DNA of 64,000 nt, from NCBI GenBank assembly GCA_965649165.1, contig CBFGJT010000004.1, positions 15,960-79,959 on the forward strand, read 5' to 3'. The position numbers and the translations under genes are program-made. This document shows positions 1 to 64,000 of the stretch, one piece after another; positions within the stretch are counted from its first letter, which is position 1, and every line of letters starts with the position of its first letter. Source of the DNA: a candidate division WOR-3 bacterium. Its GTDB lineage: Bacteria > Hydrothermota > Tepidihabitantia > Tepidihabitantales > Tepidihabitantaceae. The notes below the pieces were generated by a model. That model made no database searches and was not told where the DNA came from. It saw only the letters and a list, made by a program, of their open reading frames with translations.

Positions 1-187
1 TTCTGGTGCCGCTGATCAGGTCGTTCATCCGGTTAATGCAGCGCAGCAGAGTCGATTTACCGCACCCTGAAGGGCCCATAATTGCGGTTACCGCCTTCGC
101 CGGAATGTTGAGCGAAATATCCCGGAGCACATGATTAGTTCCGAACCAGAGGTTCAGCTGCTGAATCTCAATCGTACCTTTCTCCAA
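1..187 (-). CDS. pstB: Phosphate ABC transporter ATP-binding protein PstB; only the N-terminal ~62 aa are in the window, the C-terminus runs off the 5' edge. Start is TTG at 187 or GTG at 214.
   Basis: Minus-strand translation gives …[55 protein letters not shown], which contains a Walker A motif. It lies directly downstream of pstA, and an AAAGGAGG RBS precedes the TTG. Confidence 0.8.
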
Positions 188-201
188 ACACCCTCCTTTG
201 G

Positions 202-1086
202 TTATACCTGCCACTTGTTGGCAGTTGCGACGCGCAGTCGAAGCACAAAAGCAACGGCATCAAACATCAGCACGATTAGTAGCAGAACTGCTGCGGTACC
301 GAAGGCGATCGGCCGGACTTTCATCAGCTGGTCATGCTGTGTTGAAAGGGCAAAGAGATGATAGGGCAAAGCCATGAACTTCTGCAGCGGTGTCCGCGGC
401 AGCTCCCGCGTAAAGTAGGTAACACCGGTAAAAAGGATCGGTGCCGTTTCGCCCATCGTCCGGGCGAGCGCAAGCAGAACGCCGGTAAGCATCCCCGGGA
501 AGGCAAACGGCAGTACGTTGTGCCGGATCGCCTCCCATTTGGTCGCCCCAACTGCAAGTGCCCCCTCACGGAATGAACCCGGAATCGCAACCAATGCCTC
601 TTCAGCCGTGGCAATAATCCAAGGCAGATTCATCAGTCCAAGTGTCAGCCCGGAAGCCAAAACTGAAAGCCCGAGCTGGACGCCCCGGACAAACAGCGCA
701 ACTCCGAAAAGACCGTAAACAATTGACGGAATGCCTGCGAGTGCGCGGACTGCGGAACGGAGCAACCTGGTAAGCAAATTATTGGGAGCATATTCTGCCA
801 AGTAGATGGCAGCAAACACTCCGATCGGAATTGAGAAAATCAGGGACACAAAAGTCACATAAATGGTACCAACAATACAGGGCATGATGCCCCCGGCGGT
901 CATACCCCGCTCAGGCGGGCGGGTAATAAACTCCCAGGATAAAACATTGATGCCATTTTTGAAAAGATAAAAGACCATGTAACAGATAGAAGCAAGAAAA
1001 AGCACCACCGGAATCGCCAGGAAAAAAAAGTAAATGTTACTCAGAAAGTATTTTCGGTGTCGCCCGTTCTTGGATAAACCGCTCAC
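202..1086 (-). CDS. pstA: Phosphate ABC transporter permease PstA
   Basis: 294 aa polytopic membrane protein with a PstA-type EAA-loop region (…[18 protein letters not shown]…). Its start overlaps the pstC stop in an ATGA arrangement. Confidence 0.85.
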
Positions 1087-2009
1087 AGCGTGAAACTTTG
1101 TCTCTCTCTCCTGATCAGCGATTCGGCGATAAGATTGGTAGCCAGAGCGATGAGAAAGAGAATGAACCCCAGCGCAAACAGAGCGAAAAAGTGGATTGAG
1201 TTAAAGGTGGACTCGCCCAGCTCGATTGCGATCGTAGTGGTAATTGTCCGGATTGGATCAAAAAGTGAACGGGGAATGATGGGGGCATTGCCCGCCACCA
1301 TCAGTACCGCCATCGTCTCCCCGACCGCCCGGCCGAAGCCAAGCATCACCGCCGCGAGGATACCGGAACGGGCTGCGGGTAGAATCACCCGGATTGCAGT
1401 GGCCCAAGGTGATGCCCCGAGTGCATAGGCCGCCTCACGATAGGAGTGAGGCACAACCCGAAGCGCATCATCTGAGACCGAAATTATCGTCGGCAGCGAC
1501 ATTAGCGCCAGCAGCACTGAGGCGTTGAGTACATTAAGCCCAGAGGGAACATTGAAAAGCCGGGCAAGAAAAGGCCCGAGAACAAGTAACCCGAAGAAAC
1601 CGATCACCACTGAAGGAAATCCGGCAAACAGCTCCACCGCCATTTTCACTGCCACCCGCGCCCCGCCTTTCAGTCGTTCAGCAATAAAGACGGCACCGGC
1701 AATTCCCAACGGAATGGCAATCAGCAGTGCCAGCGCGGTGGTAATCAAACTACCGAGAAACAGCGGTAAGATGCCGTATTTAGGCTGACCATAGGCGTCC
1801 GGATTCCAGGAGGTGCCGAAGAGAAAACCGCCCAGTGTTAATGGCTGCGTAGTCGGGTCCTCAGGGTCAACCCCACCGGCCGGGATGAAGGCCCGAATGC
1901 CGTAAGCGAGCAGAAAAATCAAAATCCCGAGCAGCACCGCCGCTGCCAGCACCACGTTGGCCGAGAACAGAACCCGGACGCCATTGTCGGCAATTCTGCG
2001 CCGCTTCAT
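1083..2009 (-). CDS. pstC: Phosphate ABC transporter permease PstC
   Basis: 308 aa permease with a PstC-like signature (…EAAYALGASPWATAIRVILPAARSGILAAV…). Gene order is pstS-pstC-pstA-pstB. Confidence 0.85.
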   Translation of the reverse strand: MKRRRIADNGVRVLFSANVVLAAAVLLGILIFLLAYGIRAFIPAGGVDPEDPTTQPLTLGGFLFGTSWNPDAYGQPKYGILPLFLGSLITTALALLIAIPLGIAGAVFIAERLKGGARVAVKMAVELFAGFPSVVIGFFGLLVLGPFLARLFNVPSGLNVLNASVLLALMSLPTIISVSDDALRVVPHSYREAAYALGASPWATAIRVILPAARSGILAAVMLGFGRAVGETMAVLMVAGNAPIIPRSLFDPIRTITTTIAIELGESTFNSIHFFALFALGFILFLIALATNLIAESLIRRERQSFTL

Positions 2010-2039
2010 AGTCAGTCTGCTCTTTTACACTACATTACT

Positions 2040-2894
2040 CTATTGCAGAATCTGACTATTGCGTTCACTGTAATTCTGAGTGACCGGCACAAAACCCTCT
2101 TCCTCAACGATCTTCTGCCCCTGAGGACTCAGCTCAAACAGGATGAAATCGCGGACAAGCCCTTTCGGTCGACCGTTGGTGTACTGATAAAGCGGCCGGG
2201 TCAAAGGATAGGCACCGCTGCGCACCTTGGCTTCATCGGTTGGAGAGACATATGTCTCCCCTGACTTTTTAGCCACTGCCAGTGGCTTGATCCCCTCTAT
2301 CCCCTTGATGTAACCAAGGCCGACATAGCCGATACCGCCCTCGTCCGCCTTAACACCTTCTACGATCTGGGCATTGCCATTCATCTGCCGCATCGCTGGA
2401 GTGTATTCACCCTTCACTACCTCTTCGCGGAAGAAGACAAAAGTACCGGAATTGGGCTGACGGCCGTAAAGCACAATCTTCTTGTTTGGCCCGCCCACCT
2501 GTTTCCAATTAGTAATCTCACCCCGGTAGATGGCACCGATCTGCTCAATGGTCAGTTGATTCACCGGATTCCTGGCGTTCACAATTACCGAAAGACCGTC
2601 CAGCGCAATCACGATCTCAACCGGATTGACGCCATTGGCGCGTGCGGAGGATATCTCCTTGGACTTGATCTTTCTGGAGGCATTGGCGATATCAACCTCG
2701 CGGTTGGTGATCGCATTGATTCCCACTCCTGAACCACCACCGGTGATGGAAACGGTCGCATCCGGTCGGACTGCGGAAAAAGCTTCAGCCAGACGCTGAG
2801 TCAGATTCAGCATCGTATCTGAACCCTTGACAATAATCTCAGCACCAAAGAGCATGGTGCTGACCAGGGTTGCAAGCGTAAACAACTTCTTCAT
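2040..2894 (-). CDS. pstS: Phosphate-binding protein PstS (periplasmic substrate-binding)
   Basis: Signal peptide MKKLFTLATLVSTMLFGA, then …ITGGGSGVGINAI… and …TFVFF…, typical of the PstS family. An AGGAGG RBS sits upstream. Confidence 0.85.
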   Translation of the reverse strand: MKKLFTLATLVSTMLFGAEIIVKGSDTMLNLTQRLAEAFSAVRPDATVSITGGGSGVGINAITNREVDIANASRKIKSKEISSARANGVNPVEIVIALDGLSVIVNARNPVNQLTIEQIGAIYRGEITNWKQVGGPNKKIVLYGRQPNSGTFVFFREEVVKGEYTPAMRQMNGNAQIVEGVKADEGGIGYVGLGYIKGIEGIKPLAVAKKSGETYVSPTDEAKVRSGAYPLTRPLYQYTNGRPKGLVRDFILFELSPQGQKIVEEEGFVPVTQNYSERNSQILQ

Positions 2895-2924
2895 TCTATC
2901 CTCCTTTGTTCTTCAACGTTTATC

Positions 2925-4112
2925 TTACATCTGCGGTTTGGAAACAAGTGCACTCCACTCAAACCGCACCTGCGCCAGAAGCACATCGGTTGGCTTCAGC
3001 GCACTGTTTTTCGGTTGAGTCCGAGTCCAGGCAAACTGAAACTCAAGTCCCGGCTTGCCTTTCTCCCGGCGGATGAAATGATAATTAAATCCGGCACCAT
3101 ACCGGATAAAGCTCTTATCCCGGTTCAGCGGCATTGAATCGCCACTCTGCTCCCGCCGGTCCCAGATTGAAAACCGGCCAAAAATTTCCACAGTTCTACC
3201 TGGCAGTGTCACCACCGGAACCAGATCCACTCCGCTCATCCGGTAATCCTTCTTTTTCTCCACCAGAGTTGAATCAACGATGTTGCCGAGCGTATCCCGA
3301 TTAATCTGATAGTAGCTGAACTTCCTTGTATAGCTGTAACCAAGATATTCACCCAGAAGAGAAAACGGTCCGAACGCCAACTTGAACATCGGGGCATATG
3401 CCAGACGGTTGACATTCGCGGTATCGGCATTCATAAAGTATGTAACACCACCTTCAGTAACCCGGCCCTTACGATCGTTCTTATAGTGAGAGATATCGGA
3501 ACGATTAGTAAATACTGATCCACCAAGCATCAATCCCGGAAACGGTGTCAGCCGCAGATTTCCTGCTAATTCCGGTGAAGTATTAACATACTTGCCGGCA
3601 TATTTGTAACCTTCGCCGTTGTAAACCCCCAACTGGAATTCACCCAGTCCGTCAGGCAGAAAGCCGTTGAGTGTTACCCCGTAATCGGCGGAGGCGCAAA
3701 CCCCCTGATCATCCTCAAGAGCCTTTTCCGGATGGGTATAGTCCCAAGAGTAAATCAGACCAAAGTAGTGCTTCTGGAGACCGGCAGTGAGATTAAAATC
3801 CTTGATAAAAGGTACCGCCAGATCGGCATAAGCCTCCTTCAACCGTACCGTTGCCCCATCCGGATACTTGTCCAAGGAGAAAATATCCACTGTCATCTTG
3901 GTGAAGAAAGGCGGCGCCCACTGATGAGAGACCCGGATATAGCCCCGCTCCAGTGACAATCGGCTAACCGTAGGAGCGGTTATGTTAAAACTACTTGACT
4001 GATTAGTATAACGGAACCAGCCATTATGCTCAAATTCGGTCTCGCCCGGCTCCAGTGCGAAACCGACGACGGCGATTAACGCCAACATCGTAACTAACTT
4101 TTTGCGACTCAA
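2925..4112 (-). CDS. Outer-membrane porin, possibly a phosphate-selective porin of the OprO/OprP type. The annotated ORF reaches 4145, but the likely start is TTG at 4112, which gives MSRKKLVTMLALIAVVGFA.
   Basis: About 395 aa beta-rich protein with an N-terminal signal peptide and alternating hydrophobic residues. It is the first gene of the porin-pstSCAB operon. AAAGGAG lies 5 nt before the TTG. Confidence 0.45.
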   Translation of the reverse strand: MSRKKLVTMLALIAVVGFALEPGETEFEHNGWFRYTNQSSSFNITAPTVSRLSLERGYIRVSHQWAPPFFTKMTVDIFSLDKYPDGATVRLKEAYADLAVPFIKDFNLTAGLQKHYFGLIYSWDYTHPEKALEDDQGVCASADYGVTLNGFLPDGLGEFQLGVYNGEGYKYAGKYVNTSPELAGNLRLTPFPGLMLGGSVFTNRSDISHYKNDRKGRVTEGGVTYFMNADTANVNRLAYAPMFKLAFGPFSLLGEYLGYSYTRKFSYYQINRDTLGNIVDSTLVEKKKDYRMSGVDLVPVVTLPGRTVEIFGRFSIWDRREQSGDSMPLNRDKSFIRYGAGFNYHFIRREKGKPGLEFQFAWTRTQPKNSALKPTDVLLAQVRFEWSALVSKPQM

Positions 4113-4255
4113 GACAACTCCTTTCTTTTGCTTTTGCTTAAACACGCGTAAAAATCTTAAGTAACTAAAATAAATGCCTAATAAATTAATTGTTAAATTC
4201 TGGTTAACAGAGCTGAAGATTAAGTTGTTGTTTTAACTGTATGTTTTTAAAGGAA

Positions 4256-5035
4256 TTAACCGAATCGACCCGTGATATAGTTCTCGGTTTCCGGACGGTG
4301 GGGACGGGTAAAAATCCGGGATGTAGTGCCAAATTCAATCATTTTCCCCAGAAGCATGAAACCAGTAAAATCAGAAACCCGGGCCGCCTGCTGCATGTTA
4401 TGAGTGACGATTACAATCGTGTATTTTTCTTTGAGCTGCCGGAGCAGGTCTTCAATATGTAGTGTGGCAATCGGATCCAGTGCCGAACAGGGTTCGTCAA
4501 GTAGCAGTACCTCCGGCTCCACCGCCAGCATGCGGGCAATACACAGTCGCTGGCGCTGTTCGTCAGTGAGCCCGAGCGCATTCTGGTCAAGCCGGTCCTT
4601 CAGTTCGTCCCAGAGCCGGACCGCCTGCAAACTCCGTTCCACAATCTCGGTCAGCTTCTGCCGCTGGTTGACTCCGTGCACCCTGGGCCCATAGGCAATA
4701 TTGTCAAATACTGAAAGGGGAAACGCATTCGGCCGTTGAAAGACCATTCCCACCCGCTTGCGCAACTCCAGCACATTCAGCTGATAAATGTTTTTACCGT
4801 CAAGAATAATCTCCCCTCGGATTTTTGCTCCCTCGATCAACTCATTCATCCGATTGAAACTCCGCAGCAGAGTGGATTTACCACACCCGGAAGGACCGAT
4901 GATCGCCGTAATTGCGCGGACAGGAAATTCGATACTGACATCAATGACTGCCTGAAAACTGCCATAAAATACACTGAGATTTTTCGTTGCCAGCTTCACC
5001 GGAGGGTTAACCGATCCTGCCAGAGACATAGTCAT
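4256..5035 (-). CDS. pstB: Phosphate ABC transporter ATP-binding protein PstB, second of two tandem copies in the upstream operon. The probable start is M23 or M25 of the long ORF.
   Basis: …[50 protein letters not shown]…FQRPNAFPLSVFDNIAYGPRVHG…LSGGQ-like LTDEQRQRLCIARMLAVEPEVLLLDEPCSALDP is classic PstB. Confidence 0.85.
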   Translation of the reverse strand: MTMSLAGSVNPPVKLATKNLSVFYGSFQAVIDVSIEFPVRAITAIIGPSGCGKSTLLRSFNRMNELIEGAKIRGEIILDGKNIYQLNVLELRKRVGMVFQRPNAFPLSVFDNIAYGPRVHGVNQRQKLTEIVERSLQAVRLWDELKDRLDQNALGLTDEQRQRLCIARMLAVEPEVLLLDEPCSALDPIATLHIEDLLRQLKEKYTIVIVTHNMQQAARVSDFTGFMLLGKMIEFGTTSRIFTRPHRPETENYITGRFG

Positions 5036-5756
5036 CAGTCCTTTTGTCCCGGGGAGCGGTGAAGATCTGGGCGGTCGGTCCCAGTTCAACCAGTTCTCCA
5101 CTCAGAAAGAATGCGGTCCGGTCCGAGACTCGCGCCGCCTGTTTCACATTGTTGGTCACCAGAATAAATGTATAACTCTGCTTCAATTCGCGCATTGCCT
5201 GTTCAATCTGAGCGGTGGAAATTGGATCCAGCCCAGAACAGGGCTCATCCATCATCACCACCTCCGGTTCTACCGCCAGCGTCCGGGCAATGCAGAGCCG
5301 CTGCTGCTGTCCTCCAGAAAGGCGCAGTGCCGAACTGAACAGCCGGTCTTTCACCTCATCCCAGAGAAAGGCGGCGCGCAGACTCTTCTCCACAATTTCT
5401 GCGAGTCGGCGCATATTCCGGATTCCCTTCAGGCGCGGACCGTATGCCACATTGTCAAAGATCGTCCCGGGCAGTGGTATCGGCGTAGCAAAAATCATCC
5501 CGACCCGGCGCCTCAGAGTATCAATATCCCAATACCGGACGTCCCGGTTGTCCAAGAGCAGTTCACCGGTGCGAACAAAACCAGGTTGATTTTCAATCAG
5601 CCGATTAATACAGCGAAGAAAGGTAGTCTTGCCGGAATGTGCCGGACCGATAATCGCCAGAATTTCATTTGCCATCACGCTCAGACTGATGTCGCGCAGC
5701 ACCGGACTGCCATGAACCACCACATTCAGACCCCGCGTGGTGATTTTCTCCGGCAT
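5007..5756 (-). CDS. pstB: Phosphate ABC transporter ATP-binding protein PstB, first of two tandem copies
   Basis: …ILAIIGPAHSGKTTFLRCINRL…FATPIPLPGTIFDNVAYGPRLKG…LSGGQQQRLCIARTLAVEPEVVMMDEPCSGLDP. The start ATG shares one nucleotide with the pstA stop (TAATG). Confidence 0.85.
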   Translation of the reverse strand: MPEKITTRGLNVVVHGSPVLRDISLSVMANEILAIIGPAHSGKTTFLRCINRLIENQPGFVRTGELLLDNRDVRYWDIDTLRRRVGMIFATPIPLPGTIFDNVAYGPRLKGIRNMRRLAEIVEKSLRAAFLWDEVKDRLFSSALRLSGGQQQRLCIARTLAVEPEVVMMDEPCSGLDPISTAQIEQAMRELKQSYTFILVTNNVKQAARVSDRTAFFLSGELVELGPTAQIFTAPRDKRTDDYVSGRIG

Positions 5757-6574
5757 TACTTTAACCTCCTCGTCACTCGGAACATTAAAAGATAGGCAAT
5801 AGTGTTAATCAGCAGAATGACCACAATCAGCAGAAACGCCGTCCCGTATGCCCGTTTCATTGACAACCCTTCCCGCGCCAGAATGTAAAAATGCACCGCC
5901 ATTGTGCGCCCCGGATCCAGTATCGTCCGAGGTATCCTGAGCGATGATCCGGCAGTGAAAATAACCGCAGCAGTCTCTGCAACACTTCTGCCCAGTCCAA
6001 GAATCACACCCGTGAAAATTCCGGGCAGGGCGTTGGGGAGCACCACACGCATGATTGTCTGCGATTTGGTTCCCCCCAGCGAATAACTCACCTCCCGCAG
6101 CTGATAAGGAATTGCCCGGATCGCCTCCTCGCTCGTCCGGATAATCGTCGGCAGGATCATCACCGCCAGCGTCAACCCGCCGGCAAGAATTGACCAACCC
6201 AGTTTTAACCGGATGACAAACAGAATAAAACCGAACAGCCCGAAGATAATTGATGGCACACCTGCCAGCGCATCTGCTCCGAACCGGATAATTCGGGTCA
6301 GAACGGACTCCCGGGTATATTCGGTCAGATAAACCGCCGTACCCACTCCAAACGGAGTTGCTACCACTATTGCCACGACCGCAACATAAATTGTCGCAAT
6401 CAGCGTCGGCAGGATTCCGCCCTCCTTCCCCATCCGTTCGGGCATGGAAAAAAGAAATTCCGGTGTAATAACCGGTGCGCCCTTGGCGGTGATATAGCCG
6501 ATAATGAAGAAAAGAATCAGCAGGGTAACCAGCGTCAGAAGTGCTAACACCAGCCAAACCAGTCGCTGGGTCAT
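5756..6574 (-). CDS. pstA: Phosphate ABC transporter permease PstA (second operon). The six-frame ORF extends to 6892, but the homologous protein begins at MTQRLVWLVL (ATG 6574) or at the GTG overlapping the pstC stop.
   Basis: The permease core …GVPSIIFGLFGFILFV…SYSLGGTKSQTIMRVVLPNALPGI… belongs to the PstA family. The N-terminal 106 aa extension of the ORF is Gly/Asp-rich and non-homologous. Confidence 0.8.
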   Translation of the reverse strand: MTQRLVWLVLALLTLVTLLILFFIIGYITAKGAPVITPEFLFSMPERMGKEGGILPTLIATIYVAVVAIVVATPFGVGTAVYLTEYTRESVLTRIIRFGADALAGVPSIIFGLFGFILFVIRLKLGWSILAGGLTLAVMILPTIIRTSEEAIRAIPYQLREVSYSLGGTKSQTIMRVVLPNALPGIFTGVILGLGRSVAETAAVIFTAGSSLRIPRTILDPGRTMAVHFYILAREGLSMKRAYGTAFLLIVVILLINTIAYLLMFRVTRRLK

Positions 6575-6588
6575 TAATGGCCGAAAAA

Positions 6589-7428
6589 TCACTTCTGCTC
6601 CCTCATCGTCAGTAGTGCGATCGTATTCAACACCGCTATGATCACAAACAGCACCACGCCCGTTGCAAACAGCGCCCGCTGGTGGTCTCCGGCTGCATAA
6701 CCCATCTCCAGCGCGATGTTTGAGGTCAGTGTTCGCACCGGCACCAGTGGTGAAGTCGGGATCAACAGCGCATTGCCCGCAACCATAATCACCGCCATCG
6801 TTTCGCCAACCGCCCGGCCCATTGCCAGAATCAAACTGGCGATAATGCCGCTCCTTGCTGCCCGGAACTGCACCCGGTAAAGCGTCTGCCACCGGGTCGC
6901 GCCGAGTGCGAGCGAACCCTCCTTGTAACTCAGAGGGACCGCATTCAGTGCATCGAGTGAAATGGCAATCACTGTAGGCAGAATCATAATCCCCAGAATA
7001 ATCCCGGCAGCAAGCACCGAGAAACCGGGGCCGCCAAATGTCTGGCGAATCCAGGGCACAAGCACCACCACACCCATGAAACCGTAAACCACCGAAGGAA
7101 TCCCGGCAAGCAGTTCAATCAGCGGCTTCAGGATTCTGACACTCCACCGCGGAGCAAACTCCGCAAGGAACATTGTGCCCGCGAGCCCGAGCCCGCCACC
7201 AAAAACCAGTGCCAGCAAAGTCACTGCCAGCGAACCGAGAATCATAGGCAAAATCCCGAAACTACCCCGGGTTGGTGCCCAGCGCGTCGAGGCAATGAAA
7301 TTCTTCAGACCAACCTTGACAATCAGTGGCATGCCCTCAATGAAGATGAACAGCGCAATCAATAGTAGCGAACCAAGCGCGGACAGGGCAACTATCAGCA
7401 GTCCCTTCTCAATCAGCTTTTCTTTCAT
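6589..7428 (-). CDS. pstC: Phosphate ABC transporter permease PstC (second operon)
   Basis: 279 aa; …EGSLALGATRWQTLYRVQFRAARSGIIASL…; it follows pstS. Confidence 0.85.
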   Translation of the reverse strand: MKEKLIEKGLLIVALSALGSLLLIALFIFIEGMPLIVKVGLKNFIASTRWAPTRGSFGILPMILGSLAVTLLALVFGGGLGLAGTMFLAEFAPRWSVRILKPLIELLAGIPSVVYGFMGVVVLVPWIRQTFGGPGFSVLAAGIILGIMILPTVIAISLDALNAVPLSYKEGSLALGATRWQTLYRVQFRAARSGIIASLILAMGRAVGETMAVIMVAGNALLIPTSPLVPVRTLTSNIALEMGYAAGDHQRALFATGVVLFVIIAVLNTIALLTMREQK

Positions 7429-8249
7429 CAGCGCACCCGGATTAATCCCTCTTCAGCCAGCGCCGCCTGACCCTCCAGACTCAGCACGAAATCGATAAAT
7501 GACCGGACGAGCGGATTACTGTCACCAGCGACGACAAACAGAAAATCCCGTGCCAGCGGATACTGATGGCTCCGGATGGTTTCCTCGCTCGGCTGGACAC
7601 CATCAATTGCCAAGGTCTTCACCCGTTCATCCACCAGCCCGAACGAAATGTACCCGATTGCGGCTGGATCATTAGCAACGACCTCCCGCACTGCACCATT
7701 GGAATCCTGCACCAGTGCATCCGGGGCAAAATGCTCCCCCTCCATCACCTTCTCCTCAAAACTTGTTCTTGTCCCCGAGCCCTCCTCTCTGGTAATTACT
7801 GTAATCCTCAGATTTGCACCCCCAAACTCCCGCCAGTTCCGGACCGCACCGGAAAAAATCGCCCGTACCTGCTCACGGGTCAGACTCACTACTGGATTTG
7901 TTGGATGGACCACCAGCACAATACCATCAACCGCAATCGGAATTGCGGTCAATCCGGATTCACCAGCATTGAGATGCCGGGAACACATCCCGATATTACA
8001 GATCCGGTTCTGGACCGCTCTGACTCCGGCGGTTGATCCGCCCCCCTGAACATTGATTTCAACTCCGGGATGCCGTTGCTGATAAAGTTCTGCCAGTAGT
8101 TCGATAAACGGCTGGACTGAGGTAGAACCGGCAAGCACGAGCGCTTTCTTGCTACTACTCCGGCAGCCGGGCAACAGAAATAGAAATGAACACAGAAGGA
8201 TGATTACTCGAAAAATTTCCTCAGACACCGGGTGCAAAATGTTAATCAT
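7428..8249 (-). CDS. pstS: Phosphate-binding lipoprotein PstS (second operon)
   Basis: Lipobox LLPGC in the signal peptide, then …VLAGSTSVQPFIELLAELYQQRHPGVEINVQGGGSTAGV…, typical of PstS/PBP-family proteins. Confidence 0.8.
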   Translation of the reverse strand: MINILHPVSEEIFRVIILLCSFLFLLPGCRSSSKKALVLAGSTSVQPFIELLAELYQQRHPGVEINVQGGGSTAGVRAVQNRICNIGMCSRHLNAGESGLTAIPIAVDGIVLVVHPTNPVVSLTREQVRAIFSGAVRNWREFGGANLRITVITREEGSGTRTSFEEKVMEGEHFAPDALVQDSNGAVREVVANDPAAIGYISFGLVDERVKTLAIDGVQPSEETIRSHQYPLARDFLFVVAGDSNPLVRSFIDFVLSLEGQAALAEEGLIRVR

Positions 8250-8651
8250 ATTTTAACACTTTGCAAGTTTAGAATCGAACCCTCACACCGAGCATTACCT
8301 GATCCTGATACTTACCCCAGGGTGAACCCCTTTAATTTATTCTCCCCCCGTCGTCAGATCTGTAACTGATTGCTTGTATGTAACTTAACAAAATAACCTT
8401 CTAATTTCACCGCAGTCTGATGTTAAATTCCCTCCTGAATAAGGACTCTAACTGAAGAGGACACCGTATGCCATTTAACTTGACGCCGAGATACCCGAAA
8501 CAAATTGAAGGTATCGTGAACCGATTCGGTCTGAATTAGTTTTTCATCCTTGCTATTTTCACTATGCCATCACAAGCGTGCCCAAGAACAGCGGTGCGTT
8601 ATTATGTTCGTTTGACAGCATCGCGAAAGTTGCTAAACTTGATTATATTAA

Positions 8652-9266
8652 ATGAAGCATACAGGACATTTTCGACAGACTGTTCTGCCGATTATCCTTG
8701 CTGCTGCGCTCGGTTTTAGCGCACCAGCGGACCGGTGGCATGCGCTGCGTAACCGGTATCTGGGGCTCAGGTCGCTTGCCGGCAGTTTTACCGAGACGAT
8801 CAAACCGGCTGAGAACACCGGACAAAAACCTCTGATCTTCAAGGGCAGTTTTCTTTTTCAGCTTCCTTACAACTTCCGGCTTGAAGTACAGGAACCGGTG
8901 CGTCAGACAATTGTCGGCAACGATTCGATAGTCTGGTTCTATTTCCCCGACGAACAACGGGCAGTGCGCCAGCAGCGAAATCAGCCTGTGCCTTTACTTG
9001 CATTTGTTGAACCGCTGCTGGACACCAACAGCCGGATCACCGAGAAGGGAACCGGAATAATTATGATTGAAAATGAAAACAGTTTCCTCTCCCCTCTGCT
9101 TTTGGAATTGGACCCCAATGGCACAACCGTCGCCGGACTTTCCTTTACCGACGAACTGGGCAACCAGTGCCGGTTTCTGCTCGCCCGTCAGCGCTGGAAC
9201 CCACCGGTCAGCCGGAAAAGTTTCCGGTTCATTCCGCCGAAGGGGGTAACCGTTGAGTTCCAGTAA
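8652..9266 (+). CDS. LolA-like outer-membrane lipoprotein carrier / sorting protein
   Basis: 204 aa with a cleavable signal peptide. The body is beta-rich and ends …NQCRFLLARQRWNPPVSRKSFRFIPPKGVTVEF, matching the LolA/LppX fold family. Confidence 0.5.
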   Translation: MKHTGHFRQTVLPIILAAALGFSAPADRWHALRNRYLGLRSLAGSFTETIKPAENTGQKPLIFKGSFLFQLPYNFRLEVQEPVRQTIVGNDSIVWFYFPDEQRAVRQQRNQPVPLLAFVEPLLDTNSRITEKGTGIIMIENENSFLSPLLLELDPNGTTVAGLSFTDELGNQCRFLLARQRWNPPVSRKSFRFIPPKGVTVEFQ

Positions 9267-9672
9267 TGAGCTCAAACTGCAGGACAAGGACACCTGTTTT
9301 GTCTGCGGCAGATCCAACCCATACGGACTCAGGCTGCCAATCGTTACTGACGACCAGGGCGCCCATTTTGAATATGTTATTCCTGAACATTATCAGGGCT
9401 GGCAGGGCATCGCCCATGGCGGTATTGTTGCCACACTGCTTGACGAGCTGATGGCATGGTCAACAAAAACTCGCGGCTACAGCACAGTCACAGCTGAGAT
9501 GAATGTCCGGTTCCGCAAACCGGTGCCGGTTGGGCAGAAGATTTACGGACAGGGCTGGATCACCGCCGAACAGAGCAGACTGGTGCTCGCTGCCAGCCGG
9601 CTGACCGACCCCACAGGCACAGTTCTTGCCGAGGCGACCGGCAAACTCTGGAAAATCTCAGAACGGCATTGA
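9253..9672 (+). CDS. PaaI-family hotdog-fold acyl-CoA thioesterase. The start is TTG, overlapping the upstream gene by 14 nt.
   Basis: …HYQGWQGIAHGGIVATLLDELMAWS… carries the PaaI/YbgC HGG motif; 139 aa. Confidence 0.7.
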   Translation: MSSSNELKLQDKDTCFVCGRSNPYGLRLPIVTDDQGAHFEYVIPEHYQGWQGIAHGGIVATLLDELMAWSTKTRGYSTVTAEMNVRFRKPVPVGQKIYGQGWITAEQSRLVLAASRLTDPTGTVLAEATGKLWKISERH

Positions 9673-10943
9673 AAGTCAAACCCGAACGGGCAGCGGTCAT
9701 TGCGCTCGGCTGTCCGAAAAACCGGGTAGACTCCGAATACCTTCTCGGTGCACTGGTTAAAGCCGGATATGAGCTGACCGCAGAACCGGAAGCAGCGGAT
9801 ACTGTCATCCTGACCACTTGTGCCTTTATCAGACCGGCGGTCGAAGAATCATTTGCGCTAATCCAAAGACTCAGCCGGCTTAAATACCGGCGCCCAGGCA
9901 TGAAACTACTTGTTGCCGGCTGTCTGGTTCAACGGTTTGGCCGTACTCTTAAATGGAAATTCCCTGCGGTTGATTACTGGGTAAAAATCGACCAGCTGAC
10001 CTCCATCCCCAAACTGCTCGGCAGAAAACCCAGACCTGCCTGCCGGCTGATTTCCACCCCGTCCCATTATGCCTATCTTAAAATCGCCGACGGCTGCGAC
10101 AACCACTGCAGCTACTGTCTGATTCCGCAAATCCGTGGCCCGTTGCGTTCCCGCCCGCTGAAAGAAATTGTCCAGGAAGCAGAACGGCTGGCAGATCTGG
10201 GCGTCCGGGAACTGATTCTCATTGCCCAGGACACCACCGCCTATGGAACTGACCTCTATGCTAAACCGGCACTTGCCCAGCTCCTTGACCGGCTGAGCCA
10301 GATAAAAGAGATCACCTGGTTACGACTGATGTATGCCCATCCAGCACACCTGTCGGAAGATGTCATTGAGCAGTTCGGCACCAATCCGAAGGTCTGTCGC
10401 TATATTGACCTGCCGGTTCAGCATGCGAGCGACCGGATACTCCGGCTGATGAACCGCCACTATTCCCGGAATGATGTTATGGTGTTGCTGGAAAAGCTGA
10501 AGCAGATTCCGGAGATGAGAATCAGAACCACCATCATTACCGGCTTTCCGGGGGAAACCCAAAATGAATTTCAGGAACTGGTGAACTTCATCCGGTCTGC
10601 TGAATTTGACCGGCTGGCAGGTTATGTCTTCTCGCCTGAACCCGGCACGCCGGCAGCGTCCATGAAACCGCTGGTCCGCCCCGCAACCGCCCACCAACGG
10701 CTAAAAACCATCATGCGGATTCAGGCGGCAATCTCCCGGCGCAAACTGCGCCGGCTCGCGAATCGGGAGCTGACCATCATTGCCGATTTTCCCCGGCAGG
10801 GCAGAACCGAATGGGACGCACCGGAAATTGACGGTGTGGTCAAATTTTCCACTCCGCTTGTACCAGGCAGGTTCTACCGCTGTCTGGTGGAGAAAACGGG
10901 CACCCATGACCTTTATGCCCTTCAAACTGCTCCGAATCTCTAA
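9669..10943 (+). CDS. rimO: MiaB/RimO-family radical-SAM methylthiotransferase, most likely ribosomal protein S12 methylthiotransferase RimO
   Basis: N-terminal MTTase domain (…IALGCPKNRVDSE…TCAF…), radical-SAM motif CDNHCSYC, C-terminal TRAM region, about 424 aa. The TTG start overlaps the preceding TGA stop. Confidence 0.6.
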   Translation: MKVKPERAAVIALGCPKNRVDSEYLLGALVKAGYELTAEPEAADTVILTTCAFIRPAVEESFALIQRLSRLKYRRPGMKLLVAGCLVQRFGRTLKWKFPAVDYWVKIDQLTSIPKLLGRKPRPACRLISTPSHYAYLKIADGCDNHCSYCLIPQIRGPLRSRPLKEIVQEAERLADLGVRELILIAQDTTAYGTDLYAKPALAQLLDRLSQIKEITWLRLMYAHPAHLSEDVIEQFGTNPKVCRYIDLPVQHASDRILRLMNRHYSRNDVMVLLEKLKQIPEMRIRTTIITGFPGETQNEFQELVNFIRSAEFDRLAGYVFSPEPGTPAASMKPLVRPATAHQRLKTIMRIQAAISRRKLRRLANRELTIIADFPRQGRTEWDAPEIDGVVKFSTPLVPGRFYRCLVEKTGTHDLYALQTAPNL

Positions 10944-10992
10944 AGTAAAGTAAAAAATTGACTGGCAGTATCTCCTTTCTAAAATTGATATT

Positions 10993-11781
10993 ATGATGAA
11001 AGATACGCTTGGGATAGTTACCGTGCTGGCTGCCGGCGGTCTGCTTTTATCCTGCTCTGATGCGCCCCTGATTGAACGTGCGGCAAACCGGATTGTGCTC
11101 GTGGAACTGTTCTCTACTCCTATCGATGAATGAGCCTACTGTGCGTCCGCGGTGCGGGCGCTGGACAGCCTGAGGGGAAGCTATGGTGATTCAATGGCTT
11201 TTGTGATCTACTACGATTCGGAACTTCTGCCTGAACTTTCCTCACCGGCAGGCAAGGTGCGGGCTGATTGGTACGGCGCGGGTGGGGAACGACCACTGGC
11301 ATTCTTTGACGGCACCATCCGCTCACCTCAGATTACGCTGCCTGACTCCTTTTATCCGGTTTATCGGGACATGATTGACGCCGCCCGGGCCAGAAAAACG
11401 ATGATGGAAATGAAAATTGATAGCGCTGTCATCGACTCCTCCTGGCTCACCGTGCGAGTCGTGATTACTCCTACCGATTCTTCTGCCGACACGATTACCA
11501 CCCTGAGCCTGGTGGCAATCGTCTTTGAAGACAGCATACCCTATTATTCAGTCCTGAGAGGCGATACCTTCTATTCACCAATGACCGTGCGCACGGTCAT
11601 TGGTGACAGCTTCGGGATCCCGCTCCGTGTCCGGTTCGGACAGGATTTTGATACTGTTATCAGCACACCGGTTCCGGAATGGAACCCGAACCGCATCGGC
11701 ATAGCGGTAACGGTCCAGAATCTTGCCAGCCGGGCTGTGCTACAAACCGCTGCCAAATGGCGGATAAAACAGGAGGATTGA
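10993..11781 (+). CDS. Candidate selenoprotein: a secreted lipoprotein with a thioredoxin-like U-x-x-C motif, translated through the in-frame TGA at 11131-11133. The ORF track shows only the downstream part, 11152-11781.
   Basis: ATG at 10993 begins a lipoprotein signal peptide (MMKDTLGIVTVLAAGGLLLSC). It reads in frame through TGA into …RIVLVELFSTPIDE-U-AYCASAVRALDSL…. The 3' part has no RBS or signal peptide of its own. A paralog at 17496-18518 has the TGA at the same aligned position. Confidence 0.55.
11143..11161 (+). promoter_or_regulatory. GC-rich hairpin 9 nt downstream of the in-frame UGA; a candidate bacterial SECIS-like element
   Basis: GCGUCCG-CGGUG-CGGGCGC forms a 7 bp stem (one G·U pair) with a 5 nt apical loop containing GGU. 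Confidence 0.3.
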
Positions 11782-12314
11782 TGAAAAAAGTCCTTCCTTT
11801 TGCAGTTGTCTTTCTGTTCTTTACTGTCTTCGGTACCGAAAAAAAGTACGAACCGGCACCGGATTTTACCCTCAGAGATATCAACGGCAATGAAGTAACA
11901 CTCCACGAACTCCTGAAACACGGTCCGGTTTATCTCGAATGTTGGGATCTGTCCTGCGTCAACTGCATTGCCGAACTTGATGCCCTGCTGCCGGTATACG
12001 ATTCACTGAAAGACCGAGGACTGCAGATTGTCGCCCTCTCAGTGGATAAGCCGGCGGACGAGAACCGGGTCCGGGCATTTGTTCGCGCCAAGAAATGGCC
12101 CTATATCGTCCTGCTTGATCAGCAGCAGAGAGTAAAAAAGGCATACAACATTATCATCAAACCCACCGCCTATCTCATCAACATGAACGGCGAAATCGTC
12201 TACACCCATATCGGCTATAAGAAGGGCGACGAAAAACGGATTGCCCAGGAAATGGTAAAATGGCTGCCGCCCCAAGACTCGGTTCCGCCTGAGCAACCGC
12301 CTCAGGGAAAATAG
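11781..12314 (+). CDS. TlpA/ResA-like periplasmic thiol-disulfide oxidoreductase (thioredoxin fold)
   Basis: Signal peptide MKKVLPFAVVFLFFTVFG, then …PDFTLRDINGNEVTLHELLKHGPVYLECWDLSCVNCIAELDAL… with a C-x-x-C active site. AGGAGG lies 4 nt upstream, and the ATG overlaps the upstream TGA stop (TGATG). Confidence 0.7.
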   Translation: MKKVLPFAVVFLFFTVFGTEKKYEPAPDFTLRDINGNEVTLHELLKHGPVYLECWDLSCVNCIAELDALLPVYDSLKDRGLQIVALSVDKPADENRVRAFVRAKKWPYIVLLDQQQRVKKAYNIIIKPTAYLINMNGEIVYTHIGYKKGDEKRIAQEMVKWLPPQDSVPPEQPPQGK

Positions 12315-12324
12315 GCACGCAAAA

Positions 12325-13785
12325 GTGGGCATAGGCAGTTTCTTAGTTCTGAGCTCGGTCTTCGGTGCCAATCTGACAATCCAGGGGGTCAACCGGGCAG
12401 AATTCTGGGCTTACCAGCAGGACTGGGCAACCCATTATGAGGACAAGCTGGAGCTCAATGCCCATTACAGCGATTTCGATGCCGAACTGGGCGTGCTGTG
12501 GTTTGAACCGTCCAAACACGAACCCTCAGTGCGCAAACCGCTCCATCTGCTTGACTACTCAATCGGTTATAACCCGGAAGAACTTGAAGTCCGGCTCGGC
12601 AGATTCTACGTTACATTCGGCCAGGGGCTTACACTAAGCAGCGGTGCTGATGATGATTTCCGGCATTACAAGAGTCTACACGGTCTGTTCGGCAAACTTA
12701 AACTGCCACTGCGCAGTGAGCTAACGCTACTTGGTGGCAGGCTCCGGGATGTCTTTTTTCAGGAAAAAACCTACAAAATAATGAACGAACTGGACACTAC
12801 TGACCAGGTACTTGGTGCTGAGCTGACCATTCGACCGATCCAACTTTTCGGTCTGGGCACCCGTTATGTCCGCATTAACCGGGAGGTCGATCCGACCGCA
12901 CGGGCATTCACCGAACTCTTTGGTGGTGACTGCCGGCTGGATATCGGACCTGTCTCTGCTGGAGCGGAATTTGCCTGGCGGCTGGGGACAAAACCGGGAA
13001 TCGGCGGCCGGGAAACCGGCACGGGCTACATTCTGAATCTGGGCACCGCACTTGCCGGTTTTTCCATCCTCGCACAGTATGTAAACTACCTCCGGCTAGG
13101 TTTTCCTCCAGGCACTTATCACTACAACGACCCCCCCACTCCGATTAAATCCGGCGTCTCAATTAACCGGGGCGTGGATGAACAGGGGTTCGGAGTTCAG
13201 ATCTCAGGAACGATACCTAACGGGCTCTACCTTGAAGCTGATGTGGGTCGTCTTTTTGTCCATGATGACACCAGCGCCGGTGTGTTTGAGGGGGAATTTA
13301 AAACACGGCAATCACTGGGAACAAACTGGACATTTGAACTCAAATTCAACCATATGCTCCAGCGAAACATCGAACTGGGAACTTACGAACGGACTACCGA
13401 CCGTCCGACAATCCTTGTGAACTACCTCACCGGACCCCACACCTTTACTCTCGAGGTGGAACTGGGCTGGGTAACCGAACTGCCCACTGATACCACTCAT
13501 GGCAGCCGCTGGCAGTATCACGAACCCCTGGTTTCTGTCAGTTACGGGCTGGGAGAAAAATGGCTTTTTACCATCGGCTGGCAGGGCGTGGACAGAGATT
13601 CACTCAAGCGTTACGACAACCAGACCTCCTGGCCTGTGTTTGAAACTGTCTATAATCTTAATGAACGGAATGTTCTGCGGCTGCGTATCGGAGCAGAAAA
13701 AGGTGGTTATACCTGCTCAGGTGGTGTGTGCCGCTATGAGGCGCCGTTCCGGGGTATGAAACTGCAACTGATCAGCCGGATATGA
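12325..13785 (+). CDS. Hypothetical secreted beta-rich protein, possibly an outer-membrane beta-barrel
   Basis: 486 aa with alternating hydrophobic/polar segments and Gly/Tyr-rich turns. No recognisable catalytic motif. It follows the thioredoxin gene at a 10 nt gap. Confidence 0.35.
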   Translation: MGIGSFLVLSSVFGANLTIQGVNRAEFWAYQQDWATHYEDKLELNAHYSDFDAELGVLWFEPSKHEPSVRKPLHLLDYSIGYNPEELEVRLGRFYVTFGQGLTLSSGADDDFRHYKSLHGLFGKLKLPLRSELTLLGGRLRDVFFQEKTYKIMNELDTTDQVLGAELTIRPIQLFGLGTRYVRINREVDPTARAFTELFGGDCRLDIGPVSAGAEFAWRLGTKPGIGGRETGTGYILNLGTALAGFSILAQYVNYLRLGFPPGTYHYNDPPTPIKSGVSINRGVDEQGFGVQISGTIPNGLYLEADVGRLFVHDDTSAGVFEGEFKTRQSLGTNWTFELKFNHMLQRNIELGTYERTTDRPTILVNYLTGPHTFTLEVELGWVTELPTDTTHGSRWQYHEPLVSVSYGLGEKWLFTIGWQGVDRDSLKRYDNQTSWPVFETVYNLNERNVLRLRIGAEKGGYTCSGGVCRYEAPFRGMKLQLISRI

Positions 13786-13895
13786 GGCGGAAACTGGTCT
13801 TTGTTCTGCTGGCAATCTGCGGGGCCGCACTTGTAGTGCTGGGCATCGGAATGGGCATGCTCTCAATCATTCACGGCTTTGCTTCCCAGATATGA
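13782..13895 (+). CDS. Small hydrophobic membrane peptide (37 aa), translationally coupled by ATGA to the preceding gene
   Basis: MRRKLVFVLLAICGAALVVLGIGMGMLSIIHGFASQI has a single predicted TM helix. The start ATG overlaps the upstream TGA. Confidence 0.25.
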   Translation: MRRKLVFVLLAICGAALVVLGIGMGMLSIIHGFASQI

Positions 13896-13928
13896 CTTGG
13901 CTGTATGGGTCTCGGGTAGACCTCTAAA

Positions 13929-15209
13929 ATGGTGAAACGACGCATCGCCCCGCATCGCATCGGTCAGATAATCGGCACCGTGCTCCTGAACGGTTATATC
14001 CTTGCCTATCTTCAGAATAAAGTCCTTTATTCCGGAATACTCAAATCGGTACCTGAACCCGTGCTCAACTGTTACGGCGGCCCCCTTTCAGTATTTGCCT
14101 GCCCGCTTGGCTCTTTTCAACAAATCATCGGTATGAAAGGGGTTACCTGGTGGCAGAATATACCCTGGGTGATTCTGGGGCTGTTCATAATAATCGGCGC
14201 ATCTGTCGGTCGGGCGGCTTGCGGCTGGATATGCCCGTTCGGATTGTGGCAGGACCTGCTTTACAAGATTAAAATCGGACCGCGGGCAAAACTGAGCCGA
14301 TGGGTTACCTTCTTGACTATTGCCGGGATCGGCATACTGACTTTAACTCTGCTTGCCACCTTCATCAAAATCTCATTCTGGAAAGGACTGCTACTCGGGT
14401 GGCTGCCGTTTATGGCGTTGCTGCTCTACAGTACAATCAAGGGAAAACTCTCGCCTCCCCAGCGTTTCTCGGTTGCCAGCATGCTGCTGGGAATCCTTCT
14501 CGGTCTCTTAATCATATTCAAGCATGGAGTTAACACCGGCATCGCAACTGGCGTAGTCAACATGGCCGTCTTCAGCCTGCTCGGTGGGAAACGGTCACTG
14601 CTCATCGCCGCTCCAGCCGGTTTTATCATCAGCCTTACCGGTAAATCGGTAATACTCGGCCCTTTTGCCGGAGGGGAAATCGGCTTGCTTTTTATCCTGA
14701 TTGCGGTTTTAACCATTCTGCTCTTTGAAGAAAAATTTAAACTATTCCTCCCGGCAACTGCCCTCAAATATGCCTTTCTCGTCATCGTTGCCGGCATCGC
14801 CGCCTACTTCACTGCCGAACCTTGGTTCTGCAAACTGTGTCCTCAGGGCACCCTCGAAGCGGGTCTCCCGCTTGTGCTGTGGGACCCGGTCCAGGGTCTG
14901 CGGGCACTTGTCGGCTGGCTCTTTTATCTGAAAATTGCCATTCTTTTATTTGTCTTCTGGGCATCAATTACCGTCAAACGCCCCTTCTGCCGCATGGTCT
15001 GCCCGATCGGTGCGATTTATGCCCTGTTCAACAAAGCCAGTATGATGCGGATGGAGCTGAACGGACAAAATTGCAGTAAATGCGGAGCCTGCCGCCGGGT
15101 CTGTCCCATGGACATCGAGCCGTTCCAGGATCCGAATCAGGCAGAATGCATCCGGTGTTTTGAGTGTGTCTGGATCTGTTCGCGAAAATCGTTGAAAATT
15201 ACTTTCTGA
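13929..15209 (+). CDS. Polytopic membrane protein with 4Fe-4S ferredoxin-type clusters, of the NapH/MauN/CcoG-like polyferredoxin family
   Basis: Repeated cysteine motifs CGWICPFG, CKLCPQG, CRMVCPIG, CSKCGACRRVCP and CIRCFECVWIC are interspersed with TM helices. Confidence 0.6.
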   Translation: MVKRRIAPHRIGQIIGTVLLNGYILAYLQNKVLYSGILKSVPEPVLNCYGGPLSVFACPLGSFQQIIGMKGVTWWQNIPWVILGLFIIIGASVGRAACGWICPFGLWQDLLYKIKIGPRAKLSRWVTFLTIAGIGILTLTLLATFIKISFWKGLLLGWLPFMALLLYSTIKGKLSPPQRFSVASMLLGILLGLLIIFKHGVNTGIATGVVNMAVFSLLGGKRSLLIAAPAGFIISLTGKSVILGPFAGGEIGLLFILIAVLTILLFEEKFKLFLPATALKYAFLVIVAGIAAYFTAEPWFCKLCPQGTLEAGLPLVLWDPVQGLRALVGWLFYLKIAILLFVFWASITVKRPFCRMVCPIGAIYALFNKASMMRMELNGQNCSKCGACRRVCPMDIEPFQDPNQAECIRCFECVWICSRKSLKITF

Positions 15210-15210
15210 A

Positions 15211-16089
15211 GTGCGCAAACCCGAATGGCTCAGATTCCGGCTGCCCGCCGGCCCGGAATTTATCCGGGTAAATGAAGTCCTTAGGAAATATAACTTGAAT
15301 ACTGTCTGCAGTTCTGCCCGCTGTCCAAATCTGGCTGAATGCTGGAACCGGGGGACAGCAACAGTTTTGCTTCTCGGCAACACCTGCACCCGGCATTGTC
15401 GTTTCTGCGCCGTTACCACCAGTAACCCTCATGGTCAGGTAGATAATTCTGAACCCGAACGGGTGAAAGGCGCAGTCCTGGAGCTGGGCCTTAAATATGT
15501 CGTCCTGACTTCGGTCGATCGTGATGACCTGCCTGACCTTGGTGCCGGTATCTTTACCCGCACCGTGCAGCTGCTGAAAAAGTCAAACCCGGGAATCGCG
15601 GTTGAGGTGCTGGTTCCTGATTTCCAGGGGAAAAAGGAGTTGATTCAGCAGGTGCTTGCTGCCGGTCCGGATGTGTTTGCCCACAACCTTGAGACCGTGG
15701 AGCGGTTGACCCCTGCTGTCCGCGACCCGCGGGCAGATTACCGCCAGTCGCTTTCGGTCCTCCAGTTGGCAAAAAGGCTGACACCGACAATCAAAACCAA
15801 AAGCGGTCTAATGGTCGGACTGGGCGAAACCGAAGAGGAAGTCATCCAGACGCTCGCTGACCTAAAATCAGCAGGATGTGATATTGTGACCATTGGCCAG
15901 TATCTCCAGCCGGACCGACGCTGCCTGCCAGTTGCTCGTTACTACACCCGAGAGGAGCTTCAGAAACTGTCAGCGTATGCCCGCACCATCGGCATCCCGC
16001 AAACCATTGCTGCCCCGCTGGTCCGAAGCTCCTATCTGGCTGAGGAACTACTCAGGACAGATATCAACCCTACCCCTACACAGATTTGA
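15211..16089 (+). CDS. lipA: Lipoyl synthase LipA
   Basis: MRKPEWLR…, N-terminal auxiliary-cluster cysteines (C…CPN…C) and radical-SAM motif CTRHCRFC, then …LTSVDRDDLPD… and …DIVTIGQYLQP…, typical of LipA. Confidence 0.85.
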   Translation: MRKPEWLRFRLPAGPEFIRVNEVLRKYNLNTVCSSARCPNLAECWNRGTATVLLLGNTCTRHCRFCAVTTSNPHGQVDNSEPERVKGAVLELGLKYVVLTSVDRDDLPDLGAGIFTRTVQLLKKSNPGIAVEVLVPDFQGKKELIQQVLAAGPDVFAHNLETVERLTPAVRDPRADYRQSLSVLQLAKRLTPTIKTKSGLMVGLGETEEEVIQTLADLKSAGCDIVTIGQYLQPDRRCLPVARYYTREELQKLSAYARTIGIPQTIAAPLVRSSYLAEELLRTDINPTPTQI

Positions 16090-17453
16090 ACCGTCTCTCC
16101 ACCTGCGAAATCGAAAAAGGGTTGAAAATTTCGATCATTGAAGGCACCTTTGCCACTCTCTATACAACCCTTGCCGGCGGTATGTTTCTTGCCGGACTAG
16201 CTCTGCACCTCGGGGCAAATTCATTTCAGATTGCACTTCTATCTGCCATCCCGGCGCTGGTCAGTGGTTTCAGTTTTCTTGCCGGCTACCTGGTGCGCTG
16301 GGTCGGTGCTCGAAAACCGCTGGTTCTCTGGACCGCAGGTGTCGGCCGATCAGTCTATGTACTGATTGTCCTCGCTTTGCTACTCCGCTTCCGGCTGCGG
16401 ATTGAACTTTTCCTGCTGATTGTCGGCATCTCCGCCGTGCTGTTGGCAATCGCCGGCACGGTCTGGACATCCTGGATCAGTGACCTCGTGCCTGAGGAAC
16501 ACCGCGGTCGTTTCTTTGGTGTCCGGAATGCAATTCTCAATTTCAGCGGTGTGCTGGTTGCATTTGGTGCGGGCCGGAGTATGGACTATCTTAAAGCCCG
16601 GGGGCACGAAACCACCGGCTACCTGCTGGCATTTACACTCGCAGTGCTGTTCGGCATGGTCTCAACGCTGCTCCTGCGCCGGCAGCCCGAACCCGAACCG
16701 AGACTCCTGCCAGGACCCTCGTTCCGGGAAATTTTTTTTGGCCCACTCCAGGAACCGCAGTTCCGGCGGCTGACAATCTTCCTCGCAATCTGGTTCCTCA
16801 CCGGCACGCTCGCATCACCCTTTTACCTCGTCCATCTCTTGAAAAATCTCCGTTTCAGCTTTACCGAAGTGGCAATTTATTCCATGATTGGTGGAGTAAT
16901 CGGCGTCCTGTTCCAACTGTTCTGGGGCCGAGCGATCGATCGATTCGGCTCCCGACCGGTTACTGTGCTCAACTTTGCCCTCGTGGGAATAATGCCTTTT
17001 CTCTGGCTCTTCGCCACCCCCCGCTTCCGCCTGCCAATCTGGATTGATGGCGTCCTCAATGGTGCGGTCTGGACCGGCGCCAGCCTCGGCCTCTGGAACC
17101 TGCTGCTTGACCTTGCCGATAATCCTGCCCGCAAAGAGAGCTACTTTGCAATCTACAGTGTCGTCACCGGTCTCGGTGCCTTTATTGCCTCCATTATTGC
17201 CGGCACCATCGCCCAGCTGATCTCCAGCTTCCATTTGAAAATCCTGGGCATCGATTTTTATAATTACGACGTTATGTTCCTTGCTGCCGGCGTCGCCCGG
17301 TTTACCTGTCTGCCGCTACTGCTGAAGGTCCGGGAGCCGGGCAGTAAGCCGGTGCGGCACACAATTCAAGAACTAACCAATCTGGCACTGTGGCGCCTGA
17401 ATGCCGGTAAGGATGTCCTGCTGCAGGCACTGGGAATCAAAAATCAGGATTGA
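16086..17453 (+). CDS. MFS-family transporter
   Basis: 455 aa with 12 predicted TM helices. The start overlaps the lipA stop. Confidence 0.6.
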   Translation: MNRLSTCEIEKGLKISIIEGTFATLYTTLAGGMFLAGLALHLGANSFQIALLSAIPALVSGFSFLAGYLVRWVGARKPLVLWTAGVGRSVYVLIVLALLLRFRLRIELFLLIVGISAVLLAIAGTVWTSWISDLVPEEHRGRFFGVRNAILNFSGVLVAFGAGRSMDYLKARGHETTGYLLAFTLAVLFGMVSTLLLRRQPEPEPRLLPGPSFREIFFGPLQEPQFRRLTIFLAIWFLTGTLASPFYLVHLLKNLRFSFTEVAIYSMIGGVIGVLFQLFWGRAIDRFGSRPVTVLNFALVGIMPFLWLFATPRFRLPIWIDGVLNGAVWTGASLGLWNLLLDLADNPARKESYFAIYSVVTGLGAFIASIIAGTIAQLISSFHLKILGIDFYNYDVMFLAAGVARFTCLPLLLKVREPGSKPVRHTIQELTNLALWRLNAGKDVLLQALGIKNQD

Positions 17454-17495
17454 CATCTTAAGGGTAATAGTTATAATTGAATAAAGGAGGCAAAC

Positions 17496-18518
17496 GTGCT
17501 GAAGCAACTGTTCGTCCTTTCCCTGGTGCTCACCGCTACTCTGGCAGTGGGTTACCAGCGAATCGTCGTCCTGGAGGAAGCCTATTCTGAAGGCTGAGCC
17601 AGCTGCGCACCTGCCAGTCGGGCAGTTGATCAGATCACCTACGATTATGCCGGTTATGTTGTTGCCGTCGAGTGGCATGTATCATCCTCATATCCCCTGT
17701 ACTCTGCCGAAGGCCGCGGTAAATGGTTCATGTATCCCGGGCCCTACAATGGATCCTATGCAACCCCCTGGCTCTGGGTTGACGGCCGGCAGCGCGGTTA
17801 CAACTACAACCTCTGGGCAAGCTATGTTGCGGCCCAGATCGGCATTCCGACTCCGGTTCAGATCACCCTGACCGGCAATTACAACCAGACCACCCGCGAG
17901 GGCACAATCAAAGCGCTTATTCAGAATGATTCGACCGACGAGCTGACAATGCGTGTTTCGGTTGTAGTAACTGAAGACTCAATTTACTACTCCGCACCCA
18001 ATGGTGACCAGTGGCATAATCATGTCTGCCGTGATTACATTCCTAATCAGTACGGCACGGTAATTACCGTTCCTGCCGGTAGTATTGATTCGGTAATTCA
18101 ACCCTTTACGATCGCCAGCACCTGGAATGAACAACGCTGTAAAATTGTGGTTTATGCCCAGAGTACAACAATGGTACCATCCGACTCATCCTATCCTGCC
18201 TACCAAGGAGCAGAAATTGCAATCCTTGACCTCGTCGGCGTCCGTGAAGGTGTACCGGCTGAAGGCATGGCAGCACATGCACTGCCTCTTGTCAATCCGA
18301 CTTCAGCCCGGCCCGTTTTTGCCGTGACCGCCAACACCGGAGCGCAGTATCAGCTTTACATCTACACGTTTGACGGCCGCATATCCCATGCTCAAAATGG
18401 CACAATATCAGGTGACTGCAGAATTGCTGTCAACAGCCGACTTTCCCGCGGCATCTACCTCTATCGGCTTAAGATTAATGGGACTGAGTTCAAAGGCAAA
18501 CTGATCGTCACCGATTAA
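17496..18518 (+). CDS. Candidate selenoprotein paralog: a secreted U-x-x-C protein with a T9SS C-terminal sorting domain, translated through the in-frame TGA at 17595-17597. The ORF track lists only 17730-18518.
   Basis: GTG start 5 nt after AAAGGAGG gives the signal peptide VLKQLFVLSLVLTATLAVG, in frame with …RIVVLEEAYSEG-U-ASCAPASRAVDQI…. This is homologous before and after the TGA to the 10993-11781 gene (also …SVVVTEDSIYYS… vs …VAIVFEDSIPYYS…, WNEQR vs WNPNR). The C-terminus …YLYRLKINGTEFKGKLIVTD is a Por/T9SS sorting domain. Confidence 0.55.
17611..17625 (+). promoter_or_regulatory. Hairpin 13 nt downstream of the in-frame UGA; a candidate SECIS-like element
   Basis: CUGCC-AGUCG-GGCAG forms a 5 bp GC-rich stem with a 5 nt loop containing GU. 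Confidence 0.25.
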
Positions 18519-18533
18519 TAATCAGAAAAACGG

Positions 18534-18568
18534 GCGGGGCGATTGTCAATCGCCCCGCTTCTCTTTTT
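18534..18568. terminator. Bidirectional rho-independent terminator between convergent genes
   Basis: GCGGGGCGATTG-T-CAATCGCCCCGC is a perfect inverted repeat followed by CTTCTCTTTTT. Confidence 0.6.
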
Positions 18569-19736
18569 AATGATAAAACAACCGCAACCCGGTAAAAACC
18601 ATCACCATGCCATATTCATCAGCAGCACGGATAATCCCCTCATCCCGGGTTGAACCGCCGGGCTGAATCACAAACTGAACATTACTCCTGGCTGCCCGGT
18701 CAAGATTGTCCCGGAAAGGAATAAACCCATCCGAAGCCAGACAGATACCGTTAAACTGAGCAATCCACTGCCATCGTTCCTCCCGCGTCAATGGGGCTGG
18801 CACTTCAGCAAGCAGTCTGGACCAGGTATGCATCTCCTCAGGTGTGGCGTTCTCCTCCAGAAAAATATCAATTGCAGTTGCCTTCTCCCCCCGGCTGACA
18901 CCCTTTCTGAACTTCAACCCCAAAACCTTCGGATGCAGACGCAGGAACCACTTGTCTGCCTTTGCACAGGCAAGCCTGGTGCAGTGAATCCTTGACTGCT
19001 GACCTGCTCCCACTCCGATCACCTGTCCGTCATACGCCAGACAGACCGAATTGGACTGAGTGTATTTCAATGTCAGAAAGGCAAGCAGAAGATCCAACTT
19101 TGCACTATCAGGGATCACCTTCTTAACCGTAACCACATTCTCCAGCAGCTTATCGTCAATCCGGGCATCGTTACGCTCCTGCTCAAGAAAAAGACCGAAC
19201 AGCTGCCGGACCTCTACCGGCGGCGGGGTCCATGCTGGGTCAATTCGGAGAATCGGATAGGTGCCATTCTTCTTGGTTTTAAGAATTTCCAGCGCCGCGG
19301 GCTCATATCCCGGAGCAATACAGCCGTCAGAGATCTCCCGGGACAGAAGACGTGCCGTGGCTTCGTCCACCGGATCAGAAAATGCCGCCCAGTCCCCGAA
19401 GGTTGCCATCCGATCTGCACCCCGGGCACGAGCATAGGCACAGGCAAGCGGAGAAAGCTCGCCCTCGGGCACAAACAGTGACTTTTTCAGCTTATCATCC
19501 AGCTCCCGACCAATCGCTGCCCCCGCCGGGCTGGTATGTTTAAAACTGGCAGCGGCCGGCATCCGGGTAAGCGCGCGCAACTCCTTCACCAGCTGCCAAG
19601 AGTTCAATGCATCAACCAGGTTGATATATCCGGGAATTCCGTTAAGCACCTCGATTGGCAGTCTGCCTTCCGGCACATAAACCCGGGCGTTCTTCTGATG
19701 AGGATTGGTTCCGTAGCGCAGGCGGATTTCGTCCAA
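18567..19736 (-). CDS. AICAR transformylase (PurH C-terminal AICARFT) domain protein that lacks the N-terminal MGS/IMP-cyclohydrolase domain
   Basis: …LRYGTNPHQKNARVY… matches the PurH motif RYGENPHQ. At 389 aa it is about 130 aa shorter than bifunctional PurH. Confidence 0.55.
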   Translation of the reverse strand: MDEIRLRYGTNPHQKNARVYVPEGRLPIEVLNGIPGYINLVDALNSWQLVKELRALTRMPAAASFKHTSPAGAAIGRELDDKLKKSLFVPEGELSPLACAYARARGADRMATFGDWAAFSDPVDEATARLLSREISDGCIAPGYEPAALEILKTKKNGTYPILRIDPAWTPPPVEVRQLFGLFLEQERNDARIDDKLLENVVTVKKVIPDSAKLDLLLAFLTLKYTQSNSVCLAYDGQVIGVGAGQQSRIHCTRLACAKADKWFLRLHPKVLGLKFRKGVSRGEKATAIDIFLEENATPEEMHTWSRLLAEVPAPLTREERWQWIAQFNGICLASDGFIPFRDNLDRAARSNVQFVIQPGGSTRDEGIIRAADEYGMVMVFTGLRLFYH

Positions 19737-19781
19737 GGTTTATAAAATAACCTTCAGCTGGCTATTGTCAAACACAGCTGG

Positions 19782-20186
19782 TTAAACCCGGTCCGGAAAT
19801 TTCTCCTTCAGATAATCAACAATCTCCTGGGTCGGTGTCCCGGGCCCGAACAGTCGGCCACAGCCCATCCGGTAGAGCTCCTCCATGTCCTCTTTGGGAA
19901 TTATGCCGCCGCCGAAAACCAGGATATCGCCCGCACCCCTTTCCTTCAGCAACCGCATTACCTCCGGAATTAGCGTCATATGGGCACCGGAGAGAATTGA
20001 AAGCCCGACCGCATCCACATCCTCCTGAATTGCCGTCTCCGCAATCATCTCCGGTGTCTGGTGCAATCCGGTATAGATCACCTCAAACCCGGCATCCCGC
20101 AGCGCCCGGGCAACCACCTTTGCGCCCCGGTCATGACCATCCAGCCCGGGCTTGGCGATGAGAATTCTCAGTTTCTTCATCTTCAC
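19782..20186 (-). CDS. Methylmalonyl-CoA mutase-family B12-binding subunit (small subunit of a split acyl-CoA mutase)
   Basis: …[39 protein letters not shown]… is the cobalamin-binding DxHxxG-type Rossmann domain; 134 aa. Confidence 0.8.
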
Positions 20187-20189
20187 CTC

Positions 20190-21842
20190 CTAAAACATCG
20201 GTGGTTCGGCATAAGTGCCGAAGACCTCCTTCATTGCTCCACAGATTTCCCCAAGTGTGGCATAGGCGCGTACCGCTTCCAGAATCGGATACATTACATT
20301 ATCCCGGCCCGCACAGGCGGCTTTCAGATCATCAAGGGTGCGACGCACCTTCGCATTATCCCGGCGCTGTCGCAACCGCCTCAGCCTTTCACACTGTTCC
20401 ACTTCCACCCGCGGATCAATTTTAAGTATCGGAATTTCTAGCCGCTCACCTTCTAGCACATACTTATTCACCCCGACAACCGTTCTCCTCCCTTCGTCAA
20501 CCGCCTTCTGATAACGATAAGCTGCCTCCGCAATCTCGCGCTGGGGATAACCGTACTCAATCGCCTTGATCATACCGCCTAAGGCGTCGATTTTTGCAAA
20601 ATATTCGTATGCCTGCTCTTCCAACCGATTGGTCAGCGCCTCTACATAATAGGAACCTCCCAGGGGGTCAATAACATTTATTACTCCTGTCTCCTCGGCA
20701 ATCAGCTGCTGGGTGCGCAGTGCAATCAGAACCGCCTTCTCGGTCGGCAGTGCCCAGGTTTCATCCATCGAATTGGTATGCAGACTCTGAGTGCCACCCA
20801 GTACTGCTGCCAGTGCCTGAAATGCGGTTCGGACGATATTATTCTCGGGCTGCTGGGCGGTCAGGGTACAGCCCGCAGTCTGAGTATGAAAGCGCAAAAG
20901 CCATGACTCCGGTTTTTTCGCCTTGAATGTCTCCCGCATCTCCCGTGCCCAGATTCGCCTTGCCGCCCGGAATTTGGCAATCTCCTCAAAAAAATCCAGA
21001 TGGGAATTAAAGAAAAATGAAAGTCGGGGTGCGAACTCATCCACATCCAGCCCGGCCCTGATTCCCGCTTCAACATAGGTCATCCCATCCTTCAGGGTGA
21101 ACGCCAGCTCCTGGGCTGCAGTGGAACCGGCCTCCCGGATGTGATATCCGGAGATGGAAATTGTGTTCCATTTCGGCACATGCCGGGCACCGAACGCCAT
21201 GATATCGGTAATAATCCGCATCGACGGCTCGGGCGGAAACAGCCAGGACTTCTGGGCAATATACTCCTTTAAAATGTCGTTCTGAATCGTCCCCCGCAGT
21301 TTCTCGCTTGATACCCCCTGCTTCTCCGCGGTAACAATATAGAATGCCCACAGCACCGCTGCCGGACCGTTGATCGTCATTGATGTTGATACCTCGCCCA
21401 GCGGAATACCGTCAAACAGCGTCTCCATATCCTCAAGCGAAGACACCGCCACTCCGCATTTTCCTACTTCACCCCGCGCCATCGGATCATCCGAATCCCG
21501 TCCGTAGAGCGTGGGAAAATCAAACGCTACTGAAAGCCCGGTCTCACCATGGGCAAGCAGAAACTTGTAGCGGGCATTGGTGTCCCGGGCGGTGCCGAAC
21601 CCGGAAAACTGACGCATCGTCCAGAGCCTGCCCCGGTACATGTTATGCCGGATGCCACGGGTAAACGGATACTCACCGGGGAAACCCAAATCCCGCAGAT
21701 AATCAAACCCCGGCACGTCGGCTGGTGTATAGATGATATCCACGGGCAGGCCGGAAACGGTCACGAACCGCTCCGGTTCACCCTTGTTCACACACCCTTC
21801 CCACCTTTCCCGTTCCCTCTGGATCCGTTCCAGTTCATTCAT
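20190..21842 (-). CDS. Methylmalonyl-CoA mutase-family large subunit, substrate-binding TIM barrel only. The probable start is MNELERIQ…, which overlaps the meaB stop.
   Basis: …[12 protein letters not shown]…[53 protein letters not shown]… is diagnostic of the MCM/ICM acyl-CoA mutase family. Confidence 0.8.
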
Positions 21843-22806
21843 GAAACCCCCTTTCCTTAAACAGCAGGTCCACCGCCTCATAGGGCGAAAATCGGCGGCT
21901 CATCACCGCCTCAACCAGCTCCTCCAACCGCTCCTTAAAACCGTCCCGGTGCCAGAGCCAGCTCTGTAGCTTCTCGCTGAGCCGACGTTCAATCTCCGCT
22001 CTCACCGCCCGGCGCCGGCGCTCCTCAAGAATGCTGTTGGCTTCCAGATACCGGCGGTGAGCAGATATTCTTTCATAAAGTTCCTCAATCCCCAAACCCG
22101 AAATGGCAGTAATCTTCACTACCGGTGGTATCCAGGAATCATTTTTCGTTCGCAGCTCCAGCATTGTCTGAATCTCCAGCACCATCCGGTCCGCCCCCTC
22201 CCGATCACACTTATTAACGCAGAAAATCTCCCCGATCTCCATCAACCCCGCCTTCAGCGCCTGAATTGAATCCCCGGATTCCGGCACCAGCACCACAACC
22301 GTAGAATCAGCAGCTTCCGCAATATCCAGCTCCATCTGCCCTACCCCCACGGTCTCAATCAGAATATAGTCGCAGCCGAACGCATCCAGAATATCGCACA
22401 CCTCCCGCGTGCGTCGAGCCAGTCCGCCCAGACTGCCACGGGTTGCCATTGAACGGATATAAACTCCGGGATCGGTAAAAAGTGCCGCCATCCGCACCCG
22501 ATCTCCCAGGACCGCACCGCCGGAAAATGGGGAACTCGGATCAACTGCAACAATTCCCACCCGAAAATTATACTCCCGTAACTGTCCGGCAAGCTTCTCC
22601 ACCAATGTGCTCTTCCCGGCTCCGGGCGGACCGGTAACCCCCACCCGATACGCCCTGCCCATCAGCGGATAAAGTTTATTCAGAATCAGCTTTGCCTGTG
22701 CAGACTCATCCTCGACCAGAGAAATTATCTGACCGCAGGCTCGCCGGTCACCCTGGGCGAACCGCCTCAGCAATTCATCAACGGTCAATTCCGACACGAT
22801 TGACAA
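21835..22806 (-). CDS. meaB: MeaB/ArgK G-protein chaperone of methylmalonyl-CoA mutase
   Basis: …[18 protein letters not shown]… P-loop, then …ETVGVGQ… and …NKCD…, the G3E-family GTPase motifs. Confidence 0.8.
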
Positions 22807-23287
22807 TACCTCTCTGATACGGGTGTTTGATCTCTTTAATTTCGCTCACCAGATCTGCCAGTTTAATCAGCTCCGGCTTGGCATTCCTGCCGGTAATCAC
22901 CAGTTCTACCCCGGCTGGACACTCCTGAACCAACCTGATCACCTCGATCAATGGCACTAGCCCGTAATCCACCGCACAGTTGAGCTCATCCAAAATCACC
23001 AGCTGGTAGTTTCCAGACTGGATCGCCTTCCGGGCAAACTCTAACCCCTCCCGGGCAAACCGGACATCATCCGCACCCGGATTACCCCGCTGGACAAAGG
23101 TCTTCAGACCAAACTGCCTTACTTCCAAATTTTCGAGCAACCGCGCAGTGCGGACCTCACCATACTGATTGTCACCCTTCATGAACTGCACCACCAGCAC
23201 CCGCCAGCCATGACCAAGGGCACGCATTGCCAGACCGAATGCCGCGGTTGTCTTTCCCTTGCCATCGCCCGTATAAACCTGTAGCAT
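22778..23287 (-). CDS. cobO: Cob(I)alamin adenosyltransferase (CobO/CobA/BtuR type)
   Basis: MLQVYTGDGKGKTTAAFGLAMRALGHGWRVLVVQFMKG…LVILDELNCA… is the CobA-family P-loop fold; 169 aa. Confidence 0.75.
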   Translation of the reverse strand: MLQVYTGDGKGKTTAAFGLAMRALGHGWRVLVVQFMKGDNQYGEVRTARLLENLEVRQFGLKTFVQRGNPGADDVRFAREGLEFARKAIQSGNYQLVILDELNCAVDYGLVPLIEVIRLVQECPAGVELVITGRNAKPELIKLADLVSEIKEIKHPYQRGIVNRVGIDR

Positions 23288-23289
23288 CG

Positions 23290-23796
23290 CTAATTTATAT
23301 CCGGATTGAACTCCGGTCCCAGTCGGGCTTTAAACAGCAGCGCCATCAGCGCATTCCAGGTCCGGAAGGAATAAACCTCACGGGCAATTGGGGCATTTGC
23401 CATTAATTCGGCAACCGCCCCGTTCTCCCCCTGCGACATGATGATAATCCGCAGTACGATATGGGCGATCACCCAGCCCGCAACCACCCCCCAGAAAAAT
23501 CCGAGAAGCCCGTCCAGCGATTCGAACGACCAGCCGGTCACACCGAAGAGCCAGTGGGCGAAGATAAAAGCAAGAACCGCAAAAATGAGAAAAATCACGA
23601 TCAGCGTCACCACCGGCTGCACACCGATTGTCTGAGCAACACTGCTTGCCAAACTGTTGGCACCCGCCGCTGCTGCCACCAGCCCCGCCGCCTCAAAAAG
23701 TGTCAACCCCATCCCTCCGGCTTTGCTTGTCCGGACGGTCTGAATGATCGCCACCCCCACTACAATCCCCAGACTCATCCAGTCAAACCAGAACAT
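23290..23796 (-). CDS. CvpA-family membrane protein
   Basis: 168 aa with 4 TM helices and CvpA-like layout. Confidence 0.5.
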   Translation of the reverse strand: MFWFDWMSLGIVVGVAIIQTVRTSKAGGMGLTLFEAAGLVAAAAGANSLASSVAQTIGVQPVVTLIVIFLIFAVLAFIFAHWLFGVTGWSFESLDGLLGFFWGVVAGWVIAHIVLRIIIMSQGENGAVAELMANAPIAREVYSFRTWNALMALLFKARLGPEFNPDIN

Positions 23797-23807
23797 CTTC
23801 CCTCCTG

Positions 23808-24104
23808 CTAATCCAGGTCCTCATCCTCATCCAGCCCCTCATCCAGGTCATCCATCCCTTCCATTCCCTCATCCCCGAACGCCTCATCTGCACCCGCACC
23901 ATAATCCTCATCCACATCCGGCAGGTCAATATCGGTATCGTCCTTGGAACCGCCAATCACTGTAAACCGACCGAACACCTGATGCACACTTTTGCTGCCG
24001 CAGTGCGGACATACCGGCTTCAACCCGGCCTCCTTCTCCTGCAGTGTTGCGACAATATCAAACTTCTTCTCGCACTCATCACAACAGAACTCATAAACAG
24101 GCAT
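23808..24104 (-). CDS. FmdB-family zinc-ribbon protein with a highly acidic C-terminal tail
   Basis: MPVYEFCCDECEKKFD…CPHCGS… is the FmdB zinc-ribbon signature. The C-terminal 45 aa are Asp/Glu-rich. Confidence 0.7.
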   Translation of the reverse strand: MPVYEFCCDECEKKFDIVATLQEKEAGLKPVCPHCGSKSVHQVFGRFTVIGGSKDDTDIDLPDVDEDYGAGADEAFGDEGMEGMDDLDEGLDEDEDLD

Positions 24105-24180
24105 AAACCTGACCTCCTTTAATCTTAATAATACTTCTACTCAAAACCGCCTGCCTGTCAACAGGAACACCTATCCTCAT

Positions 24181-24212
24181 AAAAAAAGGGCGCCCGTAAA
24201 ACCGGACGCCCC
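24181..24212 (-). terminator. Rho-independent terminator for the 24231-26333 gene
   Basis: On the minus strand: GGGCGUCCGG-UUUUA-CGGGCGCCC followed by UUUUUUU. Confidence 0.6.
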
Positions 24213-24230
24213 GACCATTAACTCCCGCTC

Positions 24231-26333
24231 CTAATTCAGCCGCAGAACCTTAGTCTCAACCATGCCATCCGGAGTAGAAACCTTCAGAAAATACACACCA
24301 CGATTCAAACCTTGGGGCTGCCACAAATAACTGCCGCTTCCCGGTGCAACATCAAACTCCACCTGCTCAACCCGTCGGCCTGATGCATCAAAAGCTTCAA
24401 ACCTCATCCTGCCTGCAATTCCCGCATGATAATATATCCGGGTCCGGCGTCCAAACGGATTAGGAGAAACCCGGAACTTCAACGGCTCTACTACCGCCGG
24501 TACCTCCGCCAATCCCACATTGGCATTATACCACACCTGCGCCGCATCCGCATTTGCCCGCAACCCGTTCTCATCACTGCCACCTACCACCGCCACCGCT
24601 AGCCGGGCACTTCCTCCCGGATTGATATCAAACGGTCCGGCAGAGGTAACGATTGACCAGTCATAGGGCCGGTTGGAGCTCCGCTGGACGATTGTGCCGT
24701 TCAAAAAGCGCCACTTCATATTTTCGGTCATTGCGGTATCCGGATAGACATAAATCGCATGATCCACCAGGCTCAGATTCCGGAAACTGGCAGGCTCCAG
24801 AATTCTCACCCCCACTGTCGGATTGGCGCCCGACGCCTGCCGCATATACACCAGTCGGCGCACGGTGTCGGCGGCACCTTGATTGGTTGTGGGCGAGGAA
24901 CCGATGTCAAAATCCATAAACAGACCGGCATACAAACCGTTAACCGCACTGGAGCCCTGATTCTGGATGTCATAGACAATGACGATAAAGTCATCAAACG
25001 AGGGGTCGGCACTCATATAACTATGCTGAACCACCCGCAGGCTCTTGGGACGGGGATGAGCCGCGTCAGAGAAGCTGGCGTAAAAATGCTCATCACCGAC
25101 ACCCGGCGGCACAGTCGCCCGCAGCGACTCCACCGCCACTAGATCCGAATTGATCTGGCTTGCCGGCCGGCCATAATACCGGTCTGCAACATAACCGGTA
25201 TCGGTCCCCATCACAAATGAGCCGTAATAGAGGGCGCTGGCGGCTGTCTTCGGATAGCGGAACCCGGAACCGGCATCCGCCGGAGCATCATACCCCACCG
25301 GACCAAAACAGGAGACCGTCAGCCGGCAGTAACCGGTATCATGATCCATCAACGCAAACACATTGGCAATACTCGTCGTCTGCCATGAGGTGTCATTCGC
25401 CCGGTTAAGGTCACCACTCAGGTCGGTAAACATCGTGACAGTATAACTTGCACCTCCTGGACCGGTATGCCATACCGGAAAAGTTACATCGGTCCGAGAA
25501 CCAGGCTGAATTGCACTCGTTACGGTCACAATCTCATTATATACCCTCACCGCTCCGGAATCGATCCAGCAGTAAACCTGAAAGTTACTCTCCGCATTCG
25601 TGCCATAATTGACCACCCGGGCAACGGGCTGATAACTACCCGGACCAACATTCGGCTCCGGCACCAGAATTCTTGACACGCCCACATCATGTGCCAGCCC
25701 TGGAATCCGGCTGATAACGGCTCTGATATTCCAGTTGTAATTTAACCCCTGGTCTGCCAGCTGGCGCCAAGATGTGCGGTTATTGGAGAGGAACCCACCC
25801 CGGTTGCGCACCATCGGTCCGGCATCGCACCCGATCGGATATCTCCCTGCAGTATGTGTCAACCGCACACAGGCCCAGAAATCGCTTCCCGCCGGCAATA
25901 CCAGCGGCGGATTGAGATCAATCCGCTTCCAGCGCATCGAGTCCGCACCACTGTAGGGAACCGATTCCAGCACCGCCCCAGGGGTAGTATCATTACCTTC
26001 CGCAAAAATATATGCATAATCGTTGCTGGAGTTGTGCCACTGATAGAAGAGAATCGCCTTAAGCGTGCAGGCACTCGTCGGGGTAAAACGCGCCGCTGAA
26101 TAGAAGGTGCCGCCACTGGTTAGCCCTACACCAGTATAAGGTACACCATCAAAATGGAGAGTTTCATCAGCAAAGAAATCGACCGCTGGCGATTCGTTGT
26201 TACTCACTGCTGGGGTCAGCATTTCCTCAGATCGGCTCAAAAGTGGAGCCGGCCCGGCCTGCGTCACCGGCAGCGCACCCCAGGCAAGTGCAATAACCAC
26301 TGTCAGACCAGCTACGACCGACAACAGCCTCAT
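24231..26333 (-). CDS. Large secreted protein with a T9SS C-terminal sorting domain; function unknown
   Basis: Signal peptide MRLLSVVAGLTVVIALAWG. The C-terminus …SPNPFGRRTRIYYHAGIAGRMRFEAFDASGRRV…GVYFLKVSTPDGMVETKVLRLN is a Por-secretion tail. Confidence 0.6.
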   Translation of the reverse strand: MRLLSVVAGLTVVIALAWGALPVTQAGPAPLLSRSEEMLTPAVSNNESPAVDFFADETLHFDGVPYTGVGLTSGGTFYSAARFTPTSACTLKAILFYQWHNSSNDYAYIFAEGNDTTPGAVLESVPYSGADSMRWKRIDLNPPLVLPAGSDFWACVRLTHTAGRYPIGCDAGPMVRNRGGFLSNNRTSWRQLADQGLNYNWNIRAVISRIPGLAHDVGVSRILVPEPNVGPGSYQPVARVVNYGTNAESNFQVYCWIDSGAVRVYNEIVTVTSAIQPGSRTDVTFPVWHTGPGGASYTVTMFTDLSGDLNRANDTSWQTTSIANVFALMDHDTGYCRLTVSCFGPVGYDAPADAGSGFRYPKTAASALYYGSFVMGTDTGYVADRYYGRPASQINSDLVAVESLRATVPPGVGDEHFYASFSDAAHPRPKSLRVVQHSYMSADPSFDDFIVIVYDIQNQGSSAVNGLYAGLFMDFDIGSSPTTNQGAADTVRRLVYMRQASGANPTVGVRILEPASFRNLSLVDHAIYVYPDTAMTENMKWRFLNGTIVQRSSNRPYDWSIVTSAGPFDINPGGSARLAVAVVGGSDENGLRANADAAQVWYNANVGLAEVPAVVEPLKFRVSPNPFGRRTRIYYHAGIAGRMRFEAFDASGRRVEQVEFDVAPGSGSYLWQPQGLNRGVYFLKVSTPDGMVETKVLRLN

Positions 26334-26542
26334 AATTACCTCCTTCTTTGTTTTTTAAACGTCAACATTCAATCTCTTCTGCCCGACAGTTTGAGTTTAA
26401 TCACCAATGCATCGATGTCAAGTCAAAACTCAATTTTTCAATCTGCACTCAGCTGTTTCCCCGATAGTGGTAGAAATCGTCCTGGTGACGGCTTGCGCAA
26501 TTATTGACAGCAAATATCTAATCCTTATGCTAATAACCGCTG

Positions 26543-27382
26543 ATGGCAAACTTTTTTGCCGGCTCTTCACTTCCGGATGCTCAGGTGGTGGTCATCGGTA
26601 TGCCGCTTGACCGCACCAGTTCCTACATCCCCGGCACCCGTTTTGGTCCTGCAGTCGCCCGTCTCGGCACTGCCAACATTGAATCCTTCAGTCCTTATCT
26701 GCGCCGGGATGTCAGCGCGGTCCGCGTGTTTGATGCGGGAGACCTGGAGTTCACATTTGAAGAACCCACCACCCCGGAGACGCTCATCCGGAAAACCACT
26801 GCGGCGACCTACCTGGCAGGAAAGAAACAGCTGGCAATCGGCGGTGAACATTCCATCACTCCGTTCATCATCGCCGAAATGTCTCAGCGGTTTCCGGAGC
26901 TATGCGTCCTACAATTTGATGCTCATTCCGATCTCAGAGATGAATTTCTTGGCGAACCGAACAGCCATGCAACCGCTATGAAACGGGTCCTGGATTACAT
27001 TCCCCGGGAAAACCTGTTTCAGCTCGGAATCCGCTCCTTCTTCCACCCGGATGAACTGGAACTCCCCAACCTCTTTCCGTTTGAAGTTCTGGCACCGCTT
27101 GCCACAGTGCGAAAAAAAATCGGCGCACGCCCCCTTTACATCACCCTGGATATCGATGTCCTAGACACCGGAGTCATGCCTGAAGTCCAGACCCCCCAGC
27201 CTGGCGGCTGCTCCTATGGGGAACTGGTGCGCGCCCTTGCCGGACTCCAGGATCTCAACATCATCGGTGCCGACCTGGTGGAGTTCTGCCCGCGGAACTA
27301 CACCGCTACCGCTGCCGCTTCCACTGTCGCCGAACTGATTCGCGAACTTATTCTGCTGCTCAGCATTGAAACCAAGGTGTAA
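26543..27382 (+). CDS. speB: Agmatinase / arginase-family ureohydrolase
   Basis: GGEHSIT, DAHSDL and DIDVLD are the Mn-binding motifs of the arginase/agmatinase family; 279 aa. Confidence 0.75.
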   Translation: MANFFAGSSLPDAQVVVIGMPLDRTSSYIPGTRFGPAVARLGTANIESFSPYLRRDVSAVRVFDAGDLEFTFEEPTTPETLIRKTTAATYLAGKKQLAIGGEHSITPFIIAEMSQRFPELCVLQFDAHSDLRDEFLGEPNSHATAMKRVLDYIPRENLFQLGIRSFFHPDELELPNLFPFEVLAPLATVRKKIGARPLYITLDIDVLDTGVMPEVQTPQPGGCSYGELVRALAGLQDLNIIGADLVEFCPRNYTATAAASTVAELIRELILLLSIETKV

Positions 27383-27406
27383 AAACCGCTAAGGAGGCTA
27401 ACCCTT

Positions 27407-27571
27407 ATGTGCTGTCGTGCCTGTGCCGGCTATGAAATCTGCCGTACCCGAGGCAGGATAAAGGATGACGACTGCTGTCCCCAGTGCCAGTATTTTGACT
27501 CCTGTATGGAAGAACCCGACCAGGGTGACAGCCGTCAGCGTCGTCCGGCAAGCCGTCGCTCTGCAAAATAG
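27407..27571 (+). CDS. Small cysteine-rich protein (54 aa, 10 Cys) of unknown function; too short to appear in the ORF track
   Basis: AAGGAGG lies 9 nt upstream of the ATG. The sequence is MCCRACAGYEICRTRGRIKDDDCCPQCQYFDSCMEEPDQGDSRQRRPASRRSAK. Confidence 0.35.
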   Translation: MCCRACAGYEICRTRGRIKDDDCCPQCQYFDSCMEEPDQGDSRQRRPASRRSAK

Positions 27572-27579
27572 CCGGCGCA

Positions 27580-29700
27580 CTACTGTCCACGGTTCACCAG
27601 TGCCAGCCGCTCGGTAATAATCCCCTGCCCACTGTTTGCAACTACCAGATAAATACCACTCCCGGTCTTATCCGGGACCCAGTATGCCCTGCCCAGCCCC
27701 GGACTCACCGGCAGTTCTGCAACCGGCATTCCGCTCAAAGTGTAAACCCTTACCCGGGCATCGCTGGGTAGACCGGCAACTACCACTCCCCTGTGAACCC
27801 CAAAAACAAACGGATTCGGAAAAATCTTCAACCCCTGGGCAACCGAATCCGGCTCCGGTGCATAAGAAAAAACTGAGACACCCCGGGCGGTCCCGATCAC
27901 CGCAACCCCCTGTTCATCATCAAGGGCGAGTGCGGTATAAAAACCGGTCAGACTCTGGGAGTTGGGTAGCAGTCCGCTGTTCTGGGCAGTATAATTCGTC
28001 CAGCTCCCGGTTGCATCATCAAAAATTGACAGCCCCTGGTCAGATAGAAACCACACCCGCCCCCCGCCGTCAACCCGCACCCGGTAAAGGTTATTGGACA
28101 ACAACCGGCTGTTACTTGTAGTATAAACCTGAAACCTGCTTCCGTCCCACATTGCCCCCCCCTGCGGTGTTGCCACCCATACCCGGTCCTGAGGATCAAC
28201 CGCAACTGATCGCACCTCACTTGCCGGCAGCCCTTCGCTGTGCAGAGCATGCCGGTCATCTCCGGGATAAAACAGCGTTCCATTATAGTCGAACTCCTCA
28301 AGCCCGTTGGTCAACCCGACCCACACCCGATTCCGGGAATCAAAGGCAAACTCATAATTGCCCCCTGGTGGTGGCACCAGCTCTGGCAGATAAAACTCCG
28401 CCTCCCTGCCCAACGAATCGATTGCGATAACCGAACCGCTTTTGTTAAACACCCATTTGGTATCATTACGGTCCAACCCGAACGCCTGAACCACATTCCG
28501 ATCCCCGGACCCCAGCTGTCGACTCCCCCAGGTATCAGCCTCTGGATCATAAACACTCAACCCGCCCGGATAGAAATGGCTGAACCAAATCCTTCCCCGC
28601 GAATCGCATCGCGCCTGCACCGCCCAGCTCAGGGGAGAAAGAATAATCTGCACTGAACTGTCCGGCTTAATCCGGGAGATGTAGGAACTGTGGTGCCCGA
28701 CATAAATACTCCCGTCTTTCCCCAAGGCACAGTCGCTCACCATTCCCGAGGCAACGCCGTTAAAATAGTAACTTTCCCAGGACTGACCGCTCCGCAGATA
28801 CCGCAAGCCCAGCCCCCACTCATCATTTCCTCCCAGCCCGGCCCACAAAACCGCACCGGCACACAGACAACGAATGTCACCCAGCAGCAGCGGTACCATC
28901 ATCCCGGCGCTGTCAACCTGAAACAGCGTATCCGCGGTTGCAAGATAGATACTGTTGCCCGTAACTGCCAGATCCCGGACCGCCTTTGCCTGCGCGAATG
29001 TCACTATCGGCACCAGCCTGCCGGTATCTCCAACCACTAGCCCCTGCTCAGTACCGGCAACAATCCGGCCATCGGACAGCAGGGCGATGGCACTCACTGA
29101 ATCCCCCAGCGGTCGGCGAAAGGCGCGCCAGCGGCTGAACTCCTGATCAACCTGCGTCAATCCCTGATTAGTTCCGATCCAGTAACCGTCAGAGCTGACC
29201 GCAATCGCCAGCACCCGGTCACTCAAAAGCTCCCGCACCCGGGCAAAATTGTAATGCTCAACCCGGTCATCCTCAAAATTCAACGGTGAACCCCGCATCT
29301 CAACAACATACAAGCCCTGCTCAGTGCCGAGCAACACCCGCTCAGAATCAACCACCACCGCCCGGATCCGCAGTGGCAGTTCACCGGCGCGATACAGCCG
29401 GGCACGGACCGAATCGGCGGGGATAACCGCCAGTCCGGCACCATCGGTTCCAACCCAGAGATTACGCTCCCGATCCCGGGCAATACAGAGACAACGATTC
29501 ACCCCCAGTCCGTCTGTATGGTAGAAATGGTGCCAGACCCTGATCTCCGGTTTTGTCTCCAAAATTACCACCCCGCCCAGGGTTGCCGCATTCAGTATCG
29601 AATCATCACCGCACAGATCAGCGACAAAATTACTGTTGGTAAATGTCTGCCAGCCACCAGGTGCAGCGGACAGGAGCAACATAATTGCCAAACTCATCAT
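27580..29700 (-). CDS. Secreted beta-propeller protein with a T9SS C-terminal sorting domain; the repeats resemble the two-component-regulator-propeller type
   Basis: Signal peptide MMSLAIMLLLSAAPG. Repeated …W(F/I/V)GT..GL… propeller blades. The C-terminus …KIFPNPFVFGVHRGVVVAG…VRVYTLSGMPV… is a Por-secretion tail. Confidence 0.6.
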   Translation of the reverse strand: MMSLAIMLLLSAAPGGWQTFTNSNFVADLCGDDSILNAATLGGVVILETKPEIRVWHHFYHTDGLGVNRCLCIARDRERNLWVGTDGAGLAVIPADSVRARLYRAGELPLRIRAVVVDSERVLLGTEQGLYVVEMRGSPLNFEDDRVEHYNFARVRELLSDRVLAIAVSSDGYWIGTNQGLTQVDQEFSRWRAFRRPLGDSVSAIALLSDGRIVAGTEQGLVVGDTGRLVPIVTFAQAKAVRDLAVTGNSIYLATADTLFQVDSAGMMVPLLLGDIRCLCAGAVLWAGLGGNDEWGLGLRYLRSGQSWESYYFNGVASGMVSDCALGKDGSIYVGHHSSYISRIKPDSSVQIILSPLSWAVQARCDSRGRIWFSHFYPGGLSVYDPEADTWGSRQLGSGDRNVVQAFGLDRNDTKWVFNKSGSVIAIDSLGREAEFYLPELVPPPGGNYEFAFDSRNRVWVGLTNGLEEFDYNGTLFYPGDDRHALHSEGLPASEVRSVAVDPQDRVWVATPQGGAMWDGSRFQVYTTSNSRLLSNNLYRVRVDGGGRVWFLSDQGLSIFDDATGSWTNYTAQNSGLLPNSQSLTGFYTALALDDEQGVAVIGTARGVSVFSYAPEPDSVAQGLKIFPNPFVFGVHRGVVVAGLPSDARVRVYTLSGMPVAELPVSPGLGRAYWVPDKTGSGIYLVVANSGQGIITERLALVNRGQ

Positions 29701-29748
29701 GCTGATAATAAAGAAAATGAAGCGAAAATCAACCCTGCCTCTCGGGAC

Positions 29749-31116
29749 TCAATAAGCGCCGCGACCGGTCAGCACCGCCCTGATTGTGCGCACAAGAATG
29801 GAAAAATCCAGCCACAGCGACCAGTTCCGGATATAATACTCATCCAGCAGCATCCGCTCCTCAAACGGCAGCTCCGCACGACCGGAAACCTGCCACAGAC
29901 CGGTAAGTCCGGGACGGACGCGCACAATTGTCTTCAGATATTCTCCCACCCGCTCCAGTTCGCTTACCAGATAAGGCCTGGGACCCACCAGTGCCATATC
30001 GCCCTTGAGCACATTTAACAGCTGGGGCAGTTCATCAAGACTGAACCGGCGCAGCCACCGGCCGATCCGGGTTACCCGCGGATCTCCGGTAATCCGAGCA
30101 TACCTTTCCCACTCTGCCCGCACCGCCGGATCCCGCCTCAGAATCTCCTCAAGCCGGGCCTCTGCGTCCTGGTACATCGTCCGGAACTTCAGACAGGTAA
30201 ACACCCTCCCGCCCCGGCCGATGCGCGGCTGCCGGAAGAAAACCGTTCCGGGCGAAGACAGCTTCACCAGCAGCGCCAGAACCCCAAACACCGGCAGCAG
30301 TACAATCGTCAACACCAGACTCAGCACAAACTCCAGCACCTGTTTTGTCCAGAGGTTAATCGGCCGGAGCAGATTATAACGGTATTTCAGAACCAGTAGA
30401 CTTCCGATCTGCTCTACTGCAGCGGTAGAGGTGGTCAGCAGGCTGAGATTGGGCAGAATCATCATCTCGGCAAAACTCTGCTCCGCATCCTCAAAGATCT
30501 GCTTCAGCTCCTGTTCGCTGAAACAGTCTGCCAGGACCACCACCAGCGACCCGGAAGGGATTTCTGTCCGGGAAACCAGTGCCCGCAGCGGCTCATTGTC
30601 TACCGGCCGCTCAATCCGTGCTATGATCCGGTAACCCATGGTCCGGTGCTTATTCAGCTCGGCCTCAAAAAGCTGGGCGGCACTGCCGAAGCCAAAAATC
30701 ACTAGCGGCTGATCCAGCAGTTGTAACCGCACCAGCAACCGCTTCAGCAATGTGCGAATGGAAGGCACGAGCACAGCACTGAACAGCGCACTCAGCACAA
30801 CCACCAGCCGCGACACAATCCACAACCGCACCATGAACAGCAGAATAGTCAAAAGTGCACTGCCGATTACTACCCCGCGCACACACCGGCGTCTTTCCTC
30901 CCATTCGGTGAGCCTTTTCGTATACAACCCCTCATAGGCAAACACAAACGGGAAAATGAGCAGCAGATATGCCCGGCTCAGCAGGCTGGCGATGAAGGTT
31001 GCGCCTCCAGACCACCACGAACGGACAAAATAGCCCAGAATAAAGCTTAAGAGCACCCCTGCGAGATCCCCTACAACCAGCAACGCGATAACTAACAGCC
31101 CCTTAAGCCGGTGCAA
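29749..31116 (-). CDS. Polyprenyl-phosphate glycosyl-1-phosphate transferase, WbaP/EpsL-like initiating sugar transferase. The start is TTG at 31116, 5 nt after AGGAGG.
   Basis: The C-terminal catalytic domain …CLKFRTM…DELPQLLNVLKGDMALVGPRP…PGLTGLWQVSGR… belongs to the bacterial sugar-transferase family. The N-terminal half is multi-TM. Confidence 0.75.
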   Translation of the reverse strand: MHRLKGLLVIALLVVGDLAGVLLSFILGYFVRSWWSGGATFIASLLSRAYLLLIFPFVFAYEGLYTKRLTEWEERRRCVRGVVIGSALLTILLFMVRLWIVSRLVVVLSALFSAVLVPSIRTLLKRLLVRLQLLDQPLVIFGFGSAAQLFEAELNKHRTMGYRIIARIERPVDNEPLRALVSRTEIPSGSLVVVLADCFSEQELKQIFEDAEQSFAEMMILPNLSLLTTSTAAVEQIGSLLVLKYRYNLLRPINLWTKQVLEFVLSLVLTIVLLPVFGVLALLVKLSSPGTVFFRQPRIGRGGRVFTCLKFRTMYQDAEARLEEILRRDPAVRAEWERYARITGDPRVTRIGRWLRRFSLDELPQLLNVLKGDMALVGPRPYLVSELERVGEYLKTIVRVRPGLTGLWQVSGRAELPFEERMLLDEYYIRNWSLWLDFSILVRTIRAVLTGRGAY

Positions 31117-32037
31117 TCCTGCCTCCTGTCTTCGCTCCCCTCCTTTGCCAGGAATACTCAAACTCCCCCAGCCCCGCAACCGCCAGTGCCTCCAGGCCGA
31201 AGTAATAGCCGGCAAACAGTGCTGAAAGAAGCGGTGAACCCGGCAATCCGCTGCGTTGAATAAAGTACCGGCGCAGCCCCCGCACCCGATGATACTCGGT
31301 CCGGCGGCGCCAGCGGCGGCGCACAGCACCATAATAATGAATCACCCTTGCCCGCGGTTCAAGAAACACCCGCCAACCCTGCCGCCGGAGCCGATCGCAG
31401 ATATCCAGATCCTCAGCGAACATGAAATACCCTTCATCAAAACCGCCGACAGCGGCAAAGGCGCTGCGCCGGAATACCATCACCGTACCGATCACCGCCT
31501 CCACCTCCACCGGTTCCGTACTTCGCCATGCATCCAGATAGAGAAATTCCCGTGCCGGTGCGTGCCCGGGAAACATCCGGACAAGCGGTGAGCGCCTGCC
31601 CCAGAAAAGATAGCGCACTCTTGGCAACCGCCGACAGGAGGGCTGGGGAGTTCCGTCCGGGTAGTAAAGCTGAGGGGAAACCACCCCGGCAGCTGGCTGG
31701 GACCTGATAAACTCCACCAGCCGGCGCAGACTCAGGGCAGTAAACTGGACATCCGGATTGCACACCGCCACCTGCTCAGCCCGGGTATGCGCAACCCCCC
31801 GATTGGCAGCCGCTCCATAACCGAGATTTTTCTTAAGAAGCAGAACACGGGCACCAAATTCCTCGCCAACCTTTTGCAACCACTCCCGCTCCTTTTCACC
31901 CGGGCTGAAGTTATCCACGACTAAAAGCTCCACATTCAGATTTCCTGTTGCCTGCTTCGCACTTGCCAGTGCGGCTCTCAGCCACCGGGCAGAATCGTAA
32001 TTGACAAACACCAGTGCCAGCTCCGGCTCTCCCATTA
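31103..32037 (-). CDS. Family-2 glycosyltransferase (GT-A fold)
   Basis: …LALVFVNYDSARWL…VVDNFSPGE…GYGAAANRG…FMFAEDLDICDRL… carries the DxD/GT2 architecture. Its start overlaps the upstream stop (TAATG). Confidence 0.7.
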
Positions 32038-33333
32038 ACCCGTCCTGCACTTCGTCAGCAGTCCTGAGCAGCCGGCACCTGCCAGTGCGGTAAAGAAAGG
32101 CATCGCCGGCACCCGGAACCGGCCATCGCCGAGCGGTGCCGCAACTAGGACAAAATAAACTCCCAGTGCCAGCAACAGCCAGACCCATGACCGGGGCTGC
32201 GCCTGAAGCAGCGCCCGGAAAAGAAAGAAAATGGTTCCGCATGTGAGCACCAGCTCCAGCCCACTCAGGAGAAAAATCAACATTCTAACCCCAACCGGCA
32301 GCACATCCGGCAGTGCGCCCAGCCTTGCCAGCCGCAGCTCAGGTGCCACTACCCGCAGCACCAGGTCATCCGCCTTGGTCCCGAACATAATCCGCCCCAC
32401 GCTCCGCAGATAGATCTTCAGAAATCGCACCGGCTCCTGAACGATAACCCTCATCCCGATTCTGCCCAGCCGTTTGCCGAGCTCAAGGGGATTATCATCC
32501 TCGAGCTCCTGCCGATACCGCTCCACCAGAAAAACCCGGGCGTAATTAAGCGGCACCTGAAGTTTATCCGCCACCACCTCAGCCGCACCGGCATAAAACA
32601 GATTGTAGCCACCGTTGGAACTGAACCCGGGCCTGCCCCAAACCCACCAGTTCCGAATTACCCAGCACCCAGGCAAAACACCGAAACACACGAGAAACAG
32701 CATCACCCGTTGCCACCGTACCCTTTTCAGGACCAGAAAAACTGCAACCGGCAGAAAGAGAAAACCCCCGACCGGCCTGGTCATCGCCGCCATTCCCAGC
32801 ATCATTCCACAGAGCCACTCCTGACTATAACTCAACGCCAGCAGTGCGCCGGTAACCAGAAAGACAAACAGCGGTTCACTCATCACCATTCCGCAATGGG
32901 TGATGTTGGGGATGTCAACCGCCAGCAACCCGGCACCCACCAGCCCGGCAACCGAACCGAAGATCCTCATTCCTGCCCGACCAGCAAACAGCACACTTAT
33001 CGCCGAAAACACTGCCTGCAGGACCGCCATCACAATAAAATTATTATTAATTAATGCGAGCAGCAGCGGATAGCCCGGCAGCCGGAATGTCACCGGCCCC
33101 CCGTTCCAGCTGAACCTGCCACGCGCCCGGAGATTTTCTGCCAGCAGCAGGTACTGCTGGGAATCACCCAGCTCCAGATACGGCTCCCGGAGATACTCCA
33201 CTTCGGACCTTGCCTTTTGCACCGGTTCTCCCGGCGTCATCCGGTTTTTATACCCCAGACCCACAAGCAACCGGATGAGCAGAGCTGCACCCGTAATCAA
33301 AAACAGAAGCCTGATTTCGGGATTAACCTTCAA
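32035..33333 (-). CDS. Polytopic GT-C-type membrane glycosyltransferase of the ArnT / PMT (GT39/GT83-like) family
   Basis: 432 aa with about 11 TM helices. The N-terminal extracytoplasmic loop and length pattern are typical of the PMT_2 family. Confidence 0.45.
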   Translation of the reverse strand: MKVNPEIRLLFLITGAALLIRLLVGLGYKNRMTPGEPVQKARSEVEYLREPYLELGDSQQYLLLAENLRARGRFSWNGGPVTFRLPGYPLLLALINNNFIVMAVLQAVFSAISVLFAGRAGMRIFGSVAGLVGAGLLAVDIPNITHCGMVMSEPLFVFLVTGALLALSYSQEWLCGMMLGMAAMTRPVGGFLFLPVAVFLVLKRVRWQRVMLFLVCFGVLPGCWVIRNWWVWGRPGFSSNGGYNLFYAGAAEVVADKLQVPLNYARVFLVERYRQELEDDNPLELGKRLGRIGMRVIVQEPVRFLKIYLRSVGRIMFGTKADDLVLRVVAPELRLARLGALPDVLPVGVRMLIFLLSGLELVLTCGTIFFLFRALLQAQPRSWVWLLLALGVYFVLVAAPLGDGRFRVPAMPFFTALAGAGCSGLLTKCRTG

Positions 33334-33535
33334 TATATATCACCTTATATCCGGTTTCCCGCCGATGTCAAGGATAATACCATCAAACCGGCAGCGCCGT
33401 TCCAACCGCTTCCATTTTATCGATTCCTGATGAGTCAATTTCACATCTTTTTAATTATCAATCAGTTATGCAATAAACCCGGTCAAAGGGGGCTAGCCCC
33501 GGGCAGGGGTGAGTATTGTTGTCAGGTCTTAACCG

Positions 33536-35530
33536 GTGTCGGGATTTCCGCCCGGTTTGTCTTTAAATCAGAAGCCAACTGTTCATATGGCTTTCCCGTT
33601 GACATCAGGCGTCACCCGGATAAACTTCCTTGTGCTGAAGACCGGCATCCTGCTTCGCCGTTATCTTCTGCCCCTTTTTGCCTTCCTGCTGCCCTTTGCG
33701 CTGTATTTTGCCACCACTGCCCGGGACATCTTCTGGCTTGATTCAGCCGAGTTTGTGGTCGTAACCGCAAATAACGGTCTGGCACATCCACCCGGGTATC
33801 CATTACTTTTGTGGATATTAAAAGCTGCTTCCCTCATACCGGTTCTATCCCTACCATTCCGCCTCAACCTGATCTCCAGCCTGTTTGCTGCCGCTTCCTG
33901 CCTTGTCCTTTTTCTGTCTCTGCACCGGCTCACCCGTAATCCTGTCGCCTCCCTGCTGGGTGCACTACTCTGGGCGGCATCCTATGAGCTGTGGCAGCAG
34001 GCAACCGCAATTGAGGTCTACAGTCTCCACACCCTGCTCGTCGCCCTGCTGCTGCTCCTGGCAACTGTCCGTGCTCAAACCGGTTCAATCCGAAGTCTGC
34101 TTTTAATCTTTTTCCTTCTCGGAGTTGGCATCGCCCACCACCTCTTCATCATCTTCTGGATTCCGGGCCTGATGGTCATCGCCATTACCAGTGCCAGACG
34201 CTCCATCCTCCGCACCCTTCCTGCGGGTATCGCACTCCTGCTGCTCGGCCCGCTCCTCTATTTCAGCCTGCTTTTTCGCTCTCAAGACCCACCTGGGTGG
34301 GCAGGGGTCTACAACATCAGCGACCTGCTGGCTTATATCACCGCCCGGATTTACCGCTACCGGTTTCTTGCCGGTGGTACAGATTACCTTGCCACTCAGT
34401 TGGGCGATCTGCCGGGAATGCTCTTCCGGCAGTTCACCGTCTTCTGGCTTTTGCTCATCCCCGGTATCATCGGCATGCTCAAATCCCACCGGCGACTGTT
34501 CTGGGGCTTTTTTACAGGGGTTCTGACTGCCGGACCTGCGGTCCTGCTTTACAACATTCCGGACAAAGAGGGTTACTTTCTGCCGGTCTGGTTTGTCTGT
34601 GCTCTGCTCATCGGTTACGGCCTCCACTATCTTTTTTCGCGCGTAAAACCGACGCCGGTCGCCATTACCATTGCAATCCTGATCGCTGCCCAGACGGTTT
34701 ACTTTTACCCGCGCCAAGACCGCTCGCACCTGACCAGCCTCGCCGACCTGGCACAAGCGGTTAATGCGGAAATGCCAGAGAATGCAATACTATTCACTGA
34801 TGACTACAGTCTTTTTCACGGCATCAACTGGCTCAACCTCCACTCCGGACCTGAAGACCGAATTTTGATCGTCAGCCAGTATCACCTGACCCTCCCCTGG
34901 TATCTCAGACAGCTTATGCGGAATCTGCCTGTCCCGGAGGCAGTGCTTACAACCGCTGAAGACCTCTGGACCAATCCGGTCCGAACGAGTGACATCCGGT
35001 TTGGTGAGACTGCCCGCCGTACCGCAGAGGAGATCATGGCGAACCTCGTCTCGGGTCTTAAGGGGAAAAGGGTGTTTTTCTTCCCTCATAACTTCACCAC
35101 CCTCCTGGAAAACTGGCAGGGCTGGCGAGTTAAATTTAACGGTTTGACCTATGAACTCCTGCCCGCAAACGACACTCTGCCCGCACCGCCGGAATCGTTG
35201 CACCTGCCCGGCCCGGAGCGGTATCAGACCCTCCGGTTTTACGACCCGTTAACCGTTGATCTCTGCCGACGCTTTGCCGCCACAGTCAACCGCCGGGGTA
35301 TGCTGAAATATGCCCGAGGAGATGCTGGCGGTGCCGTTGCCGATTTCAACTGGAGTCTTCAGTATTATCCGGATTATCCTGCAGCAATTGAGAACAAGGG
35401 TCTGGTATTTGCCTTTGAGGGCCAACCGGACAGCGCCCGGCACTATCTCTGCCTTTTTCTCGAGCTGGAACCGAACTCGCCGGAAAGAGAAAAGGTGAAA
35501 CTGATCCTTGGCCGGCTCGGCAGCTACTGA
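33536..35530 (+). CDS. Polytopic membrane protein of the DUF2723/TMEM260-like GT-C glycosyltransferase family, with C-terminal TPR repeats
   Basis: N-terminal multi-TM region …ARDIFWLDSAEFVVVTANNGLAHPPGYPL…. The C-terminal soluble domain ends with TPR-like repeats (…DAGGAVADFNWSLQYYPDYPAAIENKGLVF…). Confidence 0.45.
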   Translation: MSGFPPGLSLNQKPTVHMAFPLTSGVTRINFLVLKTGILLRRYLLPLFAFLLPFALYFATTARDIFWLDSAEFVVVTANNGLAHPPGYPLLLWILKAASLIPVLSLPFRLNLISSLFAAASCLVLFLSLHRLTRNPVASLLGALLWAASYELWQQATAIEVYSLHTLLVALLLLLATVRAQTGSIRSLLLIFFLLGVGIAHHLFIIFWIPGLMVIAITSARRSILRTLPAGIALLLLGPLLYFSLLFRSQDPPGWAGVYNISDLLAYITARIYRYRFLAGGTDYLATQLGDLPGMLFRQFTVFWLLLIPGIIGMLKSHRRLFWGFFTGVLTAGPAVLLYNIPDKEGYFLPVWFVCALLIGYGLHYLFSRVKPTPVAITIAILIAAQTVYFYPRQDRSHLTSLADLAQAVNAEMPENAILFTDDYSLFHGINWLNLHSGPEDRILIVSQYHLTLPWYLRQLMRNLPVPEAVLTTAEDLWTNPVRTSDIRFGETARRTAEEIMANLVSGLKGKRVFFFPHNFTTLLENWQGWRVKFNGLTYELLPANDTLPAPPESLHLPGPERYQTLRFYDPLTVDLCRRFAATVNRRGMLKYARGDAGGAVADFNWSLQYYPDYPAAIENKGLVFAFEGQPDSARHYLCLFLELEPNSPEREKVKLILGRLGSY

Positions 35531-36213
35531 TCTTTGGTCCTGAATTTTGCTGACCGCCGACGTGCAGAAAAAAACTGCTGGAGTGCAATCATTAAAATCA
35601 ACACCGCCGCAATCGCCGCACCCCACCACCTGAGCAAAGACAGCGCAGTGACAATGACCGCTGCCATCAGCACCCCAAGAAAGATACCCAGCAGTGCCCG
35701 GAAATAGGACATTCCAAGCAGCACCGCTGCAACCGAACCGGTCCAGGCACCGGTCATCGGTAACGGTATACCCACAAAGATCACCAGCCCCCAGAACTCA
35801 AACCGCTCAATCACTCCGCTCCTTTTTCTTGTCCGCTGAAACAGCCAGCCAAAGAACCGCCGGAAAACAGAAATATGCCCGAGCCACTCCACCGCCTTCT
35901 CCAGCAGCAGAAGCACCAGAAGAATTGGCACCATATTACCGGTAATTGAGAATAAAAGCGTCTGCCATAATGGCAGCTCGAAAAGGTTGTTACCGATCGG
36001 CACCGCACCGCGCAACTCAACAACCGGCACCGTTGAAACCAGAAATACGATCAATTGCGGACTCATACCCCGCAGGTGCAGCCATTCGGCAATCCGCTCG
36101 CCGCTGCCGGCATAAACCAGCGCTGGAACAGCCACCAGCAACAGAACCCACAGCAGTCTCCTCCAATTTTGCTTTCGATTTGGTCCACTCCCCAACCCCT
36201 GAACTACGCTCAT
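35524..36213 (-). CDS. Small multidrug export protein family (Sm_multidrug_ex / COG2426-like) membrane protein
   Basis: …VPVVELRGAVPIG… motif; about 6 TM helices; 229 aa. Confidence 0.45.
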   Translation of the reverse strand: MSVVQGLGSGPNRKQNWRRLLWVLLLVAVPALVYAGSGERIAEWLHLRGMSPQLIVFLVSTVPVVELRGAVPIGNNLFELPLWQTLLFSITGNMVPILLVLLLLEKAVEWLGHISVFRRFFGWLFQRTRKRSGVIERFEFWGLVIFVGIPLPMTGAWTGSVAAVLLGMSYFRALLGIFLGVLMAAVIVTALSLLRWWGAAIAAVLILMIALQQFFSARRRSAKFRTKDQ

Positions 36214-38187
36214 CTAATACAACCCCTTTCTGCGTCTTAATAAAAGCTCAACCCCGAACAGCACCGCCATCAGTCCGAACCACCAGGGCACACCTCTCGG
36301 GTCCAGAACCAGCCGGCGCTGATAACCCCGGGTCCTGATCCCTTTTATCAGCTCGGGAGCCAGACTTTCCGCTGGGACAAACCAGCCGTTCCCTGCCTGA
36401 GCGATCCGCTCCAGCAAACCGCGGTTCAGGCCCAGCCGGACCAGCTCTACACCCTGCTCATCAACAAACCAGTCAACCCTGGCAGTGCCCAGAACCACCC
36501 CCTCCTGACGCACCTCAGCAACCGCATGGCGACTACCCGGAGCAGAACCCTGGATCGTTGCCTGATATATCCCTGCTCCCCGTTCTACCATCGGGACCCA
36601 GATGCCACCAGTATCAACCCGGACACGCACATCCAGTCCCTCCCAGCAGCCCCCTCCCGGACGCCGCGCCCGTAGTTGCAACCGCACCGGTTCGCCCGCC
36701 AGATAGTTCAAACGGTCGGCCTCCATCACAAACCGGCTCGTATCCCGTTCTGCCAGATAACGGCTCAATCGGTCAAGCAATACCGCGAGCGGTGAATCAC
36801 GGCCAAAGGAAATTTCCGGCAGAAAACCCCAGCGCCAGAGCGGATAACCACCAAAATAAACCACTCTGCCCTTGCCCCTTTTGCCGGCGACAACCACCGG
36901 CTTGCCGTTTTCCCCTGCCTGAAGCCAGACTGCAGCGTCAGCATCTGGAACTCCGGTGATCAGCGTGTTGAACGGTGGCAGAAGATTGAAATCAATCCCG
37001 CCGGGTCCAAAAATCCCGGCAATCTCGGCATCACTAGTGGGCACCGGTGTGAAACTGCCCTTCAACACCGTCCATTGCGACAGCGGTAACATCCGACTCA
37101 GCACCGGTCCGAAAGCATTATCTCCCCCGGCGATAAAAAAAAGACCTGCACCACCTCTTATCTGTGCTTCCAGCCACTGCCACCAGAGCCGGTCCGGCTC
37201 CTTTTCGCTGACTCCGTCAAGCAAATAAACATCGCCTGCCGGCTCCTCTCTGGCATTAAGACTGCCGGTAAAGGAAACCACCGGCTCCAGAGTTACCCTG
37301 GGATTCTGCCGGAGCAGAGCAAGGACAAATCTGGTATTGGGTCCCGGGTTATTTGTAAAGTAAACTATCCGGACCCTTGCCGGCTGTACCTGAACCAGCG
37401 CCTGCGCCCGGTTATCCACAAAGGTTATCTCTCCAGGCAGGCTCTCCACCTGGACCGAAACCACCTTTTCCCCGGGCTGAGTGAAAACAACTGGAAACTC
37501 CAACTCCTGCGCTGAGAAACCGGCACCGGCGATCACCGTCCGCTCCTGCCCCGCAACCGCCACCCGCACCGGCAGGTTTTCCAGCAGTCCGGAACTGACC
37601 AGATACATACGGATTTGTACCGTATCCCCGGCATAAACAAGACCCGGCAACTCCAAATCCCGCACACTGAGATTACAACCGGCATGTTGACCGAAACCCA
37701 CCACATAAACCGGCACCCGCGCCTGTTGCACTACCGCCACCGGACTCAGGTTGCCGTTGTCCTGACCGTCACTCAGCAACAGCACTGCCGCCGGTCTGGA
37801 CTTCATAACCAGTTCCAGCGCCCGCCCCAGCCTGGTCTGCTCATATATCCGACTGGGATCGATCCCGGCATCGACACTGTCGCCAAAGCTCCAGAACTGC
37901 GGCTTCAGACCCCGGGGCAGAAATGAACCAATCTGATCGGCAAGCGCCAGCACCTGGCTGTGTGCCCTGACCGCCTGCATACTCTTGGAACGATCAACCA
38001 GAATTGCGACGCGGCGCGGCCACTCTTGCCAGCTGAAACTAACAATTTGACCGGTGACCATCGCAACAAACATCACCAGCACCACCAGCCGTAAAACAAA
38101 AAGTCCGGGCGCACCTATCGGATGCAGCAACCTCCGATAGGCAAACAGCACGAGAACCAGAAGTATGATACTAACGGCAATACCCAT
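36214..38187 (-). CDS. Membrane-anchored VWA-domain protein of the BatA/BatB aerotolerance type
   Basis: Two N-terminal TM helices, then …AILVDRSKSMQ…LLSDGQDNG…, the vWA MIDAS motifs DxSxS…SDG; 657 aa. Confidence 0.55.
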   Translation of the reverse strand: MGIAVSIILLVLVLFAYRRLLHPIGAPGLFVLRLVVLVMFVAMVTGQIVSFSWQEWPRRVAILVDRSKSMQAVRAHSQVLALADQIGSFLPRGLKPQFWSFGDSVDAGIDPSRIYEQTRLGRALELVMKSRPAAVLLLSDGQDNGNLSPVAVVQQARVPVYVVGFGQHAGCNLSVRDLELPGLVYAGDTVQIRMYLVSSGLLENLPVRVAVAGQERTVIAGAGFSAQELEFPVVFTQPGEKVVSVQVESLPGEITFVDNRAQALVQVQPARVRIVYFTNNPGPNTRFVLALLRQNPRVTLEPVVSFTGSLNAREEPAGDVYLLDGVSEKEPDRLWWQWLEAQIRGGAGLFFIAGGDNAFGPVLSRMLPLSQWTVLKGSFTPVPTSDAEIAGIFGPGGIDFNLLPPFNTLITGVPDADAAVWLQAGENGKPVVVAGKRGKGRVVYFGGYPLWRWGFLPEISFGRDSPLAVLLDRLSRYLAERDTSRFVMEADRLNYLAGEPVRLQLRARRPGGGCWEGLDVRVRVDTGGIWVPMVERGAGIYQATIQGSAPGSRHAVAEVRQEGVVLGTARVDWFVDEQGVELVRLGLNRGLLERIAQAGNGWFVPAESLAPELIKGIRTRGYQRRLVLDPRGVPWWFGLMAVLFGVELLLRRRKGLY

Positions 38188-39139
38188 TGATCATCCGGGG
38201 CAGACTATCCAGCACCAGCGTCAGCTCCAGACTCTCGTCTTCAGTATTAAACTGAACTTCAGGGGAAACAAGCTCTGCCCTGCCATTATAATCGGTATCA
38301 CCGGCAGCAAATACCGAATAAATTCCTGCTCGGAGCTTCACCGCGAAAGAACCATCGGCGAGAATCGGTGCCAGTGCCCGCGTCTCCGCCTGGTTAAAAA
38401 ACACCACGCCGGAACGGAGCGGTTGACCGTTATAAACTGCCCGTCCCCGAACCCTGACGCCGGTAAACACCGTTTCCGCAGTCCAGCTTGTCCAGGCGGC
38501 CATCCGGCAGCGGTTGGCCTCAAGATCCGGAATCCCGGGTAAAAGCAGAAAATAAAACTCAGCGCCGGGGAGCGACTCCCGGCAGACCAGTCGGAACTCC
38601 TGCCAGCTGGGCTCCCATGACTTGACAAAAAGGGTTTCCGCAACCCGAGGCACAATCAGATAATTTACCGGTGCGGTAGTATCCACCGGTTCACTGAACC
38701 GGACCGCAATTCGGACCGAGCGAAACATCCCCTTTGATTCGGGTGTCGGCTGTACCGCAACCACCTGCGGCGCAATGGTATCAGTCCGGCTTGAACCTCT
38801 GAACCTAACACGGAACCGACCCGCGTTGCCCACTCCATCCCAGACAACACCCCTGATAAAATAACTTTCTGAACGCTGCGGTTCGGTCCAGACCAGCACG
38901 CTGGACCGCTGTCTGCCAGCAGACACACCTCTGACCTGCAGCCCGGGAATTTCGATGCTTTCCGCCTGAAACCGTACCGGATCAATATCCTCATCGAAAA
39001 CCAGCTCCACCTGCACCCGGCTCCGGGCGTCCACCTCCACCAGCCGGGGCGGAAACCGGTCCGGACTCGGGGGCAGCATCTTCTTGGCGCAGCTTAAGGT
39101 TAAAACAACCAGCAGTACCGAAATCAGAAAAACCCGCAC
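38171..39139 (-). CDS. Hypothetical lipoprotein
   Basis: Signal peptide with lipobox LTLSC; beta-rich and Ig-like; no catalytic motifs. Confidence 0.4.
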   Translation of the reverse strand: MRVFLISVLLVVLTLSCAKKMLPPSPDRFPPRLVEVDARSRVQVELVFDEDIDPVRFQAESIEIPGLQVRGVSAGRQRSSVLVWTEPQRSESYFIRGVVWDGVGNAGRFRVRFRGSSRTDTIAPQVVAVQPTPESKGMFRSVRIAVRFSEPVDTTAPVNYLIVPRVAETLFVKSWEPSWQEFRLVCRESLPGAEFYFLLLPGIPDLEANRCRMAAWTSWTAETVFTGVRVRGRAVYNGQPLRSGVVFFNQAETRALAPILADGSFAVKLRAGIYSVFAAGDTDYNGRAELVSPEVQFNTEDESLELTLVLDSLPRMINGYCR

Positions 39140-39141
39140 TT

Positions 39142-40020
39142 TTACCTCCTCTCCTCCTGACCTTGCTCCACCATGCCTCTTTCTTCATTTTCCTTAACCA
39201 TCTGCCAGAGCCGAGCGGTCAACGCACGGTAGAGCGGTGCAACTTCAGGCAGGTGCTGTTTCAGCATCCGAATATGGGTCCGGATCGTACGCTCATCACC
39301 CCGACGCACCGGTCCAGTCAGACTGGGATAAGCACCTCGAGTAAAAATATTATCCACCGTAAGTTGCGCAAGCGGCTTCAGGATTCGGCGCGTCTCCGCG
39401 GGCGTAAGGTCAATCCACTTTCCGATCTGTTCAACAACATAAAAAAGGGCATTGAGAAAATTTGAGCTGAACACGCACATTACATGATAAAGCGGCCGGT
39501 GCTCGCCCTCAACAATGAACCATTTACCCTGCAGCGCACGCACCAGACTCCGGCCGAAACTTAATCCTTTCCTGCTGCCATCCAGGGCAAAAAAACTGCC
39601 CGGCAGGCTCCGGACCGCCTGCTCATCACTGGCAAAGGTCTGAACCGGATGAAGGGCAAGAGTTTCCAGACCCAGCTCCTGGGCACCGGCAAACAGCTCC
39701 CTGCCGAAGGCACCGGCACAGTGTACCAGAATTGTACCCGGTCTGATTTTACTCCTCACCTGCCGGTAAACCCGGGTAATCCCCCGGTCCGGAACGGTAA
39801 AAAACAACACCTCGCTCAGCTGTGCCACCTCTTGGGGCTTACGGGCCGCTCGGACCTTTAGTCTTCGGGCAACTGAGCACAACCGATGGTTATTAGTGTC
39901 ATAAATACAGCTAATGCGATAACCGGCGCGCCGACAGTAAAACAGAAGTGCGCCCCCGACCCGGCCAACACCGATAAATCCGATCGCTTGCCATTTATGT
40001 TTTGGAATCTTTTGCTCCAT
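39142..40020 (-). CDS. Rossmann-fold NAD(P)-binding protein resembling the DUF2520 / ProC / ketopantoate-reductase families
   Basis: …IGFIGVGRVGGAL… is a GxGxxG dinucleotide-binding motif; 292 aa. Confidence 0.45.
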   Translation of the reverse strand: MEQKIPKHKWQAIGFIGVGRVGGALLFYCRRAGYRISCIYDTNNHRLCSVARRLKVRAARKPQEVAQLSEVLFFTVPDRGITRVYRQVRSKIRPGTILVHCAGAFGRELFAGAQELGLETLALHPVQTFASDEQAVRSLPGSFFALDGSRKGLSFGRSLVRALQGKWFIVEGEHRPLYHVMCVFSSNFLNALFYVVEQIGKWIDLTPAETRRILKPLAQLTVDNIFTRGAYPSLTGPVRRGDERTIRTHIRMLKQHLPEVAPLYRALTARLWQMVKENEERGMVEQGQEERR

Positions 40021-40105
40021 CTTCTTCTGATAATACCGATTTGACTTCCAATTTGCAAGAAAGTATAATTATTATGGTAATGGCTCGGTTGAAAGGAGCT
40101 CCGAA

Positions 40106-41731
40106 ATGAAAAAATATCTATTGTTATCGTGTCTGGTGATGCTGGCTCCGATTTTCTCCGAGGAAGGAGCAAGATATCTGATAATCAGCACTGACGCCCT
40201 CGCCCCAATCGTTCAACCGCTGGCTGAATGGAAGCACTATTCCGGAATGCAGTGCAGGGTGGCAAAGCTGTCGGAAATTGGTGGCGCAGATACGAACGCA
40301 ATTAAAAACTATATCCGCAACGCCTATAACAACTGGCCGGTCCGGCCGGAATATGTTCTACTGGTCGGTTCACCCAGCGCCCTGCCGGCGCGGTTTTACC
40401 GTGTTCAGCAGCAATACGGTTATTATTCCGACAATATTTACGGCGATATCAATGGTGACCTTTACATGGACATTCCGGTCGGAAGATTCCCGGCCAAGTC
40501 TGCCCGGCAGTGCAGTGTCATGGTCTTTAAAACCCTTGCCTACGAAAAAAACCCGGACCTAACCGACAGCCTCTGGATGCGCAGACTTACTACCGTTATC
40601 AGAGAAAACCAGGATTCAGATGATACGATTTACTGGAATGATATCCGCATTGCTGCAACCTTGGCTGGAAACAATAACTTTGTCAGCTGCGACTCACTCT
40701 CCAGGTTGCGTGGTGATGACGCCAATGATGTTGTCAACTCCGTAACCAACGGCACCGCCATGGTACTTTACCGCGGCACTGCAGTGAGTAACTGGTATGA
40801 GCCATTTGTTGTTAACCCGGCATTAACCGGCAATGGCAAAAAACTGCCGATCATCCTTTCTATCACCTGCGAAACTATGACTCTGGCACCGGGTGAATCG
40901 ATGGTCGGTGATGCGTGGATTAAGGCGGGAACACCAACAAGCCTTAAAGGGGCGGTCGCCTTCTTCGGCAACACCCACTCCCTTGCCTCCAGCAACCTCA
41001 CCGTACGCAAACGGAGTGCGGTCGCCCGGGCATTTTTTAAAGCGGTTTTTCAGGAAAATAAACACATCCTCGGCAAGGCGATGATTCGGGCAAAGGACTC
41101 ACTCTACCGTGCATTTGCCGATGTGGCTGAATACCGCGGGTTCAATCTGCTGGGCGATCCGGCACTGGACATCTGGACCGACACCCCAAGACATCCGGAT
41201 GTGGAGCATCCGGCAGAAATTCCGCCCGGACAACAGGAATTCCCGGTTTTTGTTTACCTCAACAGCCAGCCAGTTCCTAACGCCCTGGTCTGCGTCTCAA
41301 TGGACACAACGGTATATGAATATGGCTACACCGATAACTCCGGACTGGTGGTATTCAACATCAACCCGCCCGACACCGGCAGTCTCCGGCTGGTAGTTAC
41401 CGGGCACAACCTTTATCCCTATGACACGCTGATACCGGTCCGACTCACCGCCGTTACCGAAGAGCCTCCGGTCTCCAGAACCGGCAATCTGACCGCCATT
41501 CCGGGCACATTTATCAGCGCTACCCGATTTTTCTGGGTGCCAGCAGAAACACCCGCCGATATCACCATTCACGATGCGAGCGGCAGACCGGTCACCGAAA
41601 TCATTAATGCCCACAGCGGAGTTAACTGGGATGGCACCGACCGGAATGGCAGAAAATGTGCTGCAGGTATCTATATCTGCCGACTCAACAACTCACCCGC
41701 AACCGCAATCAAACTGTTAAAACTGAGATAA
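40106..41731 (+). CDS. C25-family (gingipain-like) cysteine peptidase with a T9SS C-terminal sorting domain
   Basis: Signal peptide MKKYLLLSCLVMLAPIFS. …YVLLVGSPSALP… and …FFGNTH…ILSITCETM… give a His/Cys catalytic arrangement like C25. The C-terminus …RFFWVPAETPADITIHDASGRPV…GIYICRLNN…IKLLKLR is a Por-secretion tail. Confidence 0.55.
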   Translation: MKKYLLLSCLVMLAPIFSEEGARYLIISTDALAPIVQPLAEWKHYSGMQCRVAKLSEIGGADTNAIKNYIRNAYNNWPVRPEYVLLVGSPSALPARFYRVQQQYGYYSDNIYGDINGDLYMDIPVGRFPAKSARQCSVMVFKTLAYEKNPDLTDSLWMRRLTTVIRENQDSDDTIYWNDIRIAATLAGNNNFVSCDSLSRLRGDDANDVVNSVTNGTAMVLYRGTAVSNWYEPFVVNPALTGNGKKLPIILSITCETMTLAPGESMVGDAWIKAGTPTSLKGAVAFFGNTHSLASSNLTVRKRSAVARAFFKAVFQENKHILGKAMIRAKDSLYRAFADVAEYRGFNLLGDPALDIWTDTPRHPDVEHPAEIPPGQQEFPVFVYLNSQPVPNALVCVSMDTTVYEYGYTDNSGLVVFNINPPDTGSLRLVVTGHNLYPYDTLIPVRLTAVTEEPPVSRTGNLTAIPGTFISATRFFWVPAETPADITIHDASGRPVTEIINAHSGVNWDGTDRNGRKCAAGIYICRLNNSPATAIKLLKLR

Positions 41732-41749
41732 AACCGCATTGAATTGTAA

Positions 41750-41777
41750 AGGGGTGTCGTTGGCACCCCTTTTTTCT
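41750..41777 (+). terminator. Rho-independent terminator
   Basis: AGGGGTG-TCGTTGG-CACCCCT followed by TTTTTTC. Confidence 0.65.
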
Positions 41778-41820
41778 TGACCCGATACCGTTTATATCTA
41801 TTCTTAGATAGATATTAATA

Positions 41821-42465
41821 ATGGCTAAAAGAAAACCGCGTCTTGAAGGTCTTATTGAGTTGGGCTCAAAGCTCAGAGAACTGCGCCTTACTGCGGGTAT
41901 TTCGCAGATGAAACTGGCTGAAATCCTCGGGCTCAACCCAACTCATGGGTATAAGTACATTCTCAGGCTGGAAAAGGGCCTTGTGCCCAACCCCACACTC
42001 CGCACGATAACCGGATATCTCCATGCCTGCAATGCCGGCTGGCAGGATATCGCCGATATTATCACAAAAATCAGGCTTGCAGCCGGCGGTCATGAGGAAC
42101 AGCAAAGAGAAAAGCCATTGGCAGCAACACCCCTATCTTCTGAATCTACTCCCCTGCCTGCTAATGCCCAATCCACTCTGCCTTCCACTCCGAAGCCTGC
42201 CCGGGAAAAATTCTGGGGGCTGGTGCATCAGGCCTTTGACCGCGCACGCACTCAGCTGCTCATTTCCAACCCTTCACCTGTTACCTGGCGCACCATATTC
42301 ACCTTCATCCGTTCGGCTTGCCGCCTGATTGCCTACTCCCCGAGAGAATCGCTGCACTCCCGGTTTGAACATCTGATTGAACTCACTGCCCGCCAGGGTG
42401 TGGAGCCAGAGATCCTGCACCGCATGTTGAATATCTGCCTGGAGGTATTTGAACCCGGCAAATGA
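41821..42465 (+). CDS. XRE-family helix-turn-helix transcriptional regulator
   Basis: N-terminal …LGSKLRELRLTAGISQMKLAEILGL… is an HTH_3-type motif; 214 aa. Confidence 0.6.
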   Translation: MAKRKPRLEGLIELGSKLRELRLTAGISQMKLAEILGLNPTHGYKYILRLEKGLVPNPTLRTITGYLHACNAGWQDIADIITKIRLAAGGHEEQQREKPLAATPLSSESTPLPANAQSTLPSTPKPAREKFWGLVHQAFDRARTQLLISNPSPVTWRTIFTFIRSACRLIAYSPRESLHSRFEHLIELTARQGVEPEILHRMLNICLEVFEPGK

Positions 42466-44585
42466 AAATTACATCCCCGTTTCGGGTGCTCATTATAATT
42501 TTTCTGAGCGGAACGAACCTCAACCGGTTGTTTTCCTCAGCAATTGACAATCCGCAAATCAGAATCATTCTTTCCCGCCAGCTTAAATCAAGTGAAACCC
42601 GCATCGTAAGTGAAGCGCAAAACATCTGCAGGCTATTTTCCCACTGGTTCGGACCCCCGCCTGATTCTGTGGGTTTGCTCACAATTACCGATACTCCGGA
42701 AGACTCTTTCAGTTCTGCAGGACGCTTGATTCCGGTTAAATTCTTTCCCATCCCCTTTGCCCGACTCCTGGAACGTGAACTGGCACTGGGGATTGCCCGT
42801 TACTGGTTTACTGCCGAAAGATCATCCGAACCTCTGATAATGTATGGGCTCCCTGCCTATGCCACCGCCCGTTATCTGGAAGCGGTTTATGGAACCTGCA
42901 ACCTGCTCGACATCCCCGGCGCCTCCGTTTTCCTTTCCGGTATATCAGAAAACTACCTCCACCGAATTTATTACTACATTGCCGCCACCAACAACCTCAC
43001 CTTTCCCGTGACCGAGCCCAACTCCGATCCCGGACCGTTTCTTACCGATGCGGTCCTCCGGGCTCAGACCGTCCTGCTTTTAAGGGCACTGGAAAAAAGG
43101 TTGGGCACCGCTCTGGTAGATTCTGCCATCCGCCAGTTCCGTCGGCGTTACTTGAATAATACCGGTTCTGCCGGATTTCCAGTCTTTCTTGCCTGTCTGA
43201 CCGCAGTCGCCGGACCCGAACAGGAGGTTCTGATCAATACGCTCTTCAACCAGGATGGGAAAAACGATCTAAAAATCACTCGCCCGCGCCGCCAGGGTCA
43301 GAATCTGCTTATTGACCTTTCTGTCCGTTATCCGCTGAACCTGCCAGTCCGGATAAAAACCGAATTTACCGACCGGACGGTCCGAATTGACACTGTCCTG
43401 CTGAACCCCTCGGTGACCCTTTCGATTCCCGCTGTAAAAAAAGTCCGCCGGATGATTCTGGATCCGGACACTTCAGTTCTGGAGCCGGACCGGTGGAACA
43501 ACATCTATCCTCGTCAGCTCAGCACCCGTTTCCTCTTCGCCCCGCCTGAGTTTGAATCCTACCAGATTTTTTATGGACCGTGGTTCTGGTATGACAACTA
43601 CCGGGGATTCCAGCCGGGCATCTGGCTCCAGGGCCGAAAATTTATTGACGCCGGTCCGGTGCGGGGCGCGCATAACTGGACCCTGATTCAGAATTATGCC
43701 TCAAAAAAATCGGACTGGCACACCGGCATCAGCTACCAGACACCGCTTTTATTTTATCCGGTTCGGCTCCGGCTCTACCTCGCGGGCGACAACTCCTTTC
43801 GTGATCGGGGTGTCAAGCTCTATTTGACCTCGGAATTAAACAAACCCTTTCGCCTGCCCCGCACTGAAATCCAGGTTGGCTATCGCCTCTATGAACTCCT
43901 GGATACCACCGGCAGAGACCCTCGTGCCTGGAACCGGGCGCGGATTGCCGAAATCAGATCACGGCTCTATCGTGCCTACAAAACTCCGGTGCTTGCGGTT
44001 CAACACGAACTGATCTGCGCTCAGGGTTTAAAACCTTTTCTATCTCAATACACCTACACCCGAGTCAGCCTGGTGGAAAATATTAACATTACCCCGGTAA
44101 ACCTTCTGCCCGTTTCAATCCGCATCTTTGCGGGTGCTATTGCCGGCTCGGTCCCGCTGCAGGAAAGATTCTATCTCTCCGGCGGACTGAGTTACACCCC
44201 AGAAGAACCGGTCTCCTGGGCTTATGAAGGTAGGGCATCCAGTCAGGAGCACTGGCACTATGACGGCGATGCCAACTGCCGCGGTTACTATGGACTTTAC
44301 CGTTCTGGCAGATTTGGGTGGGGTGTGAACATCCACCTGCTCCCCCGGACCGCCTGGCGTTTTCCCATCTGTGTAATCCAGCCCTTTGTGGATTTCGGCA
44401 ATGTCGCCGACACATTCCAGCTGCGGGCGCTAAAACCGGTCTTTGATGCCGGCATCAGACTGAAATTCGGCCCGCTCTATGCTGACTTACCCTTCTGGAA
44501 AAGCGCCCCGGAACCCGGAGAAAACCATCTTGCCTTCCGCTGGTCACTGGGCTTCAAACTGACCGGACCGATTTCCGGTATCTAA
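42462..44585 (+). CDS. Hypothetical large protein (707 aa)
   Basis: No recognisable catalytic motifs. Its start overlaps the regulator's stop. Confidence 0.35.
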   Translation: MKITSPFRVLIIIFLSGTNLNRLFSSAIDNPQIRIILSRQLKSSETRIVSEAQNICRLFSHWFGPPPDSVGLLTITDTPEDSFSSAGRLIPVKFFPIPFARLLERELALGIARYWFTAERSSEPLIMYGLPAYATARYLEAVYGTCNLLDIPGASVFLSGISENYLHRIYYYIAATNNLTFPVTEPNSDPGPFLTDAVLRAQTVLLLRALEKRLGTALVDSAIRQFRRRYLNNTGSAGFPVFLACLTAVAGPEQEVLINTLFNQDGKNDLKITRPRRQGQNLLIDLSVRYPLNLPVRIKTEFTDRTVRIDTVLLNPSVTLSIPAVKKVRRMILDPDTSVLEPDRWNNIYPRQLSTRFLFAPPEFESYQIFYGPWFWYDNYRGFQPGIWLQGRKFIDAGPVRGAHNWTLIQNYASKKSDWHTGISYQTPLLFYPVRLRLYLAGDNSFRDRGVKLYLTSELNKPFRLPRTEIQVGYRLYELLDTTGRDPRAWNRARIAEIRSRLYRAYKTPVLAVQHELICAQGLKPFLSQYTYTRVSLVENINITPVNLLPVSIRIFAGAIAGSVPLQERFYLSGGLSYTPEEPVSWAYEGRASSQEHWHYDGDANCRGYYGLYRSGRFGWGVNIHLLPRTAWRFPICVIQPFVDFGNVADTFQLRALKPVFDAGIRLKFGPLYADLPFWKSAPEPGENHLAFRWSLGFKLTGPISGI

Positions 44586-44648
44586 ATACCCAGCATAACG
44601 ACCCTGAACCGCTTGACAGCATAAAACCGAGGGTTATAATAACAACTG

Positions 44649-45755
44649 ATGTCTGACGAAGAATATTTTGAGTCACTCTTAGCCGAGTGTATTCGTCGCA
44701 ACGCCTCTGACCTTCATTTAACAGTCGGACGTCCGCCAACCCTGCGCATTGACGGGTTACTCCAGCCGATTGAACACTGCCCGGTCCTAACCCCGGACAA
44801 AACCGAAAGTTTCAAGAACATCGCCACCAAGGATTTGCGCCACCTCCGTGCCCAGATTGACAACGGTGGTGGCGGCGACTTCGCCCTAAACTTCAAGAAC
44901 ATGGCGCGCTTCCGGGTTGCGGTCTACAAGCAGAAAGGCTATTTCGGACTGGCCCTGCGACTCATTCCCCGCCGCATCCTCTCCTTTGAGGAACTCTTTG
45001 TCCCGACCCATCTCATCCCCAGGATCAAATCGCTCCTTGACCGGCCCCATGGACTGATTCTCGTTACCGGTCCGACCGGAATGGGCAAAACCACTACCCA
45101 GGCGACCTTTGTTGACTATATCCTGGAAAGCCCGCGCCATGTGCTCACAATTGAAGACCCGATTGAGTTCGTCCACGACCACAAGAAAGGTTTGGTAACC
45201 CAGCGCGAAGTTGGCGTTGATGTATCCAGTTTCCGTGAAGCGATTATGAAAGGGTTGCGTTCCAACCCGAATGTCATTCTCGTTGCCGAGATCCGGGATC
45301 TGGCAACCGCTGAAGCCACCATCTGGGCTGCGGAATCCGGGCACCTGGTGATCGGCACTCTGCACACGACCAATGCCCCGGAAACGGTTACCCGCTTCAT
45401 CGATATCTTCCCGCCGGAAATTCGTGACCAGATCCGGATCCAGTTCTCAATCTCGCTTCTGGCGGTCTTCTCCCAGCGGCTGCTTTTGCGAGCCGAGGGC
45501 AAGGGCAGAATCGGTTGTTACGAAATTATGATCGCCACTCCTGCAGTGCGCAACCTGATCCGCGAACGCAAAATTGAACATCTGTACTCCGCAATTCAGA
45601 CCGGCTCCTCAGAAGGCAGTATGACATTTGATGCCTATCTGGCAGAGCTGTATCGGGCGGGCAAGGTCACCTACGAAACGGCGATCGCCTCCGCATTTGA
45701 TCCGAAGGGCTTCCGCGAACTGGTAGAGTTCGGCAGTAAGGTCCGGCGGCATTAA
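44649..45755 (+). CDS. pilT: Type IV pilus retraction ATPase PilT/PilU
   Basis: …LILVTGPTGMGKTTT… Walker A, then …IEDPIEF… and …NVILVAEIRD…GHLVIGTLHT… His-box, as in the PilT family. Confidence 0.8.
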   Translation: MSDEEYFESLLAECIRRNASDLHLTVGRPPTLRIDGLLQPIEHCPVLTPDKTESFKNIATKDLRHLRAQIDNGGGGDFALNFKNMARFRVAVYKQKGYFGLALRLIPRRILSFEELFVPTHLIPRIKSLLDRPHGLILVTGPTGMGKTTTQATFVDYILESPRHVLTIEDPIEFVHDHKKGLVTQREVGVDVSSFREAIMKGLRSNPNVILVAEIRDLATAEATIWAAESGHLVIGTLHTTNAPETVTRFIDIFPPEIRDQIRIQFSISLLAVFSQRLLLRAEGKGRIGCYEIMIATPAVRNLIRERKIEHLYSAIQTGSSEGSMTFDAYLAELYRAGKVTYETAIASAFDPKGFRELVEFGSKVRRH

Positions 45756-45826
45756 ACGCCGCGGGTTAAGTCAGAGGTTCGGGTTACGCTCAGATTTTAC
45801 TGAAAGATAATTTTTTTCCCGGACTG

Positions 45827-46525
45827 TTAAACTACTGCCCAGCGCTGACGCCGGATAAAAATCACCTGTTCGTCAGGAATCGGTTCCCAGCTGATCCCGG
45901 ACAGATTAATTACCTTTCCGGAACAGATTACTCGGATCAACTCGCCTCTACCCAGCCAGAGCCGCGCAGGATTGTCCTTCCGGCCATCGGTCCGGCAGAC
46001 AAACGCCAAAACATCTGCCGACATTAGACAGAATGCCAGCTCCGGTTCACCGGCGAACTGAGTAAGGAGTCCATTCAAAGATTCCTGCGGCTGCTCCGGA
46101 TTGAACCGGTCAAAAACATAGGCAAACAGCAGCTCACCTGTGGTCAGCCCGCCGGAGGTGCGCTGCCAGCTGCCAAAAAGTGCCTCGGACCGGATAACTC
46201 CGCCAGCATGACAGAACATCCAGTGTCGCCCCTGTTCATAGCGGATATAGGGTGGAGTACGCCCTGCTGGAGTGGACTCCGATAACAGCTCATGCTGATA
46301 CAGAACCGCCATATCAGTCTTCAGTTCCAGCAGCGCCTTGAGCAAACCGGGCTCGCTTTTCCTCCCGGAGGAGCGCACCAGTTCCAGCCGGTTGCCATGA
46401 CAGTAACCCAGCCCCCACTCACCACTAAGCTGCTGGTCCTCAACCAGCCTTGTCCCGTCTCCGAACGCTGCCGCCAGAAGCCATTCCATCTTGAACCTGC
46501 CGGCAACAGCAAAAAATCTGCTCAT
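45827..46525 (-). CDS. Hypothetical protein, possibly a class-II glutamine-amidotransferase-like / Ntn-hydrolase fold
   Basis: 232 aa with weak motif-level resemblance only. Confidence 0.25.
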   Translation of the reverse strand: MSRFFAVAGRFKMEWLLAAAFGDGTRLVEDQQLSGEWGLGYCHGNRLELVRSSGRKSEPGLLKALLELKTDMAVLYQHELLSESTPAGRTPPYIRYEQGRHWMFCHAGGVIRSEALFGSWQRTSGGLTTGELLFAYVFDRFNPEQPQESLNGLLTQFAGEPELAFCLMSADVLAFVCRTDGRKDNPARLWLGRGELIRVICSGKVINLSGISWEPIPDEQVIFIRRQRWAVV

Positions 46526-46531
46526 CCGATG

Positions 46532-46954
46532 CTATCTGATTGCTACCCTGACTCCGAGCCGGTCCGGTCCTAACTCCAGCCGGAGTTCCTGTTCGAACCC
46601 GAACATCTGCGCCGAGACATAAGCGTCTGCCATGGAAAAAACCACTGTGGCTGCGGTCCACCAGAGGAAGGTTGTGCGCCGGTCTCGGTAATAACGGTAT
46701 TTGGCGGTATCTGCCTCTGCCCGCGCCTGCTCCGCCCGAAGATGCTCCTGATAGCTGAGATAACCGAGCCCCAGCTCTGTGGGCGCAATCACCGCTGCCT
46801 TCCAGTAACGGCTGGTATACAGCTGACCGCCACCGGGAAAAAGCAGCGAGAAAAGCACCGCTCTGCCGGGAGATTTTACTGGCAACTTCTTCACGGCGGA
46901 ATCACCTCCGGCCGGATTAACCATCAGGGCGACAAGCAGCAGAAAAGTGCCCAT
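46532..46954 (-). CDS. DUF5683-like small membrane protein
   Basis: …PGGGQLYTSRYWKA… resembles DUF5683 proteins common in T9SS-bearing lineages. Confidence 0.4.
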   Translation of the reverse strand: MGTFLLLVALMVNPAGGDSAVKKLPVKSPGRAVLFSLLFPGGGQLYTSRYWKAAVIAPTELGLGYLSYQEHLRAEQARAEADTAKYRYYRDRRTTFLWWTAATVVFSMADAYVSAQMFGFEQELRLELGPDRLGVRVAIR

Positions 46955-47496
46955 TATCGGGGCCGGACCGCAATCTGAATCCGGCGGTTCAGCAGCGCCA
47001 CCTCGGTTTCGCGCCGCTGGGGCGCACGGGTATCACCCAACGCCACAACCCGGACCTTCTCTGCCGATACCCCCAGACTGACAAGCCTGCGGGCGACCGC
47101 AGCACCTGCCAGTGCTGAATACTCCCAAGGATTCTGCCAAGCGCCTTTCGGTACCTGGCGGTCGCAGCTCGCAATCACCTCCACCACCGGACCGGAGCTC
47201 AGCTGGGGCAGAATTGTACGCAGGATGTTTTCACCGGCAGTCGAAAGCCGCAGACTTTCCGGTGTTACAAACAGCTCGTCAAACCGGTAACTCACACAAA
47301 AAAGCGTATCCTGATTCTTAAACAGTTTCAGACTGTCCGCCAGCTCATCCACCCGTGCGGTCCACATTCCGACTTCTCTTTCCAGTCTGAACGCCCGGGA
47401 AGCAAGTGGCAGATAGGAAAAATTATAAAACACCAGCCCGGCACCAACCGCCAGGAGAAAAAGTATCCAGCCGGAACTGCTTATAAACCCCTTCAT
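46954..47496 (-). CDS. OmpA/MotB-family peptidoglycan-associated domain protein
   Basis: N-terminal TM helix. The C-terminal OmpA_C-like region is …VVEVIASCD…ALAGAAVARRLVSLGV…VVALGDTRAP…. Confidence 0.55.
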   Translation of the reverse strand: MKGFISSSGWILFLLAVGAGLVFYNFSYLPLASRAFRLEREVGMWTARVDELADSLKLFKNQDTLFCVSYRFDELFVTPESLRLSTAGENILRTILPQLSSGPVVEVIASCDRQVPKGAWQNPWEYSALAGAAVARRLVSLGVSAEKVRVVALGDTRAPQRRETEVALLNRRIQIAVRPR

Positions 47497-50120
47497 TCCT
47501 GATATGCCTCGAGCTGGCGCAGAATCCGTTCCCGCCGTGATTGAAACTCCTGCCGTCGCCCCTGCTCCTGCTCAATCACCTCCAGCTTCGCCCGCTCAAG
47601 AAAATCAGGGCTGTTCAGACGCCGATCAATCTCATCAATCAGCCGTTCCAATTCCGCTGCCTCCTTCTTCAGTCGTCTCAGCTCCTTCTGAACATCAACA
47701 ATTCCCGCCAGGGGAATAAATGCCTCGCCCTCCCTGAGCACCACCACTGATGAAGCTGCAGGCCGGACCGGACTGAAGCTAAGCTGGGAAACCTTTGCCA
47801 GCTCAGCAACCAGCCCCGCATTTTCAGTCAGAAATTGCCTAAACTGCTCATCACCGGTATTGACCACACATTCCACCTGGCTTTTTGCCGGCACCCGCAT
47901 CTCTGCCCGCACCTGCCGGATTCCGGTTATCAGCTCCTGCAACCGCTCCACCAGCGCCGCCTCTGCCTCATCTCCGGGCAGCGGTCCGGGCCAGCTTGAC
48001 TCCAGAATTGAGCCGGTACCCAGTCCTAACCGGTGCCAGAGTTCCTCAGTGATAAAGGGCATGAACGGATGCAGCAGTTGCAGGGTGCCGCGGAACAGAT
48101 AGTAAAGCACCGCCCTCACCCCCGGCTCACCGGTCCTCAGCCGCGGTTTGGCGAACTCGAGATACCAGTCGCACAGATCATGCCAGAAGAAATCATAGAC
48201 CGCCTGTGCCGCGGCAGCAAAATTGTAGCCGTCAATGCCACGATTCACCCGCTCCAGCGCCTGATTGAACCGGGCGACAATCCAGTGGTCAACTGGTGTC
48301 AGACCGGCTGCTGTCAGTTCCCCCTCAGCCCTGGCGATGTGCGGTGCCACCAGCCGGCAGGCGTTCCAGAGCTTATTGCAGAAATTTCTCCCCAGCTCAA
48401 ACCGCTCATTCCAGAGCCGGTAGCTCTGCGATTGGCTTTCCAGATAGGCGATCGTAAACCGACAGGCATCGGTTCCGTACTGTTCAATGATCTCCAGTGG
48501 ATCGACTCCGATCCCCTTGGACCGGCTCATCCGGGCACCGGTCTTGTCCAGCACGGTTGAATGGATGTAAACATCCCGGAACGGAATCCTGCCGGTGAAG
48601 AAGATGCTGGAGAAAATCATCCGCGCCTCCCACCGGAAAATGATATCCGGATCGGTCGTCAGAAAGTTGGTCGGGAAAAATGTCCGGTAATCAATTGTCT
48701 CCTCAGGCCAACCCATGGTGGCAAAGGGCCAGAGGGCGGAAGAAAACCAGGTGTCGAGCACATCTTCATCCTGACGGAGATTGCTCGAGCCGCACTTCGG
48801 ACAGCGGTCCGGGTCCTGGCGGCTGACGATAATTTCACCGCAGGCGCAGTACCAGACCGGAATCCGATGCCCCCACCAGAGTTGGCGGGAGATGCACCAG
48901 TCCCGGACCCCCCGCATCCATTCCAGATAGACCTTGTTCCAGCGCTCGGGATAAAACCGCACCTTGCCCTGCTCCACTACCCGTATCGCCGGCTCTGCGA
49001 GCGGCTTCATACGGACAAACCACTGCTCACTTGCCAGCGGCTCAATCACCGTCCCGCACCGGTCACAGGTCCCGACCGCATGCTCATAATCCTCAATCTT
49101 CTCAAGCAGCCCCTGCGCCTTCAGATCTTCAACCACCGCCTGCCGGCACTCGGCAACGGTCAGACCGCGGTATTTCTCCGGCACCGCACCAGTCATTCTG
49201 CCATCCTCACCGATCACCTTGATCCGCTCCAGGCCGTGCCGCTCGCCGATCTCAAAGTCTGCCGGGTCATGGGCCGGCGTCACCTTCACCGCTCCGGTGC
49301 CGAAATCCATCTCCACCGCTGCATCGGCAATGAGCGGAATCCGCCGGTCGGTCAGAGGCAGCTCCAGCATCCTGCCCACAAGCGCCTGATAACGCTCATC
49401 GTCGGGGTTAACCGCCACTGCGGTGTCACCGAGCATCGTCTCCGGCCTGGTGGTCGCCACCACTAAAAATCGTTCCGAGTCATCCGCAAACGGATACCGG
49501 ATGTACCAGAGATGGGACCGCTCCGGCACATCCTTCACCTCCAGATCGGAAAGTGCGGTCCGACAGCGGGGGCACCAGTTGACAATCCGCAGTCCGCGAT
49601 AGATCAGCCCGGCTTCGTAATAACGGACAAACGCCTCCCGCACCGCCCGCGCACACACCTCGTCCAGCGTAAACCGAAACCGGGTCCAGTCCAAGAGACA
49701 GCCAAGCCGTCGCAGCTGGCTCACAATCTGATTCCCGTATTTCTCTTTCCATTCCCAGGCCCGCCGGAGAAACCCCTCCCGCCCCAGGTCAAACCGGGTC
49801 TTACCCTCCCGAGCGAGCATCTGCTCCACCTTAACCTGCGTGCCAATTCCGGCATGGTCGGTCCCAGGCAGCCAGAGCGTCTCATAACCTTGCATCTTCT
49901 TTCTCCGAATGATGATATCGGGCAAGGTATTGTCCAGTGCATGACCCATATGAAGTGAACCGGTGACATTGGGTGGCGGAATGACAATTGAAAACTTCGG
50001 CTTGGGCGAATCGGGGTTGGCAATATGATACCCCTTCTCCTCCCAGAACCGGTACCACTTCTCCTCAACCGGCTTGGGGTTATATCGGGGAGGAAAGTCG
50101 CACGAAATCTCAGGTACCAT
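47493..50120 (-). CDS. valS: Valine--tRNA ligase
   Basis: HIGH-type motif …PPPNVTGSLHMGHAL…; KMSKS-type motif …RMSRSKG…; anticodon-binding region and C-terminal coiled-coil tail; 875 aa. Confidence 0.85.
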   Translation of the reverse strand: MVPEISCDFPPRYNPKPVEEKWYRFWEEKGYHIANPDSPKPKFSIVIPPPNVTGSLHMGHALDNTLPDIIIRRKKMQGYETLWLPGTDHAGIGTQVKVEQMLAREGKTRFDLGREGFLRRAWEWKEKYGNQIVSQLRRLGCLLDWTRFRFTLDEVCARAVREAFVRYYEAGLIYRGLRIVNWCPRCRTALSDLEVKDVPERSHLWYIRYPFADDSERFLVVATTRPETMLGDTAVAVNPDDERYQALVGRMLELPLTDRRIPLIADAAVEMDFGTGAVKVTPAHDPADFEIGERHGLERIKVIGEDGRMTGAVPEKYRGLTVAECRQAVVEDLKAQGLLEKIEDYEHAVGTCDRCGTVIEPLASEQWFVRMKPLAEPAIRVVEQGKVRFYPERWNKVYLEWMRGVRDWCISRQLWWGHRIPVWYCACGEIIVSRQDPDRCPKCGSSNLRQDEDVLDTWFSSALWPFATMGWPEETIDYRTFFPTNFLTTDPDIIFRWEARMIFSSIFFTGRIPFRDVYIHSTVLDKTGARMSRSKGIGVDPLEIIEQYGTDACRFTIAYLESQSQSYRLWNERFELGRNFCNKLWNACRLVAPHIARAEGELTAAGLTPVDHWIVARFNQALERVNRGIDGYNFAAAAQAVYDFFWHDLCDWYLEFAKPRLRTGEPGVRAVLYYLFRGTLQLLHPFMPFITEELWHRLGLGTGSILESSWPGPLPGDEAEAALVERLQELITGIRQVRAEMRVPAKSQVECVVNTGDEQFRQFLTENAGLVAELAKVSQLSFSPVRPAASSVVVLREGEAFIPLAGIVDVQKELRRLKKEAAELERLIDEIDRRLNSPDFLERAKLEVIEQEQGRRQEFQSRRERILRQLEAYQE

Positions 50121-50339
50121 ATTATACGTTTATGCATTATAAAAAATTTCCTAAAATGGTCAACAACAATTCTAAAACCGCTACTGGGATGATCACATAC
50201 CCAAATTTGAAATTTGCTTGACAGCAACAGATTGGTTTATATTATAATGTGCGATTAAACGAAAGGAGGTAGAGTCCTCAAACACAAAACAACCTAAACC
50301 AAGAGACAATAAAGATGCTAAAGAAAGGAGGAGAAAAAA

Positions 50340-52032
50340 ATGAGTCGCAACATTTTATCACTCTTGGTTTTATGTACAATCACTTTTGGGGGGCAGGTAG
50401 GGCCGAATTCAAATGTGGCTCAGGTTGCCCCACAGAAACAAGCTTTAGCCCCTACCCTTGAGACCGACCAGATAACGATTCCGGGCATAATCTCTTATCA
50501 AGGTAAGTTGCTTGACAACAGCGGAAACCCGGTACCGGACTCAAACTACTCTATAACCTTCCGCCTTTACACTGTGCCCTCAGGCGGCACTCCCTACTGG
50601 ACGGAAGCCCGGACCATCATGACTCAATCCGGACTTTTTACCTGTCTCCTTGGCGAAGCAACCCCTATCCCCTACATTCCAGCTAATGGTAACTGCTACC
50701 TGGAGATGCAGGTCAACCCCGCAGGACCGCTCAGTCCCAGAATCAGACTGGTCACCAGCCCCTACACCTTTCTTGCCCGCAAAGCCGACAGCGCCCTCTA
50801 CGCGACAAGCGCTACCCCATCAGGAACTGCCGGTGGTGACCTAACTGGCACCTATCCCAACCCGACAATTGCCAATAACGCGGTAAACTCGGCCAAAATT
50901 CAGGACGGACAGGTTACCAGTGCCGACCTTGCCAACAATACCGTGACCTCTGCAAAGATTGCAGACACTAATGTCACCATGCCCCAACTCCCGCGTGCCG
51001 TTGCCACTACGGGCCAGGTGATAAAATGGAACGGCACCCATTGGGCACCAGCAGCAGATGAAGTAGGGACACCAGACAATGCCTGGGTCAGAGGAACTCC
51101 GGATTCGGTGCTTTAAACCATCAATTAACTGGGAATCGCCCCGGGGGAGCAAATAACATACTATATGGCAATAAACGCTACACCCACACCAACTTGGGTA
51201 TCGCCTGCACCACTAAAACTTCAGAAAACAACTATCAGTATGCTACCATTGCGGGCGGCTACGGCAACATTGCAAAAAACGAATCAAGCACAGTTGCCGA
51301 AGGGGCACTCAACAAAGCAAGCAATTATGCTGCTACAGTTGCCGGCGGCGAGGGAGACACCTCGGCAGCTGATTACAGTTTCCACCACCAATTACCGTTC
51401 GATAGTCCGCTTCTCCTGTTCCAACTCTGCCGCTTTCAACGGTTAAACCGTAACTTCATCCAACCAATTACGGTGCGGAACGCTTTCTAAAGCCGGTGGC
51501 TCATTCACCATTGACCATCCGCTTGACCCGTATGGCAAGATTATAAATCACTATTTCATTGAGGGCCCGGAGATGAGAAACATTTACGAAGGAACTGTTA
51601 TCCTTGACGTCACCGGCCGAGCCGAGGTGCCACTGCCGGCCTACTTCTCGGCTTTAAACCGCAACCCGCACATCCTGCTGACCGGGGTAGGAACCTATGG
51701 AAGTCTATGTACTTGAGGATGTGAAGGACAACCGATTCGTTATCGGCGGCAAACCCAACACCAAAGTCTACTGGCAGGTCACCGGTGAGCGGCAGGATGT
51801 CTCTGCTGAGGCAATACGGAGATTGATCTCATTTGAACAGCCCAAGAACGGTAAACTGAGGAGCAGGATGCTGGACGATGAGTTCCTGTCAGGCGTGATG
51901 CTGCAATTGGAGCGTGAGGGTAAAGCCCAAGGTCTTGATTTCCGGACCAATGCTGGCAGAGTACGATTTGAGCAAATGAAACGAAACTTAGAAGTGAAAA
52001 CCGAAGTGCACCATATTAATAAACGAAATTAA
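50340..52032 (+). pseudogene. Secreted tail-fiber / YadA-head-like repeat protein split over at least four reading-frame segments (50340-51116 frame 0, ~51110-51370 frame 2, ~51480-51713 frame 0, 51697-52032 frame 1). It is either a disrupted gene or assembly frameshifts.
   Basis: Signal peptide MSRNILSLLVLCTITFG and repeats …NNAVNSAKIQDGQVTSADLANNTVTSAKIADTNVT…. The same style continues in another frame: …GGANNILYGNKRYTHTNLGIACTTKTSENNYQYATIAGGYGNIAKNESSTVAEGALNKASNYAATVAGGEG…. A strong terminator follows only at 52058. Confidence 0.4.
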
Positions 52033-52057
52033 GCACCGCTGACTAGGGGCATAGTAA

Positions 52058-52097
52058 GGCAGACCGGTATAGGTCATCCGGTCTGCCTTTTATTTTT
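52058..52097. terminator. Bidirectional rho-independent terminator between convergent genes
   Basis: GGCAGACCGG-tataggtcat-CCGGTCTGCC has a 10 bp perfect stem followed by TTTTATTTTT. Confidence 0.7.
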
Positions 52098-52110
52098 AAA
52101 TTTGTGCAAT

Positions 52111-53448
52111 TTACCAGATATGGTCTAAGAGAGTAGTGGTAAGATCTCCCCGGCGAAACTTGGGACTGCAGATAAGTCTCCGATGAAACTCAACAGTAGT
52201 GGCAATTCCTGAAATCATGGTTTCATAGAGCGCTCGCTCCATTCTTCGAATCGCCTCTTCCCTGTCGTTCCCCCACGTGATAAACTTGGCGATCAACGGA
52301 TCGTAATTGGACGGAACCTGATATCCAGAATAAATATAGCTATCAATCCGGACCCAGGCGCCAGCGGGTAAAAAAAGATCGGTAATCACACCTGGTGAGG
52401 GCTGAAAATCATTCTCCGGGTCCTCCGCATAAATCCGGCATTCGAGCGCATGGCCCCAGGGCCAGTTCGGATTTTCATTAACCATCAGCGGGTCGCCACC
52501 AGCGATCTTCAGCTGTTCGCAGACTATGTCCACACCAGTAACCAGTTCGGTAACCGGATGCTCAACCTGCAGCCGAGCGTTCATCTCCATAAAGTAGCAG
52601 TTGCCATTCCGGTCACAGATGAACTCCACAGTCCCGGCATTGAGATAACCGGCTGCCCGGGCTGCCGCCTTTGCCCACTCCGAAAGTCGGACACGGAGCT
52701 CAGCGGTTATTCCGGGTGCCGGACTCTCTTCCAAAAGTTTCTGGTGCCGACGCTGGGCTGAGCAGTCCCGCTCGCCCAAACTGATACAGTTACCTTTTGA
52801 ATCTGACAGAATCTGGACCTCAATGTGCCGAGCATCGGCGAGATACTTTTCCAGATAGAGCCGGCTGTCATCAAAGGAGCGGTGCGCCTCAGCCTGACAC
52901 AAATTCCAGCCGGTTTCCAACTCCGCCTCCTCCCTTATCACCCGCATCCCCTTGCCGCCACCGCCGCCGGCCGCCTTGAGAATCACCGGATAACCAATCT
53001 CCCGGGCAACTCTTGCCGCGTCTCTGACATTATCAAGTGCCCCTTCCGACCCGGGTACCACCGGCACACCAGCAGCCCGCATCCGCGCCCGGGCTGTCAC
53101 CTTGTCACCTAAGAGCCGGATCGTCTCCGGCTTCGGACCGATGAATATCAATCCTGATTCAGTTACTGCCTCGGCAAAATCGGCATTCTCGGAGAGAAAT
53201 CCGTAGCCGGGATGAACCGCATCACATCCTTTCACCAGAGCGGCCGCGATCACCCGCGAGACATTTAGATAGGAAAGCTGGGCAGGCGCGGGACCGATGC
53301 ATACCCGCTCGTCCGCCAGTTTTACCGGCAGCGAATCCTGGTCCGTCTCCGAATAGGCAATCACCGAACTGATTCCCAGATCCCGACACGCACGGATGAT
53401 CCTCAGGGCAATCTCACCCCGGTTGGCAACCAGCACCTTTTTCAGCAT
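52111..53448 (-). CDS. accC: Biotin carboxylase (AccC-type subunit of acetyl-CoA carboxylase or a related biotin-dependent carboxylase)
   Basis: MLKKVLVANRGEIALRIIRACRDLGI…HPGYGFLSENADFA… followed by an ATP-grasp domain; 445 aa. Confidence 0.8.
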   Translation of the reverse strand: MLKKVLVANRGEIALRIIRACRDLGISSVIAYSETDQDSLPVKLADERVCIGPAPAQLSYLNVSRVIAAALVKGCDAVHPGYGFLSENADFAEAVTESGLIFIGPKPETIRLLGDKVTARARMRAAGVPVVPGSEGALDNVRDAARVAREIGYPVILKAAGGGGGKGMRVIREEAELETGWNLCQAEAHRSFDDSRLYLEKYLADARHIEVQILSDSKGNCISLGERDCSAQRRHQKLLEESPAPGITAELRVRLSEWAKAAARAAGYLNAGTVEFICDRNGNCYFMEMNARLQVEHPVTELVTGVDIVCEQLKIAGGDPLMVNENPNWPWGHALECRIYAEDPENDFQPSPGVITDLFLPAGAWVRIDSYIYSGYQVPSNYDPLIAKFITWGNDREEAIRRMERALYETMISGIATTVEFHRRLICSPKFRRGDLTTTLLDHIW

Positions 53449-53481
53449 TATTCATTCAGAATAACGGCTTTGAAACCACTG

Positions 53482-54192
53482 TCAATTACCATCCCGAAAC
53501 CGGACAAGGCGCAGAAGCAGCTGTTCAATTCGGTGCTGATTAAGCAGGTAGCCGGCGGTAAGCAGAACGACCAACAGACCAAAAATCAGCCACTCCCGCA
53601 GCCCGAACCGGATCGCGCTGGCACCAATCCCGCACTCAATGATGTTACTTGGCAGCCGGGCAAGCAAAACCAGCAGGAGAAAAAAGGGCAGGGGGATACG
53701 GGTCAGCCCGGCAAGATAGTAAACCCAGTCGCCGATCGGATTCGGCACCAGCAGAAGGAGAAACAGGTAAAATGTGCCACGTTCAATCACCCGGCGATCA
53801 AACCGTTCCAAAGCCGGTCCGGGCACAAAAACCCTGAGCAGCCTTCTGCCCAGCGCCCGGCTGAGCAGAAAGGCAAGGGTCGCACCGCCCAGCACCCCGA
53901 TCATCAGCCAGACAATCGTGGGCCAGAAACCAAGAGCATAACCGGCAGCAAATGTCAGAAGATTTCCCGGCAGAGGCGCAAGCACAATCTGCAACAGCTG
54001 GAGCAGAATCGTGCCCAGCGGTGCCAAGACACCCCAGGAGTGAACCAGCTGGCGCAGCTTTCCCGGACTGCTGAAAATATAACCCCAGCGCCTCACCACC
54101 AGCACCAGAATCGCAACCACCAGCACCAGCCCGCATATGACAATAATTAAGGTCCGGCGCTGTCTGCTGTCCATCGGTTTAAAATAAAACAT
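53482..54192 (-). CDS. TVP38/TMEM64 (DedA/SNARE-associated) family membrane protein
   Basis: …LQIVLAPLPGNLLTFAAGYALGFW… motif; 236 aa; multi-TM. Confidence 0.55.
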   Translation of the reverse strand: MFYFKPMDSRQRRTLIIVICGLVLVVAILVLVVRRWGYIFSSPGKLRQLVHSWGVLAPLGTILLQLLQIVLAPLPGNLLTFAAGYALGFWPTIVWLMIGVLGGATLAFLLSRALGRRLLRVFVPGPALERFDRRVIERGTFYLFLLLLVPNPIGDWVYYLAGLTRIPLPFFLLLVLLARLPSNIIECGIGASAIRFGLREWLIFGLLVVLLTAGYLLNQHRIEQLLLRLVRFRDGN

Positions 54193-54459
54193 TGCCGGCT
54201 GGAGTCAAGCATCAGGAGCGCCGACCGGAACTCAATCTTTTAGTTAGAGTTATAAAAAATGGGCAAATTCACACCCGTTTTCAGGCTTACACATCCTAAG
54301 CTTAAATTTGTCATGCGGTTATAAAATTTTTAATCCTTATTTTATCCACTCCCCGGGCAGTTCCCACTACCGTAGCGTTTGCTGTAACCTACGGTCTGCC
54401 ACCGACAAATGAGGTGTCAGCGAACGCCGCTTGCTCAGTCCTGAGTCTGGGCTCCGAAA

Positions 54460-54487
54460 TTGACAAACAATTTCTGATGCTTAAAAT
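54460..54487 (+). promoter_or_regulatory. Sigma-70-like promoter for tRNA-Phe
   Basis: TTGACA, a 16 nt spacer, then TAAAAT. The -10 element ends 8 nt before the tRNA 5' end. Confidence 0.45.
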
Positions 54488-54495
54488 TAAGTGCG

Positions 54496-54568
54496 TGCCG
54501 GGATAGCTCAGTTGGTAGAGCACAGGACTGAAAATCCTGGTGTCCACAGTTCGATTCTGTGTCCCGGC
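54496..54568 (+). tRNA. tRNA-Phe (anticodon GAA); CCA not encoded
   Basis: Cloverleaf: acceptor GCCGGGA/UCCCGGC, D-arm AGCUCAGUUGGUAGAGC, anticodon stem CAGGA/UCCUG with loop CUGAAAA, and T-arm GGUUCGAUUCC. Confidence 0.85.
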
Positions 54569-54599
54569 ATTAGTTTTGTTTAACACAAATGGAGGCTGT

Positions 54600-54857
54600 T
54601 TGGCAAAAAGAAGCATTTCGGTTCTGAGACAGGCGAGGAAAAATGAGCGGCGCCGGCAACGCAACCGCACCCGCCGTCTGGTAATGAAGAAGGCGATCAA
54701 AGCGGTGCGTTCTGCCAAGACGAAAGAGGAGGCGCTGAAGGCGTTCATCACCGCTCAGTCGGTAATTGACCGTTCTGCCAAGAACCGCATCATTCACCCG
54801 AATACCGCCAGCCGGCTCAAGTCGCGCCTGATGAAGGCGATCTCATATCTCCGTTAA
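54600..54857 (+). CDS. rpsT: 30S ribosomal protein S20. The start is TTG, 4 nt after GGAGG; the longer ATG ORF from 54540 overlaps the tRNA.
   Basis: …AKRSISVLRQARKNERRRQRNRTRRLVMKKAIKAVR…AQSVIDRSAKNRIIHPNTASRLKSRL… is the bS20 signature; 85 aa. Confidence 0.75.
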   Translation: MAKRSISVLRQARKNERRRQRNRTRRLVMKKAIKAVRSAKTKEEALKAFITAQSVIDRSAKNRIIHPNTASRLKSRLMKAISYLR

Positions 54858-54884
54858 CGGACTCACAGGCGTCCGCACTCCGGC

Positions 54885-56102
54885 TTGCGGCAGGGATGGC
54901 AGATGAAGATATTATACATCGCCACCGCCTACCCGCGCTCGGAACAGGATATCATAACACCTTGGCTCGTGGAAACGGTCCGGCGCCTGCAGGCTGCCGG
55001 TCTGCAGATCACGATGTTCACCTCGGCCTACGCCGGTCTGGGTGATCAGATCATCTTCGGCACACCGGTCAAACGTTTCCGTTACTTTTTTGCCCGCTGG
55101 GAAAGATTGACTCACGACGAGACCGCAATTGACCGGGTGCAGAAAGGCATCCTGAACAAACTGCTCGCGATCTTATATCTTTTGTCCGGCACGATTGCCT
55201 GCTGGCGGCTCTGCCGGAAGGAGAAATTTGATATCATCCATGTCCACTGGCCCCTGCCTCATTTTCTTTTCGGCTGGGCAGGGGCAAAAGCCTGCGGTGC
55301 GCCGATCGTCATCAGCTTTCACGGTGCGGAGCTGATGGCGGTCCGGCACAAATTCAGAATCCTGCGTCCATTTCTCCGCTGGGCGATCAGCCGGGCAGAC
55401 CGGGTAACCGCCAACTCGACTCATACGGTCCGGGCAATCCAGAAAATCTTTAACCGGCAGGTGGATATCATCCCGTTCGGCGCCACGGTGGGCGAACCGG
55501 CACGCCCACCTGAACCCAGTGTCAAAGGTGAAAGACATATTCTTTTTGTCGGCAGGCTGGTGGAGCGCAAGGGTGTTAGGTATCTGATTCAGGCGGCAGC
55601 ACTACTCCGGCAAAAGCAGCCGGTGATCGTTGATATTGTCGGTTCGGGTCCGGAGCTTGCCGCGCTCCAGAAACTGACCGCCGAACTCGGACTGGAGGGA
55701 ACGGTCCGGTTTCACGGCTCAGTACCGCAGGCAAAACTGGAAGAACTGTATGCCCGCTGTGATCTGTTTGTTCTGCCGGCAGTAATTGATGCTAAGGGCG
55801 ACACTGAAGGGCTGGGGGTTGTGCTCATTGAAGCAATGACCTGTAAAAAACCGGTAGTTGCCTCGGCAGTGGGCGGGATCACCGATCTGGTAATTGACGG
55901 CAAAACCGGATTGACGGTGCCGCCCGCGGACCCGGAGGCGCTTGTCCGGGCAATTACCCACCTGCTGGAGGATCCCGAACTTGCCCGTAACCTGGCAGAG
56001 GGCGGCTACAAACACATCCAGCGCAACTACTCCTGGCCTGCGATCATTGACCGACTGCTCAACCTTTATCACCAGCTTCAGCCCGCCGGCCTTGGAAAAT
56101 GA
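54885..56102 (+). CDS. Family-4 (GT-B, group 1) glycosyltransferase
   Basis: …FVGRLVERKGV…EGLGVVLIEAMTCKKPVVASAVGGITDLV… carries the EX7E motif region. Confidence 0.7.
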   Translation: MRQGWQMKILYIATAYPRSEQDIITPWLVETVRRLQAAGLQITMFTSAYAGLGDQIIFGTPVKRFRYFFARWERLTHDETAIDRVQKGILNKLLAILYLLSGTIACWRLCRKEKFDIIHVHWPLPHFLFGWAGAKACGAPIVISFHGAELMAVRHKFRILRPFLRWAISRADRVTANSTHTVRAIQKIFNRQVDIIPFGATVGEPARPPEPSVKGERHILFVGRLVERKGVRYLIQAAALLRQKQPVIVDIVGSGPELAALQKLTAELGLEGTVRFHGSVPQAKLEELYARCDLFVLPAVIDAKGDTEGLGVVLIEAMTCKKPVVASAVGGITDLVIDGKTGLTVPPADPEALVRAITHLLEDPELARNLAEGGYKHIQRNYSWPAIIDRLLNLYHQLQPAGLGK

Positions 56103-57055
56103 ACACCGGCCCAGACCGTCCAAAGAAAAAGCTCAATTGGCTCCGATATACGCTGGGCACGCTCATCGTCGTTATATCATTCTATTTTCTCCTCAGTCGG
56201 CTCATCCGCGACTGGCACCAGATTCCATTTGACCGCATCCGGTTTCAGCCCGGACTCCTGATCCTCTCCTATCTCATACTACTGCTGTTTCATTTCCCGC
56301 TCGGTGCCTGGGGCTGGCAGCTGCTCCTTGCCGGTCTGGGCGCCCGGCTCCCATTTGGACGGGCACTCGCAATTATTACTGTCACTCAGCTGGGGAAATA
56401 TGCACCCGGCAAGGTCTGGTTTACACTCGGCAGAATGTCCTTTGCCCGCCGGGAAGGTGTTCCGGAAGCCAGAAGCCTCGCCAGCGTGGTCATTGAAACC
56501 GGTTTTCTGCTGCTCGCGGCAGTATTCCTGTTTGCCTTTGCCATCCTGCTTCTTCCCCGCACCATCGTCCCCCACACCATTTATTACTCATTTCTCCTCG
56601 CTCCTCTTACTCTGCTGGTCACCTATCCCCCGATTCTCAACCGCATTCTCAAACCACTGCTCCGACTGTTCCAACAGCCACTCTTTGAACTACGACTTTC
56701 CTACCCCGGGTTACTGCTTATTCTTGGCGTCTATGTCCTGGACTGGCTGGTTCAGGGGCTGGGCTGTTTTGTACTCTTCAACTCCTTTTATCCCCTGCCC
56801 ATTTCCCGGCTGCCGATTCTGCTCGGCGGGTACGCCATCTCTTGGATTCTTGGGTTTATCATCCTGATTGCCCCGGCCGGACTCGGTATCCGCGAAGGCA
56901 TCTATACTTACATACTTAAACTGATAATGCCGGAAACAGTTGCTATCATATCAGCGTTGATCACTAGAGTCTGGATGAGCACCGCCGAACTGACAATGGC
57001 ACTTCTCTGTCTGCCGGTTCTGAGCCGCAGACTGAAGGATGATAAAAACGGATAA
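56099..57055 (+). CDS. Flippase-like membrane protein, LPG-synthase-TM / UPF0104 family
   Basis: 318 aa with about 8 TM helices and the pattern …TQLGKYAPGKVWFTLGRM…. Its start overlaps the GT4 stop. Confidence 0.45.
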   Translation: MNTGPDRPKKKLNWLRYTLGTLIVVISFYFLLSRLIRDWHQIPFDRIRFQPGLLILSYLILLLFHFPLGAWGWQLLLAGLGARLPFGRALAIITVTQLGKYAPGKVWFTLGRMSFARREGVPEARSLASVVIETGFLLLAAVFLFAFAILLLPRTIVPHTIYYSFLLAPLTLLVTYPPILNRILKPLLRLFQQPLFELRLSYPGLLLILGVYVLDWLVQGLGCFVLFNSFYPLPISRLPILLGGYAISWILGFIILIAPAGLGIREGIYTYILKLIMPETVAIISALITRVWMSTAELTMALLCLPVLSRRLKDDKNG

Positions 57056-57072
57056 ACTCCGGAGGTAATAAA

Positions 57073-59553
57073 ATGGCAAAGAAGTACCATCCACAGAAAG
57101 TTTCACCGTCTAAGAAAACACCCGCGGGAGGTGCGGACCGGAACCGCTCTGGGCTGGTCCCGGAAAACCGGCTGCACCGTTATGCGGTCGTCCTCCTTTT
57201 TATGCTGCCGCTGGTCTTTTTCGGCAGATTTCTCTTCGGCACGGTGATGATGTTTGGCACCGATTTCATTGGCGGTGGTGGCTATGCCGCTCACCAGTTT
57301 ATGGCCGATTACATCCGGAAACATCTAACCGTAGCCTTCTGGCAGCCCCAGATTCTCTCGGGCCAACCCACCGTTGCCGCCTTTTTCGGAGACCTGTTCT
57401 ATCCCACGATGCTGCTGCGGCTCTTTCTGCCAGTCCATGTGGTCTGGGCTTGGACCTTCTTTCTCCAGACCTTCATTGCCGGACTTGGCACCTACCTGTT
57501 TCTGAGGGAATTGAAACTGCACACCCTTGCCGCCTTCCTTGCCGGTGTTGCCTATATGTTCTCCGGTTCACTGCTCACCCTTGCCTTTGCCGGTCATGAC
57601 GGGAGACTGATCGGCTCCTCACTAATGCCGCTGGCGCTCTTTTTCATCACCCGGGGCATCGACCGGCGCCAGCTTATTTGGTTCACCCTCACTGGCACAA
57701 CCCTCGGCCTGCAGCTCCTTTCCGGTCATATCCAGAAAGTCTACTACACCGGCCTGATCCTTTTCGCCTGGTTTCTCTTCTGTCTCCTCCACACCCTGCA
57801 CAAGGAACGCGAGGCTAAAACCGGCATCCGCCTCGCAGGCTACTTTATCCTGTCACTTCTCTTTGCCTTCGGGCTGGCAGCAATTCAGTATCTGCCGATC
57901 TACGGCAACCTGCCTTATGGTGCCCGGGGTGCCGAACGGGGTTATGAATTTGCCACCTCCTGGTCAATGCCGATTACCGAGATTTTTGACCTGCTCACCC
58001 CCCGCTTCTCGGGTGGACTGGAAAACTACTGGGGCAAAAACCCGTTCAAACTGCACAGTGAATATCTGGGCATCCTGCCTCTGCTTTTTGCCCTGCTCGG
58101 ACTGGTCCGCACCTGGAAAAATCCCCGCACCCGCTTCTTCTTTTTCACCTTCACCATCGCCCTGCTTATGGCATGGGGAGGCAACACCCCATTTTACCGT
58201 CTGCCCTACCATCTCCTGCCCGGGTTGAGCAAATTCCGCGGTCCGGGCATGATCTTCTTTCTCGCCGGCTTTTCCATCTGTGTCCTTGCCGGCCTCGGAA
58301 TTGACTGGCTAATTGACCGTGAGCATTCTAAGGAAAGAAAAAAGGACCTTCGCCTGCTCATTTATGCTGCTGCCGCTTTGCTTTTACTCCTGCTCTTCTT
58401 CCTGGTCGGTCGGAATGCTGCTACTGCCCTCCTCAACCCCGGTACCCGGCTTGCTCAGTTTGAAACCAACTATCCGGCACTCCTCACCGGACTGGTCCTG
58501 GCACTTCTGGTCTGGCTCGTCGGCACCGGACTGGTCGTTCTGTTCACCCGGAACCGGCTCCAACCCCAACTGTTTACCCTGCTCACTGCGCTTGTAATGA
58601 CCATAGACATCGGAATCGCACTCCGGCTTTGGGACAACAACCGTGGCTACATCCGCGCCATGCCGCCACCGCAGGAATACTTTACCCCGGATGAGGTGGT
58701 CCGCTTTTTGAGTCGTGACTCCTCCTACTTCCGGGTTCTGCCTTTGAATTACGAACGTTCTGATGAAGGCGAACTCTGGCTCCATAATATCCATTCTACG
58801 GGCGGACAGATGCCCAATCCGCTTCAGAGCTATCAGGACTTCATCGGTGCAGGCAAAAGTGTTATGTTTCAGGCTAACAACCTCCTCAACCCCAACTTCA
58901 TGAACCTGCTTAATGTCAAATATGTGATTACCCTCAACCTGCCCGAAGACCTGTCCCGCTATGATACCCAGACCCGGCAGATTATCAGCCAGCTGAAAAC
59001 CTATTTCAGTCAGTCCTGGTTCCAGCCGGTCTTTACCGGGACCCGCTATGCGGTCTACCAGAACCTCCACTGTCTGCCCCGGGCATTTATTGCCTTTAAT
59101 TATGAATTGGTAAATAACAAGGAGGGACTCCTTGCCCGGCTGATGGATTCGGAATTTGATCCGGCGCACACCGCGCTACTCTATACTGACCCGGGTCTGC
59201 CACCGGTAACCAGTTCCGACACCGCCGCCCGCTGCACCATCACCTTCTACGATCCGAATATCATCCGCCTTCAGGCGCAGCTCAGCCAGCCCGGACTCCT
59301 GATTTTGAGCGAAAACTACCATCCTGACTGGCGGGTCCGCGTTGACGGCAACCCCGCAACCCTGCTGCCGGCGTTTCACACCCTGCGTGCTATCCCGCTT
59401 TCCCAAGGTAAGCACCAGATTGAACTTACCCACACTCCGCGTTATTTCAGACTGGGCTTCCTTCTGACCATCGTCTCCATGATGTTGCTCGTTGTGATCG
59501 GTGGCATCTCCGTTATAGCACACCGGAAAAAGGCAACACCCACCAGTGACTGA
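57073..59553 (+). CDS. YfhO-family polytopic membrane protein (putative membrane glycosyltransferase)
   Basis: 826 aa with more than 12 TM helices, then a large C-terminal extracytoplasmic domain and a final TM segment, as in YfhO proteins. Confidence 0.5.
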   Translation: MAKKYHPQKVSPSKKTPAGGADRNRSGLVPENRLHRYAVVLLFMLPLVFFGRFLFGTVMMFGTDFIGGGGYAAHQFMADYIRKHLTVAFWQPQILSGQPTVAAFFGDLFYPTMLLRLFLPVHVVWAWTFFLQTFIAGLGTYLFLRELKLHTLAAFLAGVAYMFSGSLLTLAFAGHDGRLIGSSLMPLALFFITRGIDRRQLIWFTLTGTTLGLQLLSGHIQKVYYTGLILFAWFLFCLLHTLHKEREAKTGIRLAGYFILSLLFAFGLAAIQYLPIYGNLPYGARGAERGYEFATSWSMPITEIFDLLTPRFSGGLENYWGKNPFKLHSEYLGILPLLFALLGLVRTWKNPRTRFFFFTFTIALLMAWGGNTPFYRLPYHLLPGLSKFRGPGMIFFLAGFSICVLAGLGIDWLIDREHSKERKKDLRLLIYAAAALLLLLLFFLVGRNAATALLNPGTRLAQFETNYPALLTGLVLALLVWLVGTGLVVLFTRNRLQPQLFTLLTALVMTIDIGIALRLWDNNRGYIRAMPPPQEYFTPDEVVRFLSRDSSYFRVLPLNYERSDEGELWLHNIHSTGGQMPNPLQSYQDFIGAGKSVMFQANNLLNPNFMNLLNVKYVITLNLPEDLSRYDTQTRQIISQLKTYFSQSWFQPVFTGTRYAVYQNLHCLPRAFIAFNYELVNNKEGLLARLMDSEFDPAHTALLYTDPGLPPVTSSDTAARCTITFYDPNIIRLQAQLSQPGLLILSENYHPDWRVRVDGNPATLLPAFHTLRAIPLSQGKHQIELTHTPRYFRLGFLLTIVSMMLLVVIGGISVIAHRKKATPTSD

Positions 59554-61078
59554 ACTGAATACCCTTCCTCCTACCCGTCGTGATTATCAGCTCGCCCTGC
59601 TCTTCTTTGCACTGATACTGACCGCCAATCTCATCCGACTGAATTACTGGAGTCCGCTTCCGGATGAAATCAACTATGCCCGCTGCGCCCGCTCGCTGAT
59701 TGAGAACAGGACCATCATCAGCAGTGATATCATGTTCTTTCCCCCGCTATTTGTTTACCTGTCTGCTCTGCTTCAGTTGCTGGGAACGGAACTGCTGACC
59801 TCGGTCCGGCTGATCTCCGCCCTCACCGGAGCGGCAATTCTGCCGGTCCTGTATCTCACCGCTCGGCTTTTTTATCCTCCGGCAACCGCACTGCCGACAT
59901 TACTTCTAACCCTGCCCCTGTTCAGCCTCCGCCTCTACAGCCGGCTGGGTCAGGTGGAAATAACGATGCTGTTCTTCATCATCCTCAGCATCCTTTTTTT
60001 GCTCCGTGCGCTGCGCAGCGGTAAAGGCTTCGACGTCATCAGCGCCGGACTGACACTCGGACTGGGGCTCTGGACTAAGGAGACATCCCTCGGCGCCACA
60101 GCGGTGTCGGTGATCTTCATGCTCACATCATACCAGTCACGTTGGCAGATGCTGGGCAAATTTCTGCTCGGACTTGCGCCACCAGCACTGCTCCTTTCCA
60201 TCCTCAGCATCTGCACCGGCCGGAATCTGCTTTTTGAGATCATGGCAAGTCGCGGTTATGACATCAATATGCTGCAGCTGGACCCGCTCGGCAACCTCAT
60301 CGCCCTGGGCGCCAATCTGGGCTATAACCTTGTCCCCCGCCTGTTTTACCCCTGGGAGATAATAATTTTCATTTTCCTGGTACCGGCAGCATTCATCCTT
60401 CTGCTGACTACACTCATAAAAGGGGTAAAGGACAAAAACCCGTTCACCCGGCTGGTACTGATCTATTTAATCGTTCATCTGCCCTTTTTCTTTCTTTTCT
60501 CGCGGAAGTTCGACTATTATCTCCTGCCCGCTGCCCTGCTGGTGCTTTTTAACATCGGGCTGACGGTGCTAGCATCCGACACTGGACGGACCCTGCGCCG
60601 TACCGGGGTGTGCCTCCTGACTCTGCTCGCTATCGTTAATCTCTATTCCGATTACTTTCTCTATTGCAACCGCGGCACCCACGCCTCATTTGAGGAAGCT
60701 GTAAAACAGCTTGAACCTAATACCACCATCGCCACCTCGCACTCCACGCTGGTAGAATACCTCGCCCACCGTTCCGGCACGCAACTTCAAGTTCGGGAAC
60801 TGTTTGAACCCGGCACCTACCGGCTCCATTCCGGAATACTGGATGACAGCACAATTGGGACCATTCTGCTCAAGTACTATTACTATCAGCGACTGACCAG
60901 CCTTTATCCGCAGGACTGGGAACGGCTGCAGGGCCTCTTCCCAAGGAAAATGGAATTGATTGATTACAACTGGAGCCTCCCTTCCCGCCATTTCCCAATC
61001 AAACTGAAGGGACTTAACGAGCTTGCCAAACCGATTGGCGTGGTGATATTAAAAACCCATTACCGGCGTCCGGATTAA
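59546..61078 (+). CDS. GT-C membrane glycosyltransferase, ArnT/PMT (GT39/GT83-like) family
   Basis: 510 aa, multi-TM, with the N-terminal loop …SPLPDEINYARCARSL…. Its start overlaps the YfhO stop. Confidence 0.5.
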   Translation: MTELNTLPPTRRDYQLALLFFALILTANLIRLNYWSPLPDEINYARCARSLIENRTIISSDIMFFPPLFVYLSALLQLLGTELLTSVRLISALTGAAILPVLYLTARLFYPPATALPTLLLTLPLFSLRLYSRLGQVEITMLFFIILSILFLLRALRSGKGFDVISAGLTLGLGLWTKETSLGATAVSVIFMLTSYQSRWQMLGKFLLGLAPPALLLSILSICTGRNLLFEIMASRGYDINMLQLDPLGNLIALGANLGYNLVPRLFYPWEIIIFIFLVPAAFILLLTTLIKGVKDKNPFTRLVLIYLIVHLPFFFLFSRKFDYYLLPAALLVLFNIGLTVLASDTGRTLRRTGVCLLTLLAIVNLYSDYFLYCNRGTHASFEEAVKQLEPNTTIATSHSTLVEYLAHRSGTQLQVRELFEPGTYRLHSGILDDSTIGTILLKYYYYQRLTSLYPQDWERLQGLFPRKMELIDYNWSLPSRHFPIKLKGLNELAKPIGVVILKTHYRRPD

Positions 61079-61149
61079 TCTTGCCTCAGTTATATATAAA
61101 CGGGAAACCAGTTTTTTGACAATCACCGCTGTATTGCTAAAATTTTACT

Positions 61150-61926
61150 GTGATCCGCAGCTGTAGGTGGAGCGTGCTCGGGGTTCTGCTTATCATATTA
61201 ACCCCAGGCCGATCGCAGCTGAACCTCAGGCAGAACATCACCGACCGCCCGCTTCTTCGGCTGGAAATTGCTCCGGATCAGAACGACCAGCTGCAAACCG
61301 GCGAAAAAAAGAACTACCGCTTCTTTGTTAATCTGTCGGGGGATTCCGGTTCAATTGTTGAAATTCTGCCGCCTTTTTTGCCTGCCGGCTGGACCGGCCA
61401 GTTATACGATTCGGCAAACGCCTTGCTACTGACTGACGATGACCGGGACGGCATCCCCGAACTCGGGTTTGTCAGTCCGGACCGACCGCACTATTTCACG
61501 CTCCAGATTGGAACTCCGACTGACTTGATCGGCGACACCGGAAACCTGGATAGCGCCGTAGTAGTCATTACCGCATTTCTTGATAACGACAGCCTTGTCC
61601 GGGACAGTGCCCGGTTGAATATCAGACTTATTCCGGGATTACTGATTCACAACTTCCCCAATCCTCTTGACAACCGGACCACATTTGTCATCGGTATCCC
61701 GGATAATGGCGAAGTTAGTCTGTTCATCTTCAATCGCGCTGGCGAACGCATCGCTACTATTCTGCAGCACGAACCCCTTACTGCCGGTGTCCATCCGGTC
61801 AGCTGGAACACACGGAATGACCGCAACCAGCCGGTTGCTTCCGGAACTTATGATTACCTTTTAGAATGGAAACAGGGAGAAAGGATTCACCGGATAAAGA
61901 AAAAACTGGTGGTCAACCGCCGATGA
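61150..61926 (+). CDS. Secreted protein with a T9SS C-terminal sorting domain
   Basis: C-terminus …IHNFPNPLDNRTTFVIGIPDNGEVSLFIFNRAGERIATIL…SGTYDYLLEWKQ…. Confidence 0.55.
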   Translation: MIRSCRWSVLGVLLIILTPGRSQLNLRQNITDRPLLRLEIAPDQNDQLQTGEKKNYRFFVNLSGDSGSIVEILPPFLPAGWTGQLYDSANALLLTDDDRDGIPELGFVSPDRPHYFTLQIGTPTDLIGDTGNLDSAVVVITAFLDNDSLVRDSARLNIRLIPGLLIHNFPNPLDNRTTFVIGIPDNGEVSLFIFNRAGERIATILQHEPLTAGVHPVSWNTRNDRNQPVASGTYDYLLEWKQGERIHRIKKKLVVNRR

Positions 61927-63314
61927 GCATATTGCTGTTAGTGGCACTCTCCCTCTTTACCGATGCAGGCCCCGGAACTTCGGTCTTACCGCTGCTCAAA
62001 CTGGCAGAAGGCCCGCGTGGTGCCGCGCTGGGAGAAGCGCTGACCGCAACTGTCGATGATGCCACCGCTCTTTACTGGAACTGCGGCCGGCTGGGGAAAA
62101 TCAGAGATTATGCCCTGTCTTTTTCTCATCAGATCTGGTATAATGGCACCAACGATGAACTTTTGCATTTTGCCCTACCGGCAAATCGGGGTGTCTTCGG
62201 ATTCAGTCTGATCTATTCCGCGACGCCCGGGATCGAATTCTGGAACGAACAGAACCAGCCCGGAGACACCTTTAGTACCTGGAACGGTATCCTTGCGCTC
62301 GGCTACGGAGTGCCGGTCGCAGAAAAATATTATCTCGGTGCCGCACTGAAGGGATGTTATGAACATCTTTATACTGGTTACGGCTATGGCACCGCTTTCG
62401 ATATCGGCTTCGCTGCCGAACCTTTTGAGTTCCTCAAAACTGGGCTGGCGTTGCGCAATCTGGGCTTAATGAAGTACAGCCAACTGGAAACCCTGCCTGC
62501 CGAGCTCGTCCTCGGACTTGCCTGGACTACCCGCAGATTACGACTGCTTCTTGACGGCGTTTACCCTTATGACCGGCAGTTCCATCTCCGGATGGGGATC
62601 GAGTATCAGCCGATTGCTGAAATGAGCCTGCGTGCCGGCTACCGGACCGGTCCTCAGGACCTCAATGAGCTCGGGGCATTCAGCGGGCTGACCATGGGCA
62701 TCGGTATCAATCTTGCAAACCTTGCGCTTGACTATTCACTCTCAGGCTATAGTAAACTGGGCACAGTTCACCGACTTGGTATTCGACTTAACCTTCCGCA
62801 CTACGGTCATGGCGCTCTGCGCATCCGGGTAATTGACGCCATGACCCGTGAACGTATCTGGTCCAGTATCAAACTTTTGGGTGTCCGGGAATTCATTGGC
62901 GAAACTAACCGAGCCGGAGAACTGTTGATCACCGGACTTGTGCCCGGACGCCTAATCATTCACACCTTCAGCGAAGGCTACCTGCCCCGCACCGATACAA
63001 TGTTCATTCTCGGTGACCGAGAGCAATCAGCGGTTATTGCCCTCCAGCCGGTTCGCTACTCTACGGTTACCGGCACTATCTATGATGCGATAGCGAAAAA
63101 ACCTGTGTCCGGAACTGTCATCTATAAAGGTGCAGTGTATGGAGAGCAGGAGACCGACCCTGATCTCGGAATGTATACAATCAAAAATCTCCCCAGCGGC
63201 AGGTACATAATATCAGTCCGGGCACCAGCACCTTATATCCCCCAGTCCTGTACCCTTGACTTACCGCCCGGACAACTTATTCAGCAGGATTTTTATCTTG
63301 AGCGGCGTCAATGA
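61923..63314 (+). CDS. PorV/PorQ-like outer-membrane beta-barrel of the T9SS, with a C-terminal carboxypeptidase-regulatory-like beta-sandwich domain. The start is ATGA-coupled to the upstream stop.
   Basis: The N-terminal motif …GPRGAALGEALTATVDDATALYWNCGRLG… resembles the PorV/FadL-like family. The C-terminus contains …VSGTVIYKGAVYGEQ…YTIKNLPSGRYIISV…. Confidence 0.45.
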   Translation: MSILLLVALSLFTDAGPGTSVLPLLKLAEGPRGAALGEALTATVDDATALYWNCGRLGKIRDYALSFSHQIWYNGTNDELLHFALPANRGVFGFSLIYSATPGIEFWNEQNQPGDTFSTWNGILALGYGVPVAEKYYLGAALKGCYEHLYTGYGYGTAFDIGFAAEPFEFLKTGLALRNLGLMKYSQLETLPAELVLGLAWTTRRLRLLLDGVYPYDRQFHLRMGIEYQPIAEMSLRAGYRTGPQDLNELGAFSGLTMGIGINLANLALDYSLSGYSKLGTVHRLGIRLNLPHYGHGALRIRVIDAMTRERIWSSIKLLGVREFIGETNRAGELLITGLVPGRLIIHTFSEGYLPRTDTMFILGDREQSAVIALQPVRYSTVTGTIYDAIAKKPVSGTVIYKGAVYGEQETDPDLGMYTIKNLPSGRYIISVRAPAPYIPQSCTLDLPPGQLIQQDFYLERRQ

Positions 63315-63332
63315 GACAGTCTGAGGCTCGTG

Positions 63333-64000
63333 CTAATCTTGGACTAGCAGCACCTTGCTAACTTCCACCCGATTATTAACCGGTCTGACGAAATAAACCC
63401 CAGCTGACACCAGTCTGCCCTGCCGGTCTCTTCCGTCCCAGCGGGAATCACTACCCCTCAGCTCCCGCACCAGTCTGCCTTGAAGGTCATAAATCCGGAC
63501 GCCATCAGCACCTGTAACGGTCATCACAGTTCCCAGTCGGCAGGGATTGGGATAAACCGCCAACCCTCGCTTAAACCCGACCCCCTGTGCCTCCTGAATG
63601 CCCAGAATTCTGGCAAGCAGCCGTTCCGCCCACCAACACCGCAGTGCCAGCTCGGTTGTATCTCTGCCCTGTGGACCCTGCCCCTGAGCACCGTAGGGTG
63701 AGGCGATTACCGCAAAGTAAAAAGTTACCTCGCCGCCTGCCGGAAGATCTATAGGTCCGACTGCCAGCAATGCCCGTTTATCTCCCGGCTCAGAATCAAG
63801 GGAATCATAAGGCTCATACTCGCCCGTTCGGTAATTATAGCCTTTAAGCGTCAGATACTGATCCGCATCCCGCACCGGATCAATCTCAATTGAAAACCGC
63901 TTGAATGCGCTCAAGTTAAGGCCATTGGGCGCCATTAATAGCCGGACCGCTACTGCGCCCGGAGTTCCCGAATCCCAGACCGAACTGGGTGTCTCAATAT
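63333..64000 (-). CDS. Secreted protein with a T9SS C-terminal sorting domain; the N-terminus lies beyond the window's 3' edge
   Basis: C-terminus …LAVYPNPCRLGTVMTVTGADGVRIYDLQGRLV…GVYFVRPVNNRVEVSKVLLVQD. The reading frame stays open to position 64000. Confidence 0.55.
   Translation of the reverse strand, partial: IETPSSVWDSGTPGAVAVRLLMAPNGLNLSAFKRFSIEIDPVRDADQYLTLKGYNYRTGEYEPYDSLDSEPGDKRALLAVGPIDLPAGGEVTFYFAVIASPYGAQGQGPQGRDTTELALRCWWAERLLARILGIQEAQGVGFKRGLAVYPNPCRLGTVMTVTGADGVRIYDLQGRLVRELRGSDSRWDGRDRQGRLVSAGVYFVRPVNNRVEVSKVLLVQD

Follow-up and report, generated by a model that had tools for sequence, protein, structure and literature searches.

The gene at positions 10993 to 11781 (plus strand) of a 64-kb stretch of DNA from an uncultured candidate division WOR-3 bacterium, referred to here as the window, is very probably a genuine selenoprotein gene. 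Its precursor of 262 amino acids, selenocysteine (Sec) counted, is predicted to be an Omp28-family lipoprotein with Sec47 encoded by an in-frame UGA (11131–11133). A paralogous gene on the same strand (17496–18518) carries a UGA at the aligned position. The two genes define family 1 and family 2, respectively. The preliminary description of this DNA had proposed a secreted selenoprotein. That reading is supported, each of the sequence-level checks suggested there that was run speaking for it, although the newness of the finding is less than was then assumed, as the NCBIfam model NF045500 (GOS_C) already describes proteins of this kind.

Structure of the Two Genes

In family 1, the ATG at 10993 opens a lipoprotein signal peptide (10993–11055, plus strand), as the preliminary description had read it. 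The encoded sequence, MMKDTLGIVTVLAAGGLLLSC, followed by SDAP, ends with the lipobox LLSC, whose cysteine is Cys21 (codon 11053–11055). From there, the frame runs through the TGA at 11131–11133 into the 209-aa open reading frame (ORF) described earlier. Only this 209-aa piece, starting from a GTG at 11152, is reported by the ORF finder. The frame terminates at a second TGA (11779–11781); the TGA-terminated frames of the window include those of ValRS, LipA, and the family-1 gene itself. Fourteen orthologs are built alike, and all 14 show a lipobox of the form [LFIV]x[STGNAC]C, followed by S[DE]AP. The signal region as such is variable among them (30% amino acid identity), which is usual for signal peptides. 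The context of the internal stop is ...RIVLVELFSTPIDE-[TGA]-AYCASAVRALDSL..., corresponding to ...STPIDE-U-AYC... in the protein. Sec47 would be the opening residue of a U-A-Y-C redox motif, of which the resolving Cys50 (11140–11142, plus strand) is invariant in all family-1 orthologs. This N-terminal, thioredoxin-like domain is followed by an Omp28-type beta-sandwich.

The paralog combines a signal peptide of the ordinary type, not that of a lipoprotein, with a thioredoxin-like domain containing Sec34-A-S-Cys37, an Omp28 beta-sandwich, and a putative C-terminal sorting domain of the type IX secretion system (T9SS). Its TGA (17595–17597, plus strand; ...RIVVLEEAYSEG-[TGA]-ASCAPAS..., or ...YSEG-U-ASC... 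in the protein) aligns with the family-1 TGA, with conserved flanks on both sides, in agreement with the preliminary description. The sorting domain (about 18294–18509, plus strand) scores 23.9 bits with TIGR04183 (cutoff 23) and 18.6 bits with Pfam Por_Secre_tail (cutoff 27), and a family-2 profile matches the C-terminal domains of PorU and PG93 in a profile search of PDB sequences. From its sequence, the paralog appears to join the redox module of family 1 to a T9SS sorting domain, which makes display at the cell surface probable. No T9SS sorting domain was found in the family-1 protein.

Conservation of the UGA and Cysteine Homologs

The family-1 TGA is kept in 14 of 14 distinct ortholog loci from WOR-3 metagenome-assembled genomes (MAGs; 57–92% amino acid identity), and the family-2 TGA in all 79 metagenomic loci (37–89% identity), a constancy that chance could by no means produce. 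In both families, in-frame conservation extends on the two sides of the codon, and the frame is always kept across it. The most conserved segment of family 1 is the stretch of 25 codons leading from the lipobox cysteine to the TGA (83% amino acid identity). Pairwise differences in these upstream codons amount to 0.11, 0.10, and 0.50 at the first, second, and third codon positions, which is the pattern of a sequence translated in this frame. Nothing beyond the presence of the stop codon speaks for a decayed pseudogene, or for an error of sequencing or assembly in the contig. Such an explanation has a practically negligible probability, given that the same TGA recurs in loci assembled independently (14 and 79), from many samples and with many assemblers, and that purifying selection acts on both of its sides.

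Cysteine-containing homologs exist for both families; the preliminary description had proposed a search for such orthologs. The C-x-x-C motif of these full-length homologs falls exactly on the U-x-x-C motif, as CVYC in P0020 and P0021 for family 1, and as CDGC in P0050 and P0052 for the paralog. When used as tblastn queries, P0020 and P0050 align straight through the respective TGA codons, over 10996–11754 and 17502–18515. These homologs also bear on the possibility of two real genes, namely a 46-aa lipopeptide ending at the TGA (11133) and a protein of about 200 amino acids with a translation start of its own. Public gene callers do annotate the orthologous loci in this manner, with an ORF of 45–55 aa followed by one of 195–210 aa. 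Nevertheless, the called starts of the 3' piece are internal codons that differ among orthologs, so this piece has no conserved start codon, and beta-strand 1 of the thioredoxin fold, along with its first redox residue, would be missing from it. The cysteine homologs, in contrast, are single continuous proteins. The two-gene arrangement is, thus, extremely unlikely; the earlier judgment that a lone 46-aa signal ORF is implausible holds, the orthologs never forming two separate functional genes.

TGA serves as an ordinary stop in the window: of the 46 open frames that reach 250 codons or more, it terminates 15. A change of genetic code, already considered unlikely in the preliminary description, is excluded, since many genes here end at TGA. 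When all six frames of the window were scanned for TGA codons flanked by open frame on both sides, only two credible cases emerged, at 11131 and 17595. The other candidates were rejected as out-of-frame noise; one of them, a U-T-A-C motif at 7117 on the minus strand, sits upstream of a pst permease gene, in an extension that is open by chance. A hidden TGA was also looked for in the FmdE genes located upstream in the loci L006 and L007, and none was found.

Fold and Known Relatives

Structural information comes from AlphaFold2 (AF2) models of the cysteine homologs P0020 and P0050 (pLDDT 85), rather than of the window proteins themselves, to which these homologs are 30–44% identical and for which the fold is inferred from them. 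Both models show a beta-alpha-beta-alpha-beta-beta-alpha arrangement with the CxxC motif at the start of helix 1, and then a beta-sandwich. The window proteins are, accordingly, predicted to carry U-x-x-C in a thioredoxin fold followed by an Omp28-type sandwich, which, together with the aligned C-x-x-C of the homologs, bears out the thioredoxin-type site proposed earlier.

The best PDB match of both models in Foldseek is HBP35 (5y1a; E 2e-12), with TM scores of 0.76 for the P0020 model and 0.53–0.57 for the P0050 model, and the structural alignment spans the full model length for both families. At the sequence level, a profile search of PDB sequences did not reach 5y1a at E ≤ 1. HBP35 of Porphyromonas gingivalis is a surface thioredoxin exported by the T9SS (PMC2907840, PMC3120885), which reduces insulin disulfides in a manner requiring C48 and C51 (PMC2907840). 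It resembles the paralog in combining a thioredoxin domain (C-x-Y-C in HBP35), a beta-sandwich, and a T9SS C-terminal domain, while it differs from both window proteins in using Cys instead of Sec, and from the family-1 protein in that the latter is a lipoprotein devoid of a T9SS domain. The hemin binding of HBP35 and its role in heme acquisition cannot be assumed for the window proteins.

The structural matches ranking next are 2axo (DUF1223) and 2r2c (Omp28). DUF1223 (PF06764; Atu2684, 2axo), the second-best match, likewise contains a thioredoxin-like module with C-x-x-C; in the paralog, it scores 24.1 bits against a Pfam threshold of 30.7, in a match confined to the motif region at the N-terminus. 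The Omp28 family (PF11551, NF033782, 2r2c) appears to have a homologous C-terminal beta-sandwich, and shares the lipoprotein signal with family 1. Pfam PF11551 is matched by the paralog (48.6 bits, cutoff 34.9) and by P0020 (50.3 bits), with no hit for the family-1 protein, and the family profile matches the Omp28 structure 2r2c (E 0.002). NF033782 gives 17.1 bits for family 1 and 54.8 bits for the paralog, both under its 150-bit cutoff.

The closest described selenoprotein is NF045500, "Omp28-related selenoprotein", which corresponds to the "hypothetical protein GOS_C" with U-x-x-C (Zhang & Gladyshev 2008, PMC2398784; PMC13188914, Table 1). Its model spans the whole thioredoxin and Omp28 region of both window proteins, with 19.1 bits (E 7e-4) for family 1 and 43.7 bits (E 2e-11) for the paralog. 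As these scores are far below the curated cutoff of 200 bits, the two proteins fall outside that equivalog. GOS_C was predicted in 2008 from ocean-surface metagenome reads of the GOS (PMC2398784), whereas families 1 and 2 come from WOR-3 MAGs. GOS_C is also a predicted selenoprotein with U-x-x-C in a thioredoxin-like fold; it has many cysteine homologs, its UGA is followed by a SECIS-like hairpin, and its role is presumed to be in thiol redox chemistry, as it is for the window proteins. On the other hand, neither a lipoprotein encoded in a redox operon (family 1) nor a T9SS cargo (family 2) features in the published GOS_C description consulted here. The weak match to NF045500 therefore indicates that the kind is already known, and that families 1 and 2 are, judging from their sequences, new subfamilies of Omp28-related U-x-x-C selenoproteins.

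Other exported thioredoxin-fold selenoproteins with U-x-x-C include DsbA-like, DsbG-like, TlpA-like, and thiol:disulfide interchange proteins (PMC13188914, Table 1), and lipoprotein-type selenoproteins already exist in the SAO system (bioRxiv 10.1101/2022.07.06.499078). The DsbA-, DsbG-, and TlpA-like proteins and the SAO selenoproteins are similarly extracytoplasmic, with a lipoprotein type among those of SAO, but they belong to other families, and an Omp28 sandwich or a T9SS sorting domain is not described for any of them. Literature searches returned no paper linking Omp28 with a selenoprotein, one irrelevant match for Omp28 combined with selenocysteine, nothing useful for WOR-3 combined with selenocysteine, and no papers by accession. 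If the family-2 reading is true, there is, to our knowledge, no earlier case of a selenoprotein that is a T9SS cargo.

SECIS-Like Hairpins and Decoding of the UGA

Bacterial SECIS elements of the Escherichia coli fdhF type are hairpins located just 3' of the UGA, with G23 and U24 in the apical loop. A SECIS-like hairpin of family 1 occupies 11139–11168 (plus strand), and consists of a 4-bp lower stem, a 3-nt bulge, and an upper stem (GCGUCCGC/GCGGGCGC; 11143–11150 paired with 11154–11161) closed by the loop GGU (11151–11153). The upper stem begins 9 nt past the TGA and counts 8 bp with the closing C-G of the triloop, or 7 bp without it; the hairpin of the preliminary description is, hence, present and extended by the lower stem. 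Over the 14 sequences, 97.6% of the cells are paired, and two pairs show compensatory changes (C-G to U-A in three sequences, U-A to C-G in one). Synonymous variation has its gene-wide minimum at the TGA and hairpin: two windows of 9 codons, one opening at codon −2 and the other at codon +1 as counted from the TGA, show synonymous differences of 0.18, against 0.49 overall.

In the paralog, the sequence can be read as a hairpin CUGCC-AGUCG-GGCAG (17611–17625, plus strand), whose loop places GU at +23/+24, counted from the U of the UGA. The locus L042 and the complete genome CP070680.1 show the same register, and a compensatory U-A to C-G change is seen there. The family-2 consensus hairpin lies 3 nt downstream of that of the window paralog; it is 93.2% paired, with an invariant G in the loop, and its pair 30–36 is CG in 53 sequences, UA in 12, UG in one, and broken in none. 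A long-range stem GGUCC/GGACC considered for family 2 (A6 columns 11–15 with 39–43) was rejected, being 68.8% paired and no better than shuffles.

As in fdhF, the hairpins of both families lie directly downstream of the UGA, inside the coding sequence. Compared to G23/U24 of fdhF, G(G)U is found at +21 to +23 in family 1 and G/U at +26/+27 in the family-2 consensus, next to the GU of the window paralog in the fdhF position. The sequences, however, are unrelated to that of fdhF, and a bulged U is not evident in the hairpins described here. In a gathering-threshold Rfam search of the whole window, no SECIS family was detected, and permissive searches of 11100–11220 and 17565–17685 gave noise only. 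The folding energy of the hairpin was no better than that of dinucleotide shuffles (z −1.2 to +0.3) and is, therefore, not counted as evidence. The structural case for putative SECIS elements rests on conservation and covariation, the compensatory events being few.

Conservation points to SelB/SECIS-dependent recoding. The hairpin with the GGU loop, situated 9–38 nt downstream of the UGA at 11131, would act as a bacterial SECIS, presumably by binding SelB-GTP-Sec-tRNA(Sec), so that the codon is read as Sec. Alternatively, a near-cognate or suppressor tRNA could read the UGA as Trp, Cys, Gly, or Arg, the hairpin only slowing the ribosome or stimulating read-through. Consistent with such read-through, selA, selB, selD, and tRNA-Sec were not seen in the 64-kb window, ARAGORN found no tRNA-Sec in the window and 46 related loci, and the hairpin is short, with an unremarkable energy. 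This explanation is nonetheless improbable. The UGA aligns with the catalytic cysteine of C-x-x-C homologs, forming a classic Sec/Cys pair; the SECIS position and a G-containing apical loop recur in two families of differing sequence; the related NF045500/GOS_C is an accepted predicted selenoprotein; and general suppression would be costly, because TGA terminates many genes of the window.

Genomic Context and Proposed Function

The two Sec genes flank a conserved block of genes, all on the plus strand, that extends from a redoxin gene to a transporter gene. The first one, directly downstream of family 1 in all ortholog loci, encodes a ResA/TlpA-like exported thiol-disulfide oxidoreductase (11781–12314; AhpC-TSA/Redoxin, motif LSCVNC), and its start overlaps the family-1 stop in the sequence TGATG. 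It is followed by a gene for a 486-aa DUF6029 protein (12325–13785), at a conserved position in the operon, for which an outer-membrane beta-barrel is a guess. A conserved 37-aa ORF for a single-helix membrane peptide (13782–13895; MRRK…GMLSIIHGFASQI) comes next, for which a gene call exists in L002, L005, L006, and L008. The block continues with a conserved gene for a NapH/MauN-like polytopic membrane 4Fe-4S ferredoxin (13929–15209; Fer4_5), the lipoyl synthase gene lipA near its end (15211–16089), and that of an MFS transporter, the last of the block (16086–17453). Every ortholog locus retains the operon, although the upstream flank is variable. It is also found in the complete genome CP070680.1, adjoining a family-2 gene with TGA. 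The cysteine homolog P0020 is encoded outside such an operon.

Export and lipidation at Cys21 are predicted for the family-1 product. In its thioredoxin fold, Sec47-Ala-Tyr-Cys50 would sit at the N-terminal end of helix 1, and the Omp28-type beta-sandwich would follow this fold. By analogy, an oxidoreductase function is somewhat favored, in which Sec47 would be the attacking nucleophile of an extracytoplasmic selenol/thiol-disulfide oxidoreductase. This role matches that of the cysteine-based structural relative HBP35, for which thioredoxin activity was measured.

The position of the Sec genes around a redoxin and ferredoxin operon suggests, speculatively and from gene context, an extracytoplasmic redox relay. 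Electrons might leave the membrane Fe-S protein for the periplasmic redoxin, pass on to the Sec proteins, and finally reach a periplasmic or external oxidized substrate. In its boldest form, the whole block would be an undescribed selenium-dependent extracytoplasmic electron relay of WOR-3, made up of the Sec-lipoprotein, the ResA/TlpA-like redoxin, the DUF6029 protein, the 37-aa peptide, the NapH-like ferredoxin, LipA, the MFS transporter, and the T9SS-exported Sec paralog, and ending in a surface-displayed selenoprotein that reduces an external or periplasmic oxidized substrate; this remains a doubtful proposition. Candidate substrates could be polysulfide or S0, a metalloid, or protein disulfides, and lipoate issued from the operon's LipA might act as a dithiol shuttle.

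Implications

Existing knowledge of Sec decoding itself is unchanged by these results. More than 100 database entries of the two WOR-3 families, named "hypothetical protein" or "Omp28-related outer membrane protein", are truncated, because the Sec codon was taken as a stop. Corrected gene models regain the signal peptide, strand 1, and the catalytic residue. The tight linkage of the Sec genes to the operon encoding the redoxin, the NapH-like ferredoxin, and the DUF6029 protein offers a testable functional context for the Omp28/GOS_C/HBP35-like superfamily. For the WOR-3 phylum, of which we know no cultured member, the findings indicate that Sec is decoded, and that its selenoproteins are located in the envelope and, probably, on the cell surface.

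Reading Frame and Orthologs of the Lipoprotein Gene

The family-1 gene (10993-11781, +) starts at ATG 10993 with a lipoprotein signal (MMKDTLGIVTVLAAGGLLLSC, then SDAP…; lipobox Cys21 codon at 11053-11055), and its frame runs through a TGA at 11131-11133 (+), in the context …RIVLVELFSTPIDE-U-AYCASAVRALDSL…, where U is selenocysteine (Sec), just as the preliminary description had read it. The terminal stop is also a TGA (11779-11781, +), identical to the codon taken as Sec 216 codons before. It shares bases with the start codon of the adjoining downstream gene, which encodes a redoxin (TGATG, 11779-11783), suggesting translational coupling of the two.

A mechanical ORF list contains only the 209-aa 3' piece of the gene, from GTG 11152. 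The 19 close homologs among database proteins each span just 55-79% of the query (74-79% for 18 of them), so they begin after the TGA. Their starts (products of 194-210 aa) fall at differing internal codons, evidence against a real start site of its own for the 3' piece. The nearest relatives are MAGs labelled candidate division WOR-3; in JBDRTY010000001.1 (935 kb), the ortholog shares 92% aa identity, with synteny over the 20.6 kb compared around the gene. In the ortholog set of 14 distinct loci (57-92% identity), the TGA stands at the same codon in 14/14, within LVELFST(P/L)xDE-U-xYCASA, and a lipoprotein signal lies upstream in every one. The segment from the lipobox Cys to the TGA is the best-conserved part of the protein, and its pairwise differences by codon position (0.11/0.10/0.50), together with 83% aa identity among orthologs, clearly point to translation in this frame.

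A LolA-like lipoprotein chaperone gene (8652-9266, +) is located about 1.7 kb upstream, and also occurs in the related loci L001 and L004. As it is absent from L006-L009, its closeness is probably coincidental.

The Paralogous Family and Its Cysteine Homologs

The paralog at 17496-18518 does carry a TGA at the same aligned position (17595-17597, +; …RIVVLEEAYSEG-U-ASCAPAS…), and so do 79/79 analysable family-2 loci from metagenome contigs (37-89% identity), within R-V-V-V-x-E-E-A-Y-x-E-x-U-x-[ST]-C and with a signal peptide upstream. Family 2 is large: a protein-database search with it gives 91 matches, nearly all N-truncated, many of them named 'Omp28-related outer membrane protein [candidate division WOR-3 bacterium]'. 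A genuine stop separating two functional genes was found in none of the loci of either family, all of which keep the TGA in frame.

Full-length homologs with Cys at the TGA position, proposed as a check on the Sec reading, are available for both families. For family 1, P0020 and P0021 (30-33% identity) align …ANRIVLAEFFTFAR-C-VYC… on U-AYC, and P0050 and P0052 (43-45% identity) align …VVLEEAYSE[VT]-C-DGC… on the family-2 U-ASC. Used as tblastn queries, the Cys homologs of both families align unbroken through both window TGA codons.

A reassigned genetic code, in which TGA would be a sense codon throughout, had been thought unlikely and is excluded, since TGA terminates 15 of the 46 window frames of at least 250 codons, including those of ValRS, LipA, the DUF6029 gene, and the family-1 gene itself. 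A six-frame scan of the 64-kb window for TGA with an open frame on both sides gave no credible case beyond 11131 and 17595.

SECIS-like Hairpins

The GC-rich hairpin with a GGU loop noticed after the family-1 TGA is recovered by RNA folding at 11139-11168 (+), or +9 to +38 when the U of UGA is the reference, as a 4-bp lower stem, a 3-nt bulge, and an 8-bp upper stem. In folding energy it does not stand out from shuffled GC-rich sequence, and energy was left out as evidence. Across the 14 orthologs, 97.6% of cells pair, with double changes at two pairs: C-G becomes U-A in three sequences, through a synonymous Ser change and an Arg to Gln replacement, and U-A becomes C-G in L004. Synonymous differences are scarcest at the TGA: in the 9-codon windows whose first codons are -2 and +1 relative to it, their fraction falls to the gene-wide lowest, 0.18 (0.49 overall), as predicted for an RNA element inside a coding sequence.

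The family-2 hairpin, at +20 to +34, differs in sequence (CCAGC(A)-GUG-(U)GCUGG), and pairing over 66 distinct sequences reaches 93%. One pair stays intact in all of them, as CG (53 sequences), UA (12), or UG (1); a second occurs as AU in 29 sequences and as GC in 14. The loop has an invariant G, and the stem always uses AGY for its Ser codon; for Leu, 62/66 sequences use CUG and one UUG, and three encode Val there. The family-consensus hairpin (columns 26-40 of the family-2 alignment A6) is not formed by the window paralog, L018, L042, or the complete WOR-3 genome CP070680.1. These share a 5-bp hairpin 3 nt upstream of the consensus register (in the window paralog CUGCC-AGUCG-GGCAG, 17611-17625, +), with a compensatory U-A to C-G change among them, which suggests that the stem has changed place within this one gene family. 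A competing long-range stem near the family-2 UGA was examined and found unsupported. An Rfam search returned no family matching either hairpin; this is expected, as bacterial SECIS elements are, to our knowledge, short and each specific to its gene family.

None of selA, selB, selD, or tRNA-Sec was found within the window or the fetched related loci. Given two independent families with different SECIS-like hairpins, Sec/Cys pairs, and conservation over about 93 loci, it is highly probable that both are genuine selenoprotein genes.

Fold and Known Selenoprotein Families

The fold was modelled on the Cys homologs P0020 and P0050 with family alignments, in place of the window proteins. The P0020 model (pLDDT 85, pTM 0.82) runs beta1, alpha1, beta2, alpha2, beta3, beta4, alpha3, and then a beta-sandwich. 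Its N-terminal domain is a predicted thioredoxin fold with C-x-x-C at the N-terminus of alpha1, in line with the redox site first proposed for U-x-x-C. The P0050 model (pLDDT 85) repeats this two-domain layout and adds a sorting-domain sandwich at the C-terminus. For both models, the top PDB match is HBP35 of Porphyromonas gingivalis (5y1a; E 2e-12; TM 0.76 for P0020), followed by Atu2684/DUF1223 (2axo) and an Omp28 domain (2r2c). HBP35 is a T9SS cargo that complements an E. coli dsbA mutant, and through its C48-x-Y-C51 motif it reduces insulin more actively than E. coli thioredoxin does, an activity lost in C48S/C51S (PMC2907840). Sequence searches from the window families do not reach HBP35, which places the modelled kinship at the fold level.

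NCBIfam NF045500, 'Omp28-related selenoprotein', aligns over the whole Trx and Omp28 region of both window proteins, scoring 19 (family 1) and 44 bits (family 2) against a 200-bit cutoff. A 2026 review of prokaryotic selenoproteomes lists it as 'Hypothetical protein GOS_C', U-x-x-C, with one Sec (PMC13188914); the 2008 GOS paper describes GOS_C as a Trx-like fold of unknown function, with 74 Sec and 312 Cys sequences (PMC2398784). Exported U-x-x-C thioredoxin-fold selenoproteins (DsbA-like, DsbG-like, TlpA-like; PMC13188914) and lipoprotein selenoproteins of the SAO system (bioRxiv 10.1101/2022.07.06.499078) are also on record, so the Omp28-related U-x-x-C selenoprotein is an already known kind. 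The window genes add two new subfamilies to it; no description of these WOR-3 subfamilies, in lipoprotein or T9SS form, was found in the literature.

Gene Context and Possible Role

The flank upstream of the family-1 gene varies among ortholog loci and the same genes follow it in every one, so the conserved block begins with the selenoprotein gene. Downstream come a ResA/TlpA-like exported redoxin (11781-12314, +), DUF6029 (12325-13785, +), a 37-aa membrane ORF (MRRKLVFVLLAICGAALVVLGIGMGMLSIIHGFASQI; 13782-13895, +) whose ATG overlaps the DUF6029 stop, and a NapH/MauN-like membrane 4Fe-4S protein (Fer4_5; 13929-15209, +); lipoyl synthase (LipA) and an MFS transporter complete the block (11781-17453, +). 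Orthologs of the 37-aa ORF in L002, L005, L006, and L008 retain the C-terminal GML[ST][IV]IHGFA[SA]QI, and the ORF probably encodes a small membrane subunit of the operon, with a single helix. A lipoyl synthase is a puzzling member of an envelope-redox operon.

The redoxin/DUF6029/Fer4_5/LipA/MFS block is found in L001, L004, L006, L008, L009, and L099 (CP070680.1), and the two Sec paralogs flank it in the window. Both in the window and in its closer relatives, the MFS gene is followed by the family-2 gene. In CP070680.1, the order is an Omp28-like fragment (partly N-masked), redoxin, DUF6029, Fer4_5, radical SAM, and, directly after this, the family-2 gene with its TGA. Although this genome is deposited as complete, an N-run (about 4610-4708 of L099) interrupts an apparent family-1-type Omp28 gene (…TEDS… C-terminal fragment) that precedes the redoxin, and hides whether the codon is TGA or TGC. 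The Cys homolog P0020 is encoded elsewhere, among other Omp28/T9SS genes, adjoining a ferredoxin-thioredoxin-reductase-like gene. FeThRed_B, relevant to L098 (CBFGJP010000111.1, 1607-5609), is a family with known Sec forms.

The Sec proteins are likely thiol-disulfide oxidoreductases. More speculatively, gene context suggests an envelope electron relay, in which they would act as terminal or intermediate thiol/selenol-disulfide oxidoreductases of a pathway into which the membrane Fe-S protein and the periplasmic redoxin would feed.

Large secreted proteins with T9SS-type C-terminal sorting domains are encoded at 24231-26333 (-), 27580-29700 (-), 40106-41731 (+), 61150-61926 (+), and 63333-63935 (-). 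With the P0050 C-terminal domain, tblastn matches 63336-63623 (E 2e-4) and, marginally (E about 0.05), 41555-41707 and 27592-27819. The source genome appears rich in T9SS cargo.

These results correct a widespread mis-annotation of the genes of both families and provide evidence for Sec use in WOR-3, and the conserved operon offers a way to test what the Omp28/GOS_C superfamily does.

Follow-up and report, generated by a model that had tools for sequence, protein, structure and literature searches.

Comparative sequence evidence supports the four genes at positions 10993 to 13895 of the 64-kb WOR-3 stretch analysed here (the window) as the 5′ half of one transcription unit conserved across the candidate division, and their co-transcription is predicted. 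The conserved core of this unit, as far as gene content and order define it, consists of a selenocysteine (Sec) lipoprotein (g1), a TlpA/ResA-like reductase (g2), a DUF6029 barrel (g3), a membrane peptide (g4) and a NapH-like protein (g5). As the best overall explanation, which we hold to be probable if only just, the single transcription unit would serve an envelope thiol/selenol redox pathway in which g2 acts on g1.

Organisation of the transcription unit

The preliminary description of this region placed its four genes exactly, and all of its coordinates and junctions (TGATG, a 10-nt gap and ATGA) were verified (Table 1). The ATG of g2 takes its A from the TGA stop of g1 and has an AGGAGG at 11771-11776, 4 nt 5′ of the start. 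The GTG of g3 lies 10 nt past the TAG of g2, while the start of g4 overlaps the end of g3 via ATGA. The unit does not end at 13895, as had been supposed, since g5, lipA and the gene for a major facilitator superfamily (MFS) transporter continue downstream, with gaps of 33 nt (g4 to g5), 1 nt (g5 to lipA) and -4 nt (lipA to MFS).

Table 1. Genes and regulatory features of the cluster, in window coordinates
Feature	Position	Strand	Description
Operon promoter, sigma-70-like	10958..10985	+	TTGACT-16-TAAAAT, 10/12 matches
g1	10993..11781	+	Sec lipoprotein, 262 aa read through
In-frame UGA read as Sec (g1)	11131..11133	+	Conserved codon across loci
SECIS-like hairpin (g1)	11143..11161	+	8-bp stem, covariation
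g2	11781..12314	+	Periplasmic TlpA/ResA-like thiol-disulfide oxidoreductase (predicted), 177 aa
g3	12325..13785	+	DUF6029 outer-membrane beta-barrel (predicted), 486 aa, GTG start
g4	13782..13895	+	Single-pass membrane peptide (predicted), 37 aa
g5	13929..15209	+	NapH/MauN/CcoG-like polytopic membrane protein, 426 aa
g6, lipA (lipoyl synthase)	15211..16089	+	TIGR00510 357 bits (cut-off 310)
g7, MFS transporter	16086..17453	+	4-nt overlap with lipA
g8 promoter-like site	17450..17477	+	TTGACA-16-TATAAT, perfect consensus
g8, second selenoprotein (predicted)	17496..18518	+	340 aa, U-A-S-C
Bidirectional intrinsic terminator	18532..18560		13-bp stem, 8 GC pairs, T-run

The ATG of g1 lies 7 nt past the -10 box of the operon promoter, so the leader must be very short or absent. 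A -35 TTGAC and a TAnnAT -10 recur at the same spacing in six loci, including L007/L008, where the upstream gene encodes HSP20 and not RimO. In a pattern scan of the + strand, intergenic sequence from 10993 to 17234 gave no promoter-like site; such sites occur twice ahead of the g8 promoter, each within a coding sequence, that of g5 (14246) and that of the MFS gene (17235). No convincing internal terminator was seen, just weak intragenic hairpins at the frequency expected from shuffled sequences, and a strong terminator closes the cluster. The scan thus revealed, between the genes, none of the separate promoters and terminators that the preliminary description had named as evidence against a single operon.

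Conservation of gene order

Gene neighbourhoods were compared among 37 WOR-3 species-representative loci, with those having enough flank evaluated, and in a further set, L001-L012. The order g1-g2-g3-(g4)-g5 was present in every evaluable locus of the 37 and throughout L001-L012. The same order recurs in a sister clade (L050, L052 and L053/54), at identities of 30% for g1, 42% for g2, 37% for g3 and 42-54% for g5. Neighbours on both sides of the core differ between loci, with RimO, HSP20 and others upstream and lipA-MFS, enolase or a GltD-like gene downstream; the five-gene core persists to 30-40% protein identity while these flanks change. Because the order holds in all evaluable WOR-3 loci and in the sister clade at 30-42% identity, we regard its recurrence as far beyond chance. 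The co-occurrence in relatives that had been proposed as a check is therefore present in all evaluable loci. The earlier view of a single coupled envelope module stands in its tight, conserved coupling; its membership required revision from four genes to a core of five, including the NapH-like Fe-S protein.

In the window's clade, lipA follows g5, and it is absent from this position in the sister clade. Together with the MFS gene, it is best described from these comparisons as a lineage-specific extension of the operon. Neither gene has an evident place in the proposed redox model.

Two predicted selenoproteins

The first gene contains a single in-frame TGA, a lipobox (LLLSC/SDAP) and the motif IDE-U-AYC. 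Its product would comprise an Omp28/HBP35-like thioredoxin-type N-domain with U-A-Y-C, followed by a beta-rich domain. Every one of 30 WOR-3 species loci has its TGA at the identical codon (U-x-x-C), as do L050, L052 and L053 of the sister clade, and 5′ of it the reading frame, lipobox and beta1 strand are all conserved across loci. In two Cys-homologues with 32-33% identity to g1 (P0020 and P0021), both of which carry Pfam Omp28 (PF11551), the first Cys of FARCVYCP aligns with the TGA (IDE-U-AYCA). Nine nucleotides past the UGA begins a hairpin whose stem (11143-11150 / 11154-11161) encloses three loop nucleotides, the first a G (G-G/U-N). Among 31 sequences, 98.4% of its cells are paired and five of its eight pairs show compensatory changes (43 cells), a covariation score reached by none of 500 shuffles. 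The sister clade has the same hairpin after its TGA. By these three lines of evidence (TGA conservation, Cys alignment and the covarying hairpin), the candidate selenoprotein of the preliminary description is borne out, and we conclude from sequence comparison that g1 is a genuine U-x-x-C selenoprotein. TGA also serves as the ordinary stop of g1 and g3, so the genome is not recoded. No Cys orthologue of g1 was seen within the operon context, Sec being kept in every locus examined.

Public annotations all start g1 after the TGA, giving proteins of 194-210 aa, and none of selA, selB, selD or tRNA-Sec was found in the window or in about 40 loci. Both observations would suit a true stop, with a 46-aa lipopeptide ORF ahead of a separate 209-aa protein, or a pseudogene. 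That reading is effectively refuted by a stop held in 33 loci at a single codon, the frame, lipobox and strand upstream of it being intact, by its alignment with a catalytic Cys ahead of a covarying hairpin, and by the same feature in the g8 family of the same cluster. Further, L051 of the sister clade has selA (528 bits, cut-off 268) beside its cluster, 1.3 kb 5′ of the TlpA gene.

Matches of g1 to known families are faint: it has no Pfam match, and it scores 17 bits against NF033782 (cut-off 150) and 19 bits against NF045500 (cut-off 200). The best Foldseek matches, 5y1a and 2r2c, came from a low-confidence model of its homologue P0020 (pLDDT 52), the sole model to cover the family's full length. 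Its relatedness to Omp28 is, on this evidence, real but distant.

The protein encoded by g8 has a signal peptide, an Omp28/HBP35-like domain with U-A-S-C (UGA at 17595-17597) and a conserved H-N-H-V-C-R-D-Y motif, a candidate ligand site. It ends in a T9SS C-terminal sorting domain (Por_Secre_tail), for which the TIGR04183 score is marginal (23.9 bits against a cut-off of 23). A profile of the g8 family matches the PorU CTD (E 7.5e-5), 5y1a (E 5.6e-4) and 2r2c (E 0.017), while g8 itself falls below the Omp28 cut-offs (NF033782, 55 bits against 150; NF045500, 44 bits against 200). In at least 14 loci, the MFS gene (or, in L040, lipA) is followed by a homologue carrying the same in-frame TGA. 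These features identify g8 as a second predicted U-x-x-C Omp28-like selenoprotein, having its own promoter and terminator.

Predicted partners in the envelope

The label of TlpA-like thioredoxin first given to g2 agrees with Pfam, where the protein exceeds the cut-offs for AhpC-TSA (75 bits) and Redoxin (61 bits). Having a signal peptide and the active site W-D-L-S-C-V-N-C, it fits the TlpA/ResA type, a secreted thioredoxin-fold domain with CxxC. It scores below the curated equivalogs for ResA (82 bits, cut-off 170), DsbE (32, cut-off 123) and TlpA (25, cut-off 230). Of the 32 loci whose g2 active site is readable, 30 have CVNC, and across loci the site reads WDLPCVNC or WALWCKMC. CcdA/DsbD is the usual electron donor of TlpA-type proteins. 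A gene for it was not found in the 64-kb window; another part of the genome could carry one, and g5 would then not be needed as an electron donor.

The outer-membrane character first ascribed to g3 is upheld, and the protein can now be named more precisely as a DUF6029 barrel (PF19494, 59.9 bits against a cut-off of 27). Its AlphaFold model (pLDDT 78, pTM 0.73) is a beta-barrel of about 24 strands with no plug domain. The best structural matches of this model are PapC/FimD pores, MtrB, TonB-dependent transporters and LptD, with TM-scores of about 0.5 that, for this predicted structure, amount to generic large-barrel similarity. Homologues of g3 share an invariant C-terminal Y-T-C-S-G-G-V-C-R hairpin and an F-type beta-signal. 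The signature G-G-x-x-C-S-G-G-V-C-R...F is common to g3 and distant representatives of DUF6029, a family of 682 representative clusters, and the C-x4-C pair is invariant even in these. Strand parity in the model puts the hairpin in the last extracellular loop, a placement which suggests that the disulfide is structural rather than cycling.

At the position of g4 (MRRK-TM-...IHGFASQI), an ORF of 36-38 aa ending in I-H-(R/G)-F-A-(A/S)-Q-I-stop is present in at least 26 loci. Given this shared location and C-terminal motif, we identify the 37-aa ORF as a real gene on comparative grounds. Its sister-clade counterpart has 42-48 aa (100 aa as called in L051) and ends in C-L-S-C-M-G, a CxxC tail, so that peptides at this position span 36-48 aa across the core.

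The g5 protein always follows g3/g4, including in the sister clade. It has multiple transmembrane helices by hydropathy, four C...C-P-x-G motifs and a C-terminal 2x[4Fe-4S] ferredoxin domain, its motifs being CGWICP, CRMVCP, CSKCGACRRVCP and CIRCFECVWIC. Pfam Fer4_5 matches at 44.6 bits and Fer4_18 weakly. The NapH/MauN model (TIGR02163, cut-off 213) gives 56 bits, higher than CcoG/RdxA/FixG (TIGR02745), whose match is weak (E 1.9e-5) and far below cut-off. In L051 and L053, the NapH-like gene is overlapped by one for a GltD-like NAD(P)H Fe-S flavoprotein. We know of no NapH-family protein that reduces a thioredoxin-like protein.

A proposed redox pathway and its alternatives

That g2 reduces the Sec/Cys pair of g1 is plausible from their strict co-occurrence, their translational coupling and the behaviour of TlpA/ResA elsewhere. 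As a dedicated periplasmic reductant, g2 would keep the selenenylsulfide of g1 reduced, and possibly that of the T9SS-displayed g8 also. Reducing power may enter through the NapH-like g5 and its micropeptide, as suggested by the GltD-like gene overlap and the micropeptide's CxxC tail in sister lineages. The g3 barrel would be the outer-membrane partner, housing g1, exposing it or giving substrates access to it. If HBP35, a related thioredoxin of the cell surface, is a guide, the end substrate would most probably be an oxidant at the surface or outside the cell, or else a nutrient needing reduction.

We further speculate, as a rather improbable extension, that the cluster encodes a haem-free thiol/selenol electron conduit across the whole envelope, from g5 to the surface. 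The NapH-like protein and its micropeptide would draw electrons from the quinol pool or from NAD(P)H in the cytoplasm and hand them to the TlpA-like reductase, from which they would reach the Sec lipoprotein, held in the 24-strand DUF6029 barrel or crossing it. The last recipient, supplied by the Sec lipoprotein, would be either the Sec paralogue displayed via T9SS or a substrate outside the cell. The logic would be that of MtrCAB, with selenoproteins in place of cytochromes.

The genes may instead be co-transcribed with g2 serving another client, either the DUF6029 Cys pair in periplasmic transit or the Cys motifs of g4/g5, leaving g1 and g8 as independent HBP35-type surface oxidoreductases or ligand binders (e.g. 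in haem/metal acquisition). Such an arrangement is unlikely, though of appreciable probability. It would account for a C-S-G-G-V-C pair that is invariant across the whole DUF6029 family and for the CxxC tail of the sister-clade micropeptide; HBP35 binds haemin besides having thioredoxin activity, and the H-N-H-V-C-R-D-Y motif of g8 resembles a ligand site. It fits poorly with the modelled extracellular placement of C-x4-C and with the g1-g2 pairing: the g1 stop overlaps the g2 start in the window and several other loci, and g1 was never observed without g2 in this context.

Handling of copper, or of another thiophilic metal or metalloid, is an improbable alternative: the TlpA-like protein would reduce a Sco-like g1, g5 would be a CcoG-like metal reductase and the barrel would import the ion. 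There are precedents in Bradyrhizobium, where TlpA reduces ScoI/CoxB, and in CcoG, which acts as a metal reductase on Cu(II) and is accompanied by the small peptide CcoS. The weak matches of g5 to CcoG/RdxA/FixG and Fer4_18 point the same way, but the former is outscored by NapH/MauN. Moreover, g1 has U-x-x-C without the Sco C-x3-C...H signature, and copper ATPase or oxidase genes were not found nearby in the window. A very improbable reading is inherited gene order without shared function, in which DUF6029 would be a Wzi-like polysaccharide-export porin among unrelated neighbours. Some Wzi-barrel homologues are similar to DUF6029 by HHpred, and a polysaccharide role has been suggested (PMC9603273); glycosyltransferase genes also occur elsewhere in the window. 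Mere inheritance would sit uneasily with a core that keeps its start/stop overlaps and 30-40% identity while both flanks are replaced. OPX, Wzx and Wzy genes adjoin the cluster in no locus examined, and the g3 model has about 24 strands against 18 in Wzi.

Significance

In each of the public WOR-3 genomes examined, two unannotated selenoprotein subfamilies are filed as truncated 'hypothetical proteins', and these annotations can be corrected. DUF6029, a widespread barrel without known function, gains a reproducible context alongside a TlpA-like reductase, a Sec lipoprotein and a NapH-like protein. Since Sec is kept at every locus examined in this operon context and a Cys orthologue is unseen, this retention argues for selenium-requiring envelope chemistry in an uncultured, mostly anaerobic/thermophilic phylum. 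If the proposed relay is true, it would represent a diderm route for reducing power to the periplasm and surface for which model organisms offer no known counterpart, and its parts are small and defined.

Comparison with known systems

As an extracytoplasmic thiol-disulfide relay, the module would belong to an established class of system; its five-part set of Sec lipoprotein, TlpA-like protein, barrel, peptide and Fe-S protein was not found described in the literature. The closest known counterparts of g1 and g8 are HBP35 and Omp28 (PF11551; PDB 5Y1A, 2R2C), with which they probably share a thioredoxin-type N-domain, a redox pair spaced by two residues and a following beta-sandwich. Omp28 and g1 take the lipoprotein form, while HBP35 and g8 take the T9SS-CTD form. 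In Porphyromonas gingivalis, HBP35 is placed on the surface by the T9SS, and its thioredoxin activity has been measured (PMC2907840). In g1 and g8, by contrast, Sec replaces the first Cys, and no TlpA-DUF6029-NapH-like neighbourhood has been reported for HBP35.

The 'Omp28-related selenoprotein' NF045500 is likewise a predicted U-x-x-C selenoprotein related to Omp28; in Table 1 of a 2026 review (PMC13188914) it appears under the name 'Hypothetical protein GOS_C', predicted to be a selenoprotein with UxxC. Scores of 19 and 44 bits against its cut-off of 200 set g1 and g8 apart as separate predicted subfamilies. The text of that review mentions neither Omp28 nor WOR-3, refers to TlpA solely for a UGC-containing TlpA-family selenoprotein, and holds no like operon context that we could find.

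The large, plugless barrel of g3 recalls MtrAB, LptDE and usher pores, and it is always encoded with a lipoprotein. It differs in that haem proteins are absent, and the insertion of a partner, a feature of MtrAB and LptDE, is purely hypothetical for g3. Similarly, g5 shares with NapH, MauN, NosR and CcoG its C-x3-C-P motifs, multiple transmembrane helices and C-terminal 2x[4Fe-4S] domain. It departs from them in scoring below curated cut-offs, in its pairing with a micropeptide, in lacking adjacent nap, nos or cco genes, and in having extra CxxC-P motifs that simple topology reasoning would place on the periplasmic side.

TlpA, ResA and CcmG are extracytoplasmic thiol-disulfide reductases with dedicated clients. 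Like them, g2 has a thioredoxin fold, a signal peptide and CxxC, and is encoded beside a presumptive client and membrane partners. Unlike them, it has an unusual W-D-L-P-C-V-N-C context, it would serve a selenoprotein, and what is encoded nearby in place of CcdA/DsbD is a NapH-like Fe-S protein.

A conserved five-gene core

The preliminary description took four adjacent genes (10993-13895) for one secreted redox operon: a candidate selenoprotein (g1), a TlpA/ResA-like thiol-disulfide reductase (g2), an outer-membrane-like, beta-rich protein (g3) and a 37-aa membrane peptide (g4), with g2 perhaps reducing or recycling the selenocysteine (Sec)/Cys pair of g1. All four reading frames and their junctions (TGATG, a 10-nt gap and ATGA) match that description exactly. 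The read-through product of g1 has a lipoprotein signal (LLLSC-SDAP) and the motif VLVELFSTPIDE-U-AYC. In Pfam, g2 matches AhpC-TSA/Redoxin and g3 matches DUF6029, with no match for g1 or g4. The cluster is indeed conserved and coupled, as expected of a single module, but four genes are too few and the full cluster is larger.

Scanning a DUF6029 alignment against one genome per species yielded 37 loci, all of them WOR-3, and was followed by tblastn with the window proteins. Throughout this set the order g1-g2-g3-(g4)-g5-lipA-MFS, in which g5 encodes a NapH-like Fe-S membrane protein and MFS a transporter, holds wherever the contig is long enough. RimO lies upstream of g1 in the three closest relatives only, with HSP20 or another gene there elsewhere. 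The fastest-evolving member is g1 (25-87% identity); g2 (57-96%) and g3 (49-94%) are better conserved.

Searches with distant DUF6029 representatives reached a sister clade to which two near-complete WOR-3 chromosomes belong, as does 'TA06 bacterium DG_78'. Identity to the window proteins is 30% for g1, 42% for g2, 37% for g3 and 42-54% for g5. The co-occurrence anticipated for related genomes extends to this clade, which keeps the order Sec lipoprotein, TlpA-like protein, DUF6029 protein, micropeptide and NapH-like protein, together with a U-P-[FI]-C motif and a post-UGA hairpin at the equal position. Its clusters lack lipA and MFS, which rules these out as core members; the core therefore comprises five genes, extended by lipA and MFS in a lineage-specific way. 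At two sister-clade loci the NapH-like gene overlaps, at its 3′ end, a gene for a GltD-like NAD(P)-binding Fe-S flavoprotein of 524-528 aa, which hints at NAD(P)H-linked electron input.

About 30 other ORFs of the window were scanned against Pfam, a B12-dependent mutase-like gene not among them; they are housekeeping genes (e.g. Pst transport, purH, glycosyltransferases, ValRS, C25 peptidase), with neither sel genes nor CcdA. Two phosphate-type ABC transporter gene sets, comprising PBP_like_2 binding proteins, BPD_transp_1 permeases and an ABC ATPase, lie upstream of the operon, and LolA, a 4HBT thioesterase and a RimO/MiaB-type methylthiotransferase immediately precede it. The gingipain-family C25 peptidase, with the Por_Secre_tail proteins, suggests that the organism has an active T9SS.

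Table. Positions of the cluster genes, signals and related features; those at L loci (homologous loci in other genomes) are local to each locus
Feature	Position	Strand	Remarks
Phosphate-type ABC transporter sets	202-8249	-	two sets
LolA	8652-9266		
g1	ATG 10993 to TGA 11779-11781	+	in-frame TGA 11131-11133; 262 aa when read through
g2	start 11781	+	on A of g1 stop (TGATG); AGGAGG 4 bases 5′
g3	GTG start 12325	+	10 bases past g2 stop; DUF6029
g4	start 13782	+	within ATGA; 37 aa
Perfect-consensus promoter	17450-17477	+	5′ bracket of g8
g8	17496-18518	+	second U-x-x-C protein; UGA 17595-17597; SEG-U-ASC
g8 hairpin	17611-17625		equivalents in L013-L049
Strong terminator	18532-18560		3′ bracket of g8, end of cluster
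Peptidase C25	40106-41731		gingipain family
P0020/P0021 entries	L004 5307-5609; L005 1675-1977		Cys-containing homologues of g1
selA	L051 2957-4384		TIGR00474
Sister-clade micropeptide	L050 9720-9866; L052 9493-9633; L053 9511-9639; L051 7781-8083		
GltD-like gene	L051 8861-10435; L053 10417-12003		NapH-like gene overlap
~185-aa-domain protein	L051 4617-5582		reads through TGA
~185-aa-domain paralogues	L050 2609-3160, 4732-5295; L052 4125-4691, 6118-6651; L053 1377-1940		

Selenocysteine in the lipoprotein

Among the matches listed in a homology search with g1, 19 are close relatives; all come from WOR-3 metagenome bins and are annotated as proteins of 194-210 aa that each start past the TGA; the search also gave two full-length, 248-aa Cys homologues with Pfam Omp28. 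When reading frames were extended at the DNA level for 30 species-representative loci that contain the g1 N-terminus, TGA stood at the identical codon in 30/30, with a conserved lipobox and beta-strand 5′ of it. The surrounding motif varies (DE-U-AYC, KD-U-PFC, TT-U-GYC, AG-U-GNC, TN-U-GYC), and at the sole locus without a g1 match (L040) a run of N covers the region. The TGA aligns with the first CxxC cysteine of the Cys homologues. Nine bases 3′ of it begins an 8-bp hairpin with a 3-base loop, G first, in which 98.4% of cells are paired and 5/8 pairs show compensatory changes (43 cells; 31 sequences). Its covariation score was reached by 0/500 shuffles, and slid registers gave 28-60% pairing. 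The invariant codon, the Cys alignment and the covarying hairpin bear out the candidate and show g1 to be a Sec lipoprotein; that its TGA is a true stop is effectively excluded. Genome-wide recoding of TGA is likewise ruled out, since both g1 and g3 terminate with it as an ordinary stop.

The 64-kb window contains no sel genes and no tRNA-Sec: Rfam and ARAGORN found tRNA-Phe only, and tRNA-Sec was absent there and in about 40 loci. At the sister-clade locus L051, from a 'TA06 DG_78'-like genome, a bona fide selA (528 bits, cut-off 268) falls within the homologous cluster, 1.3 kb upstream of its TlpA-like gene and surrounded by Omp28-like genes that contain Sec. The Cys-containing homologues P0020 and P0021 are not adjacent to TlpA or DUF6029 genes; their neighbours are T9SS-CTD proteins and a ferredoxin-thioredoxin-reductase beta-like gene.

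Features of the partner proteins

The g2 protein has a cleavable-looking signal peptide and a site, W-D-L-P/S-C-V-N-C, that is nearly invariant within its own clade and reads W-A-L-W-C-K/T-M-C in the sister clade, showing it to be a secreted CxxC reductase-type protein. The structure model of g3 is a plugless beta-barrel of about 24 strands (pLDDT 78, pTM 0.73). Its best matches, 24-strand usher pores, MtrB, TonB-dependent transporters and LptD (TM ~0.5), reflect generic large-barrel similarity. Several long g3 loops are strongly conserved, and a C-terminal Y-T-C-S-G-G-V-C-R hairpin, placed by strand parity in the predicted last extracellular loop, is invariant, with both Cys retained in distant representatives. 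The g4 product is a real micropeptide, with a single transmembrane helix and IH(R/G)FA(A/S)QI as its conserved tail; its sister-clade equivalent between the DUF6029 and NapH-like genes ends V-M-C-L-S-C-M-G, with a CxxC, rather than IHRFAAQI. In g5, NapH-type C-x3-C-P motifs and two more of the form C...C-P-x-G accompany a double 4Fe-4S domain at the C-terminus, whose location must be cytoplasmic.

A second selenoprotein and a possible further family

The second selenoprotein gene, g8, closes the cluster. Its U-x-x-C product combines a signal peptide with an Omp28/HBP35-like domain, the conserved motif H-N-H-V-C-R-D-Y and, at the C-terminus, a T9SS sorting domain. At 14 or more loci, homologues that keep this TGA come after the MFS gene (after lipA in L040), some as tandem pairs; in the sister clade they precede the core. 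Roughly 17-35 nt past the UGA, family members have a hairpin in one of two clade-dependent registers, CUGCC-AGUCG-GGCAG and CCAGCA-GUG-UGCUGG, which is why RNAalifold found no consensus in the post-UGA region.

Sister-clade loci may hold a further selenoprotein family, built on a ~185-aa secreted domain without a Pfam match. The frame of one such protein, at L051, continues past a TGA in K-W-C-S-G-U-G-S to include a T9SS sorting domain. In the annotation, its paralogues stop there or close by.

Transcription signals

A promoter-like TTGACT-16-TAAAAT ends 7 nt before the g1 ATG. Its -35 and -10 boxes are kept in six loci, including ones with a different upstream gene, and in one such locus a terminator hairpin lies directly 5′ of the promoter. 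The short distance from the conserved -10 box to the ATG (10958-10996), with no Shine-Dalgarno sequence, suggests that the operon mRNA may have little or no leader. Separate internal promoters or terminators would have spoken against one operon. A pattern scan of 10993-17453 found no intergenic plus-strand promoter-like site before the g8 promoter, the two sites present lying inside g5 (14246) and the MFS coding sequence (17235); hairpins there are short and intragenic, their regional count (14 vs 11.8 expected) near the shuffle level.

A possible thiol-disulfide relay

TlpA/ResA proteins are dedicated periplasmic reductants. By analogy, we infer that g2 would reduce the Sec/Cys pair of g1, keeping its selenenylsulfide reduced. 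Electrons would enter via g5 and g4, a route suggested by two features of the sister lineages, the overlapping gene for the GltD-like enzyme and the CxxC of the micropeptide. Judging from gene context, the g3 barrel could be the outer-membrane partner of g1.

The five core genes are shown to co-occur strictly and tightly. Other readings compete with this relay. The reductase might serve another client, leaving g1 and g8 as independent HBP35-like surface proteins, or the module might handle copper or some other metal. A further reading takes the gene order for simple synteny, with the barrel as a polysaccharide porin. Through the cluster, DUF6029, which we found in one paper only, gains the first consistent genomic context found. 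Our literature searches returned no description of the Sec lipoprotein-TlpA-DUF6029-NapH-like neighbourhood, no paper pairing Omp28 with a selenoprotein and nothing relevant on WOR-3 and selenocysteine.

Relationship to known proteins

In a PDB sequence search, the g1 profile and the single g8 sequence gave nothing meaningful. The g8-family profile alone reached HBP35 of P. gingivalis (5Y1A, E 5.6e-4) and Omp28 (2R2C, E 0.017), and also matched a DUF1223-type thioredoxin-like protein and T9SS sorting domains. The same two structures are the top fold matches of a P0020 model, taken as a lead only because of its low confidence (pLDDT 52). HBP35 is anchored at the cell surface through the T9SS; it owes its thioredoxin activity to the CxxC and also binds haemin (PMC2907840). 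The NCBIfam family NF045500, 'Omp28-related selenoprotein', corresponds to the predicted UxxC family 'GOS_C' of a 2026 review (PMC13188914). Both g1 and g8 share with it the U-x-x-C motif and the Omp28 relationship, but at 19 and 44 bits, against a cut-off of 200, they represent separate subfamilies. The cluster, which adds new subfamilies to a predicted selenoprotein family, would represent a known kind of system, the extracytoplasmic thiol-disulfide relay.

Follow-up and report, generated by a model that had tools for sequence, protein, structure and literature searches.

The gene at positions 17496 to 18518 (+ strand) of the WOR-3 sequence analyzed here, a stretch of 64 kb referred to below as the window, very probably encodes a selenocysteine (Sec)-containing thioredoxin-like protein with a type IX export tag. 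Taken as a whole, the gene is likely to specify a 340-residue selenoprotein in which an internal UGA is decoded, and which would be exported by type IX secretion to act as a probable surface oxidoreductase. The novelty given to this protein by a first-pass annotation of the sequence was overrated, since an Omp28-related UxxC family with Sec at this position has already been published (PMC2398784) and curated (NF045500). We regard the protein as a genuine, though divergent, representative of a selenoprotein family known since 2008, and its novelty as limited.

The reading frame opens with a GTG at 17496, located 5 nt downstream of the Shine-Dalgarno sequence AAAGGAGG (17483-17490, + strand), and runs for 340 codons through an in-frame TGA at 17595-17597 (codon 34), after which it stays open to a TAA at 18516-18518. 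Direct reading confirmed the start codon, the 5-nt spacer and the signal peptide of the first-pass annotation, and translation confirmed that the frame passes through the TGA into the ORF listed from 17730; the ORF finder itself returns only this downstream part of the gene (17730-18518, 262 aa). The N-terminus reads VLKQLFVLSLVLTATLAVG and, judged by reading the sequence, residues 1-19, (M)LKQLFVLSLVLTATLAVG, form an SPase I signal peptide (17496-17552, + strand), in which a basic residue is followed by a 15-residue hydrophobic core and AVG, and no lipobox Cys was seen on reading residues 1-22. The TGA opens the redox motif U-A-S-C (17595-17606, + strand), with selenocysteine encoded by codon 34 and Cys37 as the putative resolving residue. 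An intrinsic terminator, also read directly (18534-18568; an 11-bp GC-rich stem, the loop GTC and a T-rich run), sits between this gene and a convergent gene at 18567-19736 (- strand). When the window was scanned for TGA codons lying near a Cys and within a frame open on both sides, only those at 11131 and 17595 were credible; the other 40 matches, lying in non-coding frames of annotated genes, were rejected.

Homologs were gathered by tblastn, which yielded 80 loci with matches mostly covering query residues 1-340 across the TGA, and Sec versus Cys was counted among species-representative genomes, in those loci of WOR-3 and allied genomes that reach the N-terminus. This tabulation, proposed in the first-pass annotation, gave TGA at the homologous codon for all of the 77 loci that are complete at the N-terminus and Cys for none, and a further 20 nearby second copies all carry TGA at the same codon. 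Coding sequence is kept on both sides of the TGA down to 35% identity (overall identity ranges from 35 to 89%), including a conserved RVVV(L/C)EE(A/L)Y(S/Q)E upstream of it, and the translated loci have a GGAGG-like sequence just 5′ of their starts and, in every case, an equivalent hydrophobic N-terminus upstream of the TGA. Full-length metagenomic homologs with Cys (TGC) at the aligned site were limited to two, P0029 and P0031 (loci L081 and L082), which read VVLEEAYSE(V/T)CDGC around the site. The conserved TGA had been taken as a mark of Sec recoding and not of pseudogenisation, and its retention in all 77 loci, with flanking coding conservation far beyond chance, agrees with this; on these comparisons, the evidence that codon 34 would be recoded as Sec is strong.

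Public annotation follows a different reading of these genes. In it, 89 of 91 clusters are truncated and neighbors are split into ORFs of 32 and 298 aa, and in the sampled WOR-3 genomes the family appears as N-terminally truncated “Omp28-related outer membrane proteins” or as hypothetical proteins, either stripped of signal peptide and active site or divided into two ORFs. Those annotated homologs that start 3′ of the TGA open with arbitrary codons (MLDQIC..., VLDQIC..., MAVDQIV...). Homologs beginning after the TGA with signal peptides of their own, which would have spoken against recoding, were looked for among them and not found, since these downstream starts are arbitrary and lack a signal peptide, and the ribosome-binding site and signal peptide always lie 5′ of the TGA.

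RNA scans and gene annotation detected no tRNA-Sec and no sel gene in the 64-kb window. In related WOR-3 genomes, tRNA-Sec, SelA, SelB and a Sec-type SelD are encoded within 10 kb of family members. A tRNA-Sec lies near a family member in 6 of the 80 loci, directly adjacent in three, and these tRNAs were confirmed by Rfam RF01852 at 70-77 bits. SelA (550 bits) and SelB (353 bits) are found together in locus L048 and again as a pair in L052, and locus L059 carries a Sec-type SelD (336 bits), a match that was re-tested against TIGR00476.

A SECIS-like hairpin occupies positions 17609-17627 (+ strand) within the coding sequence. The 5-bp stem reported in the first pass at 13 nt after the TGA is present, C17611-C17615 pairing with G17621-G17625 around the loop AGUCG (17616-17620), and an additional closing pair, A17609-U17627, shortens the spacer after the UGA to 11 nt. 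With 5 bp and one closing pair the hairpin is short. Folded alone, it does not stand out from shuffled sequence (z = +0.52), and the same holds for the hairpin of the paralog described below (z = -0.58), so that the case for a SECIS element is a comparative one, made from alignment and covariation data only. Across the family, covarying hairpins with G or GU in the loop lie 11-16 nt downstream of the UGA. In register A (alignment A2, 68 loci) 82% of cells are paired vs. 18-39% in slid controls, and in register B, which is the register of the window (alignment A5, nine sequences), 92% are paired vs. 19-64%, an apparent conservation that is inflated because the stem overlaps codons for conserved residues (A-S...V/L-D). 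Double changes occur in five pairs of register A, where pair 24:30 is CG in 36 and UA in 27 sequences, pair 25:29 is GC in 30 and AU in 19, pair 21:33 changes once from CG to AU, and loop G26 is invariant; in register B, pair 18:30 is CG in six and UA in three. The SECIS prediction suggested in the first pass did yield a hairpin that covaries and whose loop keeps one G throughout. The mean folding energy in 76 Sec forms is -9.9 kcal/mol (range -14.3 to -4.7), and the hairpin is weak in the two Cys forms (-1.5 and -3.1 kcal/mol). No SECIS family of Rfam matched the whole window at gathering thresholds, nor the segments 17560-17700 and 11100-11240 at E up to 10, where the low-stringency matches were noise to snoRNA models only; as Rfam has no matching model, the SECIS call rests on our own alignment.

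The second credible TGA belongs to a lipoprotein-type selenoprotein paralog at 10993-11781 (+ strand), in which the TGA at 11131-11133 is codon 47 of the frame and begins the motif U-A-Y-C; the protein has the lipobox LLLSC with Cys21 and is without a sorting domain. The pairwise comparison of both read-through proteins recommended by the first-pass annotation, run with BLASTP, placed the two U residues opposite each other, at an identity of 26% across 219 residues (E = 2e-9). A residue-for-residue match had been described between them, and this is true downstream of the TGA, where both read U-A-x-C-A-x-A-x-R-A-(V/L)-D, and not upstream, because the two differ in length by two residues before the TGA. 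All 19 of 19 close homologs of the paralog are annotated as truncated at the TGA, which is retained in 11 loci; distant full-length Cys forms of its family are P0111 and P0112, Cys having been read in these two only, and there are some 75 further full-length forms. Its own SECIS-like hairpin (11143-11161, + strand; an 8-bp stem GCGUCCGC/GCGGGCGC with loop GGU, 9 nt after the UGA) is the minimum-energy fold, and the stem is kept in the 11 loci through changes from C-G to A-U and from U.G to G.U. The paralog stop overlaps the ATG (TGATG) of a gene at 11781-12314 (+ strand) for a ResA/TlpA-like thiol-disulfide oxidoreductase with CxxC (Pfam AhpC-TSA and Redoxin; 82.5 bits to the NCBIfam ResA subfamily, under the cut-off of 170), and this adjacency is kept in loci L083-L085. 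The ResA-like protein may be a candidate envelope redox partner, and one could speculate that it and the paralog share an envelope redox chemistry with the 17496 protein.

Two other accounts of the internal UGA have to be weighed against selenocysteine. It could be a true stop, whether by pseudogenisation, misassembly or a short ORF upstream, with the product being a protein of 262-300 aa made from a downstream start; this is indeed how gene callers and the NCBI pipeline annotate the gene, and how the ORF finder reports it. The universal retention of the TGA and of in-frame coding sequence upstream, down to 35% identity, is however hard to reconcile with such a stop, as are the unconserved downstream starts, which would leave a protein ending in a secretion domain without a signal peptide. 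A start at 17730 would also remove the first strand, the redox motif and the first helix of the thioredoxin domain, and the Cys homologs are full length. Termination at this codon is thus very improbable. Nor is it much easier to maintain that the UGA is read through as something other than Sec, by a lineage-wide code change to Trp or Gly or by near-cognate insertion of Cys or Trp. UGA is reassigned in some uncultured bacterial lineages, which lends this account some plausibility. Against it, many housekeeping genes of the window, among them those for ValRS, RimO, LipA, an MFS protein and MeaB, end at TGA with complete, full-length domain matches; the UGA takes the place of the first Cys in an aligned CxxC motif, it is followed by a covarying hairpin, and tRNA-Sec, SelA, SelB and SelD adjoin members of the family. 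We consider this explanation highly unlikely as well, and retain Sec insertion at codon 34 as the preferred reading.

The fold was approached through the Cys homolog P0029, which is 45% identical to the 17496 protein; its AlphaFold2 model has a pLDDT of 84.5, the underlying alignment being shallow over the first ~40 residues. In the model, strand 1 and the N-terminal end of helix 1 flank the redox motif of a thioredoxin-fold domain (strand-CxxC-helix-strand-helix-strand-strand-helix, pLDDT mostly 80-94), which in the 17496 protein would correspond to about residues 21-116 (17556-17843, + strand), coordinates that are approximate because they are transferred from P0029. The assignment also draws on Foldseek and on Pfam DUF1223, which matches weakly at residues 31-62, over the redox motif. 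It is followed by a predicted Omp28-like β-sandwich at about residues 122-243 (17859-18224, + strand; strands 124-245 of the P0029 model), for which Pfam Omp28 (PF11551) scores 48.6 bits over residues 89-221 vs. a gathering cut-off of 34.9, and 2R2C, an Omp28 chain of solved structure, is matched by the family profile at E = 0.004. The C-terminal residues 267-340 (18294-18515, + strand) are assigned to a type A sorting domain from TIGR04183, profile matches and the model, in which this part is a 7-strand sandwich. In a Foldseek search with the P0029 model, the top solved match was HBP35 (5Y1A; E = 7.8e-13, TM 0.53/0.58) and the second was 2AXO (E = 1.3e-8, TM to target 0.68).

On balance, a type IX sorting domain is probably present in the 17496 protein. 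The C-terminal type IX tail claimed in the first pass passes TIGR04183 narrowly (23.9 bits vs. a cut-off of 23, a margin of 0.9 bit), and scores 18.6 bits with Pfam PF18962, below the cut-off of 27. Of nine diverse, full-length members of the family tested, seven pass TIGR04183. Searched with the family profile, solved structures gave matches in the C-terminal domains of PorU (6ZA2, E = 1.3e-5) and PorZ (5M11, E = 3.3e-5), and in a sorting domain whose structure was determined in isolation (8GLJ). Elsewhere in the window, a protein of the PorV/PorQ family, a component family of type IX secretion, is encoded in the outer-membrane protein gene at 61866-63314 (+ strand; NF033709, 121.9 bits vs. 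a cut-off of 90). A PorZ-like protein with propeller repeats (27580-29700, - strand; Pfam Reg_prop) reaches 93 bits with NF052228 for PorZ, below the cut-off of 260, and has a sorting domain of its own (TIGR04183, 23.9 vs. 23), and a C25 peptidase related to the sortase PorU (40106-41731, + strand; Pfam Peptidase_C25, E = 3.8e-51) is shorter than PorU at 541 aa and scores 84 bits with NF033707, below the cut-off of 420. Besides the 17496 protein, two proteins of the window end in the same type of sorting tail.

Among known proteins, the family has its clearest counterpart in GOS_C, the Omp28-related UxxC selenoproteins of ocean metagenomes (Zhang and Gladyshev, 2008; PMC2398784; table in PMC13188914), which corresponds to NCBIfam NF045500 “Omp28-related selenoprotein,” the two being linked through the table of the 2026 review and the supplement of the 2008 paper. 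Both belong to the same superfamily with Sec in the same position; pairwise alignment places U on U, with RVVMVEDFTGLN-U-PYCPAAS...VEWH in GOS_C and RIVVLEEAYSEG-U-ASCAPAS...VEWH in the 17496 protein, and U34 opens the thioredoxin-like motif that follows strand 1. They also have in common a thioredoxin-like fold, UxxC, a signal peptide, Cys homologs and a downstream SECIS-like hairpin. However, they are only 23% identical (E = 1e-7), GOS_C comes from surface-ocean reads whereas the present family comes from WOR-3, and Cys forms outnumber Sec forms by 312 to 74 in the GOS data whereas Sec is nearly universal here. With NF045500 (cut-off 200 bits) a GOS_C read scores 336.7 bits, the 17496 protein 43.7, the paralog 19.1 and ten family members 24-75, and the 17496 protein is thus a divergent relative of NF045500. 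The published GOS_C read stops short of the C-terminus, where a type IX sorting domain would lie. Starting from the lipoprotein subfamily, a profile search turned up no protein under the name “Omp28-related selenoprotein.”

HBP35 of P. gingivalis, a protein with thioredoxin activity and a cargo of the Por (type IX) system (PMC2907840, PMC3120885), shares with the P0029 model, at the level of structure, the order of signal peptide, thioredoxin domain, β-sandwich and type IX domain, as well as a redox motif with two-residue spacing. It differs in having Cys and not Sec, in its origin from a host-associated Bacteroidota pathogen and its tie to heme use, and in sequence, where there is next to no likeness (14% identical residues when aligned by structure; profile E = 0.28, in the C-terminal domain only). 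As far as the modeled architecture goes, the 17496 protein may work like HBP35, with no family membership implied. Omp28 lipoproteins share the central sandwich, which is above the Pfam threshold and leads the profile to 2R2C; NF033782 for this group gives 54.8 bits for the 17496 protein and 17 bits for the paralog vs. a cut-off of 150, and the 17496 protein differs in its SPase I-type signal, its sorting domain and its Sec in place of Cys. DUF1223 proteins (PF06764; 2AXO is AGR_C_4864 of Agrobacterium) likewise have a thioredoxin-like domain and then a sandwich, but the Pfam score is 24.1 vs. a cut-off of 30.7, and they belong to another phylum and are without Sec or sorting domain. Assignment to NF045500, NF033782 or DUF1223 was rejected, since each curated cut-off is missed. 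Other selenoproteins of the envelope or outer membrane have been compiled (PMC13188914), including DsbA-like and DsbG-like proteins, a thiol:disulfide interchange protein and a TonB-dependent receptor of the FCYXU type; they too contain Sec, leave the cytoplasm and mostly have UxxC or CxxU motifs with Cys homologs, but they are of other folds and families, and none was found described with a type IX sorting domain. Our literature search found no description of a type IX secreted selenoprotein, and nothing relevant on Omp28 selenoproteins, WOR-3 type IX secretion or WOR-3 selenocysteine.

A path for this protein can be proposed from its sequence, the P0029 model and what is established about Sec insertion in bacteria. 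A complex of SelB and Sec-tRNA(Sec) would bind the hairpin on the mRNA during translation, so that Sec is inserted and termination avoided, and the signal peptide would direct the chain through SecYEG. The mature chain would then fold into the thioredoxin domain, in which helix 1 begins at U-A-S-C, and then into the Omp28-like sandwich, and the type A sorting domain would hand the protein to the type IX secretion system, where this domain may be cleaved off, after which the protein would be either released or surface-anchored. Judged by analogy to HBP35 and to UxxC selenoproteins of the thioredoxin fold, its most likely function would be that of a selenol/thiol-disulfide oxidoreductase outside the outer membrane.

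Both the destination and the function in this proposal can be disputed. The protein could be a true selenoprotein whose C-terminal sandwich is no working type IX signal, remaining in the periplasm or at the inner face of the outer membrane as a Dsb/TlpA-type envelope oxidoreductase. Such a view would account for the marginal TIGR04183 and sub-threshold PF18962 scores, for the FlgD Ig-like label that some homologs bear instead, for the PorU- and PorZ-like genes scoring under their cut-offs, with no SprA/Sov or GldK-N seen within the window, and for a paralog that is a lipoprotein without sorting domain. It is nevertheless unlikely in the face of the seven of nine diverse members passing TIGR04183, the profile matches to PorU, PorZ and 8GLJ, the PorV/PorQ-family gene above its cut-off together with the same tail on two other window proteins, and a domain order that is that of a proven cargo, HBP35 (PMC3120885). 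Alternatively, an exported Sec protein of this kind could have a binding role in the capture of heme or metal(loid)s, or in adhesion. Roles of this sort have been proposed for HBP35 and Omp28, the latter being described as a surface protein, and selenolates are strong binders of soft metals. HBP35 moreover binds hemin and aids heme utilization, though it has thioredoxin activity itself (PMC2907840); U-x-x-C at the N-terminus of helix 1 in a thioredoxin fold is the classical redox-catalytic arrangement, and it is typically at catalytic redox residues that Sec replaces Cys (PMC13188914, PMC2398784). By analogy with these systems, a binding role would be an improbable main function, and a secreted oxidoreductase remains our preferred interpretation.

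A wider reading is possible, though we hold it as doubtful, in which Omp28-like UxxC proteins would be the main reason that WOR-3 bacteria keep the Sec trait and would form an extracellular selenol redox system. Its members would be multi-copy, almost obligately Sec enzymes, in part type IX secreted and in part anchored as lipoproteins, with genes sometimes coupled to selC-selA-selB, and could for example reduce extracellular protein disulfides or sulfur compounds; if true, this would be the first selenoproteome delivered via type IX secretion. Exported and outer-membrane selenoproteins are already on record, and the finding refines existing knowledge without adding a new principle. With a dedicated model, well over a hundred public records would be corrected, and two subfamilies missed by NF045500 would enter the selenoprotein catalogs. 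The family extends the GOS_C selenoproteins of 2008 to a different phylum, with HBP35 as structural and functional analog, and its near-fixed use of Sec (77 to 0 among species representatives) is not the usual pattern in a UxxC family. Should secretion be confirmed, it would mean that type IX cargo can be selenoproteins, and that a selenol catalyst can be placed outside the outer membrane.

The main gene (17496-18518) was re-read from the sequence, and all coordinates that the first-pass annotation had given for it proved correct. A putative ribosome-binding site, AAAGGAGG (17483-17490, forward strand), lies five bases 5′ of the GTG at 17496, from which a typical signal peptide, (M)LKQLFVLSLVLTATLAVG, is read on the same strand, followed by YQRIVVLEEAYSEG up to the TGA at 17595-17597. 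On translation the frame stays open past this TGA to the TAA at 18516-18518 with no further stop (340 codons), and a strong terminator hairpin with a T-run (18534-18568) can be read 3′ of the gene. For this gene, a purely mechanical ORF search picks up no more than the part from 17730 to 18518 (262 aa).

Among about 5.8 billion predicted proteins searched, 91 relatives of the main protein were found, and almost all of those labelled with an organism belong to candidate division WOR-3. Eighty-nine of them are 222-310 aa long, span no more than 88% of the query, and start without a signal peptide at arbitrary codons just past the TGA (MLDQIC..., VLDQIC..., MAVDQIV...); a downstream start with a signal peptide of its own, which the first-pass annotation had set against its Sec reading, occurs in none of these 89. 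Only two relatives are full length, VVLEEAYSEVCDGC and VVLEEAYSETCDGC, and both carry Cys at the position of the window's TGA. At the DNA level, 80 homologous loci from species-representative genomes were surveyed by translating the region upstream of each match; three are cut by contig ends before the N-terminus, and all of the 77 that reach it have TGA at the homologous codon, embedded in a conserved EE(A/L)Y(S/Q)E(G/T/D)-U-xxC-x-(A/S)S and preceded in every case by a signal peptide, with a GGAGG-like site before the start in those inspected. Compared with the window protein, these loci are between about 35% and 89% identical overall, and since coding sequence is conserved on both sides of the TGA over this range, decay or assembly error as its source is ruled out. 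Elsewhere TGA is an ordinary stop, at which the genes for ValRS, RimO, LipA, an MFS transporter, MeaB and others end with complete domain matches.

The secreted Omp28-like TGA family is multi-copy: a second copy lies close by in twenty loci, and every second copy has the TGA. These copies stand in tandem or within a few kb of the first, and are listed for L013, L014, L019, L022, L024, L025, L034, L036, L043 and L046, and further for L052, L055, L056, L058, L060, L062, L065, L073 and L074. Several MAGs supply two or three separate loci each, and locus L064 has an additional, more distant Omp28-like gene (7472-8086, reverse strand; EEFTRVGG-U-PYCP). Three more family loci are labelled Candidatus Stahlbacteria, and two TGA members (L077 and L079; VVLEE(F/Y)TS..U-GSC-APASRELDS) come from short contigs assigned to Desulfuromonas or Desulfuromonadaceae bins, a placement that may reflect mis-binning or a transfer beyond WOR-3.

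The SECIS-type structure that had been proposed downstream of the TGA was found as a hairpin covarying across loci, in two registers; it matches no model in Rfam, and lone folding of the downstream sequences of the main gene and its paralog is unremarkable. In 68 loci the helix pairs positions 18-25 with 29-36, numbered from the U of UGA, with 82% of cells paired; sliding the partner one to three columns away lowers this to 18-39%. Both-sided changes occur in five of the eight pairs of this register: CG (36 loci) alternates with UA (27) at 24:30 and GC (30) with AU (19) at 25:29, and 21:33 goes once from CG to AU. The loop always has G at position 26, as a rule with U after it. In the window and eight relatives the helix is shifted three bases towards the UGA (15-21 with 27-33, loop AGUCG or GUG), with 92% of cells paired against 19-64% in slid controls, and with pair 18:30 being CG in six and UA in three, including the window itself. 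The loop thus lies at +26 to +28 in the 68 loci versus +22 to +26 in the nine, and this difference goes with the protein sequence, A-S-x-x-L-(D/A) versus A-S-x-A-V-D; apparently a SECIS-like structure is kept as its position moves by one codon. The two Cys-form genes, by comparison, have TGC and weak local hairpins (-1.5 and -3.1 kcal/mol, versus a mean of -9.9 for Sec forms), and the one Cys-form loop inspected (L082) is without the G. Because the stem bases overlap codons of conserved residues (Ala-Ser ... Leu/Val-Asp), part of the pairing is inherited from protein constraint, and what is informative in the hairpin evidence is the compensatory substitutions together with the shift in register. 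Taken with the invariant TGA and the Cys forms, this comparative evidence bears out the first-pass reading of the main gene as Sec recoding.

The second TGA gene (10993-11781; TGA at 11131-11133) has a lipoprotein signal, LLLSC. It had been said to align residue for residue with the main gene around the TGA; this holds after it, where U-A-x-C-A-x-A-x-R-A-(V/L)-D is common to both, but upstream of U there is a two-residue length difference. Overall the two proteins are 26% identical over 219 residues (E = 2e-9), U aligned to U. The TGA is kept in eleven paralog-family loci, in which the 8-bp stem survives C-G to A-U and U.G to G.U exchanges, and all 19 close protein matches are annotated as truncated. 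Other WOR-3 lineages hold full-length Cys forms of the paralog family (RIVLAEFFTFARCVYCP). Within WOR-3, about 25 clusters of the lipoprotein subfamily are annotated as truncated (Sec type, the clade of the window's paralog) versus about 75 full-length, Cys having been read directly in two of the latter (P0111 and P0112). Judged from these sequences, Sec fixation would differ between the subfamilies, being almost universal in the secreted one and split in the lipoprotein one.

A ResA/TlpA-like CxxC redoxin (11781-12314) overlaps the paralog by one base (TGATG) and is translationally coupled to it, followed by a DUF6029 protein (12325-13785); this order is preserved in the related paralog loci L083-L085 at about 70% identity. 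The run continues, in conserved order and at similar identity (about 70%), into a 426-aa protein (13929-15209) with NapH/MauN-type ferredoxin motifs under the family cut-off, which lies between the two selenoprotein genes. The order of this Fer4 protein, LipA and an MFS transporter is also conserved in relatives. Elsewhere in the window, two successive phosphate ABC transporter sets (202-8249, reverse strand; PstS, PstC, PstA and PstB twice each) enclose a 406-aa gene without family matches (2925-4145), and a cluster at 19782-23287 (reverse strand) holds B12-binding and catalytic subunits of methylmalonyl-CoA mutase, MeaB and an ATP:corrinoid adenosyltransferase.

As to the Sec-insertion genes for which the first-pass annotation had called, the 64-kb window holds no sel gene and no tRNA-Sec, its sole tRNA being tRNA-Phe, but tRNA-Sec, selA, selB and selD stand beside family members in related genomes. 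With ARAGORN, tRNA-Sec was detected up to 10 kb to either side of the family gene in 6 of the 80 loci (L053, 4967-5060; L054, 9310-9403; L069, 4015-4108; L072, 10582-10675; and, together with sel genes, L048, 11155-14536, and L052, 2925-6320 and 9764-9857). It directly adjoins the family gene in L052, L069 and L072, as confirmed by Rfam RF01852 at 70-77 bits. In L048 the family gene is followed by selA (TIGR00474, 550 bits), selB (TIGR00475, 353 bits) and tRNA-Sec, and L052 has the same set on the upstream side. In L059, on a complete WOR-3 chromosome (CP070834.1), selD lies 3.7 kb from the family gene (14705-15736, reverse strand); an in-frame TGA at its catalytic position (HITCAG-U-ASK) leaves the ORF finder only the downstream 312 aa, and the read-through product, which scores 336 bits on TIGR00476, is a Sec-type SelD, itself a selenoprotein. 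The family is therefore physically associated with the Sec machinery and the lineage decodes Sec, from which we infer the same for the window's own genome; the adjacency to selC, selA and selB in several genomes suggests co-inheritance of the Sec trait and the family.

Pfam Omp28 covers the middle of the main protein (48.6 bits, over threshold); DUF1223, at the redox motif, and the Por secretion tail are hit below threshold. In NCBIfam, lipoprot_Omp28 (54.8 against 150) and Omp28_seleno NF045500 (43.7 against 200) fall below cut-off. An AlphaFold2 model of P0029, a full-length Cys homolog 45% identical to the main protein (pLDDT 84.5), shows a thioredoxin fold with CxxC between strand 1 and the N-terminus of helix 1, then an Ig-like sandwich, a flexible linker and a seven-strand C-terminal sandwich. 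The best Foldseek match in the PDB is Porphyromonas gingivalis HBP35 (5Y1A, E = 7.8e-13), followed by the DUF1223 structure 2AXO; the Por (type IX) system secretes HBP35, which shows thioredoxin activity (PMC2907840, PMC3120885). For the known Omp28-related selenoprotein family GOS_C, 74 Sec and 312 Cys sequences were described in the 2008 GOS paper, which recognised a thioredoxin-like fold and UxxC in it and left its function open (PMC2398784). A GOS_C read from the supplement of that paper scores 336.7 bits on NF045500 and is 23% identical to the main protein, U on U (RVVMVEDFTGLN-U-PYCPAAS in GOS_C, RIVVLEEAYSEG-U-ASCAPAS in the window). The WOR-3 proteins are divergent relatives of a known selenoprotein kind, missed by this curated model.

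The type IX tail claimed for the main protein is probably present: its score narrowly exceeds the TIGR04183 cut-off (23.9 bits against 23), which seven of nine full-length diverse family members tested also pass. In sequence comparison, the family profile hits PorU (6ZA2) and PorZ (5M11) in their C-terminal domains, as well as a stand-alone sorting domain (8GLJ) and, weakly, Omp28 (2R2C). The window also encodes a PorV/PorQ-family protein (61866-63314, above cut-off), a PorZ-like propeller protein with its own sorting tail (27580-29700, reverse strand) and a 541-aa PorU-like C25 peptidase (40106-41731), both below their respective cut-offs, and a further 700-aa protein with a TIGR04183 tail (24231-26333, reverse strand). 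Since envelope and outer-membrane selenoproteins of DsbA-like, DsbG-like and TonB-dependent receptor type are already on record (PMC13188914), selenoprotein export is unsurprising in itself.

Public gene calls in L083-L085 break every selenoprotein gene in two, a short N-terminal ORF of 55 or 32 aa and a truncated main ORF (5773-5940 and 6001-6594; 12310-12408 and 12433 onward), the latter named 'Omp28-related outer membrane protein' or 'hypothetical protein' by NCBI. Such mis-annotation recurs as a systematic error throughout the sampled WOR-3 genomes and metagenomes (P0001-P0091, L083-L085), and appears undescribed. In the literature, a selenoprotein with a type IX sorting domain likewise appears undescribed, as do the near-fixation of Sec in the secreted subfamily and the linkage of the family to selC, selA and selB.

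On the comparative evidence, SelB-dependent Sec insertion at codon 34 is highly probable, and export through the Sec-translocon by the N-terminal signal, as read from the sequence, is only slightly less so. The domain matches and neighbouring genes make subsequent type IX export by the C-terminal domain probable, and we lean, at even chances or slightly above, towards a putative selenol/thiol-disulfide oxidoreductase acting either at the outer membrane or outside it, by the position of UxxC in the thioredoxin fold and by analogy with HBP35. The stretch 10993-13785 may be a candidate envelope redox module, and the neighbourhood of the paralog, speculatively, hints at an envelope redox chain.
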